A stretch of DNA of 64,000 bases from an uncultured Chloroflexia bacterium (GCA_963746845.1 CAVVCZ010000001.1:224001-288000); one strand, 5' to 3'. Shown: positions 1 through 64,000, counted from the stretch's first letter. A program made the numbers and translations. The notes: generated by a model not told the origin, from the sequence alone.

Positions 1-1
1 G

Positions 2-916
2 TTCCAGTACCACTACTACACGAGCCTGCCGTTCCTGTTCCTCGCGCTCGCCTACTTCCTCGCCGAACTGTGGCACGGCGCCTCGCGCCGGACGTGGCTG
101 CTCGCGCGGCTGACGGCCGCGGTGGGGGTCCTCGGGCCGGCGCTGATGTGGACCTTCGACCGGCCGATCTGTGCCTTCGTCGGCGTGACGAAGGCCAACC
201 CCGGATCCCAGGCCTGCCCGCCGATCATCCCGCAGTTCCTGCTCACGTCACAGACGCTCGCGATGGCGATCGTCGTCGGCGTCGCGGTCCTCGTGTTCCT
301 GCGTCTGCTCGGGCGGATGTCCGGGCGCGACCCGCTCGACAGCCCGGACGGCAACCCCGACGGCGCCGCCCTCGTGCCGCTCCTGCTGACCGCTGCCGGC
401 GCGTTCCTGCTCACGATCGCCGTCCGGATGTTCATCCCGGACACGCCCCTGATCACGATCGACAAGATCCCCGTCGAACCCGTCGCGATCCTCCTCGGGG
501 CGCTCATCGCGGTCCCGATCGCCGCGGTCATCGCGACCGCCCGCGATGCCCGCCGGTTCGTCGTGGGCGCCGTCGTCGCGATGATCGCGTGGTTCGTCGT
601 CGAGTACCCGAACATCAGCGCCCTGCCGCTGCCGACCGCGATCGCGAACGTGTACCAGGGCGTCCTGCCGAGCTACCTGTACGCGTTCCAGTTCCCGGTC
701 AACAACGTCGCGGCCAGCGTCCAGATCCACCTCCTCGGGGCGGTCCCGCTGATGCTCGGGGCGGCGATGGTCTTCCTGTGCCTCGTCGTGGCCTACTCGA
801 CCTGGGTCTGGCGGCTGGCGCTGGCCGAACGGAGCGCCGCCGAGCGCGACCGGTTCGAGCTCGGCGGGGCGGGCGGGGCGACCGGTGGCGCGGGCGGTGG
901 GTCGCGGTCGCCCTGA
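2..916 (+). CDS. C-terminal part of a probable protein O-mannosyltransferase (PMT/GT39-like), 5'-truncated by window edge
   Basis: Frame is open from base 2 and reads FQYHYYTSLPFLFLALAY, resembling the PMT C-terminal FxYHYxPxxPF motif; many TM segments follow. Confidence 0.6.
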   Translation, partial: FQYHYYTSLPFLFLALAYFLAELWHGASRRTWLLARLTAAVGVLGPALMWTFDRPICAFVGVTKANPGSQACPPIIPQFLLTSQTLAMAIVVGVAVLVFLRLLGRMSGRDPLDSPDGNPDGAALVPLLLTAAGAFLLTIAVRMFIPDTPLITIDKIPVEPVAILLGALIAVPIAAVIATARDARRFVVGAVVAMIAWFVVEYPNISALPLPTAIANVYQGVLPSYLYAFQFPVNNVAASVQIHLLGAVPLMLGAAMVFLCLVVAYSTWVWRLALAERSAAERDRFELGGAGGATGGAGGGSRSP

Positions 917-952
917 TCCTCGGTTCGGCCGGCGCCGGGGCGCGATCCGCGG

Positions 953-2260
953 TCAGTCGAGCGGTGCGGCCGGCTCGGGCGACGTGACGGCGGCCGCAAC
1001 CGGGTCCGCGGTCGGGTTCTGGGCCGCCTCGGGCGTCGAGGCGCCGTTCCCGGCCACGGCATCCGCGGGTGTCGGTGCGATCTCGCGGAGGGCCGCTCGT
1101 GGCGACGGCGGGATCGGTGCGTGGAAGCCCGGCGGCAGCTCGCCGCGAGCGGCAAGCCGGCGGATCACCACGCCGTAGAAGTCGTCCACCTTGGCGGTGA
1201 CCCGCGGCCAGCTGAACTCCTCTGCGCGGATGCGGCCGGCGGTGCCCATGGCCCGCCGCTCCTCGTCGTCGTCGAGAAGCCGCGCGATCGCCTCGGCGAG
1301 GGCCTTGGGCTCCCGGGGTGGCACCAGGAGGGCCTCGCGGCCGCGCCGGACGACGCCCTTGTAGCCGTGGATGTCCGAGGCGACGATCGCGGTCCCGGCG
1401 GCCATGGCCTCGAGCAGGACGATCCCGAACGACTCGCCGCCCGTCGCCGGTGACACGTACACATCCGCGGTCCGGAACAGCTGGGCCTTCTCCTCGTCGG
1501 TCACCCGGCCGAGGAACTCCACGTCCCGGAGCCGGCGCGTCGCGACGTAGCGACGGGCCTCACGCGCGAGGGGCCCGCTCCCGACGACGAGGAGGCGACA
1601 CTCGGCGCCCGCCTTCCGGAGGACCCGGAACGCCTTGAGCACATCGAGCAGCCCCTTCCGCGGCTCGAACCGCCCCACGAAGAGGATGTTGGGCCGGCCG
1701 TCCTGCCAGCGGGCGATCGGCACCGCCATCTCGAAGCGACGGATGTCGACGCCGTTCGGGATCACCTTGTAGTCGCCCGGGAAGTAGCGCTCGATGAAGT
1801 GCTTCGCGGCGCCGCTGACCGCGATCCGCCCGTGCAGCCGGCCGGCGTACCCGCGCATCACCCGGCGCCCGAACTCGTAGGAGGGCGAGAACCCGCCGTA
1901 GGCATGGAAGGTGGCGACGTTCACGCTGGTCGAGAGGCGGAGGATGATCGGGGAGAGGAACGGGACGAAGGGCTCGTGGAAGTGGAGCAGGTCGAACTGC
2001 TCGCGCTCGAGCATGTCCCGGACCTGGGAGACGAAGCGGGGCGACAGGGTGACGGTCCCGACGGAGCCGTTGACAGGCATCGAGAAGCCCTTGCCGATCC
2101 GGATGATGTCGCCCTCGGAGGCCCGCTGGAGGCCGTGGGACGAGCTCAGGATCCGGACGTCGTGGCCGCGCAGCCGGAGGTTCTGGTACAGGTACTGGAC
2201 ATGCTGGGTCACACCGCCGGGGAGCGGGTAGACGTACGGCGTGACGAGCCCGATCTTCAT
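953..2260 (-). CDS. pimA: GT4 phosphatidyl-myo-inositol alpha-mannosyltransferase (PimA-like)
   Basis: MKIGLVTPY..PGGV, HFHEP, EPRKG, GGESFGIVLLEAMAAG; ATG overlaps PHP gene stop (ATGA); pgsA/ino1/acyltransferase context. Confidence 0.85.
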   Translation of the reverse strand: MKIGLVTPYVYPLPGGVTQHVQYLYQNLRLRGHDVRILSSSHGLQRASEGDIIRIGKGFSMPVNGSVGTVTLSPRFVSQVRDMLEREQFDLLHFHEPFVPFLSPIILRLSTSVNVATFHAYGGFSPSYEFGRRVMRGYAGRLHGRIAVSGAAKHFIERYFPGDYKVIPNGVDIRRFEMAVPIARWQDGRPNILFVGRFEPRKGLLDVLKAFRVLRKAGAECRLLVVGSGPLAREARRYVATRRLRDVEFLGRVTDEEKAQLFRTADVYVSPATGGESFGIVLLEAMAAGTAIVASDIHGYKGVVRRGREALLVPPREPKALAEAIARLLDDDEERRAMGTAGRIRAEEFSWPRVTAKVDDFYGVVIRRLAARGELPPGFHAPIPPSPRAALREIAPTPADAVAGNGASTPEAAQNPTADPVAAAVTSPEPAAPLD

Positions 2261-3102
2261 TGCTCGCGATTCTCCGTCCCGGCGGCGGTCTCCGTGCGCT
2301 CGCGCCGCCACGCTTCGTCGAACCGCGGCGGCCGGTGGCGGCCACCTGGATAGCCGAGGTCCCGGCCCGTGCCGTCTCGACGGACCGTCGCCCGGATCGA
2401 CGCCCGCGCATCCGCGCTGTACTTCCGGAGCTGCTCGCTGAAGGTTGCGAGCTGCCGCCCCGTGCCATGGAACGAGCCGTGCTGGTGCGTGGCACCGGCT
2501 CCGATCGCCGCCCGGAGGTCATCGGCCGTACGGCCGGGGAATGTCGACCAGCCTGTCCCGATCGCGACGGCCTGGTGGGCGTCGCTGTTGCCGACCGTCG
2601 GGAGACCGTGTTCCTCGGCGAACCGGACGACGCGACCGTGCCACGGTCGGCCGAGCATCGTCGGGTTGAACGCCTCGATCGCGTCAGGCCGGACACGCGG
2701 ATCGGGGTCGCGGATCAGGCGGCGGAGAACCCAGCCCTGGGCACACAGCGGGTACGGCACGAGTGGATGGGCGGGGATGGCCAGGCCGCCTTGCTCGTGG
2801 ATCTCTCCGATCGTCGTCCGAAGGCCGCGCATCGGTCGGACGCGCTCCTCGATGAACAGCGCGAGCAGGTGTCCGCCGAGGGTCGAGACCTCCTCTCCGA
2901 CGATCACCTCGGCCCGGTGGCCGAGGTCTCGAGCCATCGTTCGGGCCGCGATCGCCGCGTCGATCCGCTCGTGGTCGGTGATCGCGATGACGTCAAGGTC
3001 GGTCGAGTGCTCGACGAACTGGAGGATCGCACGGATCGGGTCGATTCCGTCCGAGGCGCGAGTGTGGATGTGGAGGTCGGCCCGGCCCAGACGCTCGGTC
3101 AC
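2257..3102 (-). CDS. PHP-domain phosphoesterase
   Basis: ADLHIHT..SDG, AITDH, GEEVST, AHP, GNSDAH motifs; GTG start overlaps upstream stop. Confidence 0.85.
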   Translation of the reverse strand: MTERLGRADLHIHTRASDGIDPIRAILQFVEHSTDLDVIAITDHERIDAAIAARTMARDLGHRAEVIVGEEVSTLGGHLLALFIEERVRPMRGLRTTIGEIHEQGGLAIPAHPLVPYPLCAQGWVLRRLIRDPDPRVRPDAIEAFNPTMLGRPWHGRVVRFAEEHGLPTVGNSDAHQAVAIGTGWSTFPGRTADDLRAAIGAGATHQHGSFHGTGRQLATFSEQLRKYSADARASIRATVRRDGTGRDLGYPGGRHRPPRFDEAWRRERTETAAGTENREQ

Positions 3103-4091
3103 GGCGTCCCTCCGGCGGCACCCTCGGCGGTCGCGAGGTCCGGCCAGATCGGGAAGAACGCCCCGGACCACTGCTCCGGCGCGTCGGCGATCAGGTCCTC
3201 GAAGGCCGCCGCGAGCGACGCCAGGGTCGCGGTGATCCGCTCGCGTCGACTGCCAGTGGCCGGGGCCTGGACCGCGATCAGGCGTCCGGCATAGCGGCCG
3301 ACGCCGAGCCGCCGGATGCCGACGGCCGCGATCGTCGCACCCGACTCGGCGGCCAGCAGCGCCGGGCCGATCGGGAACGGCGCCGGAGCCCCGAAGAACG
3401 GCACGTCGATGCCGCCGCCCGCGATGTCCCGGTCGGCGACGATCCCGACGTAGCCATCCGCGGCGAGCGCCGCCTGGAGCTCCCGCCGGGCCTCCCGCAG
3501 GCTGACGATCCGGACGCCGAGTGATCCTCGCGTCTCCTCGAACCAGGCCTGCAGGGGCGGATCCTCGACGGTCTCCATCGGGGCAACGAAAGTCCGTCCG
3601 GAGCGCTGGGCCAGGTAGAGCGCCGGCAGCTCGATCGGGCCGAAGTGGGCCGCGACGAAGACCACCGGCCCGCCGTCGAAGACGGCGGCGACGGCCTCGG
3701 GGGTCTCGATGGCGACGAGGGACTCGAAGATGCCCGGGGGCAGGCTCGGGACCCGCAGGATCTCGAGGTAGTAGCGGGCGTCGTGACGGAACGCGAGCCG
3801 GACGAGCCGCTCCAGCTCCGCGGGATCGTGAGCGGCGGCCCGGGCACGATCCGGCCCGCGACCCCGCCGATCCAGCTCCGCAGCGATCCGGCCGAAGTTC
3901 CGTCGTGCCTGGGCGGCGCGGGCGGGAGCGAGCCGGTACCAGAGACCGCCCGCGACGTCGGCCAGGGCGACCCCGACCCGCTCGGGGAGGTGGCAGGCGA
4001 TCCACGAGGCCCCACGGAGCACGACGACGCGTGCGCGCTGGATGGGAGTGCCGCGCCGGCGCGGCTCGACCGCGTCCCCGGCGCTCGTCAC
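3099..4091 (-). CDS. PatA/LpxL-family lipid acyltransferase (paralog 1)
   Basis: AHFGPIE, VADRD, VPFFG, PEQW..F.PIW motifs; GTG at 4091 overlaps upstream stop. Confidence 0.8.
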   Translation of the reverse strand: MTSAGDAVEPRRRGTPIQRARVVVLRGASWIACHLPERVGVALADVAGGLWYRLAPARAAQARRNFGRIAAELDRRGRGPDRARAAAHDPAELERLVRLAFRHDARYYLEILRVPSLPPGIFESLVAIETPEAVAAVFDGGPVVFVAAHFGPIELPALYLAQRSGRTFVAPMETVEDPPLQAWFEETRGSLGVRIVSLREARRELQAALAADGYVGIVADRDIAGGGIDVPFFGAPAPFPIGPALLAAESGATIAAVGIRRLGVGRYAGRLIAVQAPATGSRRERITATLASLAAAFEDLIADAPEQWSGAFFPIWPDLATAEGAAGGTP

Positions 4092-5227
4092 GAGGCCGCG
4101 AGCTCGGGGCCGGATCGGCTCGCCAGCTCGGACCGTGCCGGCGGGTCGGCCGTGTCGTCGGGTTCGCTCGGATGGCCCGGATCGGTCGGCGGATCCCCGC
4201 CGAGCATCGCCGTCGCGCGGGCCTCCAGCTCGGCCGCCTCCTCGGCCGTCGCCGGCCAGATCGGCTTGAAGCTGTACCACTGCTCGGGCGCCGCGCCGAT
4301 CGTCGCCTCGAGGGCGTCGGCGATCTCCTGCGTCGCGCGGGCGATGTCGGCGTCGGACGAGGACGGGACCGTGATCAGGGGCGAGAACCGGATGTGGAAC
4401 ATCCCGTCGGCCTCGCGCCGGATCGCGACCGGCAGGATCACGGACCTGGTCTTCGCGGCCAGCGTCGCGGGTCCGGCAGGAAGCGTCGTCCAGGCCCCGA
4501 ACAGCCGGACCGGGATCCCGTCGGATCGGTAGCCCCAGTCGATCAGCAGCGCGAGCATCTCGCGCCGTTTGAGGATCGAGTAGATCTCGCGCAGGTTCCG
4601 CCACGGAACGACGTGGATGCCCCACGCCTCGCGCAGCCGGCGGAACCGCTCGAACATTTCCGGGAACGTCGAATCGTCGGCGACGACGCTGATCGGCCAG
4701 CCGCGGTTCGCGACGCCGGCGGCCACGGCCTCGTTGTTGCCGACATGGCCGAGGGCGAAGATCAGGCCGCCCTCGGACGACTGCCGGAAGTCGTTGATCC
4801 GCTCGAGGTCCGTCTGGACGACCCGCCGGATCGCCTCGTCCGGCGAGAGCGACTCCAGGCGCATGACCTCGACGAGGTAGCGCGCGTACTCCCGGTACGC
4901 CGCCAGCGCGAGCCGCCGCACGCGCCGGTCGTCCGGCGGCAGACCCGCCACGCGACCGAAGTTCGCGTTCGACCAGGCGCGCTTCGTCGGCCACAGCAGG
5001 TAGCCGGCCTGGCTCGCCGTCCCGATCACCCACCGCGCGAGGCTCTCCGGGACGTGCGCCACCATCCACACGGCGACCGTGTAGGCCGCGACGACCACCT
5101 TCTCGAGCGGCCGCCGCGTCAGGAGTTCCTTCATCCGGCGCAGGCGGAGCCGGAGCCCCGTGACGCCGTTCCCGGTCGCGTCCTTCGCGCCCTGATCGCG
5201 CCGCCGATGCGGCGCCTCGAGCGTCAT
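4088..5227 (-). CDS. PatA/LpxL-family lipid acyltransferase (paralog 2)
   Basis: GHVGNNE, VRLFG...[17 protein letters not shown] motifs. Confidence 0.8.
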
Positions 5228-6450
5228 CGGGCCGCGGCCGCGGCCTTCTTCGTTGCCGCGACGGGAGCCGCCGATGCGAGCTTCCGGAGCTGGGCCTTCG
5301 TCAGGTTCTCGGTCCCGACGAGCGTCTCGTTGTCCTCGCCGCGGATGAACGCCTCGACCCGCTGGTGCGCGATGTCGTCGTGGATCTGGATCGGCGGGCT
5401 CTTCATGAAGTAGCTCGACGGGGCGACGAGCGTGCCCTTCAGCCCACGATCGAGGCCGAGCCGGAGGCAGCGGATCGCGTCGGTGATGACGCCGGCGCTG
5501 TTCGGGCTGTCCCAGACCTCGAGCTTGAGCTCGGCGTTCAGCGGCACGTCACCGTAGGTCGTGCCCTCCATCCGGATGTAGCACCACTTGCGATCCTGGA
5601 GCCACGGCACGTGATCGCTCGGGCCGACGTGGACGTTGTCCGGGTCCATGTCGTAGTCGAGCATCGAGGTCACGGCGTTCGTCTTCGAGATCTTCTTGGA
5701 CTCGAGCCGCTCGCGCTCGAGCATGTTCAGGAAGTCCGTGTTGCCGCCGAAGTTCAGCTGGTAGGTCCGGTCGAGGCGGACGCCGCGGTCCATGAACAGC
5801 CGGGTCAGGACGCGGTGGCTGATCGTGGCGCCGACCTGGCTCTTGATGTCGTCGCCGATGACCGGGAGGCCCTCCTCGGCGAACCGGCGCTGCCAGTACG
5901 GCTCACGCCCGATGAACACCGGGATCGCGTTGATGAATCCGACGCCGGCGCGGAGCGCCTGCTCGACGTACCACTTCGTCGCCTCCTCGGAGCCGACCGG
6001 CAGGTACGACACGACGACGTCGACCTGGCGCTCCTTGAGGATCCCGACGACGTCCGCCGTCGGCCCGGGCGCCTTCTCGATGATCTGGCTCAAATACTTG
6101 CCGAGGCCGTCGTGGGTCATCCCGCGCTCGACGGGGACGTCGAGCTTGGGGACCTGCTGGAAGACGAACGTGTTGTTCGGCTTCTGGTAGATCGCCTCGC
6201 CGAGGTCCTTGCCGACCTTGTTCTTGTCGATGTCGAAGGCGGCGACGAACTCGATGTCCCGGATGTGGTAGCCGCCGAGATTGACGTGCATGAGCCCGGG
6301 GACGAACTCGTCGTCCTTGGCGTTCTCGTAGTAGTACCGGCCCTGGACGAGGCTGCTCGCGCAGTTGCCCACGCCGACGATCGCGACGCGGATCTTCTTG
6401 CCCGGCTTGTGGCCGTTCGCGCTCGCGCCGTTGCTCCCGTTCGTGCTCAC
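5224..6450 (-). CDS. ino1: myo-inositol-1-phosphate synthase
   Basis: [43 protein letters not shown]; SD AAGGAG before GTG 6450. Confidence 0.95.
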
Positions 6451-7115
6451 TCGTGCTCCTTGCTCGATGACTGGCCGATGACATGCAGGATGCGCTGGAT
6501 GGTGGTGATCGTCGCGAGGACCGTGATCAGGCCGAGGCAGACGGCGAGGGCCGCGCGGCCGCCCGCCCAGGTCCCGTCGACCGATGTGCCCCCGAGGATC
6601 GCGGTGAGGATGAGCCCGACCGTCAGGATGACGATCCGGACCTCGCGCGGCGCGAATCCGACGTTGGCCATGCCCTTGCCGGGCGTGAACCCCTCGCTCT
6701 CGGATTTCGCCCGAGCGTAGCTGACCATGAACGCCGCGCTCATCGCGGCGGCCGCGAGCACCGCTCCGACGCCGAAGCCGGCGAGGACGCAGCCCCACGC
6801 GATCCCGATGTACACGACGCCCTCGCCCCACCGGTCGAAGACCGAATCCATGAACGCGCCGAGCGCCGACGTCTTCCCGGTTGCCCGGGCGAGCGCGCCG
6901 TCGAACAGGTCGAACACGCCGCCGAAGACGACGAGGAGGCCGGCCAGCAGCCAGATCTGGGCGGCCGCAGCGAGGGCGGCGAGGATCGCGATCGCGAATC
7001 CGATCAGCGTCAGTGCATTCGGGGTGAGGCCGACTTTGCCGAAGGCGAGGGCGATCGGGACGACCATGCCCCGGACCCGGGCCCGCGTCTCCGGGCTGAT
7101 CATCGAGCCACTCAC
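6447..7115 (-). CDS. pgsA: CDP-alcohol phosphatidyltransferase (phosphatidylinositol-phosphate synthase-like)
   Basis: TPNALT and DLFDGALAR...[10 protein letters not shown] signature; adjacent to ino1. Confidence 0.85.
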
Positions 7116-7471
7116 GAGGCGGCCCGCTCCGGGCCGGCGCCGGCGATCCCGAGGACGGCGGCCTGCCGGCCCTCGAACTCGGCGAACGCCTCGGGCAGGA
7201 GACGACAGAACGTCTCGCGGCCGATCCTGCGGGTCGCGACCAGGCCGGCGGCGCGCAGCCGCCCGATGTGCCACGACACGAGCGGCTGCGACAGCCCGAC
7301 CGAGGCGACGAGCTCCGCGACCGTCGACTCGGCCTGGGCGAGGACCCGGACGATCCGCAGGCGGTTCACATCGGCCAGGGTCTTGTGCACGAGGCGCAGC
7401 TCACGCAGCTCGTCCGGCTGGAGGACGGCGTTGGCGATCGTGCTGCGGACGTGGGCGCGGGAGGGACTCAG
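7112..7471 (-). CDS. ArsR/SmtB-family transcriptional regulator (probable CTG start at 7471; first GTG at 7390)
   Basis: [12 protein letters not shown]...[19 protein letters not shown] wHTH; frame open upstream of the GTG, with GAGG 9 nt before CTG 7471. Confidence 0.8.
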
Positions 7472-7500
7472 GGTCGGGGACCTCGTCTGGTGGCCGTCGC

Positions 7501-7532
7501 ATCAACGGTGGTTTATATCAACGGTGGTTGAT
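7501..7532. promoter_or_regulatory. Tandem palindromic operator (probable ArsR autoregulatory site)
   Basis: ATCAACGGTGGTTTAT followed by ATCAACGGTGGTTGAT; the second is a perfect 6-4-6 inverted repeat; overlaps the -10 and +1 region. Confidence 0.7.
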
Positions 7533-7560
7533 CCTAACGACGCCCCGCGTGCGGTGTCAA
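7531..7560 (-). promoter_or_regulatory. sigma70-type promoter of the [11 protein letters not shown]1 operon
   Basis: TTGACA-18 nt-TAGGAT on minus strand. Confidence 0.75.
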
Positions 7561-7652
7561 GCCTCGAAGCGCGTGCGGGAGGGCGGTGACAGGCCACGAC
7601 TGCGCCATCGCCGGAGGCCGACGGGACCCGGAAACCCCTGTACCCTCCGGCG

Positions 7653-9350
7653 GTGAGCCGGTTCAACGCGTGGAGCCTCCTGGCGGTCTTCGGGATCGGC
7701 GTGTTCCTCGCCGGTCTGGAGCTCCTGATCACGGCCACCGCGCTGCCGTCGATCCTGCTCGACCTGGCGACGACCGACCAGATCGGCAAGCCGGCCTTCT
7801 CCGAGCTCCGCCACGCGTCGTGGATCGTGACCGGCTACCTGCTCGCGTACGTCGTCGCGATGCCGCTCGCCGGACGGCTCGCCGACGTGTGGGGGGCGCG
7901 ACGGCTGTTCCTCTCGGCGCTGATCGTGTTCACCCTCGGGTCGCTCGCGGCGGGCCGGGCCCAGACGATCGACGAGCTGATCGCCGGCCGGGTGATCCAG
8001 GGGATCGGTGGCGGCATCCTCGTCCCGGTCGGGACGGCTGCGGCGTCGCACCTGTTCGACGGCGACGACCGGCCCCGGGCGCTCGGGATCATCGGGGCGC
8101 TGACGTTCCTCGGGATGGCGGTCGGTCCGTTCCTCGGCGCGGCGATCCTCGGCGGGCTCGACGTGACGGGCGGGCTCTTCCGGCTCGGGATCGCCCCGGG
8201 CACGGCTCTCCACGAGGCGCTGGCGCCGTCGTGGCGCTGGGTCTTCTACGTCAATGTCCCGATCGGCCTGATCGCCTTGCTCATCGCCTGGGCAGCCTCG
8301 AGCGGCTGGGAGACGCCGCGTCGCCACGTCGGCGTGGATGTCGTTGGGGCGGTGATCTGGAGCGTGGCCCTCGCGGCGGGGCTCGGCGCGGTGACGCTGA
8401 TCGGCGTGTCCGATCTCGGTGGCCCGAACCCGGTGCTCGTCGGGGTCGTCCTGACCGCCATCGCGGTCATCGGGGTCGGCGCGACGATCGTCCGGGGCTT
8501 CCGCCGGCCGGACCCGTTCCTCGATCCGCGACTGTTCCGGAGCGTGACGTTCAGCTCCGCCGCGCTCGTGTCCCTGCTCACCGGCTTCGCCTTCGCGACC
8601 GCGATCATCGGTGGCGCGGTGTTCGTCGACCGCGTGCTGTACGGCGGCCCGGACGACCAGCGGTTCGCGCTCGGCGCGCTGGCGGCGGCCACGGCCGTCG
8701 GGGCGCTCGTGAGCGGGTTCGCCGTCCGCGCCCTGTCGCTGCGGGTGGTCACGCTCGTCGGGCTCGTCCTGTCCGCGTCCACGCTCTTCCTGATGTCCGG
8801 CTGGAGCCCGGAGGTGGCGCTCCCCACGGTCGCGGGCCTGCTCGGCCTGTTCGGGCTCGGGTTCGGGCTCACGGTCACGCCGCGGAGCACGGCGGCGGTC
8901 GAATCGGCCGGGCGTGCCGCGTACGGGATGGCGAGCGCGATCGTGACCGTCTCCCGGATGATCGGGATGGCGATCGGGGTGTCGATCCTGACCGCCTATG
9001 GCTCGACCCAGATCGACCGGCTGTACGACCGGTTGTTCGCGGCCGACAACCCCGACGGCTGGCGGGCGGTCATCCCGGCCGAGCTCCGCGACCACGACCT
9101 CCGCGACGCCCTGGTCGTCGAGGCGCTCGAAGGCTGGGCCGCCCGCGAGGCGTCGGCGATCCTCGTCGGGATCTTCCTCGCGGCGGGTGTCGTGACGGTC
9201 GTGGCGATCCCACCCGCGCTCGCCCTCGGCGGGCGGGCGCGTAGACTCTCGACCGGGCGGGCCGCGACCGACGCGGACGCCATGACGGGACCGGGAGGCA
9301 TCGCCGGGCCAGATGGTCGAGACGAGCTCGAGGCGCCGATCGCGCTCTGA
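7653..9350 (+). CDS. DHA2-type (14-TM) MFS efflux transporter
   Basis: WIVTGYLL, GRLADVWGARR, GRVIQGIGGG, WRWVFYVNVPIG; TACCCT -10 6 nt before GTG. Confidence 0.9.
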   Translation: MSRFNAWSLLAVFGIGVFLAGLELLITATALPSILLDLATTDQIGKPAFSELRHASWIVTGYLLAYVVAMPLAGRLADVWGARRLFLSALIVFTLGSLAAGRAQTIDELIAGRVIQGIGGGILVPVGTAAASHLFDGDDRPRALGIIGALTFLGMAVGPFLGAAILGGLDVTGGLFRLGIAPGTALHEALAPSWRWVFYVNVPIGLIALLIAWAASSGWETPRRHVGVDVVGAVIWSVALAAGLGAVTLIGVSDLGGPNPVLVGVVLTAIAVIGVGATIVRGFRRPDPFLDPRLFRSVTFSSAALVSLLTGFAFATAIIGGAVFVDRVLYGGPDDQRFALGALAAATAVGALVSGFAVRALSLRVVTLVGLVLSASTLFLMSGWSPEVALPTVAGLLGLFGLGFGLTVTPRSTAAVESAGRAAYGMASAIVTVSRMIGMAIGVSILTAYGSTQIDRLYDRLFAADNPDGWRAVIPAELRDHDLRDALVVEALEGWAAREASAILVGIFLAAGVVTVVAIPPALALGGRARRLSTGRAATDADAMTGPGGIAGPDGRDELEAPIAL

Positions 9351-9387
9351 CACCGGATCGGGCGCGAACGGCGGCGACCCGATCCCC

Positions 9388-10386
9388 ATGAAGGGGACGG
9401 CCGACGACCTCGGCGCCCGGCAGCCGGGTGCGGCGCACATCGTCGCGTGCCGCAACGGCTCCGCGACCGAGTCGTCCACCGTCACCGACATCGCCGGGCT
9501 GATCGCCGATCCGGACCAGCGCCTCTGGATCGACCTCGCGTCGCCGAGCCTCGACGAGATCCGGATCGTCGCCGATGCCCTCGGCCTGCACCCGCTCGTC
9601 GCCGAGGACATCGCGGAGCGGAACAACCGGGCGAAGGTGGAGACCTTCGACGAGGTCGTCCATATCGTCCTGTTCGCGCTCACGTACCCCGGCGAGGCGA
9701 CCGCGTCCGAGGTCGACTTCGTGCTCGGTCCGCAGTACCTGCTGACGGTCCATGACGGCTCGCTCGGCTCGTCGACGACGGCGCCGCTGCGGTTCGGGGT
9801 CGAGAAGGCCCTCCACAAGGGCCCGGACTTCCTGCTGTACGCCCTGGCGGACACGATCGTCGACGGCTATTTCCCGGTCCTCGACCGGATCGGCGACGAC
9901 ATCGACGAGCTCCAGGACCGGGTGATCGAGACCGCGAACGAGTGGACGCTCCAGCGGCTGTTCGCGCTCAAGCGCGAGCTCGCGTCGCTGCGCCGGGCGA
10001 CGTCGCCGGCGCGCGAGGTCTTCGCCCAGCTCACGAACCGCGACATGGCCGCGATCGACGAGCGCCACCTCGTCTACTTCCGCGACGTGTACGACCACCT
10101 GATCCGGGTGACGGACGAGCTCGACAACGACCGGGACCTCGTCGCGGGCACCCTCGACATCTACGTCTCGATCGTGAACAACGACCTGTCGCGGATCATG
10201 AAGCGGCTGACCGGCGTGACGGTGATCCTTGCCGGGATCGGGGCGGTGGCCGGGATCTTCGGGATGAGCGAGGCCGGCAACGCGTTCAACGGCGGCGAGG
10301 CGAACGGCTTCTGGCTGGTGACCGGCTTCGTGATCCTCGTCTCGGTGGGCGCCGCGGCGCTCCTCCATCGGATCGACTGGATCTGA
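9388..10386 (+). CDS. corA: CorA-family divalent cation transporter
   Basis: LHPLVAED, DTIVDGYFP, YFRDVYDH, IMKRLT, 2 C-terminal TMs; signature reads GMS instead of GMN. Confidence 0.85.
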   Translation: MKGTADDLGARQPGAAHIVACRNGSATESSTVTDIAGLIADPDQRLWIDLASPSLDEIRIVADALGLHPLVAEDIAERNNRAKVETFDEVVHIVLFALTYPGEATASEVDFVLGPQYLLTVHDGSLGSSTTAPLRFGVEKALHKGPDFLLYALADTIVDGYFPVLDRIGDDIDELQDRVIETANEWTLQRLFALKRELASLRRATSPAREVFAQLTNRDMAAIDERHLVYFRDVYDHLIRVTDELDNDRDLVAGTLDIYVSIVNNDLSRIMKRLTGVTVILAGIGAVAGIFGMSEAGNAFNGGEANGFWLVTGFVILVSVGAAALLHRIDWI

Positions 10387-10404
10387 CGACCGACGGGGCG
10401 GACG

Positions 10405-11136
10405 TCAGCCGCAGACGACCGGGTGCGGGGTCGGGTTCGCCGCTGCGTGGTCGGCCGGGAGGACGAGGAGCGGCGTGGCGACGAGCTGGGTCTTGCCGGG
10501 CGTGCCCTTCGGCCCCTCGGACGTCTGGAGCCAGAGCTGCTCCGTCTTCGCGGCGAGCGGCGCGTCGAGGGTCAGCTGGTGGAGCAGCACCTTGGTGATC
10601 TGGTACTCGAACATCAGGTTGTCGTTCGTGAAGACCTGGACGATCATCCCGACCATCGACTTCGGGCCGCCGTGCTCCTTCTGGATCGCGCGGTCGTAGA
10701 TCGGCCCGAACATCCCGTCCCGGGCGTGGGCGTAGATGTACGTCGCCTTCGGCGAGCCGGGCTGGCCGACGCGCGTGTCGACCAGGTACATCGCGACGTT
10801 GCACGCCGGATAGGTGCTGGAGCCGCCGCGCGGCTTGATGATCGGCAGGTCGATCCCGAGGGCCTCGATCACGATCCGGGTGGCGACCCGGTTCGGGTTC
10901 GGCTGCAGCGACGGCGCCGCGTTGATCGACGGTGAGGCGCCCGGTGGGGGGAGCGTCGGCAGCCCGGCGATGATCGAACCGCCGCCACTGGCCGTGGCGC
11001 CCGCAGACGCGCCGGGATCGGCGGCCGACGCGCTGCCCGAGTAGCTCATCAGGCCCACCGCGAGGAGCGAGACGCCGGCGACCGTGAGGACGACCGGGAG
11101 GACTCGAGCGCGGACGGAGTGGCCGAGGGTGCTCAC
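10405..11136 (-). CDS. Sortase-fold exported protein with atypical active site
   Basis: N-terminal anchor, S/P linker, RIVIEALGIDLPI, YIYAH, LWLQTSEG at the sortase LxLxTC position. Confidence 0.65.
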   Translation of the reverse strand: MSTLGHSVRARVLPVVLTVAGVSLLAVGLMSYSGSASAADPGASAGATASGGGSIIAGLPTLPPPGASPSINAAPSLQPNPNRVATRIVIEALGIDLPIIKPRGGSSTYPACNVAMYLVDTRVGQPGSPKATYIYAHARDGMFGPIYDRAIQKEHGGPKSMVGMIVQVFTNDNLMFEYQITKVLLHQLTLDAPLAAKTEQLWLQTSEGPKGTPGKTQLVATPLLVLPADHAAANPTPHPVVCG

Positions 11137-11206
11137 GGGAGCGGCATCCTATCAGCGAGCGGCCCGGGTCGCCTGCGACTCGTCGGTACTGGTACCCTCC
11201 CGGCGC

Positions 11207-11617
11207 ATGAGATCCGTCCTGGCGATCCTCGCCGGCCTGCTCGCCGGCGTGCTCGTCGCGGCCGGCGTCCTCGCGGCGTTCGTCTTCGTCGGTCCGGATC
11301 CCGTGGGACTCCGTCCCACACCCACGCCGTCCGCCTCGACGCCACCCGTGGTCGCCGCCAGCGCGAGCCCGTCTCCCTCGAGCGCGTCGCCCTCGATCGC
11401 CCCGTCCGGTTCGCCGTCCGCCTCGACGCCACCTGTGGTTGCCGCCAGCGCGAGCGCGTCGCCCAGGAGCGCGTCGCCCTCGAGCGCGTCGCCCTCGATC
11501 GGCCCGTCCGGTTCGCCGGCCGGATCCGCGTCGTCCTCGGCCGGCGCATCGTCCTCGGCCGGCGCATCGGCCTCGGCTGGCTCTCCCGGTCCGTCGGGCA
11601 GCCCGGCGTCACCGTGA
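11207..11617 (+). CDS. Membrane-anchored Ser/Pro/Ala-rich protein
   Basis: Hydrophobic N-terminus then low-complexity PSASTPPVVAASAS repeats; TACCCT 8 nt before ATG. Confidence 0.65.
   Translation: MRSVLAILAGLLAGVLVAAGVLAAFVFVGPDPVGLRPTPTPSASTPPVVAASASPSPSSASPSIAPSGSPSASTPPVVAASASASPRSASPSSASPSIGPSGSPAGSASSSAGASSSAGASASAGSPGPSGSPASP
11327..11515 (+). repeat. Intragenic tandem duplication (~87-bp unit, second copy expanded)
   Basis: CCGTCCGCCTCGACGCCACC...CCCGTCCGGTTCG at 11327-11413 and 11414-11515. Confidence 0.85.
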
Positions 11618-11649
11618 CGCCGTAGGGCTCGCGCCGGAGCGGCGGACGC

Positions 11650-12060
11650 TCAGCGCACCTGGTTGACGCGGATCAGGTTGCCTGCCGGATCGCGGATCGC
11701 GAAGTCGCGGATGCCGTACGGCTGCTCGATCGGCTCCTGGACGATCTCCGCGCCGCCGGCCTGCAGGCGTTCGAACACGCCGTCGAGGTCGCTCGTGGAC
11801 AGCACCAGGATCGCGTACGTGCCCTTGGCCATCATCTCGCCGATGGTGCGGCGCTCGTCCTCGGTGATGCCGGGGGCGGCGAACGGCGGATACAGGACGA
11901 TGTTCGTGTCGGGCTGGGAGGGGGGTCCCACCGTGATCCAGCGCATTCCGGCGTAGCCGACGTCCAGACGGACCTCGAAGCCGAGGACGTCGCGATAGAA
12001 CGCCACCGACGCCTCCGGGTCGTCGTGCGGGAGGAAGCTCGAGTGGATCCGGATGTCCAT
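11650..12060 (-). CDS. VOC/glyoxalase-family protein
   Basis: FYRDVLGFEV, EPIEQPYGIRDFAIRDPAGN. Confidence 0.9.
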   Translation of the reverse strand: MDIRIHSSFLPHDDPEASVAFYRDVLGFEVRLDVGYAGMRWITVGPPSQPDTNIVLYPPFAAPGITEDERRTIGEMMAKGTYAILVLSTSDLDGVFERLQAGGAEIVQEPIEQPYGIRDFAIRDPAGNLIRVNQVR

Positions 12061-12070
12061 CGCGCTCGCG

Positions 12071-12514
12071 CTAGCCGCGGCTCAAGGCCGGCGCTTCGCG
12101 CTTCCGGATCGGCCGGGTGACCTGTTTCGCCACGCACGACGGGATGCCGGCGGCGGCATCTGCCTCGTGCTGCCGGTAGACGCTGGGCGAGACGCCGACG
12201 AGCTCGGTGAAGCGGGTGCTGAACGTGCCCAGCGACGAGCAGCCGACCGCGAAGCAGACCTCGGTGACACTGAGATCGCCCCGCCGCAGCAGCGCCATCG
12301 CGCGCTCGATCCGGCGCGTCATCAGGTAGCTGTACGGCGACTCGCCGTAGGCGAGCTTGAACTCGCGGCTGAAATGGCCCGCCGACATGTGCACGCCCCG
12401 CGCGAGGGCCTCGACGTCCAGCGGCTGGTCGTACTCCCGGTCCATCCGGTCACGAACGCGACGCAGCCACGCGAGGTCGCGCAGGTGTTGCTCGGGAGGC
12501 GTCGCGCTCGTCAC
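12071..12514 (-). CDS. AraC-family regulator (HTH only)
   Basis: MSAGHFSREFK...RRIERAMALL...VTEVCFAVGCSSLGTFSTRF; GTG 12514. Confidence 0.9.
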   Translation of the reverse strand: MTSATPPEQHLRDLAWLRRVRDRMDREYDQPLDVEALARGVHMSAGHFSREFKLAYGESPYSYLMTRRIERAMALLRRGDLSVTEVCFAVGCSSLGTFSTRFTELVGVSPSVYRQHEADAAAGIPSCVAKQVTRPIRKREAPALSRG

Positions 12515-12568
12515 GTCGGAAATCCTGCCATAGCCGACCACCCAGAGGAAACACACGCCACGGCCCGG

Positions 12569-14940
<2,372 letters not shown>

Positions 14941-14944
<4 letters not shown>

Positions 14945-15297
14945 CGGTCCTGGAGGAGCCCCAGGACGTTGCCGTCGGGGTCGGTGACGGTGGCGACCAG
15001 TCGTCCGCCACCGACATCGCGCACGGGCTCCTTCACGGCCGCACCCGCGGCCGTCACCTCGGCCAGCTTCGCCTCGATGTCCGGCACGTGCCAGTAGGCC
15101 ACGGGCACGGTCATGCCCTGCGGGCCGCCGCCCGGCACGAGCCCGATGTGCTGGCCCTCGGCCTCGAAGCCGACGTAGTAGGGCTCGTCGGTCTGCGGCT
15201 CCGTGCCGAGCAGGGCGGAATACGTCGCCTTGGCCGCCGCCAGGTCGGAGATGGGGAGCAGCACGGTCTTGATCCCCTGGGTCGTGGAGCCGATCAT
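14941..15297 (-). CDS. VOC/glyoxalase-family protein
   Basis: GIKTVLLP..., DVGGGRLVATVTDPDGNVLGL; SD AGGAG before ATG 15297. Confidence 0.85.
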
Positions 15298-15354
15298 GGT
15301 CTCTCCTGAGGTCGCGGGTTTCGTCTGCCCGACTCTAGGCACCGGTGGGCGACG

Positions 15355-15386
15355 GGCGCTTCTCGATTCCTGACCGGTCCGGTCAC
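15355..15386 (-). promoter_or_regulatory. Putative AraC activator site upstream of VOC-uvrA2 (second copy at 12090-12121)
   Basis: GTGACCGGACCGGTCAGGAATCGAGAAGCGCC, 25/32 identical to the araC 3' end; 17 nt upstream of TAGAGT -10. Confidence 0.5.
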
Positions 15387-15412
15387 GTGCGTGTCAACCG
15401 GCGACGTCCGTG

Positions 15413-16891
15413 TCAGCCGGCGATCGCCTTCGTCGCCTGGTCGATGATCCCGAGGATCAGCTGCGGCACGAGACCGAGGGCGATCGTCAGCGCGGTCGCG
15501 ACCGCCAGGCCGCCCCACAGCAGCCGGCCGTGCCGGAGGGCCGGCGCGTCGCTGACCGGGTCGCGCATCCACATGTAGACGACGACACGGAGGTAGTAGA
15601 ACGCGGCGGCCGCGGCGTTCACGACGAGCAGCACCGCGAGGAACGCGACCCAGCCACCGGCCTGCACCGCGGGGATGATGATCAGCACCTTGCCGAAGAA
15701 CCCGGCGGTCGGCGGGATGCCGAGCAGTGACAGCAGGAACAGGGTCATCAGAATCGCGAGCGTCGGCTCGCGCCGGATGAGCCCGGCGAACGTGGTGAGC
15801 GACGACGTCACGCCCGCCCGCTTCTGGAGGGCGGCGATGACCGCGAAGGCCCCGAGGTTCATGAACGAGTACGCCGCGGCGTAGAACAGCAGCCCGGACA
15901 GCCCGTCCGCCTGGCCGCCGGCGTACGCCGCCAGCCCCACCAGCATGTACCCCGTGTGCGCGATCGAGCTGTACGCCAGCATCCGCTTCACGTTGTCCTG
16001 CGTGAGCGCGACGAGGTTGCCGAGCGTCATCGTCGCGGCCGCCAGGACCACGACGACCGGCAGCCAGTCGGCCTTCATCGACCCGAGCGCCTCGACGAAC
16101 AGCCGCAGGATCAGCGCGAACGCGCCGACCTTCGGGCCGACCGACAGGTAGCCGGTGACGGGCGTCGGCGATCCCTGGTACGCGTCCGGCGTCCAGTAGT
16201 GGAACGGGACCGCGGCGATCTTGAACGCGACACCCGTGGTCAGGAACGCGAAGCCCATCGCGAGGCCCGGGCTGAACGGCATGGCCCCGCTCGCGACCTT
16301 CGTCAGCGTGTCGGCGACGGCGTCGATGCGGGTGGAGCCGGTCAGGCCCCACACGAACGCCAGGCCGAACAGGAAGATCGCCGAGCTGAACGACCCGAGG
16401 AGGAAGTACTTGATCGCGCCCTCGGTCGAGTACGAGTCGGTCTTGTGGTAGCCCGCGAGGAGATAGCCCGGCAGGACCATGAGCTCGAGTCCGAGGAACA
16501 GCAGCAGCAGGTCCGCGGATGCCGAGATGAGCATCGCCCCGGTCATCGCGAACACGAGGACGGTCGCGAACTCACCGACGGGCAGCCCGCGTGGCGCCAG
16601 GTAGTCCGGGGCGAAGACGATCGTCATCGCGATGATCGAGATGAACAGCAGGTCCAGGAACGTCGTCAGGGCGTCGAGCCGGTAGGCGCCGCCGAACCCG
16701 AGCATCGGCTGGGTCAGCGTCTGGCTGCCGACGGCGACCGTGATCGCGGCCGTGATCGCGAGGCCGAGCAGCGCGACGCCGATGACCGCGTACGTCCGCC
16801 CGGGCAGGATCAGGTCGACGAGCAGGATCGCCAGCGCGGTCGCGATCGCGGCCACGAGCGGGGCGATGACGGCTCCCTCGGTCAGGATCAC
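15413..16891 (-). CDS. nuoN: NADH-quinone oxidoreductase subunit N
   Basis: EGAIKYFLLGS, FKIAAVPFHYWTPDAYQG, KRMLAYSSIAH. Confidence 0.95.
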   Translation of the reverse strand: MILTEGAVIAPLVAAIATALAILLVDLILPGRTYAVIGVALLGLAITAAITVAVGSQTLTQPMLGFGGAYRLDALTTFLDLLFISIIAMTIVFAPDYLAPRGLPVGEFATVLVFAMTGAMLISASADLLLLFLGLELMVLPGYLLAGYHKTDSYSTEGAIKYFLLGSFSSAIFLFGLAFVWGLTGSTRIDAVADTLTKVASGAMPFSPGLAMGFAFLTTGVAFKIAAVPFHYWTPDAYQGSPTPVTGYLSVGPKVGAFALILRLFVEALGSMKADWLPVVVVLAAATMTLGNLVALTQDNVKRMLAYSSIAHTGYMLVGLAAYAGGQADGLSGLLFYAAAYSFMNLGAFAVIAALQKRAGVTSSLTTFAGLIRREPTLAILMTLFLLSLLGIPPTAGFFGKVLIIIPAVQAGGWVAFLAVLLVVNAAAAAFYYLRVVVYMWMRDPVSDAPALRHGRLLWGGLAVATALTIALGLVPQLILGIIDQATKAIAG

Positions 16892-18561
16892 GAGGCCGCC
16901 TCCACCGACGCGCCGCCGTGGCCCGGCTCCGCGACCACCTCGGAGCCCGTGCCCGGGCCGCCACCGGACAGGTCGACCCGGGCGACCCAGATCGTCCGGG
17001 CGACGACGTACAGGATCGGCAGGGCGATCGCGATGAGCGCCGTCTGCGGGGCGATCGCGATCGGGCCCTCGCGGCTCACGTCGGCCAGCGTGTTCGTCAC
17101 CGCGCCGCGGACGACGTCGAGGACGAGGCCCGGGAACAGCCCGAAGACCACGGTCAGGGCGGCCAGCGGCGCGAGCGTCAGGATCTCGGTCGGGGTCATG
17201 TCGGTCAGGTGGTGCCCGAGGCCCTTCAGGAACTCGGACAGCTCGCCGAAGACCAGCCGCTGGTACATCCAGAGCAGGTAGGCACCCGCGAGGATCATGC
17301 AGACGGTCGCGATCGCGGCGACCCACGGCGAGTACTGGAACGCCCCGACGAGGACGAGGAACTCCCCGACGAAGCCGGCCAGCCCGGGCAGCCCGCCCGA
17401 GGCGAAGACGAAGAACCCGAGCGCCACGGCGTAGACCGGCACGACGCCGGCGAGCCCGCCCATCTTCGCGATCGTCCGGTCATGGGTCCGCTCGTAGATC
17501 ACGCCGACGAGCAGGAACAGGGCGCCCGTGATCAACCCGTGGTTGACCATCTGGAGGATCGCGCCGTCCATCCCCTGGACGTTGAACACGAAGATCCCGA
17601 GCGTCACGAAGCCCATGTGCGACACGGAGCTGTACGCGACGAGCTTCTTCAGGTCCGGCTGGACGAGCGCCACGACCGCGCCGTAGATGATCGCGATCAG
17701 GCTCAGGACGATGATCGCCGGGGCGAACGTGTGGGCCGCGCCCGGGAACAGCGGCAGGGCGAACCGGATCATCCCGTACGCCCCGAGCTTCAGCATCACC
17801 GCGGCCAGGATCACCGAGCCCGCCGTCGGGGCCTGGACGTGGGCATCCGGCAGCCACGTGTGGAACGGCCACATCGGGACCTTGATCGCGAACGCGAGGA
17901 AGAAGGCGAGGAACGCGAAGAGCTGGAGGGTCGGGTCGAACGAGAACGTCCGGAGGTTCTCGAAGTTGAACGCGCCGGCCCACGAGCCGCCGTTGGCCGC
18001 CTGATAGGCATAGGCGGTCGCGAGGATCGCGACCAGCATCAGGAGCGAGCCGACGAGCGTGTACAGGACGAACTTGATCGTCGCGTAGATCCGGTTCACG
18101 CCGCCCCAGATCCCGATGATCAGGTACATCGGGACGAGGACGATCTCCCAGAAGATGTAGAAGAGGAACGTGTCGAGGGCGACGAACACCCCGATCATCC
18201 CGACCTCGAGGATCAGGAACGAGATCATGTATTCCTTGATCCGCGTCTGGATCGGCGCGAACGAGGCGAGGATGCTGATCCACGACAGGGTCGTCGTCAG
18301 GACCACGAGCACGAGCGACAGCCCGTCCACGCCCATGTGGTAGTCGATCCCGAACACCGGGATCCACGGCACGAGCTCCTCGTACTGGAATGGCCGCGGC
18401 GAGTCCGGCGAGAAGCCGACCAGGAGCAGGAGCGAGACCAGCCAGGCGATCAGGCTGGCGGCGAGCGCCAGCGGCCGCGCGTACCGCCCGGGGGCGATCG
18501 CGACGACGAGCGCGCCGATGAGCGGCGTGAAGGTCACGATCGTCAGGATCGGGAGGTCCAT
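16888..18561 (-). CDS. nuoM: NADH-quinone oxidoreductase subunit M
   Basis: FYIFWE, IKVPMWPFHTWLPDAH, KKLVAYSSVSHMG. Confidence 0.95.
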   Translation of the reverse strand: MDLPILTIVTFTPLIGALVVAIAPGRYARPLALAASLIAWLVSLLLLVGFSPDSPRPFQYEELVPWIPVFGIDYHMGVDGLSLVLVVLTTTLSWISILASFAPIQTRIKEYMISFLILEVGMIGVFVALDTFLFYIFWEIVLVPMYLIIGIWGGVNRIYATIKFVLYTLVGSLLMLVAILATAYAYQAANGGSWAGAFNFENLRTFSFDPTLQLFAFLAFFLAFAIKVPMWPFHTWLPDAHVQAPTAGSVILAAVMLKLGAYGMIRFALPLFPGAAHTFAPAIIVLSLIAIIYGAVVALVQPDLKKLVAYSSVSHMGFVTLGIFVFNVQGMDGAILQMVNHGLITGALFLLVGVIYERTHDRTIAKMGGLAGVVPVYAVALGFFVFASGGLPGLAGFVGEFLVLVGAFQYSPWVAAIATVCMILAGAYLLWMYQRLVFGELSEFLKGLGHHLTDMTPTEILTLAPLAALTVVFGLFPGLVLDVVRGAVTNTLADVSREGPIAIAPQTALIAIALPILYVVARTIWVARVDLSGGGPGTGSEVVAEPGHGGASVEAAS

Positions 18562-18571
18562 CGCCGCCGCC

Positions 18572-20566
18572 CTACCTGGCCGCCAGCACGAGGAACGACC
18601 CGGCCATCACGATCAGGCCGACGGCGATCCCGAGGGCGTAGTTCTGGACGCGTCCGGTCTGGACGCGGCGGAGGCCCTTGCCGGCGTCGACGGTCGTCGT
18701 CGCCACGTCGTTGACCGTGTCGTCGATCACCCGCCGATCGAACCACCAGAAGAAGGCCGCGACCTTTCCGCCGATGACCATGAACAGCAGGTGGTTGAGG
18801 TCGTCGAACCACCACTTGTTCAGCGACGCGCGGTAGAGGAACGGGACGCGGGCGGTCAGGGCCCGGACGCGCTCGGGGTTCGGGCGCCAGCGCAGGCCGC
18901 TGATCTCCACCCCGAACAGCCGCCAGGCGAGGATCATGCCGACGACCGCGATCCCGACGCCGGACACGAGCGCGAACCCGTCGATGCCGAAGATCACGAA
19001 GGTCTGCTCGGTGTGGCCGAGGAGCTCCTCGCCCTGGGCGAAGACAGGCTCGAGCCATGTCGCGAGGAGGCCTTTGGTGTCGGGCGGGAAGCCGAGCAGC
19101 GGCCCGAGCGGCGGACCCGGGAACGAGAGGATCATCCCGAGGAAGATCGACGGGATCGCCAGCAGCCAGAGCGGCACGGTCATGACCGGCGGCGACTCGT
19201 GGATGTGCGGCTCGACCGCCGGATCGACGTGGCTGGGGCCCCAGAACGTCATCCCGATGAGCCGGAACATATAGAAGGCCGTCATCAGCGCGACGACGAT
19301 CCCGATGAACCAGACCCACTGGAAGCCGAGCTTGAACGTCTCGTCGAGGATCTCGTCCTTGCTGAAGAAGCCGGCGAGCGGCGGGATGCCCGCGATCGCG
19401 ATCGCGCCGATCAGCATCGTCCGGTAGGTCTGCGGGATCTTCGTCCGCAGCCCGCCCATCCGGCGCATGTCCTGCTCCTCGTGCACGGAGTGGATGACCG
19501 AGCCCGAGCCGAGGAACAGCAGGCCCTTGAAGAAGCCGTGCGTCATCAGGTGGAAGATCGCCGCGGTGAACGCGCCGACGCCGAGGGCCGCGAACATGTA
19601 GCCCAGCTGGCTGAGTGTCGAATACGCGAGGACGCGCTTGATGTCCGTCTGGGTCATCGCGATCGTCGCAGCGAGGAGCGCGGTGAAGATGCCGATCCCC
19701 GCGACGATGACCATCGCGTCGGGGGCGCTCGCGAAGATCGGGTTCGTCCGGGCGACGAGGTAGACGCCGGCGTTGACCATCGTCGCGGCATGGATCAGCG
19801 CCGACACCGGGGTCGGGCCCTCCATCGCGTCCGGCAGCCAGACGTGGAGCGGGAACTGGGCGCTCTTGCCGACGGCGCCGGCGAACACGAGGAGGGCGAC
19901 GATCCAGATCGGGATCGCGAGGCTCGCCCCTTCGGCCGTGAGGCCTGCGATCGAGTCGCGGATGTTCAGGGTCCCGGTGTTCACGAAGATTGCCATGATC
20001 CCGAGCGCGAACCCGACGTCGCCGACGCGGTTGACGAGGAACGCCTTCTTCGCCGCGAGCGCGGCGCTCTGCTTCTGCTTCCAGAACCCGATCAGCAGGT
20101 AGCTCGAGAGGCCGACCAGCTCCCACGCGACGAAGACGACGAGGAAGTTGTCCGCGAGGACCAGCAGGAGCATCGAGACCATGAACAGGTTCAGGTAGGC
20201 GAAGAACCGCCAGTAGCCGGGGTCATGGCTCATGTAGCCGATCGAGTAGATGTGGACGAGCAGGCCGATCGTCAGGACGACGATCAGGAGGCAGGCCGTC
20301 AGGTTGTCGACGAAGAGCCCGGCCGTGACCTGGAAGCTCGCCGATGCGATCCATGTGTAGAGCGTCACGCCGTAGCCGTGCTCGCCGAACGGCTCGTTGC
20401 CGGACAGGGCGTTGAAGACGACGAACATCCCGATCGCCCACGCGATCCCCACCGCGCCGACCGGGACGAGATGGGCCCGCTTGCCGAGCCGTCGCCCGGC
20501 GACCGCGGTGAACAGGAAGCCGAGCAGTGGCAGGGCGATGATCGCCGGGATCAGGACGTCGAACAT
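18572..20566 (-). CDS. nuoL: NADH-quinone oxidoreductase subunit L
   Basis: NRVGD, GKSAQFPLHVWLPDAMEGPTPVSALIHAATMV, QTGRVQNY. Confidence 0.97.
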   Translation of the reverse strand: MFDVLIPAIIALPLLGFLFTAVAGRRLGKRAHLVPVGAVGIAWAIGMFVVFNALSGNEPFGEHGYGVTLYTWIASASFQVTAGLFVDNLTACLLIVVLTIGLLVHIYSIGYMSHDPGYWRFFAYLNLFMVSMLLLVLADNFLVVFVAWELVGLSSYLLIGFWKQKQSAALAAKKAFLVNRVGDVGFALGIMAIFVNTGTLNIRDSIAGLTAEGASLAIPIWIVALLVFAGAVGKSAQFPLHVWLPDAMEGPTPVSALIHAATMVNAGVYLVARTNPIFASAPDAMVIVAGIGIFTALLAATIAMTQTDIKRVLAYSTLSQLGYMFAALGVGAFTAAIFHLMTHGFFKGLLFLGSGSVIHSVHEEQDMRRMGGLRTKIPQTYRTMLIGAIAIAGIPPLAGFFSKDEILDETFKLGFQWVWFIGIVVALMTAFYMFRLIGMTFWGPSHVDPAVEPHIHESPPVMTVPLWLLAIPSIFLGMILSFPGPPLGPLLGFPPDTKGLLATWLEPVFAQGEELLGHTEQTFVIFGIDGFALVSGVGIAVVGMILAWRLFGVEISGLRWRPNPERVRALTARVPFLYRASLNKWWFDDLNHLLFMVIGGKVAAFFWWFDRRVIDDTVNDVATTTVDAGKGLRRVQTGRVQNYALGIAVGLIVMAGSFLVLAAR

Positions 20567-20576
20567 CAGGTCGCCA

Positions 20577-20966
20577 TCACTGGCGCATCGCGTCGTACTC
20601 GTCGACGAGCGGAGTCTTCTTGTTCCGATAGATCGCGATGACGATCGCGAGGCCGACCGTCGCCTCCCCGGCGGCGACGGCCATGACGAGGAGCGCGATC
20701 ACCGACGCACCGGCGCCGAGCGCCGGGATGAACGCGCCGAACGCCACGATCGACAGGTTGACCGCGTTCAGCATCAGCTCGATCGACATCAGCATGCTGA
20801 TCGCGTTGCGCCGGGCCAGGAAGCCGAACATCCCGATCGCGAACAGCAGGCCGGCGAGGATCAGGTAGGCGTCGAGCGAGCGCGAGCCACCGGCGGCCAG
20901 GCCGATCGTCCCCAGCCCGCCGATCAGGACCACCGCCAGGACCGTCCCGATGATGACCTTGATCAT
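20577..20966 (-). CDS. nuoK: NADH-quinone oxidoreductase subunit K (extra N-terminal hydrophobic segment)
   Basis: [30 protein letters not shown]. Confidence 0.92.
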
Positions 20967-21511
20967 TCGGAGTCGTCCGAGGACGCGGTCCGGTCGCGCT
21001 TCGCGAGGAAGATCCCGCCGATCACCGCCGCGAGCAGGAGCACGCCGACGATCTCGAACGGGAGCACCCAGTCGGAGAACAGCTGCCGGGCGAGATCCGG
21101 CGTCTGGGTCGTGCCCGGCCGGGCCGAGCCGCCCCAGTCGGTCGCGGCCACGGTGAGCACGAGGATGACGACGAGGATCACCGCGGCGACGGCCGCCGGC
21201 ACCGCCTGCGTCTGGAAGACGAGCCGGTTCGGGGCGGACTTCGTCTGGGTGAGCATGATCGCGAACAGGACGAGGACGCTGATCGCGCCGATGTAGACGA
21301 GGACCTGGGCGGCGGCGACGAGCGGGGCGCCGAGCATGACGTAGATCCCGGCGAGGGCCGCGAAGCAGACCATCATCGCGAGGCCGCATCGGATGATGTC
21401 GCGCAGGGTCACGACGAGCAGCCCCGACAGGAGCATCGTCCCCGCGAGGAGCACGAACAGGACGTCGTCCCAGGGGATGCCGAGGATCGGGATCGTGTCG
21501 GGGATCGCCAC
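20963..21511 (-). CDS. nuoJ: NADH-quinone oxidoreductase subunit J
   Basis: [39 protein letters not shown]. Confidence 0.92.
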
Positions 21512-21520
21512 GGGCGGTCC

Positions 21521-24181
21521 TCAGCCGTGCCCGTGGCCGGCGTGCTCACCGCCGTCCGCGCCATGGCCGGCCGTCAGGGCCGGGACGTGGCCGTTGCCGT
21601 TGCCGTCGTGCCCGTTGCCGGACCCGTCGCCGAGCTCCTTCGCGACGTACGCCGCGACCGATGCCGGGAGCATCGGCAGCAGCCGGGTCGGGGCGACGGG
21701 TCGGCCTGCGGCGGCCGCCCGCTCGGCCCAGTCGCGCTCGCGCCGGATGTAGGTCATCTCGGTCTCCTGGTCGACCGTCGCGAGGGCGATCAGGTCGACC
21801 ATCGGATCGACGCGCGAGGTGTGCGAGAGCTCGAAGTCGCCGCCGTCGCGCAGGGCGTCGTACGGGCACGCGTCGACGCAGATCCCGCACAGGATGCAGC
21901 GGCTCTCGTCGACGTCGTACGTCTGGAGGACGCGCGGCTTCGGCATCAGGGCGCCGGTCGGGCAGGTCTCGGCGCATCGGCCGCACGACACGCACGGGGT
22001 GTCGTTGAGGCTCATGTCGAGCGGCGTCGTGACGAGGGTGTCGAAGCCGATCCGCATGAAGTCGTAGCAGGCCGCCCCGACGACCTCGGAGCAGACCTGC
22101 GCGCACCGGCCGCAGTCGATGCAGCGCGAGGGCTCGCGCAGGATGAACGCGTGCGAGTCGTCCCGGATGTAGTCATGGTTGATGCCCGTGAACCGGTTCT
22201 CGGTCACGCTCCGGTAGCCCGCTCCCTGGTGGTTCTGCGGCTCGAGCGTCTGGAGCGTCGTCCCGTACTCGATCCCGAGACGGCGGAGGTCGCAGAACCC
22301 GATCGCCTCGCAGGTGCACTGGAGACAGCGCGTCGACTCCGCGACGACCTCCTCGCGGGTGTACGGGATCTCGTACTCGATGTAGCTGTCGTTGCGGACG
22401 CTCGCGGGCATCGCCTTCAGGCGGTAGCGGGGCTCCTTCTGCTCGCTCGTGAACGGGACGATCGAGAGGAACTCGGGCTGCGGCTCGGCGAGCTGCTGGC
22501 GGGTCTTGATCTCCGACAGGTCGAGGCCCTTCAGGAAGGCGTCGACCGCGTAGGCGGACCGGCGGCCCTCGGCGACCGCCTGGACGACGGTCGCGGCGCC
22601 GACACGGACGTCCCCGCTCCCGAAGACGCCCGGGCGGTCGGTGAGGAAGGTGACGGCGTCGGCCTTGAGACGCCTGTTCCGGGTCGGCTGCGGGCCTTCG
22701 GAGCCCGGCCCGATCCAGGTGAGCTCCGGGCCCTGGCCGATCGCGAGGAGGACCCGGTCGCACGGGATGACGAACTCGGTCCCCGGGGCCGGCTCCGGCC
22801 GGCGCCGCCCGGACGCGTCCGGCTCGCCCGGCCGGTTCCGGATGAACTCGACCCCGGTGACCTTGCCCTTGGCGTCGGTGATGACCCGCGTCGGGCCCGC
22901 CTGGAAGATCGCCTGGACGCCTTCCTCGATCGCCTCGTGGACCTCGTTCGCCGCCGGCATGTCCTTCATGTCGCGGCGGTAGACGAGGGTCACCTCGGCC
23001 GCGCCCTGGCGGATCGAGGTGCGGCTGCAGTCCATCGAGGTGAACCCGCCGCCGATGACGACGACGCGCTTGCCGGCGTGGCCCGGGTAGGGCAGGCCGA
23101 GGGTCGCCGTTCGGAGGTACTCGAGGCCGTCGAGGACCTCGGCCGCGTCCTCGCCCGGCACGCCGAGCTTGTTCGTGTCGTAGCAGCCGATCGCGATCAG
23201 CACGGCGTCGAAGCCCTGGTTCTGGAGGTCGTCCAGCCCGAAGTCCTTGCCGAGCTCCGCGTTGCAGACCATCTTCCCGCCGAGCCGGGTCACGGATTCG
23301 TACTCGGCCTCGAGGACCTCGACCTTCGGCAGGCGGTACTGCGGGATCCCGTAGCGGAGCATCCCGCCGGGCGCGGCGTCGCGCTCGAAGACGGTGACGT
23401 CGTGGCCCGCGATCAGCAGGTAGTACGCGGCGGCCATGCCGGCCGGCCCGGAGCCGATGACCGCGGCCTTCCGGCCACTCTTCGGCTGGACCTCGAACGG
23501 GATCGGCGGGTCCTCGCCGTCGTCCAGCATCATCTTGATGACCTGGTCGCCGGCGTAGCGATGGGAGTCGCGGATCGCGATCGCCTCGTCGACCTCGTCG
23601 CGCCGGCAGTGCTCCTCGCACGGCGCCGGGCAGACCCGGCCGAGGACGCTCGGGAACGGGATCGTCCGCTTGAAGATCCGGGTGGACTCGCGGAAGTTCG
23701 CCTCGGCGTTCGCCTTCAGGAAGCCCGGGATGTCGATGTGGCTCGGGCACTTGTTCTGGCAGGGCGGCAGGCAGTAGGCGTTGTGGTCCGAGAAGATCAG
23801 CTCGAGGTTCGTCCGGCGGAGACGGCGGACCTCCTCGGTCTGGGTCTTGACGACCATGTCCGGCTCGCACGTCCGCGAGCACGAGATCGGCGGGTGCTCC
23901 TCGCCCGCGACCTCGACGACGCACATCCGGCACGCGCCGAAGCCGGGCAGCTTCGGCTCGTAGCAGAGGGTCGGGATCTCGATCCCGTTGTCGCGGCAGA
24001 CCTCGAGGATCGTCTGCCCCTCGAAGCCCTCGACGACCCGGCCGTCGACCTCGATCCGGATGCGCGGCGACGACTGCGGCCGTTGCGGCGACTGGGTCGT
24101 GATCAGCCGCTCGGCGAGGCTGTCGTCGAACGGCTCGAGCGTGTTCGTTTCGACGTAGGGGCGCGGCAGCAGGTCGGTCAT
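21521..24181 (-). CDS. Fusion: NuoG-like Fe-S domain + GltD-like FAD/NAD(P)H domain + 2[4Fe-4S] + C-terminal half of NuoI
   Basis: IPTLC..GACRMC..SC; HNAYC; PPCQNKCP; [12 protein letters not shown]; IGSGPAG; [13 protein letters not shown]; RCLQCTC; CIDCGRC; [12 protein letters not shown]; [28 protein letters not shown]. Confidence 0.88.
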
Positions 24182-24188
24182 CGTCTCG

Positions 24189-25556
24189 TCACTGAACGGC
24201 TGCGCTGGCGGCGACCGCGATCGGCCGGCAGACGCCGGCCGGGCACGAGCTCCGCAGGATGTGCTCGTCGAGCTCGGACTGGAAGTATCGCATCCCACTC
24301 GCGAACGGAAGGGTCGCCAGCCGCTCGTGGGCGCACAGTCCGGACCCGACGATGTCGTTCGACAGGTCGGCCAGGAGATACAGGTCGGTGGGCTTCGGGA
24401 CGCCGGTCGCGATCCGGTCGCCGATCTCGCTGATCCGGCGCAACCCGATCCGGCAGGGGATCGTCTTGCCGCACGCCTCGTCGGCGCAGTAGCGGGTCAG
24501 GAGCCGGGCGAGATCCACGATGCAGGCCCGCCGGTCCGCCGCGACGATCGAGCCGGAGCCGATGTGGGCCCCGACCGCGCGGAGCGCGTCGAACTCGTAC
24601 GGCGTGTCCGCGAACTCGGGCGGCAGGATCCCGCCGGACGGCCCACCGACGAGGATGGCCTTGAGATGCTTCTCGGCGTCCTTGCCGGTGAGGGCGAGGA
24701 TCTCGCGGAGCGGCGTCCCGATCGGAACCTCGGCGACGCCGGCACCGTCCGGCGTCCGGACCGACACGAGGATCGTGCCCGGGCTGCCCTTCGCGCCGAT
24801 CGCCGCGAAGGCCTCGGCACCGTTGACGAGGATCCACGGCACGGCGGCGAGGGTCTGGACGTTCTGGACGACCGTCGGCCGGCCGAACAGGCCCTTCGTC
24901 GCGGGCTGCGGCGGCCGCTGCTCGGGCTGGCCACGCTTGCCCTCGAGGGCCTTCAGGAGGACGGTCTCCTCGCCCAGCATGTAGGCGCCCTGGACCGGCC
25001 GGACGGTGAGGTCCATGACGTGCCCGGAGCCGAGGACGTCGTCGCCCGCGAGGGCCGCGTCCACGAGCCGCTCGATCGCCGTCTCGAGCGTCCGGATCGC
25101 ATCGACGGCCTCCGCCCGGACCGCGATGATCACCTCGTTCGCGCCGATCGCCAGGGCCGCGATCAGCGCCCCCTCGAGCACCGCGTAGGGGTTCCGCTCC
25201 AGCAGCGCGCGGTCCGTCCGGGACGACGGATCCGCGCCATAGCCGTTCGCCACCACGACCTTGCGCATCGCCGAGCGGTCGCCGCTGCCGGTGCCGGGCG
25301 CGACCACGTCCGGAGCCGGCGCGTTCGCCGCGACGCGCCATTTCTCGGCGGTCGGGAAGCCCGCTCCGCCGCGGCCGCGGAGTCCGGAGGCGGCGATCGT
25401 CGCGATCGTTCCGGCCGAGCCCAGGTCGTGCATCGCCTTCGCGAGTCCCTCGAAGGCGCCCGCCTCGCGGGCGGCGTCGAGATCGAGGGGATCCCGGTTG
25501 CCGCGCGGCAGGAGGATCGCCGGCCAGGACCGCGCTGTGCGGAGGATCGTCGTCAT
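24189..25556 (-). CDS. NuoF-like flavoprotein with degenerate motifs
   Basis: SGLRGRGGAGFPT, GEETVLLKALEGKRGQP, GGPSGG, CGKTIPCRIG..LC. Confidence 0.85.
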   Translation of the reverse strand: MTTILRTARSWPAILLPRGNRDPLDLDAAREAGAFEGLAKAMHDLGSAGTIATIAASGLRGRGGAGFPTAEKWRVAANAPAPDVVAPGTGSGDRSAMRKVVVANGYGADPSSRTDRALLERNPYAVLEGALIAALAIGANEVIIAVRAEAVDAIRTLETAIERLVDAALAGDDVLGSGHVMDLTVRPVQGAYMLGEETVLLKALEGKRGQPEQRPPQPATKGLFGRPTVVQNVQTLAAVPWILVNGAEAFAAIGAKGSPGTILVSVRTPDGAGVAEVPIGTPLREILALTGKDAEKHLKAILVGGPSGGILPPEFADTPYEFDALRAVGAHIGSGSIVAADRRACIVDLARLLTRYCADEACGKTIPCRIGLRRISEIGDRIATGVPKPTDLYLLADLSNDIVGSGLCAHERLATLPFASGMRYFQSELDEHILRSSCPAGVCRPIAVAASAAVQ

Positions 25557-25577
25557 CGCGGGATCGTCGTCATCGCG
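25544..25577. repeat. Perfect 17-bp tandem duplication spanning the NuoF-like start codon
   Basis: GGATCGTCGTCATCGCG at 25544-25560 and 25561-25577. Confidence 0.95.
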
Positions 25578-25578
25578 T

Positions 25579-26241
25579 TCAGGCCCGCGCCTGGCCGGCG
25601 AGGGAGGCATCGAGGCCCGCGAGGTACGTGCTCTCGCGGCCGGCGCGTGCGGCGGCGGTCGCGGCTGCGAGGGGCTCGGCGGCCGGCGGCTCGAACCGCA
25701 GGTGGCGGTAGTAGGTCGCCGTCCCGTAGATCATCGCGTACCAGGCACCGGTCCTCTGGCTGATCAGCTTCAGCGCCGCGACGGGCAGGTGGCCGTACTC
25801 CGCCTGGGTCGCGTCGAGGATCTCGAGCATCCGCTTGGGGTCGAAGTCGTAGCGCTCGAGGATCGCCTCGAGGGCCTCGGGGTGGATCGGGTCGAAGTGC
25901 GCGTAGGCCTGGTCCGGCACAGGCCGGCCGGAGCGCCGGAGCGCCAATTCGTCGCGCCGCTCGCCGTAGGTCTCCGGGGCGCCCCAGTGGATGTGGTACC
26001 GGCCCTTCGTGTCGACACCGCCCATGTCGATGCACTCGATCGGGCAGGCCTGGGCGCACTGGAAGCACGTCTCGCACTTCAGCGTGCCGTACTCGTCGTA
26101 GAGCAGCTGGAGCCGGCCGCGGAACTTCGGCGGGACGTCGAGCCGCACCTCGGGGTACTTGATCGTCGCCTTCGGCTCGAAGAACTTCTTCAGCGTCAGG
26201 CCCATGCCCTTGACGATCCCGAGACCGGGCAGCGGGATCAT
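25579..26241 (-). CDS. Fusion: N-terminal half of NuoI + N-terminal helical domain of NuoE
   Basis: KGMGLTLKKFF..TIKYPE..FRGR..CETCFQCAQACP (one motif only), then LEILDATQAEYGHLP..IYGTATYY; no NuoE [2Fe-2S] cysteines. Confidence 0.85.
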   Translation of the reverse strand: MIPLPGLGIVKGMGLTLKKFFEPKATIKYPEVRLDVPPKFRGRLQLLYDEYGTLKCETCFQCAQACPIECIDMGGVDTKGRYHIHWGAPETYGERRDELALRRSGRPVPDQAYAHFDPIHPEALEAILERYDFDPKRMLEILDATQAEYGHLPVAALKLISQRTGAWYAMIYGTATYYRHLRFEPPAAEPLAAATAAARAGRESTYLAGLDASLAGQARA

Positions 26242-27587
26242 CGCGGCAGCACGACGAGGATCGCGGCGGCCGTCACGAACAGGTTCAGCAGCGAGGCCGG
26301 CAGCAGCCACTTCCAGGCGAAGTTCATCAGCTGGTCGATCCGGACGCGGGGCAGCGTGCCGCGCATCCACACGAAAATGAACACGAACGTGTAGGCCTTG
26401 AGCAGGAACCAGAGCAGCCCGGCCACCCAGTCCCAGCTGATGAACACGGCGCCGCCGATGACGACGATCACGAGCAGGTTGAACAGGATGAAGCCGATGA
26501 TCAGCGCCTGCCACCACGGCAGCGAGCTCCGCCCGACGTAGAACGGCGCCGAGAGCGCGAGGATCAGGAGCGGCGGGACGATCAGGAGGGCGAACAGCAG
26601 CCCCAGCCCCATCGAGCCCGGGTCGAGGTTCAGGTGGATCGCCCAGGCCTCGGGCCAGGCGATCGGGGCGTTCCAGCCACCGAAGAACAGCGTGACGATC
26701 AGGCCCGAGACGACGAACACGTTCACGTACTCGGCGAAGAAGAAGAACCCGAACCGCATGCCGGAGTACTCGGTCGCGAAGCCCGCGACGATCTCGCTGT
26801 CCGCCTCGGTCAGGTCGAACGGCGTCCGGTTCGCCTCCGCCGTCGCGGCGATGAAGAAGATCAGCGCGCCGAGCGGCTGCTGGAACACGTACCAGTTCGT
26901 GAACCAGCCGGCCTGGTTGAGCGTGATCTGGTTGAGGCTCATCGTCCCGGCCAGGAGCAGCAGGCCGACGACCGACAGGGTCAGCGGGATCTCGTAGCTG
27001 ATCACCTGGGCTGCCGACCGCAGCCCGCCGAGCAGCGAGTACTTGTTGAACGACGACCAGCCGCCCATCAGCAAGCCGACCACCGTCAGGCCGCTGACGG
27101 CGAACAGGTAGAGCAGGCCGATGTTGAAGTCCTGCCCGAACAGGCCCGGGGCGAACGGCAGGACGAGCAGCGCCATCACGGCGGACATGTAGACGACGAC
27201 CGGGGCGAGGGTGAACACGATCCGGTCGGAGCCGGTCGGGCTGAAGTCCTCCTTCATCAGGACCTTGAGCCCGTGGACCACCGACAGGAGCGACCCGTAC
27301 GGGCCCACCCGGTCCGGCCCGATCCGGAGGTTCATCAGGGCGATGACCTTCATCTCCATGTAGATGATCAGGAACGCCGACGGGACGCTCATCAGGAGGA
27401 CCGCGGTCGCCGCGACGATGAAGCGGACGAGCCACAGGTTCGCGGCGAGGAAGTCGACGATCGGCTTGCCGAACAGGACGATGACGAGGGCAAGGCCCGC
27501 CGTGAGCAGGAGCAGGATCGGGACGATCGTGAAGATCAGCTTCCCGGCCAGCGTCAGGCGGCCCCAGGAGCGGGCCATCGTGGTCAC
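26238..27587 (-). CDS. nuoH: NADH-quinone oxidoreductase subunit H
   Basis: RIGPDRVGP, GGLRSAAQVISYE, AEANRTPFDLTEADSEIVAGFATEYSG, RGTLPRVRIDQ; GGAG before GTG 27587. Confidence 0.95.
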   Translation of the reverse strand: MTTMARSWGRLTLAGKLIFTIVPILLLLTAGLALVIVLFGKPIVDFLAANLWLVRFIVAATAVLLMSVPSAFLIIYMEMKVIALMNLRIGPDRVGPYGSLLSVVHGLKVLMKEDFSPTGSDRIVFTLAPVVVYMSAVMALLVLPFAPGLFGQDFNIGLLYLFAVSGLTVVGLLMGGWSSFNKYSLLGGLRSAAQVISYEIPLTLSVVGLLLLAGTMSLNQITLNQAGWFTNWYVFQQPLGALIFFIAATAEANRTPFDLTEADSEIVAGFATEYSGMRFGFFFFAEYVNVFVVSGLIVTLFFGGWNAPIAWPEAWAIHLNLDPGSMGLGLLFALLIVPPLLILALSAPFYVGRSSLPWWQALIIGFILFNLLVIVVIGGAVFISWDWVAGLLWFLLKAYTFVFIFVWMRGTLPRVRIDQLMNFAWKWLLPASLLNLFVTAAAILVVLPR

Positions 27588-27639
27588 GCCGCGACTCCCC
27601 GCGCGTGTGACCGCGCCCACTCCGCGGGCCTGCCCAAGC

Positions 27640-27821
27640 CCGGAAATTGTCGAATGTCACCCACGGCGTCCTTGTCCATCGACACCGTGGAGATTCGGCG
27701 CGCTCCGGCGCATGCGGGGTCCGCCGTTAGCCTCAGGCGGCTACTTGTCGACCGGTCCGGGAGGTCTACGCGCGTGCCAGGCTGGATAGCGACGCTCACG
27801 CCGGCATTCGACAAGGTCCGG
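27640..27821. repeat. Structured element with terminal inverted repeats in the nuoD-nuoH spacer (MITE/REP-like)
   Basis: CCGGA-aa-TTGTCGAATG ... CATTCGACAA-gg-TCCGG; internal hairpins at 27661-27690 and 27721-27740. Confidence 0.55.
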
Positions 27822-27852
27822 CGTCGGGGCGTGCCGGGGACGAGCCTGGGCG

Positions 27853-27936
27853 TCACTTGTCCACGCCGCCGTCCTCGGGCCGATGGCGTCGCGGAGCTCC
27901 GCCTCGGGCCTCGGAGGACACATGCCGGCGCGTCAT
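27853..27936 (-). CDS. Putative 27-aa peptide coupled to nuoD and ending in the same GGVDK
   Basis: ATG overlaps nuoD stop (ATGA); MTRRHVSSEARGGAPRRHRPEDGGVDK*. Confidence 0.3.
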   Translation of the reverse strand: MTRRHVSSEARGGAPRRHRPEDGGVDK

Positions 27937-29174
27937 TTGTCGACCCCGCCCATGATCGGATCCAACGAGGCCATGACCGCCATCGCGTCGGCGATCAGGT
28001 GGCCCGGCATCAGCACGCCGACCGACTGGAGGTGGACGAACGATGGGTCGTGGATCCGCATCCGGAACGGTTGGTCCGTGCCGTCGCTGATCACGTACGC
28101 CGCGTACTGCCCGCGCGGCCCCTCGACCGCGGCATAGGCCCGGCCCGGTCGCGGGCGGAGCAGCCGCGGGAGCTTGGCGGTCACCGGCCCGTCCGGCATC
28201 TGGTGGAGGCACTGGTCGATGATCCGGAGGCTCTGTTTGATCTCGTCCATCCGGACCAGGTAGCGGGCGAGGCAGTCGCCCTCGTCGCGGGTCGGGATGT
28301 CGAAGTCGAGCTCCGGGAAGATGCTGTACGGATGGGCGCGCCGGAAGTCGAGCGGGACGCCCGTCGCCCGCAGGTTCGGACCGGTCACGGCCATGCGGAA
28401 CGCCGTTTCCTGGTCCAGCGTGCCGAGGCCGCGCATCCGCCGGACGAAGATCTCGTTCGCGTTCAGCAGGCCCAGGTTGTTCTCGATCTGGGTCGTCGCC
28501 CGGCTCATCCAGTCGCCGAGCCGGCTCATGAACTCGTGGTTCAGGTCGCCGTTGACGCCGCCGATCCGGATGTAGTTGTAGAGCAGCCGCTGGCCGGTCA
28601 GGGCCGCGAGCATCTCGGCGATCTCGTCGCGCTCGATGAAGCTCCACAGGATCGGGGTCAGGCCGCCGAGATCGAGCGCCATCCAGCCCATGAACAGCGA
28701 GTGCGACAGGATCCGGTTCAGCTCGGTCGCGAGGACCCGGATGTACTCGGCGCGGCGCGGCACCTCGACGTCCAGCAGCTTCTCGAACGCGAGGACGCCC
28801 GGCCACTCGCAGAACAGCGAGCTGATGTACTCGAGCGGGTCGAGGTAGGCGATCGAGTGGTGGTAGTCGGCGTTCTCGCAGAGCTTCTCGACGCCGCGAT
28901 GGAGGTAGCCGAGGACCGGATCCAGGTCGACGACCTTCTCGCCCTCGAGCTTGAGGACGATCCGGAGCACGCCGTGGGTCGACGGGTGCTGCGGCCCCAT
29001 GTTGATGAACATCTCGCCGTCGCCGAGGGTGTAGAACTCCGACTCGCGCTCGGTCCGGGGCGGGTACGGCGGGACCGGCTCGAAGACGCCCGCCGCCTCG
29101 TCGAGCTGGACGCGCGGGTCGTCCGACGGCACCTCGTGGTGGGGGTGGCCGTGGGGCGCCTTCGCTGCTGTCAC
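27933..29174 (-). CDS. nuoD: NADH-quinone oxidoreductase subunit D
   Basis: INMGPQHPSTHGVLR, GYLHRGVEK, ELNRILSH, EGPRG, DPIMGGVDK. Confidence 0.95.
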   Translation of the reverse strand: MTAAKAPHGHPHHEVPSDDPRVQLDEAAGVFEPVPPYPPRTERESEFYTLGDGEMFINMGPQHPSTHGVLRIVLKLEGEKVVDLDPVLGYLHRGVEKLCENADYHHSIAYLDPLEYISSLFCEWPGVLAFEKLLDVEVPRRAEYIRVLATELNRILSHSLFMGWMALDLGGLTPILWSFIERDEIAEMLAALTGQRLLYNYIRIGGVNGDLNHEFMSRLGDWMSRATTQIENNLGLLNANEIFVRRMRGLGTLDQETAFRMAVTGPNLRATGVPLDFRRAHPYSIFPELDFDIPTRDEGDCLARYLVRMDEIKQSLRIIDQCLHQMPDGPVTAKLPRLLRPRPGRAYAAVEGPRGQYAAYVISDGTDQPFRMRIHDPSFVHLQSVGVLMPGHLIADAMAVMASLDPIMGGVDK

Positions 29175-29719
29175 GCACGCACCTTCCGGACCATGTCGGC
29201 CGGGCGGGCGTTGCGCGGCGCATGCGACTGCTCCATGTGCCGGACGCCGGCCCCTGGCGAGCGTGCCGCGTCGTCCGCGAGGTAGAAGTCCTTGCGGAGC
29301 GGAAACGCCTGGTAGTCGGGCGGCATGTAGATCCGGCGGAGGTCGCGGTTGCCCTCGAACGTGATCCCGAACATGTCGTAGGCCTCGCGCTCCATCCACT
29401 CGGCGCCCTGCCAGAGGAAGGTCACCGACGGGACGCGGGGATCGTCGCGGGACAGCCCGTCGGCGATGACGCGAAGCCAGTCCGGGCTCGACTCACCCCA
29501 CAGGTGATAGACCACCTGCATCGAATGGCCGGTGTCGACGCCGGCGAGGTCGGCCAGGAGGCGGAACCCGAAGGCGGGCTCGTCGTGGAGCGCGCGAACG
29601 ACGTCCGGCACGTCGCCCGGCCCGATCCGGATCTCCGTCTCGTCGTGACGCTGTGCGATGGGCCCGGTCAGGCGATCGCCGAAACGTGCCTGCAGCCGTC
29701 GCTTGAGGGCGGCGTCCAT
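29171..29719 (-). CDS. nuoC: NADH-quinone oxidoreductase subunit C
   Basis: WMEREAYDMFGITFEGNRDLRRIYMP..PLRKDF. Confidence 0.93.
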   Translation of the reverse strand: MDAALKRRLQARFGDRLTGPIAQRHDETEIRIGPGDVPDVVRALHDEPAFGFRLLADLAGVDTGHSMQVVYHLWGESSPDWLRVIADGLSRDDPRVPSVTFLWQGAEWMEREAYDMFGITFEGNRDLRRIYMPPDYQAFPLRKDFYLADDAARSPGAGVRHMEQSHAPRNARPADMVRKVRA

Positions 29720-30462
29720 CAGACGTCCGTCGGCACGGTGGGTCCGATCGCCCGATCCGGCCAGTGCCCGCGGCGGTCCTTGACGAGCTGCTGGAGCTTC
29801 ATCATCCCGTAGATCAGCCCCTCGGGACGCGGCGGGCAACCGGGGACGTAGACGTCGACCGGCATGACGCGGTCGATGCCTTCGATCGTCGCGTAGCTCC
29901 GCTTGTACCGGCCGCCGGAGCACGTGCAGTCGCCCATCGCGACGCACCACTTCGGCTCCGGCATCTGCTCCCAGAGGCGCACGAGCGGCCCGGCCATCTT
30001 CGTCGTCAGGGTGCCCGCGACGATCAGCACGTCTGCCTGGCGCGGCGAGGCGCGGAACGGGAACATGCCCCAGCGGTCCATGTCGTTTCGCGACGTGGCC
30101 GACGACATCATCTCCATCGCGCAGCAGGCCAGACCCGACAGGAGCGGCCACAGGCTGTTCGCCCGGATCAGGTCGAGGACGTAGTCGGCCTTCGTCGGGA
30201 TGACCTCGAGCGGACCGGACCAGCGGGCGTCGTCGCGCCGGCCGAGCCCGGACTCCTCGAACTCCCGGAGGTGGGTGACGTCCGGCTCGAGGCCGGCCTG
30301 GTAGGCGTTCGGGTCGACCGACTTCCAGAGGGTGTTCGAGACGACGATCGGCTCGGTCACGGCCGTCCGGCTGACGACCAGGGCCGAGGCCTCGTCGGTC
30401 GCCGCCGCCCGGTCGTCCGGCTCGACCGCCGGGATCGCCCCCGCCTCCTCGTTCAGCGCCAT
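29719..30462 (-). CDS. nuoB: NADH-quinone oxidoreductase subunit B
   Basis: [36 protein letters not shown]. Confidence 0.95.
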
Positions 30463-30818
30463 TCGAGGACCCCCTTCCGCCAGGCGTAGGCAAGCCCGAG
30501 CAGGAGGATGCCGACGAACACGAGCATGCTCAGGAACAGGGCGGCCGGGTCGACCGCCGGGTCGCGGAAGACGATCGCCCACAGGAAGATGAAGACGACC
30601 TCGATGTCGAAGGCGACGAACAGCAGGGCGTAGATGTAGAAGGAGAGGCCGAACCTGCCGTGGGTGTCGCCGTACGTGTCGATGCCCGACTCGTACGGGA
30701 GGCCCTTGTGCGCGTCGCCGCGGTTGCGGTGGGAGACCAGCCACGCGGCGCCGATCGTCAGGAACACGAACGACACGCCGGCGAACAGGAACCCCACGAC
30801 GTACCAGATCTGGGTCAC
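30453..30818 (-). CDS. nuoA: NADH-quinone oxidoreductase subunit A
   Basis: [37 protein letters not shown]. Confidence 0.93.
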
Positions 30819-31130
30819 TCGACGGTCACTCCCGGTGGGCCCCGGGTCGATCGCCCACCCCGAGCCACGGCGTCGGGAACGGCGGTCCACCCTGATGCGC
30901 GGCCGGCAAACGTGAGCCACGCCACGCACCGGCATTCTACCGTCCTGCGTGAGTTCGGATGGCCGCCGCGTCCGGGTGCCGGCGCCCTCTGCGACGCCCG
31001 TGTTGGCGCCCCTTGTCGGATCACGGACAGGCTCGCAGGCGCGAGGGCTCGTATGCTGCGATGAGCGCGCGGCCGAGCCGCTGCCCCCACGCTGATGCGC
31101 CGCCGCCGCCCCGTGGCGGAGGGCGCCCCG

Positions 31131-31685
31131 ATGCGAGTGACGATCGGTGGGTCGGCAAGAGGGCTGGCCGCGGTCCTCGTCTCCCTGAGCCTTGGCCTGG
31201 CGGCCTGCGGGGGTTCCGGTACGCCAGCTCCTGGTGCGAACGGAGGCGCCGGCGCATCCAGTGCGGCCGCGGGCGGCGGTGCCGCGGGTGCCTCGACGGA
31301 CACGGGCGGCGCAGGGGCCGGATCCACGGCGGGCTCGGTCACGGGCAGCCTTGTGAGCTCCGGCCTCTACAGCGCGACGTGGACGTGGCAGCCCGACCTG
31401 TCGGCGGACATCGGCACCAGCGGCACGACCATGAAGTCCGACAAGGGGACGTTCGGGAACATCTCCGTCCTGGAGGACGGCTCGATCATCTTCACGAGCG
31501 GTGCGCCGGAGCTCAAGTCGGGCTCCTACAAGGGCACGGGTGCGCAGGTCCACATGAAGGACGCCGACGGGACCCAGCTCCCCTGCGGATGGACGCTCGA
31601 CAACGACGTCACCGGCACGGACGGCGTGATCCACCTCAAGGGGACCATGGACGTCATCGGCACGATCTGGGGTTGCCCGGGCTGA
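31131..31685 (+). CDS. Putative lipoprotein
   Basis: Signal peptide with lipobox LAAC, G/A/S linker, beta-rich domain with two Cys. Confidence 0.7.
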   Translation: MRVTIGGSARGLAAVLVSLSLGLAACGGSGTPAPGANGGAGASSAAAGGGAAGASTDTGGAGAGSTAGSVTGSLVSSGLYSATWTWQPDLSADIGTSGTTMKSDKGTFGNISVLEDGSIIFTSGAPELKSGSYKGTGAQVHMKDADGTQLPCGWTLDNDVTGTDGVIHLKGTMDVIGTIWGCPG

Positions 31686-31704
31686 TCCCCTGCAATACTC
31701 AGGC

Positions 31705-32388
31705 ATGCCCGTTCGCACGGTCATCGAACATGGGCCCAAGGACAAGCGGTCGGTCGCCTTCAGCCTCGACTGGCCGGGGTGGAGCCGTGGCGCGAAAACG
31801 GCGGAGCTCGCCCTCGAGACGCTCGAGTCCTATCGGGAGCGCTACCGGCCCGTCGCGGATCTCGCCGGAATGGCCCGCGAGTTCGACGCCGCCGGGCCCC
31901 TCGAGATCGTGGAGGACCGGATCGGCACGGGTTCGGTTGACTTCTGGGGCATCTCCTTCTCGCCCTCGTCGACCGAGCACGGGCCGATGGATGAGGCGGA
32001 CTTCGACCGCGCGATCACGATCCTGCAGGCCTGCTGGGCGTTCTTCGATGGCGTCGCCGCACGGGTCTCGCCCGAGATGCGCAAGGGCCCGCGTGGTGGT
32101 GGACGCGACCGCAACCGGATCATCCGCCACACGATCCGCACCGAGAGCGAGGACTTCGCCAAGCAGGTCGGGCTCCGGATCCCGGAGGAGGCGGCGCTGA
32201 CCCCGGACGGCCTGCGCCAGCATCGGGAGACCTACGTCGCGGCGATGCGCGCCTACAACGCCGGCCAGATCGAGAAGCGGATGCGGTCGTGGACCCTGCC
32301 GTTTCTCATCCGACACTCGGCCTTCCACACGCTCGACCACGCGTGGGAGATGGAGGACAAGGACCTCACCGGCGAGGACGGCGCCTGA
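31705..32388 (+). CDS. Conserved hypothetical protein (DinB-like helical C-terminus)
   Basis: WPGWSR, RDRNRIIRH, HTLDHAWEMED; clean coding codon usage. Confidence 0.7.
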   Translation: MPVRTVIEHGPKDKRSVAFSLDWPGWSRGAKTAELALETLESYRERYRPVADLAGMAREFDAAGPLEIVEDRIGTGSVDFWGISFSPSSTEHGPMDEADFDRAITILQACWAFFDGVAARVSPEMRKGPRGGGRDRNRIIRHTIRTESEDFAKQVGLRIPEEAALTPDGLRQHRETYVAAMRAYNAGQIEKRMRSWTLPFLIRHSAFHTLDHAWEMEDKDLTGEDGA

Positions 32389-32669
32389 CCCTCGACGGGA
32401 CCTGTCTCAGCTGGTCCAGGCCGCGTCGTACCTGGACTGCGTCAGGCTGAACCAGTTACCCGCGTCATCCCGCAACGGTGCCTCGACGCCGCAGGGCCGG
32501 TCGGCCGGCTCCTGGTCGAATCACGCCGATCGTCGCTGGCCGATGGATTGGTGACGATTGGCACTTACGTGGCTTCATCGTCGATCGACAGACTGGACCC
32601 TGCGAAAGCGATAGCGGCCGACTCTGCGGCCGTCTCTCGAGCACTTGCCGGAATGATCGGAGCCAGGAG

Positions 32670-33416
32670 ATGAACACGAACCGAACGATCGCCGTGGTCG
32701 CAGGAGTGGCCTTCATCATCGCGACGGTTGCCCAGCTGGTGGGCGTCGCGCTGGTGTCCCCGATCCTCACCAAGCCGCTCGATCTCACGAGGATCTCGGC
32801 CCACGACAACCAGGTCCTCCTGGGAGCGTTCTTCCAGTTCATCGGAGCTCTGGCATGTCCCGGAATCGCGATCGCCCTGTACCCGGTCCTGCGGAGGTCC
32901 AGCGAGGGTCTGGCCCTTGGATCGGTTGGCTTCAGGACCATCGAAGGGACGCTCCATGTCCTGATCGCGATGTGCCTGATGTCGCTGGTGACCCTGAGCC
33001 AGGAGGCTTCGAACGCCGCGACCGCGGGTTCGGCGGCCTTCCAGGTCCAGGCAGCGCTGGTGATGGCGGGGCGAGAGTGGCTGGGTCCCTTGTCGGTGTT
33101 GACGTTCGGCCTCGGGGCGCTCGCGTACTACTGGGTGTTCTATCGGTCGCGGCTCGTCCCTCGGTGGCTGTCCGCCTGGGGTCTCGTGGGCGTCGTCATG
33201 GTGATGGTGTCCGCCCTGCTGGTCGTGTTCCAGGTCATCGAGGCCTTCTCGACGACCCAGATCGTCCTGGCTCTGCCCATCGCCGCCCAGGAGATGGTCC
33301 TGGCCGCGTGGCTGATCGCCAGGGGCTTCAACCCATCTGCCATTGCTGACGAGCGGACCGGTGAGACCTCGCGGCGACCGGCTACCACGGGCACGACGCA
33401 GGGGTTGGCGGCGTAG
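32670..33416 (+). CDS. DUF4386-like integral membrane protein
   Basis: SD AGGAG; about 6 TMs, LYPVLRR, SRLVPRWLSAWGLVG, EMVLAAWLIARGF. Confidence 0.7.
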   Translation: MNTNRTIAVVAGVAFIIATVAQLVGVALVSPILTKPLDLTRISAHDNQVLLGAFFQFIGALACPGIAIALYPVLRRSSEGLALGSVGFRTIEGTLHVLIAMCLMSLVTLSQEASNAATAGSAAFQVQAALVMAGREWLGPLSVLTFGLGALAYYWVFYRSRLVPRWLSAWGLVGVVMVMVSALLVVFQVIEAFSTTQIVLALPIAAQEMVLAAWLIARGFNPSAIADERTGETSRRPATTGTTQGLAA

Positions 33417-33480
33417 CGGCACGAGCATCGCAATGTGCGCTGGTGTCGTGGGCTGCGTCGGCTGGGCCAGCACCGCGATC

Positions 33481-33610
33481 ACCGGCAATCGAGGTGATCG
33501 GGGAGCGGATCGCGCCGAGCGCGCGTGCCAGTTCGCGACCCGCTCCCCGGCGGTTGGCCCGGCAGTGCCGGACCTTCGGAGGGTGATCGCCCGGGCCACG
33601 AACCGGCAAT
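33481..33610. other. Double-hairpin intergenic element flanked by 9-bp direct repeats
   Basis: Stem 33499-33514/33534-33549 (15/16 bp), stem 33555-33562/33591-33598, ACCGGCAAT at both ends. Confidence 0.45.
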
Positions 33611-33629
33611 AAGGCATTCGCCCTAGTCG

Positions 33630-34856
33630 TCAGCCGACGGCGTTCGGCGGCCCCGCCTCCCCGTCGGCCGGTGCGTGAAGACCCGGCCACGACGTGTCCG
33701 GCGGAAGTCCGCGCCCGAACGCGAGGACCCGGAACCGGCCCATCGCGGCCGGATCGATCATCCGGACGAGCGCCGATCGTGCCTCGAGGTACGACTGCAT
33801 CGTGACCCCCGGGCGGGTCTGCTCCTCGACGAGCAGCTCGCCGATCCCGAGCCGGGCAAGGAAGGTGTCCTGGGTCGTCGTGCCGAGGTGGTCCAGCCCG
33901 GCCGACGCGGCTGCTCGCTCGACCGCGGTGACGTCGATGTGCGCCGTCAGGTCCTGCCGGCCGATCGCCCGGTACGGATCCTCGCCAACCCCGTGGCCGA
34001 GGTAGGTCGCGAGCGTGCCCGCTGCCCGGCGGCGCGGGTCGTACAGCTCGACCGCCGGATGCCCGTAATCGATCAGGAGCAGCACGCCCCGGCGCAGACC
34101 GGCCGCCGCCCGCGCGACCCAGCCGTCGACGGCGAGGCAGATCTCGGCGTGCTGGCCGTCGGCGAGGCCGATCCCCTCCGCGGCCAGCCGTTCCGCGATC
34201 GCAACGGTCGACGGATCGGTCTCGACGTCGACCAGGTGGCCCGCATCGGACATCCCCACCCGGACCTCGCGGAGGGCATCACGGCGCTGGACAACGCGGT
34301 GCGTCGGCAGGGCGTCGAGGACCTCGTTCGCGATCGCCAGACCCTCGATCGGCTCACCGTCGTCCGGCGCAACCGTCACGGTCCCGGGCGCCAGCCCGAG
34401 CCCGGACAGCCGATCCCCGAGGGCCTCGACCCGGCGCGGATCGACCTCGTCGACGAGGTAGTGGACCGTCCGTGGCGGCACGCCGCCGGTCTCGGGTGCC
34501 TCCCGACGGACGAGCGTTTCGACGAGCGGAGCCGCGAGCGCCCCCTCGCCGGCGCCGGACTCGCGGATCGTGAACGCCGCGGGCGACCCGACCGCGGCAT
34601 GGACCGCGGCGGCGAACCGCGCGATCGCCCGACCGAAGATCGGGTGGGCCTCGGGCGCGGTCAGGAAGTCGCCCGCGCGGCCGGGCCGCGCGTTCGCCGA
34701 CCGGTAGTAGCCGCGCGTCGGGTCGTAGAGCGCGATCTCCATGAACCGGGCGAACGTCAGCGGGCCGTCACGGCGGATCTCGGCGTGGATCGCCTCGAGC
34801 AGGGCGGGGTCCGAGGGGACGTCGGCCGGCGGGGGCGGGACGCGTCTCAGGTCCAC
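33630..34856 (-). CDS. MidA/NDUFAF7-family SAM-dependent methyltransferase
   Basis: GPLTFARFMEIALY..GYY, GDFLTAPE, ANEVLDALP, IDYG, QDLTAHID; GGAGG before GTG 34856. Confidence 0.85.
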   Translation of the reverse strand: MDLRRVPPPPADVPSDPALLEAIHAEIRRDGPLTFARFMEIALYDPTRGYYRSANARPGRAGDFLTAPEAHPIFGRAIARFAAAVHAAVGSPAAFTIRESGAGEGALAAPLVETLVRREAPETGGVPPRTVHYLVDEVDPRRVEALGDRLSGLGLAPGTVTVAPDDGEPIEGLAIANEVLDALPTHRVVQRRDALREVRVGMSDAGHLVDVETDPSTVAIAERLAAEGIGLADGQHAEICLAVDGWVARAAAGLRRGVLLLIDYGHPAVELYDPRRRAAGTLATYLGHGVGEDPYRAIGRQDLTAHIDVTAVERAAASAGLDHLGTTTQDTFLARLGIGELLVEEQTRPGVTMQSYLEARSALVRMIDPAAMGRFRVLAFGRGLPPDTSWPGLHAPADGEAGPPNAVG

Positions 34857-35902
34857 GACGCCGTCCTCCCGAGGGCGAGCCGAAGCCCGGGTCCGACGAG
34901 CGTGTGGCCGCCGAGCACGATCGGGATCCGCGCGTCTGCGGCGCTCGCCGTCAGCTCCCGGAGCCAGCCGTCGGCGATCCGTTCGTGGAGCAGCAGGTCC
35001 GACCCGAACCGATCCGCGGATGAGGGCCAGCCGGCCTCGTCCCGGCCGGCCCGATGCGCGAGCAGCACGCGGGTGTCGACGACGGCGGCGTCGCCCAGCT
35101 CCCCGAGGATCGTGCCCAGACCACCCGGCCCCGACCGATCCAGCGCCGCGCCGAGGATCGACCGGGGCGGGCGCTGTCCGGCGACGCCGGTGCGGAACCC
35201 GCGCTCCTCCACGAGTGCCCGGGTTCGCACCGCGGTGTGCCGCTCCAGCCAGGCGAGGGTCGTCGCCGACGTCCGGCCGGCGACGACCAGCTCGGCGGCG
35301 GGATCCTGCGCCACCGAGCGAACGAGTCGCAGCCGTCCGACGACGCGGTCGACGACACCGGCCGGTGGCGCCGGCGCCGGGACCCGGCCGGCCATCAGGA
35401 CCACGTCCAGCGGCCCGTCGACGTCGAGCCCGAGGCGCCAGCGCCGGCGCAGGTCGTCGACCCGGTATCCGGCGATCTCGGACAGCCAGCGGGGGAGGGC
35501 ATTGTCGGTCGTCAGGTCGGGCAGGACATCCAGCCGCGACGCCTGGCTGACCGCGATGACATCGGCCGAGTACCGATTGTTCGCAAGTGCCACGGGCGCC
35601 CCGGAGGCGGCGGCCTCGACGAGCTCGCGCCGATCCGCCGCGGTCGCCAGCGGGATCGCACCCGAGCCGAGCACGACGACCCCACCCGGCCGCCGTTCCG
35701 CCACGAACGCGCGGAGACGCGCGGCGAACGGCAGGTCGTCGGGTGGCCCGCCCGTGATCGTCACGTCCGAGGCGCCGGCGGCGAGGAAGCCGGCGCGGTG
35801 CCGTTCCGCGATCGCGGCCCGGGCGGCGCCGACCCATCGCTCGAGCTCGCCCGCGCGCCCGTCCGGCTCGGGGTGCAGGATGAGCACCGCGACGTCGGTC
35901 AT
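34847..35902 (-). CDS. CofC-like / GT-A-fold nucleotidyltransferase-like protein
   Basis: VLGSGAIPL, NNRYSAD, LDVDGPLD; TAGACT 7 nt before ATG. Confidence 0.5.
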   Translation of the reverse strand: MTDVAVLILHPEPDGRAGELERWVGAARAAIAERHRAGFLAAGASDVTITGGPPDDLPFAARLRAFVAERRPGGVVVLGSGAIPLATAADRRELVEAAASGAPVALANNRYSADVIAVSQASRLDVLPDLTTDNALPRWLSEIAGYRVDDLRRRWRLGLDVDGPLDVVLMAGRVPAPAPPAGVVDRVVGRLRLVRSVAQDPAAELVVAGRTSATTLAWLERHTAVRTRALVEERGFRTGVAGQRPPRSILGAALDRSGPGGLGTILGELGDAAVVDTRVLLAHRAGRDEAGWPSSADRFGSDLLLHERIADGWLRELTASAADARIPIVLGGHTLVGPGLRLALGRTASWT

Positions 35903-35943
35903 CGGCCGGAGTCTAGTGGAGCGGAGGGCGGGCCCTGAGGCGG

Positions 35944-36555
35944 GTGCGGGCGTACATCGGGCTCGGAGCGAATCTCGGCGACGCCCCGGCGACGATCGCC
36001 AACGGGATCCGGGCGCTGGCGGCGCTCCCGGGGGCCCGTCTCCGGGGCGTCTCGAAGCTGTACGCGACGACGCCGGTCGGCGTCGTCGATCAGCCGCGGT
36101 TCCGGAACGCGGTCGTCGCGCTCGACATGCCGGCCGGGCCGGATCCGGCGACGGGCGCCGTGGCCCTGCTCATCGCCCTGAAGCAGCTCGAGCGCGCGTT
36201 CGGGCGCCGGGATCGCGAGCGCTGGGGCCCGCGCGAGCTCGACCTCGACCTGATCATGTTCGGGCGGGCCCGGCTCGCGCTCGATCGTCCGCCCGAGGGG
36301 ATGTCCCTCGACCCCGGCAACGCCGATCGCCTGCTCGTCGTCCCGCACCGCGACGCCGGGGAGCGGCTGTTCGTGCTCGCCCCGTGGAGCGACATCGCGC
36401 CGGGCCTCGTTCCGCCCGGTTGGCACGAGACCGTCGCGACGGCCGGGAGGCGCCGACGCGCCGTCGAGGGGGACACGGCCGTCGAGCCGGTCGCGACCTG
36501 GGACGCCGACACCCGCACCTGGCGGCCGATCGCGGAGGAAGGGAGAGCCGGCTAG
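35944..36555 (+). CDS. folK: 6-hydroxymethyl-7,8-dihydropterin pyrophosphokinase
   Basis: AYIGLGANLGD, QPRFRNAV, WGPRELDLDL, VPH..ERLFVLAP. Confidence 0.9.
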   Translation: MRAYIGLGANLGDAPATIANGIRALAALPGARLRGVSKLYATTPVGVVDQPRFRNAVVALDMPAGPDPATGAVALLIALKQLERAFGRRDRERWGPRELDLDLIMFGRARLALDRPPEGMSLDPGNADRLLVVPHRDAGERLFVLAPWSDIAPGLVPPGWHETVATAGRRRRAVEGDTAVEPVATWDADTRTWRPIAEEGRAG

Positions 36556-37061
36556 CCGTCGGCCCCCGGCGGCTCGATCACCCAGTCGTTGCAGGTCATC
36601 CAGTGCCCCTTCGGGTACTCGAACCGCGCGGCCCCGAGGAGACGCATCCCGACCTTCCGGCAGATCGCGTTGGACGGCGTGTTGTCGACGCTCGGATCAG
36701 CGTGGACCGGACGGCGGGCGGCGGCCCAGGCGGCGTCGATCGCCAGCCGTGTCGCCGCGGTGGCGATGCCCCGGCCCTGGAACTCCGGGAGGACGAACCA
36801 GCCCGTCTCCCAGACCGCCTCGCCACCCTCGTCCCGCTCCCAGTACCCGACGGACCCGGCCGCCGCCCACTCGGGCCCGACCTCGACCACGAACATCTGG
36901 CCGCCCGCCGGGTCGTCCAGTTCCAGGTATCTCCGATGCCGGGCGAGGATCTGCTCCTCGGTCTCCGGACCGCCCAGGTGCTTCGTCATCTCCGGATCCG
37001 CGAGGAACCGCCGCTCGAGCCAGAGATCGTCGGGGCCGTGCGGGCGGAGGCGGACATCCAG
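36552..37061 (-). CDS. GNAT acetyltransferase (RimJ/RimL-like), probable CTG start
   Basis: ETGWFVLPEFQGRGIA, DNTPSNAICRKVG; the N-terminal DVRLRP is preceded only by CTG codons. Confidence 0.8.
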   Translation of the reverse strand: MDVRLRPHGPDDLWLERRFLADPEMTKHLGGPETEEQILARHRRYLELDDPAGGQMFVVEVGPEWAAAGSVGYWERDEGGEAVWETGWFVLPEFQGRGIATAATRLAIDAAWAAARRPVHADPSVDNTPSNAICRKVGMRLLGAARFEYPKGHWMTCNDWVIEPPGADG

Positions 37062-37075
37062 GACGACGCGGACCC

Positions 37076-37795
37076 TCAGCCGCCGAGGAACCGCGTGGCA
37101 AGCGCCGTCTCGGTCGCGCCGCCAGACCCGTCCGGCTCCACCCGCCAGGCGCCGGCCGACGGGTCGGACGTGACGACCTCCACCAGATCCCGGTCGCGGA
37201 AGACGAGCGCCGCTCCGTCGTCGACGGCGTAGCCGCCCGGCAGCGTCCCGTCCGCGACGAGCCCCAGGTACAGGGGCCGGCGCTGTGCCTCGCCGTGGTA
37301 GTGCGGGCTGAGGCTGCCGCTGAGGATGCCGAGACCCCCGTGGAGCGGGCGGAGCGTCGGCCCGAACGAGTCGGTCGTGCACGACTCGAACCAGCAGATC
37401 GCGCCGGCGGACATCCCGGCCATGACGACGCCCGCGTCCCAGGCCCGGCGCAGCACCGCGTCCAGCCCATGGAGCCGCCAGAGCGAGAGCAGGTTCGCCG
37501 TGTTGCCGCCGGTGACGTAGACGGCATCCACGCCGAGGACGGTCGCCTCGAGGTCCTCGGCGGTTCGCTCGAACAGCCGCAGCACGCTGGGTTCCGCCCG
37601 CTCCGCGAACAGCCGCTCGAAGTCCGCGATCAGCTCCGGGTCGTCGCGCGTCGCGGTCGGGATGAGGCAGATCCGCGGCCGGTCGCGACCTGATCGCTCG
37701 CGCGCGAGGTCCACGACGACGTCGTCGAGCAGCAGGTTGTCCGGCTCCATCTGGAACCCGCCGCCACCCATCGCGACGATCGTGCGGGCGGTCAT
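37076..37795 (-). CDS. Peptidase E (S51) family
   Basis: MGGGGF, IPTA, YVTGGNT, GMSAGA, PHY. Confidence 0.88.
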   Translation of the reverse strand: MTARTIVAMGGGGFQMEPDNLLLDDVVVDLARERSGRDRPRICLIPTATRDDPELIADFERLFAERAEPSVLRLFERTAEDLEATVLGVDAVYVTGGNTANLLSLWRLHGLDAVLRRAWDAGVVMAGMSAGAICWFESCTTDSFGPTLRPLHGGLGILSGSLSPHYHGEAQRRPLYLGLVADGTLPGGYAVDDGAALVFRDRDLVEVVTSDPSAGAWRVEPDGSGGATETALATRFLGG

Positions 37796-37808
37796 CCGCG
37801 CCCGAGGC

Positions 37809-38795
37809 TCACAGGCGGACGGACGGCGGCCGATCCCGGTCGAACATGTGGACCGTGTCGACGAACCGGACCTGCTTGGCCTGGTAGGCCATGACGAGCG
37901 AGTGGGTCCGGGCGCCGCCGCCGAAGAACCGGACGCCCTCGAGGAGGTCGCCGGCCGTGACGCCGGTGGCCGAGAACACGAGGTTCTCGCCGGGCGCGAG
38001 GTCCTCGGTGTGGTAGACCCGATCCTCGTCGCCGTGACCCATCGTCGCGCCGCGGGCGCGCTCCTCGTCGCTGCGGTAGCGGAACCGGGCCTGGATCTCG
38101 CCGCCGAGACAGCGCAGGGCGGCCGCCGTGATGACGCCCTCCGGTGCGCCGCCGATGCCCATCACGGCGTGGACGCCGGTGCCGGACACCGCGGTCGAGA
38201 TCGCCGCCGACAGGTCGCCGTCGCTGATCAGCTGGATCCGCGCGCCCGCGGCCCGGACCTCGGCGATCAACGCGTCGTGGCGCGGCCGCTCGAGGATGAC
38301 GACGGTGATGTCGCGGACCGCCCGGCCGAGGGCTGCGGCGATCCGTCGGAGGTTCTCGGACGGGCTCTCCCGGATGTCGATCGTGCCCGCCGCCACGGGT
38401 CCGACGCACAGCTTCTCGAGATAGGTGTCGGGAGCATGGACAAGGCCGCCCTTCTCCGAGGCGGCGAGGACGGTGATCGCACCCGCCTGACCGTGCGCCA
38501 CGAGGTTCGTGCCCTCGAGGGGGTCCACCGCAATGTCGATCTCGGGGTTGTCCTCGACCCCCGCCGGCGTGCGGCGCCCGACCGGCTCGCCGATCCACAG
38601 CATCGGGGCTTCGTCGCGCTCGCCCTCGCCGATGACGATGCGACCCGAGAACTCGATCTCGTCCATCGTCCGGCGCATCGCCTCGACCGCCGCCCGGTCC
38701 GCCTCGTCCTTCTCACCGCGGCCCATGAATCGCGCGCTCGCGAGTGCCGCCGCCTCGGTGACCCGGACCATCTCGAGCGCGAGGAGTTGTTCCAT
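37809..38795 (-). CDS. glpX: Class II fructose-1,6-bisphosphatase
   Basis: [32 protein letters not shown]. Confidence 0.95.
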
Positions 38796-38817
38796 GGGCC
38801 CCCAGCCTGACCTCCGG

Positions 38818-40365
38818 TCAGTGCCGGAAGTGCCTCGTTCCCGTGAAGACCATGGCCAGGTGGTGGCGATCCGCAACCTCGATCGCCATCTCGTCGCGGA
38901 TCGAGCCGCCCGGCTGGATGATCGCGGTGACGCCGGCCGTCGCCGCCATCTGGATCCCGTCCGGGAACGGGAAGTAGGCGTCGCTCGCCATGACCGCGGT
39001 CCGGGCCCGGTCGCCGGCCCGCCGGACGGCGATCTCGACCGAGACCTGGCGGCTCGCCTGGGCCGCACCGATCCCGACCGTCGCACCGTTGCGGGCGAGG
39101 ACGATCGCGTTCGAGCGGACGTGGCAGACCGTCCGCCAGGCGAACAGCAGGTCGTTGAGCTCGTCGAGGGTCGGCCGGCGGCGGGTGACGACCTGGAGCC
39201 GGCCGCGGTCGAGGCCGACCTCGTCGAGGCTCTCGACGAGCAGACCGCCGGCGACGCGCTTGAAGTCGAGGTTCGCGATGCCGTAGTCGCGCATCCCCTC
39301 GGTGGGGTCCGGCGGGATCGCGAGGATCTCGAGGCCGGTCTTGGCCTTCAGGATCCCGACGGCCGCCTGGCTGTAAGCAGGGGCGACGACGGCCTCGTAG
39401 CTGTTCGCCGCGATCTCCCGGGCGGTCGCCCCGTCGAGCTCGCGGTTGACGCCGACGATCCCGCCGAACGCGGCGACGGCGTCCGTCTCGAGTGCGTGCC
39501 GGTAGCCCTCGACGAGCTCGTCCGCGGACGCGACCCCGACGGGATCGGTGTGCTTGACGATGGCGACCGTCGGCGCGGTGAAGTCGCGCGCGATCCGGTA
39601 CGCGGTGTCGAGATCGAGGTAGTTGTTGAACGAGGGACGATCGCCGCGGAGCTGGGTCGCGTCGGCGAGCGTGCCGCTGCGGTGGGTGGTCTCGCGGTAG
39701 AAGGCCGCCCGCTGATGCGGGTTCTCGCCATAGCGCAGGTCGTCGACCTTCTCGAGGACGACAGCCAGCCGGTTCGGGAACGTGTTGTTCGAGATCTGGT
39801 TCAGGTACGCCGCGATCTCCGCGTAGTAGGCCGCCACGAGACCGAACGAGTCGGCAGCGAGCTTCGCGCGGAGCTCCGCGCTGACCGCGTGATGCCGGCG
39901 CAGCTCGGTGACGAGCTTCGGATAGTGCTCCGGGCTGCCGACCGCGGCGACCCCGGCGGCGTTCCGGGCGGCCGCGCCGAGCAGCGCGGCGCCCCCGACG
40001 TCGATCATCTCGATCGCCTCGTCGATGCCGACGAGCTGGGCCCCGACGGCCGGCGCGAACGGGGCGACGTTGACGACGACGATGTCGATCGCGCCGATCC
40101 CCTGGTCGGCCAGCTCGGCCATCTGGGCGTCGACGTCGCGGCGGGCGAGGATGCCGGCGTAGATCGCCGGATGGAACGTCTTGACCTGGCCGCCGATCAG
40201 GGCCGGGAGGCCGGTGAGCTCCGACACGGGCCGGACATCGATCCCCTCGGCGGCGAGATGGTCGCGGGTGCCGTCGGTGGCGTAGACCTCGATCTCGAGG
40301 GCGAGGAGGTCCCGGGCCAGCGTCGCGATCCCGTCGCGGTTGGCGACCGACAGCAGGGCTCGCAC
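38818..40365 (-). CDS. purH: Bifunctional AICAR transformylase/IMP cyclohydrolase
   Basis: [49 protein letters not shown]. Confidence 0.93.
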
Positions 40366-40536
40366 CCGGGTTGACCCTCCTCCACGCGACCGGCCACGGA
40401 CGCGACGCGCTCGTCTCGCGGCCGAGTATAGCGCGGGCCATGGCATACTCCGACACCGGCGCCGGCCGAAACCCGGCCCCGTCGTCGCCCGCCGCGCGAT
40501 CCCGCCGGCGGGCTTCCATCGAAGCGAGGATCGACC

Positions 40537-41007
40537 GTGCGGTTGCCCCCCTGGGAGTACCTGTTCACGAGGTTCAGCGTCCACACGTTCCCGGACCTGT
40601 ACACGCCGATGTGGGTCGCCGCGCTCGGCCTCCTCGTCGTCCTCGTCGTCCTGTACAACATCCGGACCCGGGCCCTCCACCGCCACGCCGTCTATCTCGA
40701 CATGTGGGAGTGGCTGCTCTGGACGGGGATCTCCCTGTTCGGCCTGATCCTCGTCGCGGCCGGGTTCAACTTCTACTTCATCGTCCTGCTCGTGATCATG
40801 GTCACCGGGCTGTCCGTTATGGTCTGGGTCCGGTTCATGCACTTCCCGCCGCTGTTCGAGGCGTACGAGCAGAAGATGGCCAAGCAGCGCTACTTCACGC
40901 GCCAGAAGTTCTCGCACCCCGAGGCGACGATCCGGCCGAAGGGCAGCGCGAGCAAGACCGCGGCGGCGAGCCGAACGCGCGCAAGTCGGAGCCGCAAGCG
41001 CCGCTGA
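40537..41007 (+). CDS. Hypothetical membrane protein
   Basis: Three TM segments, basic tail, strong GC3 bias. Confidence 0.75.
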   Translation: MRLPPWEYLFTRFSVHTFPDLYTPMWVAALGLLVVLVVLYNIRTRALHRHAVYLDMWEWLLWTGISLFGLILVAAGFNFYFIVLLVIMVTGLSVMVWVRFMHFPPLFEAYEQKMAKQRYFTRQKFSHPEATIRPKGSASKTAAASRTRASRSRKRR

Positions 41008-41030
41008 GCGGCGGGCAGGGAGCCACCGGG

Positions 41031-41504
41031 ATGCCGATCGAGGTTCAGCGGTTCGGGGTCGGGCACCGGCGCGCGGACGGTCCGGCGGGTACGACCGGGG
41101 TCTCCGGCCAGGTCATCCACAGCGACGGGCGGGGCGTGATCAGCGAGCTCGCGTTCGCGCGCAACGGGCGGATCGAGCCCCACACCAGCCCGAACTCGGC
41201 CTGGTTCATCGTGATCGAGGGCGGGGGCTGGGTCGTCGTCGATGGCGAGGCGGCCCGGGTCGCCGCAGGTGAGGCGGTCTTCTGGCCGGCCGACATCCCC
41301 CACGGTGCCTGGGCGGACCACGGCCACATGCGAGCCTTCGTGGTGGAGTTCGCGGGCGCGGACGACACGGTGACCGGGCGGCTGATCGAGGGCGGGCCGG
41401 TCGTCGAGATCGCCGAGCGGCTGCCGGTCGAACGGGGCATGGGCGCGCTCCGCGGCGACGGACCGGAGCCGCCGCACGACCCGGACGCGGGCGAGCCGCA
41501 CTAG
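41031..41504 (+). CDS. Cupin-domain protein
   Basis: PHTSPN..FIVIEGGG..GEAVFWPADIPHGAW; GGAG before ATG. Confidence 0.75.
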   Translation: MPIEVQRFGVGHRRADGPAGTTGVSGQVIHSDGRGVISELAFARNGRIEPHTSPNSAWFIVIEGGGWVVVDGEAARVAAGEAVFWPADIPHGAWADHGHMRAFVVEFAGADDTVTGRLIEGGPVVEIAERLPVERGMGALRGDGPEPPHDPDAGEPH

Positions 41505-41540
41505 GGTCGGGCGAGCCCCGACCAGGGTCGGCGAGCGCGG

Positions 41541-42179
41541 CTACGTTCGAGTGGGGTCCAGCACGGCGCCCAGCTGGCCGAGGATCCGCGCGGTCGCGCC
41601 CCAGACATGGAGCCCGTCGATCCGGTAGCCGCCGTAGCGGAGCGGCCAGTCGCCGATCGTCCGCTCGACGATCTCGATCGGCGACCCGGGGAGGAAGGCC
41701 GCCAGCGGCGGCGTCAGGATCCGGGCCACCTCGTCGCGGTTGGCGGTCAGCCGCGGGGCCCGGCGGGCGACGGCAACGACCGGCGTGATCCGGAAGTCGC
41801 TGACCGGGATGAAGACCTCGCCGAGCACGCCGACGATCTCGACGGCCGCGGCGACGCCGTCCAGGTCGATCTCCTCGCGTGCCTCGCGGAGGGCCGTGGC
41901 GGCCGCATCGTCGTCGTCCGGCTCGGCCTTGCCGCCCGGGAAGCTGACCTCGCCGCTGTGGTGGCCGTCGTAGCTCCGCCGCTCGGTGAGGACCAGCCGC
42001 GCCGCGCCGAGCTCGTCCGGGTAGACGAGGGCGAGGACCGCGGCGGCGCGGGCCGTCGCGGTCGGGTTCAGACGCGGCCGGAGCCGCCCATCGGTGAAGA
42101 CGGGCATCAGCTCCGCCGGCCCCTCGGGGAGCGGCGATGGCAGCGCGGACAGCCGGGCGACGGCGTCGTCGAACCTCAT
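41541..42179 (-). CDS. CoA pyrophosphatase-like Nudix hydrolase
   Basis: AAVL, HSGEVSFPGG, ALREAREEI, VWGATARIL. Confidence 0.88.
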   Translation of the reverse strand: MRFDDAVARLSALPSPLPEGPAELMPVFTDGRLRPRLNPTATARAAAVLALVYPDELGAARLVLTERRSYDGHHSGEVSFPGGKAEPDDDDAAATALREAREEIDLDGVAAAVEIVGVLGEVFIPVSDFRITPVVAVARRAPRLTANRDEVARILTPPLAAFLPGSPIEIVERTIGDWPLRYGGYRIDGLHVWGATARILGQLGAVLDPTRT

Positions 42180-42286
42180 CGGCCAGGCACCCTCAGTCGC
42201 GAGCTGCCGCTCGCTCTCCGAGGTCCAAGGTGGAGCTCAATCTCGGCGGGCTCCCGCACGCCGACGCATCCCATTGGCCCGAGGAT

Positions 42287-45058
<2,772 letters not shown>

Positions 45059-45117
45059 GGCTGGGGTCTCCGGGTCGGGAGGTTCGGGGCTCGCCTCTGG
45101 TTCGGGATGGATGGTGA

Positions 45118-46191
45118 TCAGGTGGTGGTGCGCGGGTCCGGCTGCTGGACCTGGTCGAGGAAGGCCCGCGCGGCCGCCTCCGACTCGTCGTCGAGCTTGT
45201 GCGGGAGGACGACCCGGGCGCGGGCGTAGAGGTCGCCGAAGCCCTCCTTGCGGAGGTGCGGCATGCCCTGACCCTTCAGACGGAAGCGATGGCCGTTCTG
45301 CGTGCCGGCGGGGATGCGCAGGAGGACCTTGCCCTTCAGCGTCGTGACTGGCACCTCGCCGCCGAGGAGCGCCTCGCCGAGGGTGATCGGCAGGTCGCGC
45401 TCGAGGTCCGAGCCCTTCCGGGTGAAGACGGGATGGGGCCGGACCTTCGTCCGGACGACGAGGTCGCCGCCGTGCGGGCCCTGCCCGGACAGCTTGATCT
45501 TCGTGCCGTCGTCGGCGCCGCGCGGGATCGTCACGTCGAGCCGGCGCCCGTCGAGCTCGACCCGACGGGTCGTGCCGTGAAAGGCCTCCTCGAGGCTGAT
45601 CTCGGCCACGGCCTCGGCCGTGGCGCCGCGCGGGGCCATGGCCGGACGGCCGCCGGACGACGTCCCGCCCGTCCGCGCCGCGCCGCCGGTCGCGCCCGGC
45701 TGGTTCATGCCCATCTCCATGAGGATGTCGTCGAACGTGGGGCCGCCGGTCGGGCGCCGGCCGCGGCCCGGCCCGGTCGCACCGGCCACCGGCTCGGCGT
45801 CCGCCCCGAAGAAGACGCGGAAGAAGTCGGAGAAGTCGCCGGTGTCGCCGCTGCTCGTGCGGAACTCGTAGCGGACGTTGCCCGCCCCCCCGGCGCGGCG
45901 GGCACCACTCGCGTAGCGGGCGAACGGGTTGCCGGCGGCATCGGGATCGACGCCCGCCCGGCTGTACGCCTCCCAGTCCTTGCCGAGCCGGTCGAACTTC
46001 TTGCGCTTGTCCGGATCGGACAGGACCGCATTGGCCTCGTTGACGGCCTTGAAGCGCGCCTCGGCGGCCTTGTCGCCGGGCTTCTTGTCCGGGTGGTACT
46101 CGCGGGCCAGCCGGCGGAAGGCCTTCTTGATGTCGGCCTGGCTCGCCGTGCGTGGAACCCCCAAGGTCTCGTAGTAGTCCTGGAAATCCAT
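45118..46191 (-). CDS. Class B J-domain protein (DnaJ/CbpA-like, no Zn finger)
   Basis: [14 protein letters not shown] region, DnaJ C-terminal domain. Confidence 0.9.
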
Positions 46192-46213
46192 GGGCAGGGG
46201 TGGGTGACTCCTC

Positions 46214-46253
46214 GATGCGCGAACGGGCCGGTGGTCACCGGCCCGCGCGCATC
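46214..46253 (-). terminator. Long hairpin between lon and the J-domain gene (no U-tail; may be an mRNA stability element)
   Basis: GATGCGCG-aa-CGGGCCGGT-ggtc-ACCGGCCCG-CGCGCATC. Confidence 0.5.
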
Positions 46254-46259
46254 AGGAAC

Positions 46260-48779
46260 TCAGTGGTTGCGGTCGACGACCACGGTCGGCTGGTCCGCCG
46301 GCGGGAACGGCGTCCGTCGGACGCGATCCTGTCGCTCGGGCTGGTCGGCCGGCTCGTCGCCCGGCTTGACGACCTTCGGCGGCTCCTGGACGACGAGAGC
46401 CTTCGGCTTCCGCCGCAGTGCGGCGTCGAGCACCTGGTCCATCGTGTCGACGAGGACGAGCTTGATCGACTTCCGGATCTCCTCCGGGATGTCGCGCAGG
46501 TCCTTCTCGTTCTTGCGAGGGAGGATCACGGTCTTCGCCCCGGCGAGATGCGCCGCGAGGATCTTCGACTTCAGCCCACCGATCGGCAGGACCCGGCCGC
46601 GGAGGGTGATCTCGCCGGTCATCGCGACGTCCTTGCGGACGGGGATGCCGGTGAGGCCGCTCACGATCGCCGTGGCCATCGTGATCCCGGCGGACGGTCC
46701 GTCCTTCGGGGTCGCCCCGGCCGGGACGTGGATGTGAAGGGTGTTCTTCTCGAACGTCTCGCGCGTGATGCCGAGCTCGCTGGCATGGGCCCGCGTCCAC
46801 GACAGACCGGCCCTGGCGGACTCCCGCATCACCTCGCCGAGCTGGCCGGTGAGGATGAAGTCCTCCTTGCCCTCCATCTTCGTGACCTCGATCGCGACGA
46901 CGTCGCCGCCGACCTCGGTCACGACGAGACCCGTCGCGGAGCCCGTCTGGTCCTCGGCCTCCAGCTCGCCGTACTCGAACCGCTGCGGGCCGAGGTACTC
47001 GTTGAGCTTCTTCAGGTCGATGACCGTCTTGCGCTTGCGCCCCTCGGCCACCTGCCGGGCGACCTTGCGCATGACGTTGGCGATCTCGCGCTCCAGGTTC
47101 CGGACGCCCGCCTCGTGGGTGTACGACCGGACGAGCTCGATCATCGTCTCGTCGGGGATCTCGATGGTCTTCGCGGTCAGGCCGTGGTTCTTCATCTGCT
47201 TGGGGATGAGGAACCGCTTCCCGATCTCGATCTTCTCGGTCTCCGTGTAGCCCGGCAGCTGGACGATCTCCATCCGGTCGCGCAGCGGCGCCGGGATGGG
47301 GTCGAGCAGGTTGGCCGTGGCGATGAACAGGACCTTGCTGAGGTCGAACGGCACCTCCAGGTAGTTGTCCTGGAAGCTGAAGTTCTGCTCCGGATCGAGG
47401 ACCTCGAGCAGGGCGGACGACGGGTCACCCCGGAAGTCCATCCCGATCTTGTCGACCTCGTCGAGCATGAACACCGGATTGTTCGAGCCGGCCGTCTTGA
47501 TGTTCTGGATGATCCGGCCGGGAAGCGCGCCGATGTAGGTGCGCCGGTGGCCGCGGATCTCCGCCTCGTCGTGGATGCCGCCGAGGCTCATCCGGACGAA
47601 CTTGCGGCCCATGGCCTTCGCGATCGACTTGCCGAGCGACGTCTTGCCGACGCCGGGCGGTCCGACGAACGCGAGGATCGGGCTGCGGATCTCGTCCGCG
47701 AGGGTGCGGACCGCGAGGTACTCGAGGATCCGCTCCTTGATCTTCTCCAGGCCGTAGTGGTCCTCCTCGAGGATCCTGGCGGCCTCCCGGATGTCCAGCT
47801 GGTCGTCGGTCGCGACGTTCCACGGCAGCCCGACGAGCCAGTCGACGTAGGTCCGGATGACGCCGACCTCGGGCGAGGCGGACGGGATCCGGCTCATCCG
47901 GTCGATCTCCTTGATCGCCCGGGCCTTGATCTCCTCCGGCATGCCGGCGGCCTCGACCTTGTCGCGGAGCTCGTTGATCTCGGCCTGCTGCGGGTCGTCC
48001 TCGCCGAGCTCGCGCTGGATCGCCTTGAGCTGCTCGCGGAGGATGTACTCGCGCTGGGTCTTGTCCATCTCGGACTTGACCTCGGACTGGATCCGGCCCT
48101 TGAGCTCGAGGATCTCGATCTGGCGCGCGAGGAAGTTGCTGACGAGCTTCAGGCGCTCGGTGACCTCGACGGTCTCCAGCAGCTCCTGGCGCTGCTCGGT
48201 CGTCATGTCCGGGCTGTACGCGACCATGTCGGCGAGGAGCCCCGGCTCGGTGATGTTGCGGGCGGCCACGGCGGCCTCCGGCGGAACCGGGGCGCCGTTG
48301 GCGACGTACTGCTCGATCTGGGCCTGGACGGTCCGCATCAGGGCCTGGACCTCGAGGCTTCCGCCGCCGGTGTCGGGCAGCTCCTCGACGGTCGCCCGCA
48401 GGTACGGCTCGGTCGCCGAGAAGCCGATGAGCTTCAGGCGCGTCTGGCCCTGGACGATCGCCCGGACGGTTCCGTCCTGGAGCTGCACGACCTGGGCGAT
48501 CTTCGCCAGCGTGCCGATCGTGTAGAGCTCGGCCGGGGACTCGATGTCCTCCTGCTCGGCGTGGCGCTGGGTGACGAGCGCGATCGGCCCGCCCTCCGCG
48601 ACCGCGGCGTTGAGGGCGTTGACGGACTTCTCTCGGCCGACCTGGAGCGGAACGATCATCTCGGGGAAGATGACGGTCTCGCGGAGGGCGACGAGCGGCA
48701 GCTCGCGCGGTCCGCCGTCGGTTGCGGTGGTGCTGGTGGTCGGCTGGTCGTCCCGGTCTGGTGTCGGGCGCTTTGCCAT
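46260..48779 (-). CDS. lon: ATP-dependent protease La
   Basis: [36 protein letters not shown]; SD AGGAG. Confidence 0.97.
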
Positions 48780-48855
48780 CAACGTTCTCCTGTCGAGGTG
48801 GGGATCATCGGCCCTCGGGGGCCGGTCGTGAAGTAGGGGGTTCCGCTGGTCGGGG

Positions 48856-49260
48856 TCACCGATCGTCCGGGGCGGTGCGTGCCCGCGACGCCGCGCGTCC
48901 CGGGCTGCTGCTGCCGGTCGGGTCCGGGGTCTCGCCGGTCGCCTCTTCCGCGGCTCGCCGGCGAACGCCCTCGTCATAGAGGGCCTCGAGGATTCGCGTC
49001 CCCAGCCGCTCCTCCAGCTCGAACAGGAGCCGGATCCCGGCGAGGTTGACGCCGCGCTCGCGGGTCAGGTGACGGATCCAGGTGATGCGACGGATGTCCT
49101 CGTCGCTGTACAGGCGGATGTTCGTGGGGGTCCGGGCCGGACAGATCAGGCCCTCGTCCTCGTAGATCCTCAGGGTCCGCGGATGCGCGGCGACGATGCT
49201 CGCCGCCACGCTGATCACGTAGACCGGGCGCCGCGTGTCACGCTCGATCCGATCGGCCAT
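48856..49260 (-). CDS. hspR: MerR-family heat-shock repressor HspR
   Basis: PVYVISVAA..HPRTLRIYE..RLYS..GVNLAGI; heads the lon-dnaJ-clpB operon. Confidence 0.8.
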   Translation of the reverse strand: MADRIERDTRRPVYVISVAASIVAAHPRTLRIYEDEGLICPARTPTNIRLYSDEDIRRITWIRHLTRERGVNLAGIRLLFELEERLGTRILEALYDEGVRRRAAEEATGETPDPTGSSSPGRAASRARTAPDDR

Positions 49261-49321
49261 GGGCCACTGTCCTTGATGTCGTCGATGGGTCCGGCGGGTG
49301 AGCGCCGGTGGAACATGGCGA

Positions 49322-49352
49322 ATCCTAGAACCCTGACAATGACGTTGTCAAG
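49322..49352 (-). promoter_or_regulatory. hspR promoter with overlapping HAIR-like operator
   Basis: TTGACA-18-TAGGAT; CTTGACA-N7-TGTCAGG inverted repeat at 49332-49352. Confidence 0.7.
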
Positions 49353-49374
49353 GATGTTTCGGGATCTTTGTTCG

Positions 49375-50544
49375 TCAGGCGGCGCCCGTCGCGGCCTCGC
49401 GCCCGGGCTTGGCCGGCACGCCGGCGACGCGGACGACGACCGTGCTCACCGCGATGCTGATCGCGACGGCTGCGACCAGGGCCACGTACGTCTCGCCGGT
49501 GATCGCGCCCGCCGCGATGGCCGCCGACCCCAGCACGAACGAGAACTCCCCGACCTGGCCGAGCCCGACCGCGAGCTGGATCGGCCGGACGGGCAGGTGG
49601 GTGGCCCGGGCGAGAGCCCAGACGACCGCGACCTTCGCGACCACGATGAGGACGAGGAACGTCGCCAGCCAGCCGACGCCCCGGACGAGCGACGCGGGCT
49701 CGATCAGCGTCCCGATCGCGACGAAGAACAGCACGGCGAACAGGTCGCGGAACGGAAGGAGGCGGCGCCGGGCCTCGGCCGCCTCGGCGCTTTCGGTGAC
49801 GGCGAGGCCGCCCACGAACGCCGCAAGCGCGAGGGGAACCCCGAACACCGCCGACCCGATCCCGGCCAGGGCGAGCCCGCTCGCGACGGACGTGATCAGG
49901 AACAGGTCGTGTTCCGCGTGGAGCGCCCGCAGCACGATCGGGAGGAGCCGGGCGACCGCGATGGCGAGCGCGACGAACGCGACGAGCCCGAGGAAGGTCA
50001 GCTCGAGCGGCCGGCCCGCGGCGCCGAGGAGGGCGAGGAGCACCGCCGCGATCGCGACGCCGGTGCTGTCCTGGATGGCGCTCCAACCGAGGAGGGCGTC
50101 CTCCGTCGGCCGGTCCGTGGTTCGCCGGCGGCTCTTCGTGATGTTGACGATGACGACCGACGATGACAGCGCGACCGACAGGCCCAGCAGGGCGGCGGGC
50201 ACGACCGCCAGGCCGAGCACGGCGAAGACGACGCCGCCGATGAGCGTCGTGATCAAGGTCTGGGCCGGCGCCGCGACGAAGAGGCCGCGTTGCTCGGAGC
50301 GGATGCGGAGCAGGTCGACCTCGATGCCGACCTCGAACAGCAGGAGCACCACACCCAGGTCGGCGAGGAGCTGGAGCTGCTCGCGGTCCGCGACGTAGCC
50401 GGGGGTGAACGGCGAGACGACGACACCGAGCGCCAGGTAGCCGACGACCGCCGGCAGCCCGATCCTGCGGGCGATCCACCCTGCGGCTACCGCGGCGAGG
50501 AGCAGGACGCCGATCTCGAGGATCGGCCCGGCGGTGTGATCCAT
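49375..50544 (-). CDS. CPA2 cation:proton antiporter (no C-terminal RCK domain)
   Basis: LGVVLLLFEVGIE, ALSSS, IQD, PFRDLFAVLFFVAIG, QVGEFSFV. Confidence 0.88.
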   Translation of the reverse strand: MDHTAGPILEIGVLLLAAVAAGWIARRIGLPAVVGYLALGVVVSPFTPGYVADREQLQLLADLGVVLLLFEVGIEVDLLRIRSEQRGLFVAAPAQTLITTLIGGVVFAVLGLAVVPAALLGLSVALSSSVVIVNITKSRRRTTDRPTEDALLGWSAIQDSTGVAIAAVLLALLGAAGRPLELTFLGLVAFVALAIAVARLLPIVLRALHAEHDLFLITSVASGLALAGIGSAVFGVPLALAAFVGGLAVTESAEAAEARRRLLPFRDLFAVLFFVAIGTLIEPASLVRGVGWLATFLVLIVVAKVAVVWALARATHLPVRPIQLAVGLGQVGEFSFVLGSAAIAAGAITGETYVALVAAVAISIAVSTVVVRVAGVPAKPGREAATGAA

Positions 50545-50589
50545 CGCCGGATGGTACCGGCCCGGCGCGGGCGGTCCGCGCCGCTCGTC

Positions 50590-51270
50590 TCAGCCGGCGG
50601 CAGCCCCGGCCGCATCGCCGATCAACTGCTCATGGAGGATGTCCTGACACTCTCCCTTGCCGATCGCGATCACCTTGTCGCCCTCGGCCAGGATCATGTC
50701 CGGACGGAGCGGGGTCGCGATGCCGTCACGGATGACCGCGAACAGCGAGCAGCCCTCCGGCACCGGAATGTCCCTGGGCGCCCGTCCGATCGCCGGGGAG
50801 CCGGCCTGGAGGTGCGCCTCGATCAGCTCGAGCTCGCCCTCGCCGAGCGCCGCCAGGTGGAGCAGCTCGTGGACGGGGATGTCCTGCTCGATCGAGCCGA
50901 GGATCATCCGTGTCGGGCTGATCAGCTCGTCGACTCCGAGGTGCTTGAACAGCTCCTCGTTCTTCGGGTTGTTGACCCGGGCGATCGTGCGCGGCACGTC
51001 GAAGTGGTGCTTGGCCATCTGGCAGATGACGAGGTTGTCCTCGTCGTCGCCGGTGACCGCGGCGACGATGTCGGCACGGTTCGCACCGGCCTCGGCGAGG
51101 TACTTGCCCTCGCAGCCGTCGTGGGAGATGACGATCGAGCCGATCTCGTCGGCGATCTGGTTGGCGCGGTCCTTGTCCTTCTCCATGAGGACGACCTCGT
51201 GGCCGCTGTCGATCAACTCCTTCGTGAGGTAGTAGCCGACTTTGCCGCCACCGATGACGAGTACGAACAC
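50590..51270 (-). CDS. trkA: TrkA/KtrA-type RCK protein (RCK_N + RCK_C)
   Basis: IGGGKVG, VTGDDEDN, ARVNNPKN, C-terminal TrkA_C. Confidence 0.88.
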   Translation of the reverse strand: MFVLVIGGGKVGYYLTKELIDSGHEVVLMEKDKDRANQIADEIGSIVISHDGCEGKYLAEAGANRADIVAAVTGDDEDNLVICQMAKHHFDVPRTIARVNNPKNEELFKHLGVDELISPTRMILGSIEQDIPVHELLHLAALGEGELELIEAHLQAGSPAIGRAPRDIPVPEGCSLFAVIRDGIATPLRPDMILAEGDKVIAIGKGECQDILHEQLIGDAAGAAAG

Positions 51271-51276
51271 GTTGGG

Positions 51277-51840
51277 TCAGCCCTCCCGGGCGGTGGCCGA
51301 CGCGATCGGCGCCGGAACGAAGCCGTTGGCCGCCGAAGCGGCGGTCGACGACGAGGTGGATGGTGCGCCGCTCTCGGCGCCGTGGTGCTCGCCACCAGGA
51401 TGCGTGCCGGTCGGGGCCGACAGACCTGGCCCGAAGGTCAGGCCGAGCCCCAGGAAATCGCTCACCGCGCTGGCCATCAGGTTCGTCCGGCAGAGGGTCG
51501 CCAGACCGAGGTCCGCGTAGGCGCGGGCGCGAAGCGGGTCGTTGATCTTCGCGATCACCTGCTTCGCGCCGAGGGCCTCGGTCGCGAGCTGGCTGGCCAT
51601 GACGTTGCGATTGTCGCCCTCGGTCATCGCCATGAACAGGTCCGCGTCCTCGGCTCCGGCGCGCCGCAGGGTGTCCTCGTCCGTGCCGTCGCCGCGGATC
51701 GCGGTGCCGCGGAACGAGCCCGGGAGACGGTCGAACGCGGACGTCGCCGTATCGATGATGATGACCTCATGACCTGCCCGGTCGAAGCTGTCGGCGAGGA
51801 CCGAGCCGACCCGGCCACACCCGACGATGACGGTTTTCAC
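51277..51840 (-). CDS. TrkA-type RCK_N protein
   Basis: VGCGRVG, TEGDNRN, AKINDP; GTG 51840 after GGAG. Confidence 0.85.
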   Translation of the reverse strand: MKTVIVGCGRVGSVLADSFDRAGHEVIIIDTATSAFDRLPGSFRGTAIRGDGTDEDTLRRAGAEDADLFMAMTEGDNRNVMASQLATEALGAKQVIAKINDPLRARAYADLGLATLCRTNLMASAVSDFLGLGLTFGPGLSAPTGTHPGGEHHGAESGAPSTSSSTAASAANGFVPAPIASATAREG

Positions 51841-52298
51841 GCGTTCTCCTCCTGGATCGGCTCGCGAACGACCCAGACCGTACACGGGGCGTTCTTCAGC
51901 ACGTACGGGATGGTCCTCCCGATGGCGAAGTCGCCCCCGAACTTCGTGCGATAGGCCAGACCGACCACCAGCAGGTCGGCTTCCCGTTCGACGGCCTCGT
52001 CGACGAGCGCGGCCCCGACGTCGCGGGCCTGGAGCAGCACGGACTCGAGCCTCACTCCCACCGCCTCGGCCGTTCCCTCGGCGAGGTCGAGCACCTGCTG
52101 GATCTCCTCCGATCGTCCGGCGACGTCGACGTCGAGTGGCATGGACCAGTCGATCTCGACGATGTGGACGCCGATCAGCTCGGCCTTGCTGGCCTTGCCG
52201 GCTTCGGCCACCAGCTTCACCAGCCGGGTCCCGTTCGGGTGTCCCGACAGCGCCACGACGGCGCGCCGGAACGAGGGAGCAGCGGTGGGCTCTGGCAC
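51837..52298 (-). CDS. Universal stress protein
   Basis: RAVVAL, ADLLVVG..G.TIPYVLKNAPCTVWVVR; GTG 52298 is 7 nt after TAGAGT. Confidence 0.8.
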   Translation of the reverse strand: MPEPTAAPSFRRAVVALSGHPNGTRLVKLVAEAGKASKAELIGVHIVEIDWSMPLDVDVAGRSEEIQQVLDLAEGTAEAVGVRLESVLLQARDVGAALVDEAVEREADLLVVGLAYRTKFGGDFAIGRTIPYVLKNAPCTVWVVREPIQEENA

Positions 52299-52332
52299 GG
52301 CGGGGACTCTAGCACTCCGTGGCCCTTTCCGG

Positions 52333-52456
52333 GGCTGTCGCGCCTGGACGACGCTGGACTGCGTTGCCGGCTGCGCTGCTCGCTCACGGGCGTCTGAGCC
52401 CGCTCGCTCCGCGGCTCCCCGGCGCCTTGCCAGCCTCGCCCTGCCGCGACGAACGC
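52333..52456. repeat. 124-bp structured dispersed repeat, copy 1
   Basis: GGCTGTCGCGCC...TGCGTTGCCGGCTGCG...CGCTCACG...CGCGACGAACGC; homolog at 61149-61272. Confidence 0.8.
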
Positions 52457-52474
52457 CGTCTCGGACCGCTTCGG

Positions 52475-52543
52475 GGCTGTCGGGCCTGACGACGCTGGAC
52501 TGCGTTGCCGGCTGCGCTGCTCGCTCACGGGGGTTCGCGCCCG
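52475..52543. repeat. Truncated tandem copy of the 124-bp repeat
   Basis: 44-bp exact match 52347-52390 vs 52488-52531. Confidence 0.85.
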
Positions 52544-52742
52544 CGGCGCCGGTTCGTGTCAGATGGCCACCCGGGGGACGTTCGTCACGCGTTTCTTGTC
52601 CGACGTCCGCCGGGAGGCCGGACGACAAGGCTCGGCGCCCGCTTCGTGCGTGGCGGGATCACGAGGGTGCTCCGGCGCGTTGACGAACGGCCGGGCGGAG
52701 GCCGGATGACAGTAACGCGGCCGGTCGGGGAGCGAGCGCCGG

Positions 52743-54833
52743 TCAGGGAGCGGGTGGCGCGGCGTCGTGCCGCCCGGGCCCGTCGTGCAGCGGCGATCCG
52801 TCTCCCGAGGCCGGCGTCCGCTCGAACAGCGTCGGGTCCTCGCGCCGGTACGGCACGTTGATCACGACAGTGTGCGGCCGGCCGAGGAGCGAGCTCCGCA
52901 GCCGCTTGACCGACTGGTTGTAGAGGATCCGCTCCCACCACCGTCGGGCGACGTATTCGGGCAGGACGACGAACGTGATCGGCGACGGCTTGTCCGGCGG
53001 CCACGCGGCGTCGAGGACGTCGAGGTACGCCTCGAGCGGCCCGGTCAGCGCCCGATACGGCGATTCCACGACGACGAGCGGCACGCCCGGCAGCTGCCGC
53101 TCCCAGCGGTCGCGCACGGCCTGGGCGTCCTCGGGGTTCTCGGTGATGAAGACACCCCGGACGTCGTCGGACACGGACCGCGCGACGTTGACGGCCTGGA
53201 TCACCGCCCGGTTGACGCCCGGGATCGGGACGACGACCCGCTCCTCGCGACTCGGGTGCGTGAAGACGAGGTCCGGCCGGACGGCGAGCTCGCGGCGCGA
53301 CGCGTCGTACTGGCGGTGGATGAACAGCATCATCCCGACGAGGACCGGGATCAGGATCACGACCAGGTAAGCGCCGTCGACGAACTTCACGCTCACGACG
53401 ACGACGAGGACGACGAACGTCAGGACCGCCCCGAACGCGTTGACCGCCGACCGCCAGATCCAGCCGGACTCCCGGACCTTGCGCCAATGGATGACCATCC
53501 CGAACTGGCTGAGCGTGAAGCACACGAACACGCCGACGGAGTAGAGGGGGATCAGGGCGGTGACGTTCCCGTTGAACAGCCAGATCAGGAACGCCGCAAC
53601 CGACGAGAGGACGACGATCCCCCACGAGTAGGCGAGCCGGTCGCCGCGATACGAGAACTGGCGGGGCATATAGCCGTCGATCGCGAGGATCGCGCCGAGA
53701 CGCGGGAACGCATTGAACGACGTGTTCGCGGCGAGGAACAGGATCAGCGCGGTCGCGGCCTGGAAGAGGACGAACAGGATCGACCCCGCCCCGAAGACGC
53801 TCGCCGCGACGAGCGACACGGTCGTCGGGATGTCGCCGACCGTCGGCAGGATCGCGTAGGCGTGGGCGACGACCGTGATCCCGATGAACAGGATCCCGAG
53901 CAGAATCGCCATCGAGGTCATCGTGTTCGCGGCGTTCTTCGATTCGGGCGGCTTGAAGGCCGGCACGCCGTTGGCGATCGCCTCGACGCCGGTCAGCGCC
54001 ACGGAGCCGCCCGCGAACGCCTTCAGCAGCAGGAACACGGACAGCTCGGCGGTCCCGAGCGGCTCCGCGTTCGGCGTCACGATCGGGTGGGCCTGGCCGG
54101 TGATGATGTTCACGAGCCCGAGGCCGACCATCAGCAGAGCGAGCCCGACGAAGGCGTAGGTCGGGACGGCGAAGATGTTTCCGGACTCGCGCAGGCCGCG
54201 GAGGTTGGCGACGGTCATCAGGACGATGACCGTGATCGCGATCTCGATCTTGACGGGATCCAGGCTCGGGACGACCGACACGATCTGGCCGATCGCCGAC
54301 GCGGTCGAGACCGCGACGGTCATCACGTAATCGATCAGGAGCGCGGCGGCCGCAATCAGCCCGAACATCGGGTTGAGGTTCTCCTTCGCGACCGCGTAGG
54401 CCCCGCCGCCGCCCGGATAGGCGCGGCACACCTGTCGGTACGAGGTCGTCACGACCGCGAGCAGGACCGCAATCGCCACGGACACGCCGACGGAGAACGC
54501 CAGGGCGGTTGCCCCGGCAACCGCGAGGACCCGGATGATCTCCTGCGTCGCGTACGCCGACGAGCTGATCGCGTCCGAGCTGAAGATCGCGAGGGCCTTC
54601 TTCTTCGACAGGCGCTCGCCGGCCTCCTCCTCGCTCGCCAGCGGCCGGCCGATCGCCACCTTCCGAACGCCCGCCCACCACCGCCCGACGGGCGTCTTCG
54701 GCTCGTGCGCGGCGGCCTTCGCGACCAGCTGGTTGCGGCCGGTGTAGCGGAAGTAGGGCGAGTGCGGGCGCTCGACGCGGACGCGTCGGTCCGCGGGTTT
54801 CCGGCCCTGCAGCGGCCGGCGGCCACCGATCAT
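52743..54833 (-). CDS. APC-family K+ transporter, KimA/YdaO-like
   Basis: ERLSKKKALAIFSSDAISSSAYA, YPGGGGAY, ALTGVEAIANG, LIPLYSVGVF, cytoplasmic C-terminal domain. Confidence 0.85.
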   Translation of the reverse strand: MIGGRRPLQGRKPADRRVRVERPHSPYFRYTGRNQLVAKAAAHEPKTPVGRWWAGVRKVAIGRPLASEEEAGERLSKKKALAIFSSDAISSSAYATQEIIRVLAVAGATALAFSVGVSVAIAVLLAVVTTSYRQVCRAYPGGGGAYAVAKENLNPMFGLIAAAALLIDYVMTVAVSTASAIGQIVSVVPSLDPVKIEIAITVIVLMTVANLRGLRESGNIFAVPTYAFVGLALLMVGLGLVNIITGQAHPIVTPNAEPLGTAELSVFLLLKAFAGGSVALTGVEAIANGVPAFKPPESKNAANTMTSMAILLGILFIGITVVAHAYAILPTVGDIPTTVSLVAASVFGAGSILFVLFQAATALILFLAANTSFNAFPRLGAILAIDGYMPRQFSYRGDRLAYSWGIVVLSSVAAFLIWLFNGNVTALIPLYSVGVFVCFTLSQFGMVIHWRKVRESGWIWRSAVNAFGAVLTFVVLVVVVSVKFVDGAYLVVILIPVLVGMMLFIHRQYDASRRELAVRPDLVFTHPSREERVVVPIPGVNRAVIQAVNVARSVSDDVRGVFITENPEDAQAVRDRWERQLPGVPLVVVESPYRALTGPLEAYLDVLDAAWPPDKPSPITFVVLPEYVARRWWERILYNQSVKRLRSSLLGRPHTVVINVPYRREDPTLFERTPASGDGSPLHDGPGRHDAAPPAP

Positions 54834-55013
54834 GGGACTCCGATCTTGCGGGGCGACCGTCGGTCAGTGACCGCGACGATAGGGCACATCGGCGATGACC
54901 AGATGCTCGCGCCCGAGGAGCGCGACGTCAGGCGTTGGGCGGACTGGTTATACCGCAGGCCGGTCCCACCTGTGTCGTACGACGTGATCCGTGACCCGAT
55001 CACCAGTGTCCTG

Positions 55014-55739
55014 TCAGACACCGTGGCGGAGCCGCTCGACGAGGCGGATCGGGAGCCCGACCTCACGCATCGCCGCCTGGACGGCCGGCACGTCGTAGGC
55101 GACGCGGTGCCAGGTTCCGGTCCCGGTGTCGGTGTCGAGCTCCAGCCAACCGGCTCGCGGGTCGCCGTCGCGCGGCTGGCCGACGCTGCCGGGATTGAGC
55201 AGCTGGCGGGCGCCGACGTCGTGGGTGACGGTGGCGCCGTCGCGACCCTCGCGACCCGTCACGCGATCGCCCTTCCGGGTCCAGGCGAACGGCAGGTGGG
55301 TGTGCCCGAACAGCCCGAGCGGGGTCGTCAATAGCTCGAGGTTGGCCCGGGCGACGGCCGTCGACATCACGTATTCCCAGATCGGGTCGCGGGGGCTGCC
55401 GTGGCAGAGGAACGTGTCGGCCTCGACGCGGGTCTGGGGCAGGCCCCGCAGCCAGTCGATCGTCGCCGGCGACATGCGCCGCCGCGTCCACTCCATCGCG
55501 GCCTTCGCGTCGTCGTTGAACCAGTCGATCTCGCGGCCGCCGACGGCGGCCCGATCGTGGTTCCCGGCGACGCCCACCGCACCGACGGCTGCCAGCCGGG
55601 CGACGACGGCGTCCGGCTCCGGGCCGTAGCCCACGACGTCGCCGAGATGCCACACGGCGTCGACGGCGCCGGCGCTGTCGAGCACGGCCTCCAGGGCGAC
55701 GAGGTTCGAGTGGATGTCCGACAGCACGGCTACGCGCAC
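55014..55739 (-). CDS. Calcineurin-like metallophosphoesterase
   Basis: SDIHSN, LGDVVGYG, GNHD, HGSP, GHTH, NPGSVGQPRD. Confidence 0.9.
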   Translation of the reverse strand: MRVAVLSDIHSNLVALEAVLDSAGAVDAVWHLGDVVGYGPEPDAVVARLAAVGAVGVAGNHDRAAVGGREIDWFNDDAKAAMEWTRRRMSPATIDWLRGLPQTRVEADTFLCHGSPRDPIWEYVMSTAVARANLELLTTPLGLFGHTHLPFAWTRKGDRVTGREGRDGATVTHDVGARQLLNPGSVGQPRDGDPRAGWLELDTDTGTGTWHRVAYDVPAVQAAMREVGLPIRLVERLRHGV

Positions 55740-55800
55740 GTGGTGAGCCTAGCGCGGAGGGACGCCGCCGGAGCGACCCGGCGCGGGCCGTGGCGCAGCG

Positions 55801-56604
55801 CTACCAGGGCCGGCGCTTGCGGGCAGCGGGATCGCGTGGCCAGCCCGCACCGATCGGACCGCCGGACCGGGTGACGATCACGAGCCGATGGTCGCGGAGG
55901 TCGTCCACGACCGGGCCGGCGTCATCGGGGACGGCGGGCTCTACCGCGATGCGTGCGTCGGGATCCATCGCCGCGATCGCCCTTCGGGCCGCCCCGAGCT
56001 CGGCGCCGTCCTCGCCGGCCAGGGCGCGCTGCGATTTCCAGGCGACCAGCGATCCACCGGGCTCGAGCAACGGGAAGGCCAGCTCGATCAGGTCGGCGAG
56101 CGGCGCGACGGCCCGCGCGATCACGGCCGCCCCGGGAGGCACGGTGCCGGGCGGGATCGCCTCCGCGCGCATCGCCAGAACCTGCACCGGGAGACTCGTG
56201 GCGGCGACCACCGTGTCGAGGAAGCGGGCCTTCTTCCCGACCGATTCGACGAGGACGCCACGACCCGACGCCAGGGTTGCGACGAGCGGGATCCCCGGGA
56301 AGCCCCCGCCACTGCCGAGGTCGACGACGGCCGTCGCGTGCCGAGCCTCCAGCACGCGCAGACCGGTCAGGCTGTCGACGACGTGCCGGATCGCGATCAT
56401 CGCGGGGTCGCGGATCGCAGTGAGATTGATCGCGGCGTTCCACGCGAGGAGCAGCCGGACGTGGGCGTCGATCGTGGCACGGGCGCCGCGTGAAAGAGCG
56501 AGCCCGATCGCGTCCAGCCCCGCGTCGAGGGCGGCGCCATACGCGGTCGGGAGGTCGGGAAGGGTGTCGACGCGCGTCGGGAGCGGGTCCGGCGGACGGT
56601 CCAG
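55801..56604 (-). CDS. rsmG: 16S rRNA m7G527 methyltransferase (probable CTG start)
   Basis: LLAWNAAINLTAI, HVVDSL, DLGSGGGFPGIPL, ESVGKK, ARAVA; AGGAGG 5 nt before CTG 56604. Confidence 0.88.
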   Translation of the reverse strand: MDRPPDPLPTRVDTLPDLPTAYGAALDAGLDAIGLALSRGARATIDAHVRLLLAWNAAINLTAIRDPAMIAIRHVVDSLTGLRVLEARHATAVVDLGSGGGFPGIPLVATLASGRGVLVESVGKKARFLDTVVAATSLPVQVLAMRAEAIPPGTVPPGAAVIARAVAPLADLIELAFPLLEPGGSLVAWKSQRALAGEDGAELGAARRAIAAMDPDARIAVEPAVPDDAGPVVDDLRDHRLVIVTRSGGPIGAGWPRDPAARKRRPW

Positions 56605-56808
56605 GCACCCCTCCTGTCGGTCGTGCCTGTGCGGGCCGTCCGGGGTCCGCTCCCGGCGTCGTCGTACGTCACACCGCGCTCGAACCTGATCTTCCGCTGC
56701 CGGTCCGGTTCGCGGCCGGGTTTCCCCGTGCCCCTCGCCGGCCTCGGTGCCCAGGCGGTCGGTGCGGATGCCGGACGTTAGGGGTCGAGGCGTCCCGCGT
56801 CAATGCGG

Positions 56809-56849
56809 TTATCCACGAATCCACGTTCCCCCCGCGAACCTGTGGACAA
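56809..56849. promoter_or_regulatory. DnaA-box-like cluster
   Basis: TTATCCACG (56809), GAATCCACG (56817), TGTGGACAA (56841, = TTGTCCACA on the minus strand). Confidence 0.5.
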
Positions 56850-56894
56850 GTGACGCCGCTCTGCACCGCGGTGCCGGCGGCCGGGGGCCCTCGG

Positions 56895-58493
56895 TCAGGC
56901 GTGCCGGCGATCCTCGTGCAACGATGGCAGCGCTCGGAGACGCGCCCGTCGGCCGGACTCCGGATCGTCCCCACCGGTGTCGTCGTCGCCGTCCCGGCCG
57001 ATGGCCGCGATCGCCCGCCGGACGATCCGCTCCTCCAGCTCGAGCTCCTCGCCCTCGAGCGCACGGACGAGGGCGGCTTCGATCTCCGCGGTCTGGACGT
57101 CGGCTGGACCCGGCAGGACGAGCACGAACGCGGACCCCGACCCGGGGACCGAGGCGACGTCCAGGTCGCCACCCATCTGTCGGGCGAGGTCCCGGGCGAT
57201 CGGCAGGCCGAGGCCGGTCCCGGTGACCCGCTCGTGGCCGGTGAGCCGCTGGAACCGCTCGAAGATCCGGACCCGGTCCTCCGCGGGGATCCCCTCGCCG
57301 TCGTCTCGGACGACGAGGACGGCGGCGAGCCCGTCCACCCGGCCCTCGATCTCGACGCTCCCGCCGGTCGGCGTGAACTTCAGGGCGTTCGCGACGAGGT
57401 TCGTGAGGATCTGCTCCACCCGCCGACGGTCGCCGGTGGCGACACGCATGCGCGGTGGCAGGGTCGTCGTCAGCCGCGTCCCGTGGTCGATTGCGATCGG
57501 CAGCAGGCTCGAGGCGACCTGGGCCCCGGCCTCGGCGATCGAGAACGGACCGACCTCGAGATTGATCGTGCCCGACTCCAGCCGCGACAGCTCGAGGAGA
57601 TCGCCGACGAGGTCCGTCATGGACCCGACGATCGACCGGCTCCGCTCGAGGAAGTCGCGCTCGACGGATGGATCGAGGACCTGGCCGCCGAGGATCAGCT
57701 CGAGGTACCCGCGGAGGCCGGTCAGCGGCGTGCGCAGCTCGTGCGCGACGGTCGACACGAAGGTCGTCCGCTCGGCGTCCCGCGCCCGCAGGTTCGCCAG
57801 CTCGCGCTCGCTCGCGAGCTGGCTCGTGACGAGCGACAGGGCGACGCCGACGTGGCGGGCCATCGTGGGCGGCAGGCGCTCGGCCAGACGGGCGGCGTCG
57901 ACCGGCCGGCCGAACTCGAACCCGAGGGCGACGTCGCCCGCCGTCGGGATCGGCAGGATCGCGAAGTGACGCGGCCGGTCGAGCTCCTCGACGGCGGCGT
58001 CGGCGTTGGTCGCGGCCACCGTCGCGAGCTCGTCCTCGACGTCGTCGGCGAGCGGCCGGGGCTCCTCGATGGACGGATCCTCGACCCGGGCCCGGCCGCC
58101 GACGATGAACGAGATCGGGGCCCGTCCGGCGGCCGCTCGGCGCGCGCGGGAGCGGGGGGCGTGCGCATCGAGCCAGGCGGCGAGCTCCTCCGCCTCCGCC
58201 GGGTTCTCGTCCTCGTCGATCGCGACGGCCGCCCGTCGCTCGATCCCGTCGGCGACGACGGCGACCCGCCGCGCCCCGACCGTGCGGGCGAGGAGGCGCA
58301 GCAGGCCCGCGAGGCGCTCCTCGGCGGTCTGGTCCGAGGCGAGGATGTCCAGCGCCCGGGCGAGAAGGACCTTCTCCTGGTGGGCGACCCGGTCCTCGGC
58401 GCGCCGGTAGTTCTGGCGGCGCTCGACGAATGGCGCGGGTGGGGCGACGGTCGGCAGCTGCGGCGGCAGGCCGTCCTGGCGCTGGTCGGTCAT
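56895..58493 (-). CDS. Cytoplasmic sensor histidine kinase
   Basis: HELRTPL, NLVANALKF, DDGEGI, GTGLGL; no TM; no adjacent response regulator. Confidence 0.9.
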   Translation of the reverse strand: MTDQRQDGLPPQLPTVAPPAPFVERRQNYRRAEDRVAHQEKVLLARALDILASDQTAEERLAGLLRLLARTVGARRVAVVADGIERRAAVAIDEDENPAEAEELAAWLDAHAPRSRARRAAAGRAPISFIVGGRARVEDPSIEEPRPLADDVEDELATVAATNADAAVEELDRPRHFAILPIPTAGDVALGFEFGRPVDAARLAERLPPTMARHVGVALSLVTSQLASERELANLRARDAERTTFVSTVAHELRTPLTGLRGYLELILGGQVLDPSVERDFLERSRSIVGSMTDLVGDLLELSRLESGTINLEVGPFSIAEAGAQVASSLLPIAIDHGTRLTTTLPPRMRVATGDRRRVEQILTNLVANALKFTPTGGSVEIEGRVDGLAAVLVVRDDGEGIPAEDRVRIFERFQRLTGHERVTGTGLGLPIARDLARQMGGDLDVASVPGSGSAFVLVLPGPADVQTAEIEAALVRALEGEELELEERIVRRAIAAIGRDGDDDTGGDDPESGRRARLRALPSLHEDRRHA

Positions 58494-58683
58494 CGGGTCC
58501 TTGCTGTCCGCCCGGTTTCCGGGAACGGTCGGCCGACCGCTCATCGATCGGCCGCCCGATCGTGGCCGGTGCGGCCGAGGCTCGGTATCACCCGGCAGCC
58601 GGAACGGGATGGTTCGGAAGTACGGGGTCCGGTGGGAGGGGGAGCGAGGGGGTGCGCTGCGGTCGCGGAGGTTGCCGGGCTCA

Positions 58684-59073
58684 TCAGGCTGAACGAGCGC
58701 TCCCGCGGACGGGCCGGCCCAGGGTCCTCCGGACGACGTCGATCACCTCGTCAACATACTCGTCCGCCTGGCCCTCCTCGGCCGCCGTCCGGACACAGCC
58801 CTGGACGTGGTCCTCGAGGACGAGGATCGAGACGGCGTCCACGGCCGCCCGAAGGGCCGCGGTCTGCTGGAGGATGTCGACGCAGTACTCCTCGCGCTCG
58901 ATCATCCGCGCGATGCCCCGCACCTGGCCCTCCATCCGCGACAGGCGACGGACGAGACTCGACTTGTCCTTCGAGTAGCTGTGGCGGAAGTTCGCGGGCG
59001 GCGGCGCCGGCGAGCGCCGGGTCGCGGGAGCTGGCACGGGCGGTCTCCGAGCGTCGGGGTGGTCGTCCGTCAT
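58684..59073 (-). CDS. csoR: CsoR/RcnR-family metal-sensing repressor
   Basis: RLSRMEGQVRGIARMI..YCVDILQQ..EDHVQGC (C-H-C ligands); exact start uncertain. Confidence 0.85.
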   Translation of the reverse strand: MTDDHPDARRPPVPAPATRRSPAPPPANFRHSYSKDKSSLVRRLSRMEGQVRGIARMIEREEYCVDILQQTAALRAAVDAVSILVLEDHVQGCVRTAAEEGQADEYVDEVIDVVRRTLGRPVRGSARSA

Positions 59074-59092
59074 GATACCCCCCAGGGGTATC
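59074..59092. promoter_or_regulatory. CsoR-type operator
   Basis: GATACCCC-CCA-GGGGTATC, the C/G-tract palindrome typical of CsoR sites; overlaps TATCAT -10 on the minus strand. Confidence 0.8.
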
Positions 59093-59172
59093 GCGCCGCA
59101 ACGACCGCGACAGGCCCGTCCGGCGGTCGTCCCGGGCACGATGTCCGACCCGACCCGGTAGACTTTCCGCCG

Positions 59173-59541
59173 ATGGATCCGCGCGACGACCTCGATTCGC
59201 TCGCCGGCGGGGTTGGCTGCGCCGCCTGCGGCGAGCTCGTCCCGACCGATCGGATCCGCATCCTCGCCCGGCGCGACGACCTCGTCTTCGTCGAGATCGC
59301 CTGTCCGGGCTGCCGGAGCGACTCGCTCGGGATCGTGATCGGAACGGACGACGAGCCGGTCGAGGCCGTCGGGCCGGGTCCGACGTACGGCGAGTTCGGC
59401 CCAGGCGACGTCGAGCGCTTCCGCGAGGCGTTGCCGATCGAGGCGGCCGATGTCGAGGCCGTCCGGCGCGCCCTCGGCCGGGGTGGCCTCGCCGCCCTCG
59501 TCGGGCGATCCGAGCCGCCGGCGTCCGGACCGGCCCGGTGA
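59173..59541 (+). CDS. Small Zn-ribbon protein
   Basis: CAAC...CPGC; TAGACT 8 nt before ATG. Confidence 0.7.
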   Translation: MDPRDDLDSLAGGVGCAACGELVPTDRIRILARRDDLVFVEIACPGCRSDSLGIVIGTDDEPVEAVGPGPTYGEFGPGDVERFREALPIEAADVEAVRRALGRGGLAALVGRSEPPASGPAR

Positions 59542-60158
59542 CGGCCGACCGGGCGACGGAATCCGGCAATCGGCGTCGCAACCGCCGCAGGACCGCGGCT
59601 CGTTCGGCCCGGGCGCGGCTCACCCGCGAGCTCTCCGCGGTCGCCCTCGAGCCCGCGGTCGAGCCGCGCGCCTTCGAGACGATCCTCACCCCCGGGGCCA
59701 TCCTCGCGGACCCGCGGTTCGAGGCCTTCGGTGCAGCGCCGCCACCGGATCGTCCGCGGCCGGCCTTTGCCCACGCGAGCGAGGAGGAGATGGCCCGGAT
59801 CCTCGACTTCTACCGGATCCGATGGGAGTACGAGCCCCATACCTTCCCGATCCTGTGGAATCTCGACGGCCTCGTCGTCGAGAGCTTCTCGCCGGATTTC
59901 TGGCTGCCGGACCTCGACCTCTATCTCGAGATGACCACCCTCCGCCAGCGGCTCGTCCGGAAGAAGAACCGCAAGCTCCGCCGGATCCACGAGCTGTACC
60001 CGGACATCCGGGTGAAGCTGTTCTACGCGCGCGACTTCCGCGCACTGATGCTGAAGTTCGGGCGCCTCGCGCTCGCCGACGAGCTGAGCGGCTCGTCGGG
60101 CCAGGTCGTCCCGGATCGGGCGAGCGACGACGACGAGACGTCCGGGGACGGCGCATGA
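59538..60158 (+). CDS. Putative PD-(D/E)xK-fold protein
   Basis: SEEEMARILD..WEYEP..FSPDFWL..YLEMTT..KNRKLRR. Confidence 0.65.
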   Translation: MTADRATESGNRRRNRRRTAARSARARLTRELSAVALEPAVEPRAFETILTPGAILADPRFEAFGAAPPPDRPRPAFAHASEEEMARILDFYRIRWEYEPHTFPILWNLDGLVVESFSPDFWLPDLDLYLEMTTLRQRLVRKKNRKLRRIHELYPDIRVKLFYARDFRALMLKFGRLALADELSGSSGQVVPDRASDDDETSGDGA

Positions 60159-60721
60159 CCGGCAAGATCGACCTCCAGGGCGACATCGGCGAGATCCTCC
60201 TGACCGAGGAGCAGATCGCCGACAAGGTCGCCGAGCTCGGGGCGCGGATCGGGGCCGACTACGGCGATCGGCGTCTCACCCTGGTCTCCGTGCTCAAGGG
60301 ATCGCTGCCGTTCATGGCCGACCTGATGCGGGCCATCCCCTCACCCGTCCGGATCGACCTCATGGAGGTCAGCTCCTACGGCGGCACGTCGACCGAGTCG
60401 TCCGGGCTCGTCCGGATCCTCAAGGACCTCTCGGCGACGATCGCCGGCGAGGACGTGCTGATCGTGGAGGACATCATCGACACCGGGCTGACGCTCAATT
60501 ACCTCATTCGCTACCTGCGCGGGAAGAACCCGGCCTCGCTCCGGATCTGCACGCTGCTGGACAAGCCGGCCCGGCGGCTCGTCGACATCCCGGTCGACTA
60601 CATCGGGTTCACGATCCCGGACCAGTTCGTCGTCGGCTATGGCCTCGACTACGGCGAGTACTACCGGAACCTGCGGTTCGTCGGCGTCCTCAAGCCCGAG
60701 GTCTACACGAGCGCCGAATGA
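60155..60721 (+). CDS. hpt: Hypoxanthine phosphoribosyltransferase
   Basis: VLKGS, VSSYG, VLIVEDIIDTGLTL, FVVGYGLDY..YRNL. Confidence 0.95.
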   Translation: MTGKIDLQGDIGEILLTEEQIADKVAELGARIGADYGDRRLTLVSVLKGSLPFMADLMRAIPSPVRIDLMEVSSYGGTSTESSGLVRILKDLSATIAGEDVLIVEDIIDTGLTLNYLIRYLRGKNPASLRICTLLDKPARRLVDIPVDYIGFTIPDQFVVGYGLDYGEYYRNLRFVGVLKPEVYTSAE

Positions 60722-61143
60722 CGATGCACCGACGACCGCTCGGCGGCGCGCGCCGCCTGGCGGGCCTTGCCGCGATCCTGATCATCGTCGCCTGCCTGCT
60801 GCCGTGGTTCGGGACATCGACCGACGCCGGCCTCCCGCCATTGACCGGCAACGCGTTCAGCGGCAGCGGGATCGTCGTCTTCTTCGTCGGCCTCGCGGTG
60901 ATCGCGCTGCTCGCGCTGCCGTACGCGGCCGGCGACACGCCCGTGGGCCTGGATCGGCCGCTGAGCTTCCTGATCCTGACCGTGATCGGCTGGATCGCCC
61001 TCGCGATCCGCGCGATCGACCTGGCCCTGACGAACGTCGAGGTCCTCTTCCCGACCCGCGCCTACGGCCTGTGGCTCGCCGCGCTCGGCCTGATCCTGCT
61101 GAGCAGAGCGGTCTATGACATGTCGCGCGAGCGACGCGTCTAG
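60718..61143 (+). CDS. Hypothetical 4-TM membrane protein
   Basis: CLLPWF..YGLWL, hydrophobic, ATGA-coupled to hpt. Confidence 0.75.
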   Translation: MTMHRRPLGGARRLAGLAAILIIVACLLPWFGTSTDAGLPPLTGNAFSGSGIVVFFVGLAVIALLALPYAAGDTPVGLDRPLSFLILTVIGWIALAIRAIDLALTNVEVLFPTRAYGLWLAALGLILLSRAVYDMSRERRV

Positions 61144-61148
61144 TCAGC

Positions 61149-61272
61149 GGCTGTCGCGCCCGAACGCCGATGGGTGCGTTGCCGGCTGCGGTCCGCGCTC
61201 ACGCACCTTGAAGTGCGCTCGCTTACGGTCCTCCCCGGGGCCTTCCCCTCGACGCCCGAGCGCGACGAACGC
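61149..61272. repeat. 124-bp structured dispersed repeat, copy 3
   Basis: Same ends, length and core as 52333-52456; lies between convergent genes. Confidence 0.8.
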
Positions 61273-61286
61273 AGTGGCGTGCGGTC

Positions 61287-62564
61287 CTACCGTCCGGTTG
61301 GACTCAACCAGACGGTGGGGATGTAGTTGTCCGGGGCGCCGACCGTGCCCGTCGCGACATAGCCGGGGCCGTCCGGGACGACCGCCTGCGGCTCACCCTG
61401 GCCGAACGACGCCTGATCCGGCATCCGCGTCCACGTCCGACCATCCGGTGACGTCCAGGCCGTGCCCTGCCCGAACTGCTGGCCGAACAGGAAGTGGCCG
61501 ACCGCGACGAGCTCGCCCGACGGCCCGGCCACGACGTCCGCCATCGTGATCCCGAGGCCGTGGTAGACGAGCGAGTCCTGGCTCGGCGCGACCCCCCAGG
61601 TCCGGCCGTCCGTCGACAGCCAGATCATCGCCGCCCTCGAGGCGAGGTCGGAGCCCACCGCGACGTAGCCCGGGCCGCCGGCCGCCACCGACGCCATCTG
61701 CCCCGCGCGGAACATGTCACCCCCGTCGACGCGTTCCCAGCTCCGCCCATCGGCAGACCGCCAGACGGCCGATCCCGTCGCATGCCCCACGGGACCGGTC
61801 GTCCCGACAGCGACGAGGCCGCCCGGCCCGGCCGCGATCGCGGCGACCCGCCCATCGGCCATCGCCGGCGTGTCGGGCAGGCGGGTCCACGACGAACCAT
61901 CCGGCGAAGTCCAGAAGCGGGCGGAACCGGGCTGGTTGACGACCCCTGCCCAGCCGCCCGAGACGAACCCGCCCGGACCGGCGACGACGGTCGTCATCCG
62001 CGTCTCCGGGGCCTCGACGAACGTCGACCCGCCGGCCACGGGCTCCCACGCGACGCCGTCGGACGACGTCCAGGCCGCGGCGTCGTTGTTGATCCGGCCA
62101 ACGACCGCGACATGTCCGACGGTCGGGCCGGTCGGGGCGCCGGCGGCGATCGCCAGCGCAAACGCCCCGTCCACGGTCGTCGGCAGGCCGGCCAGCGTCC
62201 AGCGGTGACGATCGGGCGAGGCCGAGGTCCAGGTGACCGGGACGAAGTCGGGGAACGTGTAGCCCACGGCGATCAGCCGCTCGCCGACCGCCGCGAGGTC
62301 GTACGGATTGCCCTGGCTCGCGAAGTGGCCCGGATGTCCCAGGCCCCCGCCGCTCCCGACCGGTGGGACCGACGGCGGCGCTGCGCCCATGCCCGCCGGT
62401 CGTTCGACGTCGGCCGTCTCCCAGTCGAGGCCCGGCGGGCCCGGGGCGTGGCTGGCGGCGATCGGGGAGGCGGGTCCGGGCGAGGTCACGTCCGACCCAC
62501 ACCCGCCGGCGAGCGCGAGGGCGACGACGGCTGCCACGACGCGACGGGCCGAGCCCGGGATCAC
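61287..62564 (-). CDS. Exported (lipo)protein with Asp-box-like WxSxDG repeats (probable beta-propeller)
   Basis: Signal ending AGGC; WTSSDG, WTSPDG, WRSADG, WLSTDG repeats. Confidence 0.75.
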   Translation of the reverse strand: MIPGSARRVVAAVVALALAGGCGSDVTSPGPASPIAASHAPGPPGLDWETADVERPAGMGAAPPSVPPVGSGGGLGHPGHFASQGNPYDLAAVGERLIAVGYTFPDFVPVTWTSASPDRHRWTLAGLPTTVDGAFALAIAAGAPTGPTVGHVAVVGRINNDAAAWTSSDGVAWEPVAGGSTFVEAPETRMTTVVAGPGGFVSGGWAGVVNQPGSARFWTSPDGSSWTRLPDTPAMADGRVAAIAAGPGGLVAVGTTGPVGHATGSAVWRSADGRSWERVDGGDMFRAGQMASVAAGGPGYVAVGSDLASRAAMIWLSTDGRTWGVAPSQDSLVYHGLGITMADVVAGPSGELVAVGHFLFGQQFGQGTAWTSPDGRTWTRMPDQASFGQGEPQAVVPDGPGYVATGTVGAPDNYIPTVWLSPTGR

Positions 62565-63328
62565 GGCAGGGCCCGGATCATCCCGCCGTCGATCGGAACG
62601 ATGGCGCCGCTCACGTAGCTCGCGGCGGGCGACAGGAGGAACGCCCCGAGGCGGCCGACCTCGGCCGGGTCGCCGTATCGGCCGAGCGGGATCCGGGCGA
62701 TCGTCTCGCGCTGGATCTCCTCGACCGGCCGGCCGGTCGCGGTCGCGCGCAACCCGTCGAGGTGGGCGATCCGGGCCGTCGAGACGCGGCCGGGGGCGAT
62801 CCCGTTGATCCGGACCGGGGCGATCTCCGCGGCGAGCGATTTCACGAGCCCGGCCAGCCCGGGTCGGAGGACATTCGACGTCGTGAGGTACGGGATCGGC
62901 TCGCGAACGGAGCTCGAGAGGATGATCAGGATCGCCGGCGCCGACGACGCCTGGAGGTGGGGCAGGCCCGCCCGGATCAGGCGGATCGCGCTGAGCAGGA
63001 CGCCGTCGATCGCGGCGGTCCAGGTCGCCTCGTCGAGGTCCGTGAACCCGCCGCCGGCCGGGCCGCCGCTGTTGACGACGAGGAGGTCGAGGCCGCCCAG
63101 GGCGGCGGCGGCGGTGTCGACCGCATCGGCGGGACCGTCCGCGGTCGAGAGGTCGGCCGGGACCGCGAGCCCGTGGGTTGCGGCCGCCGCCTCGTCGAGG
63201 CGCGCTCCGGGTCTCGCCGTCAGCGCAACCCGGGCGCCCTCGACGGAGAGCTCGGTGGCGATCGCCCGGCCGAGCCCGCTCGAGGCCCCACCGACCAGCG
63301 CGCGGAGACCGTTCAGCCCGAGGTCCAT
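62561..63328 (-). CDS. SDR-family oxidoreductase
   Basis: GGASSGLG, VNSGGP, SNVLR, NGIAPG, IDGG. Confidence 0.9.
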   Translation of the reverse strand: MDLGLNGLRALVGGASSGLGRAIATELSVEGARVALTARPGARLDEAAAATHGLAVPADLSTADGPADAVDTAAAALGGLDLLVVNSGGPAGGGFTDLDEATWTAAIDGVLLSAIRLIRAGLPHLQASSAPAILIILSSSVREPIPYLTTSNVLRPGLAGLVKSLAAEIAPVRINGIAPGRVSTARIAHLDGLRATATGRPVEEIQRETIARIPLGRYGDPAEVGRLGAFLLSPAASYVSGAIVPIDGGMIRALP

Positions 63329-63332
63329 CGCC

Positions 63333-63998
63333 TCATGGTACGGGCGCTCCGGCGGTGCTCGCAGCCGGGGCGTCAGGGGCGGGGATGCGGACCGCCCACA
63401 TGCGTTCGTAGGCGCCGGCCTGGAGCGCGAAGATGTACTCGCCGGGTGCCCAGAGGTCCGTCCGCACGTGACCGGGAACGACCGGCGGGGCGTACAGGGC
63501 GCCGAGCGGCGGCACGAGCGTCGGGCTTGCGCTGTGGAGGACGAGCGGGCTCGCGATCCGGACCGGCCCGCCGCTGGAATCGTCCGTCGTCACGAACCAC
63601 GCATGGATCTCGACGCCGTCCGGGGGCCGCTCTGGTCCGGCCCACGGCCCGCAGAAGCCGAGGGCCTCGATCTCCGGGCTCATCGGGATGACACCGGTTG
63701 CCGGATCCATTGGGATTGACGTCGCCGTCGCCGGGGTCATCGTCCGCCAGGACCGGAGCGTGCCGCCCGGCCAGCGCTCGCGGCTGAACACCCGCCAGCC
63801 CGGCGGATCTTGGCAGTCGATCCGGATCCCGGCCAGCGGATCGACAGACGGGCGCTCGGTGGGCGGCGGCGTCGCCGGGCGGGGCGTGAACGCCGGACCG
63901 CCGGCCTCGGGCCACGGCTTGACGAACGCGATCGCCACGAAGATGGCGACCGCGACGACGATGACGCCCGGGCCGCGACCCGCACCGCCGATCCGGAC
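63333..63998 (-). CDS. Hypothetical membrane-anchored protein, 5'-truncated by window edge
   Basis: Frame open to the edge; TM ending VKPW then a Pro-rich linker. Confidence 0.6.
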   Translation of the reverse strand, partial: VRIGGAGRGPGVIVVAVAIFVAIAFVKPWPEAGGPAFTPRPATPPPTERPSVDPLAGIRIDCQDPPGWRVFSRERWPGGTLRSWRTMTPATATSIPMDPATGVIPMSPEIEALGFCGPWAGPERPPDGVEIHAWFVTTDDSSGGPVRIASPLVLHSASPTLVPPLGALYAPPVVPGHVRTDLWAPGEYIFALQAGAYERMWAVRIPAPDAPAASTAGAPVP

Positions 63999-64000
63999 CA

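Follow-up and report, generated by a model that had tools for sequence, protein, structure and literature searches.

The 64,000-nucleotide stretch of DNA analysed here (the window), from an uncultured Chloroflexia bacterium, carries a complex I operon in which NuoI is divided between two polypeptides. In this soil lineage of the Chloroflexota, each half of NuoI is fused to a subunit of a putative NADPH/NADH-oxidising module related to Nfn/Stn. The operon probably encodes the organism's only respiratory complex I, a conserved variant with eleven core subunits whose NuoI is made from two polypeptides. Its most likely function is that of a proton-pumping NAD(P)H:quinone oxidoreductase with clusters N6a and N6b bridging the two chains. 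A literature search for a split NuoI fused to Nfn/Stn-like subunits found no description; the original prediction likewise knew of no described complex I with this layout. Its claims that NuoI is split and that no intact nuoI is present stand, and the cysteines are conserved among homologues; its canonical E-F-G module, in-situ insertion and cluster bridging are revised below.

The core genes nuoA, B, C, D, H, I, J, K, L, M and N lie in one operon, with nuoI as two halves (Table 1). Three genes on the minus strand, P0001, P0002 and P0003, were found between nuoH and nuoJ. The nuoH stop codon overlaps the ATG of P0001, and P0003 ends 9 bases before the downstream nuoJ; the original prediction had placed the second NuoI half at the end of the NuoG/GltD protein, directly before nuoJ. 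Because the three genes use three different reading frames, their products are separate polypeptides.

Table 1. Features of the complex I operon, with positions counted from the first letter of the window (~, approximate).
Feature	Position	Strand	Match or basis
nuoD-nuoC-nuoB-nuoA block (starts approximate)	27933-30815	-	
nuoA	30453 to ~30815	-	
nuoB	29719 to ~30231	-	
nuoC	29171 to ~29722	-	
nuoD	27933 to ~29170	-	
nuoH, 460 aa	26238-27620	-	NCBIfam NuoH NF004741, E 3.1e-95
P0001, 220 aa, NuoI N-half + NuoE/StnA-like helical domain	25579-26241	-	
NuoI N-terminal half, P0001 residues 1-78	26008-26241	-	TIGR01971, E 3.3e-14
NuoE-like N-terminal helical domain, P0001 residues 125-188	25678-25869	-	PF01257, E 2.7e-9
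P0002, 455 aa, NuoF/NfnB-like FMN subunit	24189-25556	-	
P0003, 886 aa, NfnA/StnC-like subunit with NuoI C-half at end	21521-24181	-	
2Fe-2S domain (N1b-like), P0003 residues 40-115	23837-24064	-	PF13510, E 4.6e-19
GltD-type FAD/NAD(P)H domain, two 4Fe-4S clusters, P0003 residues 139-550	22532-23767	-	TIGR01318, E 6.2e-92
Two-cluster ferredoxin domain, NuoG/HydA type, P0003 residues 680-745	21947-22144	-	PF22117
NuoI C-terminal half, P0003 residues 750-794	21800-21934	-	TIGR01971, E 7.6e-13
C-terminal tail of P0003	21524-21799	-	alignment
nuoJ	20963-21511	-	NF005168, E 3e-36
nuoK-nuoL-nuoM-nuoN block	15413-20882	-	
nuoK	20577-20882	-	
nuoL	18572-20566	-	
nuoM	16888-18561	-	
nuoN	15413 to ~16879	-	

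As the proposal of a split nuoI had predicted, alignment to the NuoI model TIGR01971 gave complementary halves with no overlap. Residues 12-78 of P0001 cover positions 1-66 of the 121 in the model (52.5 bits), residues 750-794 of P0003 cover positions 71-115 (48.1 bits), and neither reaches the curated cut-off of 113.05 bits. The first motif, CETCFQCAQACP, was located at 26041-26076 (C56-x2-C59-x2-C62-x3-C66-P67) and the second at 21863-21898 (C762-x2-C765-x2-C768-x3-C772-P773), the latter within the region of about 21790-21920 proposed for it. TYKY/NuoI residues 23-87 were the best solved match of the N-terminal half, and the single-stretch solved matches of the C-terminal half were to the second motif and tail of TYKY/NuoI, e.g. 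9f5x_G residues 162-209. The two CxxCxxCxxxCP motifs, the NuoI-type N terminus and the tail are present only jointly in P0001 and P0003. An intact nuoI, already reported missing in the original prediction, was absent from the genome that the window comes from, an assembly of 12 contigs at 92% completeness: a NuoI model search gave no match at the cut-off (113 bits), and its top two matches were the two halves. Canonical NuoI/TYKY/Nqo9 (Thermus thermophilus 2fug chain 9; plant 7ar7 chain I) has a similar N-terminal segment, both cysteine-motif signatures, the C-terminal tail and the position between nuoH and nuoJ. However, it is one polypeptide, whereas here there are two, about 4 kb and one whole gene apart, each fused to another subunit.

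The P0001 fusion was matched in 39 of 41 relatives. Across the class, 192 of 201 genomes gave a match (125 of the 127 that are at least 90% complete). Of the 81 near-complete genomes of the class, just 3 had a full-length NuoI as well, and most of the class has the split-NuoI complex as its sole complex I. All eight NuoI cysteines were invariant in 22-row alignments of P0001 and P0003 homologues, as was P67 beside C56, C59, C62 and C66 of P0001. An assembly artefact, a frameshift or a decaying pseudogene is contradicted by the data and very improbable. All genomes compared, including that of the window, are metagenome-assembled, and local frame breaks occur in two relatives, one in the G gene of L031 and one where the IE gene of L023 ends. 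However, the three-gene order and architecture were identical in 18 of 18 class loci fetched, all independently assembled, which excludes misassembly. The trio has the same architecture in 4 independently assembled loci outside the class, its cysteine ligands are invariant, and public data contain 2926 related proteins of similar length.

Among solved structures, P0001, P0002 and P0003 each have their best match in a different subunit of the Bfu-family transhydrogenases NfnABC and StnABC. The helical domain of P0001, recognised as NuoE-like in the original prediction, has NfnC 9bov_C and StnA 8oh5_A as solved relatives. Its match to the NuoE family PF01257 is limited to positions 2-65 of 145, so the 2Fe-2S part of NuoE is missing; a Pfam domain search of P0001 did not find the thioredoxin-like 2Fe-2S domain of NuoE and StnA/BfuC. 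Some relatives keep this domain in degenerate form, with incomplete cysteine ligands. P0002 contains only FMN and N3 domains (PF01512, E 1.8e-36; PF10589, E 3.7e-18), with the FMN loop GLRGRGGAGFPT plus GEET. Its best solved relatives, NfnB 9bov_B and StnB 8oh5_B, were aligned over residues 111-526 of 584 only, and neither Pfam nor the alignment found in P0002 the 2Fe-2S domain at the N terminus and the ferredoxin domain at the C terminus that carry clusters B2-B5 of BfuB (PMC9304861). Against the NuoF equivalog TIGR01959 it scored 313 bits, below the cut-off of 558.65. The N3 motif has Thr where the second Cys is expected; among 23 aligned sequences, 15 have Thr, Ser or Ala at this position (families f1, f2 and f4) and the other 8 have Cys, and NADH entry may therefore be weakened in the window's lineage.

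P0003 matched PRK12814 over residues 41-700 (E 8.4e-162), and its solved relatives are 9bov_A (E 1.6e-161) and 8oh5_C (E 3.9e-139). It has the 2Fe-2S domain of a BfuA/NfnA-type subunit (C73, C84, C87 and C101 invariant) and the corresponding GltD NADPH/FAD domain, which was also matched by PF14691 and PF07992 (Y401, R402 and R403 invariant). In the two-cluster ferredoxin domain (motifs C687..C697 and C730..C740-P) all eight cysteines are invariant. The molybdopterin-like C-terminal domain of NuoG was not found in P0003 by Pfam, and TIGR01973 was matched only at positions 1-125 of 606. The P0003 tail is variable, with conservation limited to members of the window's order, and finishes in a His/Gly/Asn-rich stretch. 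A canonical NuoEFG N-module was rejected, as the NuoG molybdopterin-like domain, the NuoE 2Fe-2S part, a NuoF score above cut-off and the second of the four N3 Cys are all missing. The earlier claim of an E-F-G module between the two motifs thus holds for a three-gene module but not for canonical NuoE-F-G.

The order of NuoE-like, NuoF-like and 2Fe-2S/GltD/NuoG-like proteins is shared with the three-gene modules NfnABC of Caldicellulosiruptor saccharolyticus (9bov/9bp5; 9bov is named NfnABC after the search listing) and StnABC of Sporomusa ovata (8oh5/8oh9). Those enzymes are soluble, whereas here fusion attaches the module to a membrane complex. The NuoI C-half stands where StnC has its FdhF-like C-terminal domain. 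StnB has a 2Fe-2S domain at its N terminus and a two-cluster domain at its C terminus, and StnA has a 2Fe-2S domain; all three are missing here. A part of PMC10482914 describes StnC as a GltD and NuoG fusion in which electrons pass from NADPH/FAD along the clusters. A Bfu-like trio placed centrally in a nuo operon also characterises the 14-subunit Nuo-Bfu complexes predicted by Schut et al. 2022 (PMC9304861), but there the trio occupies the normal E-F-G position and retains a complete, bifurcating BfuB. NuoI occurs 0 times in the main text of that paper, and no split is mentioned there. The predicted membrane-bound Nuo-Bfu enzymes, the bifurcating nature of NfnABC/StnABC as closest solved relatives of all three proteins and the retention of both flavin sites would suit a Bfu-type bifurcating or confurcating unit in which a single reaction couples NADH and NADPH (or ferredoxin) with quinone. 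Such a unit appears improbable from the domain content: clusters B2-B5 are missing from non-bifurcating homologues (PMC9304861, in part), P0002 spans only the FMN and N3 portion of NfnB/StnB, and P0001 lacks the 2Fe-2S domain, whose ligands are incomplete in the relatives that keep it.

In a 2[4Fe-4S] ferredoxin fold, each cluster takes three cysteines from one motif and the fourth from the other. Past its GltD domain P0003 has three CxxCxxCxxxC motifs and P0001 has one; all 16 cysteines are invariant, and the four motifs together make two complete two-cluster domains. The 22-row alignment revealed no further invariant cysteine in P0001, so its lone motif could not complete two clusters alone. 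If the usual fold is formed, N6a and N6b would each be held by three cysteines of one chain and one of the other. Complex prediction of the two halves, which returns a score with no contact list, gave an ipSAE of 0.42 compared with 0.00 for the best of 3 controls, within the tool's 'weak support' band. Of 80 solved complexes 58 attain this mark, and of 110 mismatched pairs 2 do. The runs had at least 75% of their contacts in common, and the partner pLDDT was at least 59. The AlphaFold2 model of P0003 had pLDDT <50 at residues 566-818 and 826-886 and is thus uninformative on the Fe-S region. For the earlier claim that the two chains hold the clusters jointly, fold and motif arithmetic speak in favor, and the complex score adds weakly.

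The NuoI fold might also not be rebuilt: the C-terminal motif of P0003 would then be a third polyferredoxin repeat, N6a and N6b would be unshared, and P0001 would hold a single cluster at its motif or no cluster at all. The C-terminal 142 residues of P0003 score best against polyferredoxins (FwdF, E 1.4e-16, in several short stretches), and the weak complex score points the same way. However, the polyferredoxin scores are sums of repeated 20-30-residue matches, whereas the matches in one continuous stretch fall on the second motif and tail of NuoI (query residues 9-56 of 142), and P0003 covers its own part of TIGR01971. The odd motif count of P0003, the lone motif of P0001 and the lack of other invariant cysteines there leave no other partner, and another NuoI is lacking in the window's genome and in all but 3 of the 81 near-complete class genomes. 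We regard an unshared arrangement as unlikely.

Joint ligation of the clusters, donor specificity and direction of electron flow are features that we infer for the assembled complex. P0001 would contribute the membrane-facing N terminus and first cysteine motif of NuoI at one end and, at the other, the NuoE/StnA-type helical domain, which binds the NuoF-type subunit in related enzymes. P0003 would contribute the second motif and tail of NuoI, placed after its 2Fe-2S, GltD FAD/NADPH and two-cluster ferredoxin domains. The shared clusters would lock the Nfn/Stn-derived dehydrogenase module onto the quinone module, with the NuoI halves substituting for the absent NuoG docking domain. Electrons would enter at the GltD FAD from NADPH, by homology, and probably at the NuoF-like FMN from NADH, and would pass through the Fe-S chain and the split N6a/N6b to N2 in NuoB and on to menaquinone, driving proton pumping. 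NADPH specificity of the GltD site is suggested by homology and by Y401, R402 and R403, a YRR motif that we take to be an NADPH signature. The quinone module looks normal in translation: NuoB has the tandem cysteines that we take to be the N2 motif of the quinone type, and NuoD has no cysteine pairs of what is presumably the NiFe ligand motif. Escherichia coli complex I has reportedly been engineered to oxidise NADPH by a point mutation in NuoF; the idea of an energy-converting NADPH:quinone oxidoreductase is shared, but here a separate, natural GltD site would oxidise NADPH.

Complex I, like Nfn/Stn, can in principle work in both directions, and the complex here might run mainly in reverse, the proton-motive force driving electrons from menaquinol to the GltD site, where NADP+ would be reduced to NADPH. 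Reversibility of Stn is covered in PMC10482914, and conservation within the module is highest in the GltD domain (identity across the alignment 44-96% for P0003 versus 24-94% for P0001). Mainly reverse operation nevertheless has a low probability, because most of the class has no other complex I, the operon is a standard respiratory one in these lineages, and the genome already has a PntB transhydrogenase gene. With PntB and other NuoF-like genes in the genome, the pyridine nucleotide pools are connected by more than this complex. The region is represented among contigs from the RNA libraries of relatives; such libraries can contain DNA.

Without the insert, the window reads A-B-C-D-H-I-J-K-L-M-N, the gene order of 11-subunit complex I-like enzymes without an N-module (cyanobacterial NDH-1; NUO11, described in part of PMC4758237), which share the eleven core genes. 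Those enzymes have an intact NuoI and a separate donor protein, whereas here the dehydrogenase module is covalently built into NuoI. In mbx-like operons (Degli Esposti 2015, PMC4758237, in part) NuoI is substituted by a gltD-related NAD(P)H flavoprotein and the enzyme reduces NAD(P)+; a GltD-type protein at the NuoI position is common to both, but the operon here keeps both NuoI motifs, with quinone-type NuoB and NuoD. The proposed in-situ insertion into the loop of nuoI fits the window's gene order. The cassette has both nuoH and nuoJ as neighbours in 13 of 18 class loci but not in four loci of family f3. In one class family and three other Chloroflexota families, the fused trio follows nuoB (or nuoB-nuoD), distant from nuoH/nuoJ; in view of these cassettes, in-situ insertion is one candidate order of events. 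The partner clusters of the detached cassettes, A-C-H-J-K-L-M-N in f3 (without B, D and I) and A-C-D-H outside the class (without B and I), lack exactly those genes that the cassette supplies.

The window carries one nuo operon, on its minus strand, in which nuoA, B, C, D and H are followed by three unusual genes and these by nuoJ, K, L, M and N. The three genes encode P0001, the NuoF-like P0002 and P0003, each in a different reading frame. They are tightly packed: the start of P0001 overlaps the stop of nuoH, and 9 bases separate P0003 from nuoJ. As the original prediction stated, NuoI is split between two fusion proteins. P0001 and the end of P0003 match successive stretches of the NuoI model TIGR01971, the former followed by a NuoE-like part and the latter preceded by 2Fe-2S, GltD-type and two-cluster ferredoxin domains. 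Because the NuoE-like match stops in the first half of the family model, this part of P0001 is without the 2Fe-2S part. P0001 corresponds to the first motif and N-terminus of solved TYKY/NuoI chains, and the end of P0003 to their second motif and tail. In the search with the P0003 end, polyferredoxins score above NuoI, but solely as sums of many short repeats. The predicted absence of an intact nuoI also held in the window's genome (3.56 Mb, 12 contigs, 92% complete), where nothing reached the TIGR01971 cut-off and the two best NuoI matches were the P0001 and P0003 halves.

Coordinates of genes, domains and side features (window positions unless a protein, locus or genome is named; L numbers are loci fetched from relatives or from the window's genome, G000)
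Feature	Position	Strand	Length	Match or content
P0001	25579-26241	minus	220 aa	
NuoI N-terminal half	P0001 residues 12-78			TIGR01971 positions 1-66 of 121, E 3.3e-14; includes CETCFQCAQACP
NuoE-like part	P0001 residues 125-188			PF01257 (NuoE family), first 65 of 145 positions
P0002	24189-25556	minus	455 aa	
N3 motif region	24261-24515 (P0002 residues 348-432)			CGKTIPC
P0003	21521-24181	minus	886 aa	
2Fe-2S domain	P0003 residues 40-115			
GltD-type flavoprotein domain	P0003 residues 139-550			
NuoG/HydA-type two-cluster ferredoxin domain	P0003 residues 680-745			PF22117
NuoI C-terminal half	P0003 residues 750-794			TIGR01971 positions 71-115, E 7.6e-13; includes second Cys motif
P0003 tail	21524-21640			His/Gly/Asn-rich low complexity, with ...HAGHGHG
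NuoH	26238-27620		460 aa	
Spurious very long ORFs beside real genes	25579-27660; 21527-24433			
Frame break in P0003 homologue	L031 2998-5323			homologue in two frames
Frame break in P0001 homologue	L023 2995-3555			homologue diverges at its end
Gene between P0003 homologue and nuoJ	L043 (G049:C2; family f4) 14963-16348	plus	461 aa	C-terminal SDR/NAD-epimerase-type Rossmann domain; only weak NCBIfam hits
Fused NuoE-NuoF	L048 (G000:C6:464000-478000) 4914-6752	plus	612 aa	thioredoxin-like 2Fe-2S, FMN, SLBB and N3 domains
FdhA/NuoG-N-like ORF	L048 6761-7771	plus	337 aa	2Fe-2S, NuoG-type ferredoxin, molybdopterin-Fe4S4
Third NuoF-like gene	L049 (G000:C6:82000-92000) 4724-6181	minus	485 aa	FMN and N3 domains
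PntB gene	G000:C5:403015-404394			membrane transhydrogenase beta
Soil contig pieces spanning the NuoI-N to NuoE linker (examples)	25834-26037; 25903-26109			

The split NuoI is a conserved feature of the class, not an accident. The P0001 fusion was matched in 39 of 41 close relatives, in 192/201 sampled class genomes and in 125 of the 127 that are at least 90% complete; the class matches listed extend over the NuoI part as well as the NuoE part and occur in all five families. By the public names of close homologues, all of them metagenome-assembled, the organism belongs to Chloroflexota, Candidatus Limnocylindrales/Limnocylindria. The three genes keep the same order and orientation in all 18 fetched class loci. 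In alignments of 22 rows for each protein, all motif cysteines of both NuoI halves are invariant: C56, C59, C62 and C66 of P0001, together with P67 and with no further invariant Cys, and every Cys of the three C-terminal motifs of P0003, including C762, C765, C768 and C772 (with P773). One locus was omitted from each alignment, L023 from that of P0001, where the end of the gene reads as frameshifted, and L031 from that of P0003, where the gene lies in two frames; both breaks are probably assembly errors of those metagenome-assembled genomes. NuoI-model matches were found in 81/81 class genomes at least 90% complete, and a full-length NuoI over the cut-off in only three of them (G110, G100 and G061), the matches in the others being confined to the halves or to small ferredoxin-like proteins of no relation. 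Genomes flagged as unpublished contribute to the tallies 192/201 (G131, G122, G191, G157, G102, G184, G126 and G146), 127/301 (G363, G388, G475 and G436) and 81/81 (G122); loci were fetched only from other genomes, and none of the claims depends on the flagged ones by themselves.

Public proteins of similar length matching P0001 number 2926 and are annotated just as 'ferredoxin' or 'NAD(P)H-dependent oxidoreductase subunit E'; pipelines would therefore report nuoI as missing. Another 57 P0001-like proteins are longer (386-2000 aa, E <= 1e-10), and 56 of these are single-sequence clusters. Besides the NuoE-like domain, their Pfam content includes NuoH (PF00146) or NuoF (PF01512), and none of the 57 restores an intact NuoI. 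We read them as effects of gene calling or of indels where stop and start overlap, or as occasional fusions of neighbours.

Several minor features of the region were recorded. The G+C content of the window is 67-76%, and spurious long ORFs are expected since it is around 70%: upstream of P0001 its frame has no stop for 693 codons, extending across nuoH in a different frame, and P0003 has an ORF of 968 codons on the opposite strand. Automatic gene calling could place starts wrongly around such ORFs. An Rfam scan of the window gave 0 matches. NuoH is unusually long; against relatives from families f4 and f3 of the class it aligns in two blocks, approximately residues 66-323 and 399-456, as if NuoH of the window's family had gained some 75 residues by insertion and been extended at the N-terminus. 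The His/Gly/Asn-rich tail of P0003 varies in length among relatives of the same family and is absent from f2, in the window's own order, and from f3 and f4.

The region was also compared with soil sequencing runs. Contigs of relatives in these runs are short and contain a fraction of 0.04-0.16 of the sampled words. Three RNA-library runs and one DNA run each have contigs matching 29-30 of 30 bins at 85% likeness, and some pieces span the linker between the NuoI N-terminal half and the NuoE-like part. This coverage shows neither transcription nor coverage of this genome's own junctions. The 'joints' among the soil contigs derive from other organisms and were disregarded.

Few enzymes have been studied as well as complex I, whose 14 core subunits, NuoI (TYKY) among them, are universally conserved. 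We know of no described natural form in which the two-cluster ferredoxin fold of NuoI is divided between two polypeptides. A literature search covering main texts and few subscription journals returned no description of a split NuoI, of a complex I carrying a GltD/Nfn-type module, or of one in which an Nfn/Stn-type module is built into NuoI. Nearest in print, in the available portions of the two papers, are predicted Nuo-Bfu complexes (PMC9304861) and mbx-like operons in which NuoI is replaced by a gltD-related flavoprotein (PMC4758237).

The inserted genes had been taken for a NuoE-F-G module, an assignment that did not survive structural comparison. The module is not a canonical N-module, and the best solved relatives of all three proteins are subunits of the Bfu-family transhydrogenases NfnABC and StnABC. 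P0003 is closest to NfnA of C. saccharolyticus NfnABC (9bov_A, E 1.6e-161; 9bov was identified as NfnABC from a search listing), StnC (8oh5_C, E 3.9e-139) and T. sibiricus NfnA (9n5u_A). For P0002, NfnB (9bov_B), StnB (8oh5_B) and HydB all rank ahead of any complex I NuoF, and for the NuoE-like part of P0001 the best are NfnC (9bov_C) and StnA (8oh5_A). According to the available text of PMC10482914, GltD and NuoG are fused in StnC, through which electrons from NADPH and FAD travel by way of a chain of clusters and reach the FMN of StnB; the FdhF-like C-terminal domain of StnC carries a two-cluster side branch that the authors call an evolutionary remnant. P0003 aligns to residues 3-702 of the 1172 of StnC; the FdhF-like domain is absent, and the NuoI C-terminal half occupies its place. 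Of the 584 residues of StnB/NfnB, P0002 covers 111-526 only, and it has just the FMN and N3 domains. Non-bifurcating homologues are described as without exactly those extra clusters in the available text of Schut et al. (PMC9304861). The missing StnB-type extra clusters, together with the missing 2Fe-2S domain of P0001, argue from sequence comparison that the module has lost bifurcation. In relatives that retain this 2Fe-2S domain, the Cys ligands are incomplete.

Both flavin sites look intact by motif: P0002 has GLRGRGGAGFPT and GEET, and P0003 has Rossmann motifs and an invariant YRR, which we take to be flavin-site signatures. Of 23 aligned NuoF-like sequences, 15, from f1, f2 and f4 and with the window included, have Thr, Ser or Ala in place of the second Cys of the N3 motif (CGxCxPC); the other 8, from f3 and from outside the class, retain this Cys. 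A C-terminal CPxxxC pair of P0002 is conserved in most homologues, the exceptions being three relatives' loci (L022, L026 and L027).

Past its GltD domain, P0003 carries three ferredoxin-type motifs, against a single one in P0001. The PF22117 domain accounts for two of the three; the third lies ~20 residues past it and has the signature of the second NuoI motif, and the lone P0001 motif is preceded by the NuoI N-terminus. In the simplest reading, these last two motifs would rebuild a NuoI fold. In 2[4Fe-4S] ferredoxins, three of the Cys ligands of a cluster come from one motif and the last from its partner motif; clusters N6a and N6b would be held jointly by the two chains, with Cys66 and Cys772 as the predicted cross-chain ligands. 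The rebuilt fold would attach P0003 and also P0001, which by homology binds the NuoF-like subunit as well, to the quinone module and make up for the missing docking domain of NuoG. NuoB carries the tandem-Cys motif of cluster N2 and NuoD is without the hydrogenase cysteines, and the acceptor is therefore a quinone.

A complex prediction was run with P0001 residues 1-120, P0003 residues 655-830 and four 4Fe-4S clusters. It scored 0.42, rated as weak support, against 0.00 for the best of 3 controls and returned no contacts (contact agreement among runs at least 75%, partner pLDDT at least 59); the score mark is reached by 58/80 solved complexes and 2/110 mismatches. An AlphaFold2 model of full-length P0003 from the 22-row alignment had a mean pLDDT of 56 and is uninformative for the Fe-S region, since values fall below 50 at residues 566-818 and 826-886. 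Because the complex prediction is weak and the monomer model uninformative, joint ligation is what we infer from the motifs. We put forward tentatively, at somewhat short of even chances, that Limnocylindria and some other Chloroflexota respire with a proton-pumping NADPH- and NADH-:menaquinone oxidoreductase in which N6a and N6b are truly inter-subunit and the two-chain fold acts as a covalent-like staple between the quinone module and a domesticated Nfn/Stn module that has ceased to bifurcate. If true, a soluble redox module was grafted onto complex I via the splitting of a core subunit, and a natural complex I is fed by a GltD-type NADPH site, with a bearing on how the cellular NADPH/NADH balance is coupled to respiration. 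The annotation of energy metabolism would then change for the whole class, which is abundant in soil and freshwater, a matter for complex I and electron-transfer specialists.

The layout had been explained by insertion of the module into the loop between the two nuoI motifs. This fits the order in the window: without the insert the operon reads A-B-C-D-H-I-J-K-L-M-N (11 genes), the insert has the order stnA-B-C, and both would follow from one insertion of an operon into the nuoI loop. However, arrangements in f3 and outside the class differ, and either the in-operon order of the window or the nuoB-linked cassette may be ancestral. In all four f3 loci, nuoB and nuoD stand with the three fusion-module genes as nuoB-nuoD-IE-F-G; one f3 genome, G087, has nuoA-C-H-J-K-L-M-N at a separate place, without B, D or I, and this genome and G055 have one nuoH and one nuoD each. 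Outside the class, a four-gene nuoB-IE-F-G cassette was found in families f10, f29 and f47 (9 rows in 8/301 sampled phylum genomes), flanked by unrelated genes at L039, the single such locus with flanks scanned. Three outside-class genomes have a nuoA-C-D-H cluster without B and I and a second nuoJ elsewhere; a canonical complex I, in which an intact NuoI adjoins nuoH, is encoded separately in these genomes. From these varied arrangements, the split-NuoI enzyme is a distinct complex I lineage in Chloroflexota, and it is the only complex I kept by most Limnocylindria. Some f4 loci have an extra gene between the P0003 homologue and nuoJ; the product of the one in L043 may be an accessory subunit, with a possible resemblance to NDUFA9.

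Other redox genes of the window's genome were inspected. The adjacent L048 genes may encode a truncated NAD-formate dehydrogenase-like diaphorase; the second stops before any molybdopterin domain and is followed by a chloramphenicol-phosphotransferase-like gene. The third NuoF-like gene lies near an ApbE flavin-transferase gene. A canonical N-module encoded elsewhere and serving the complex was considered and rejected: the L048 and L049 genes lie away from any nuo genes, and no NuoI comes with them. The PntB gene gives the genome another NADH/NADPH link besides the complex.
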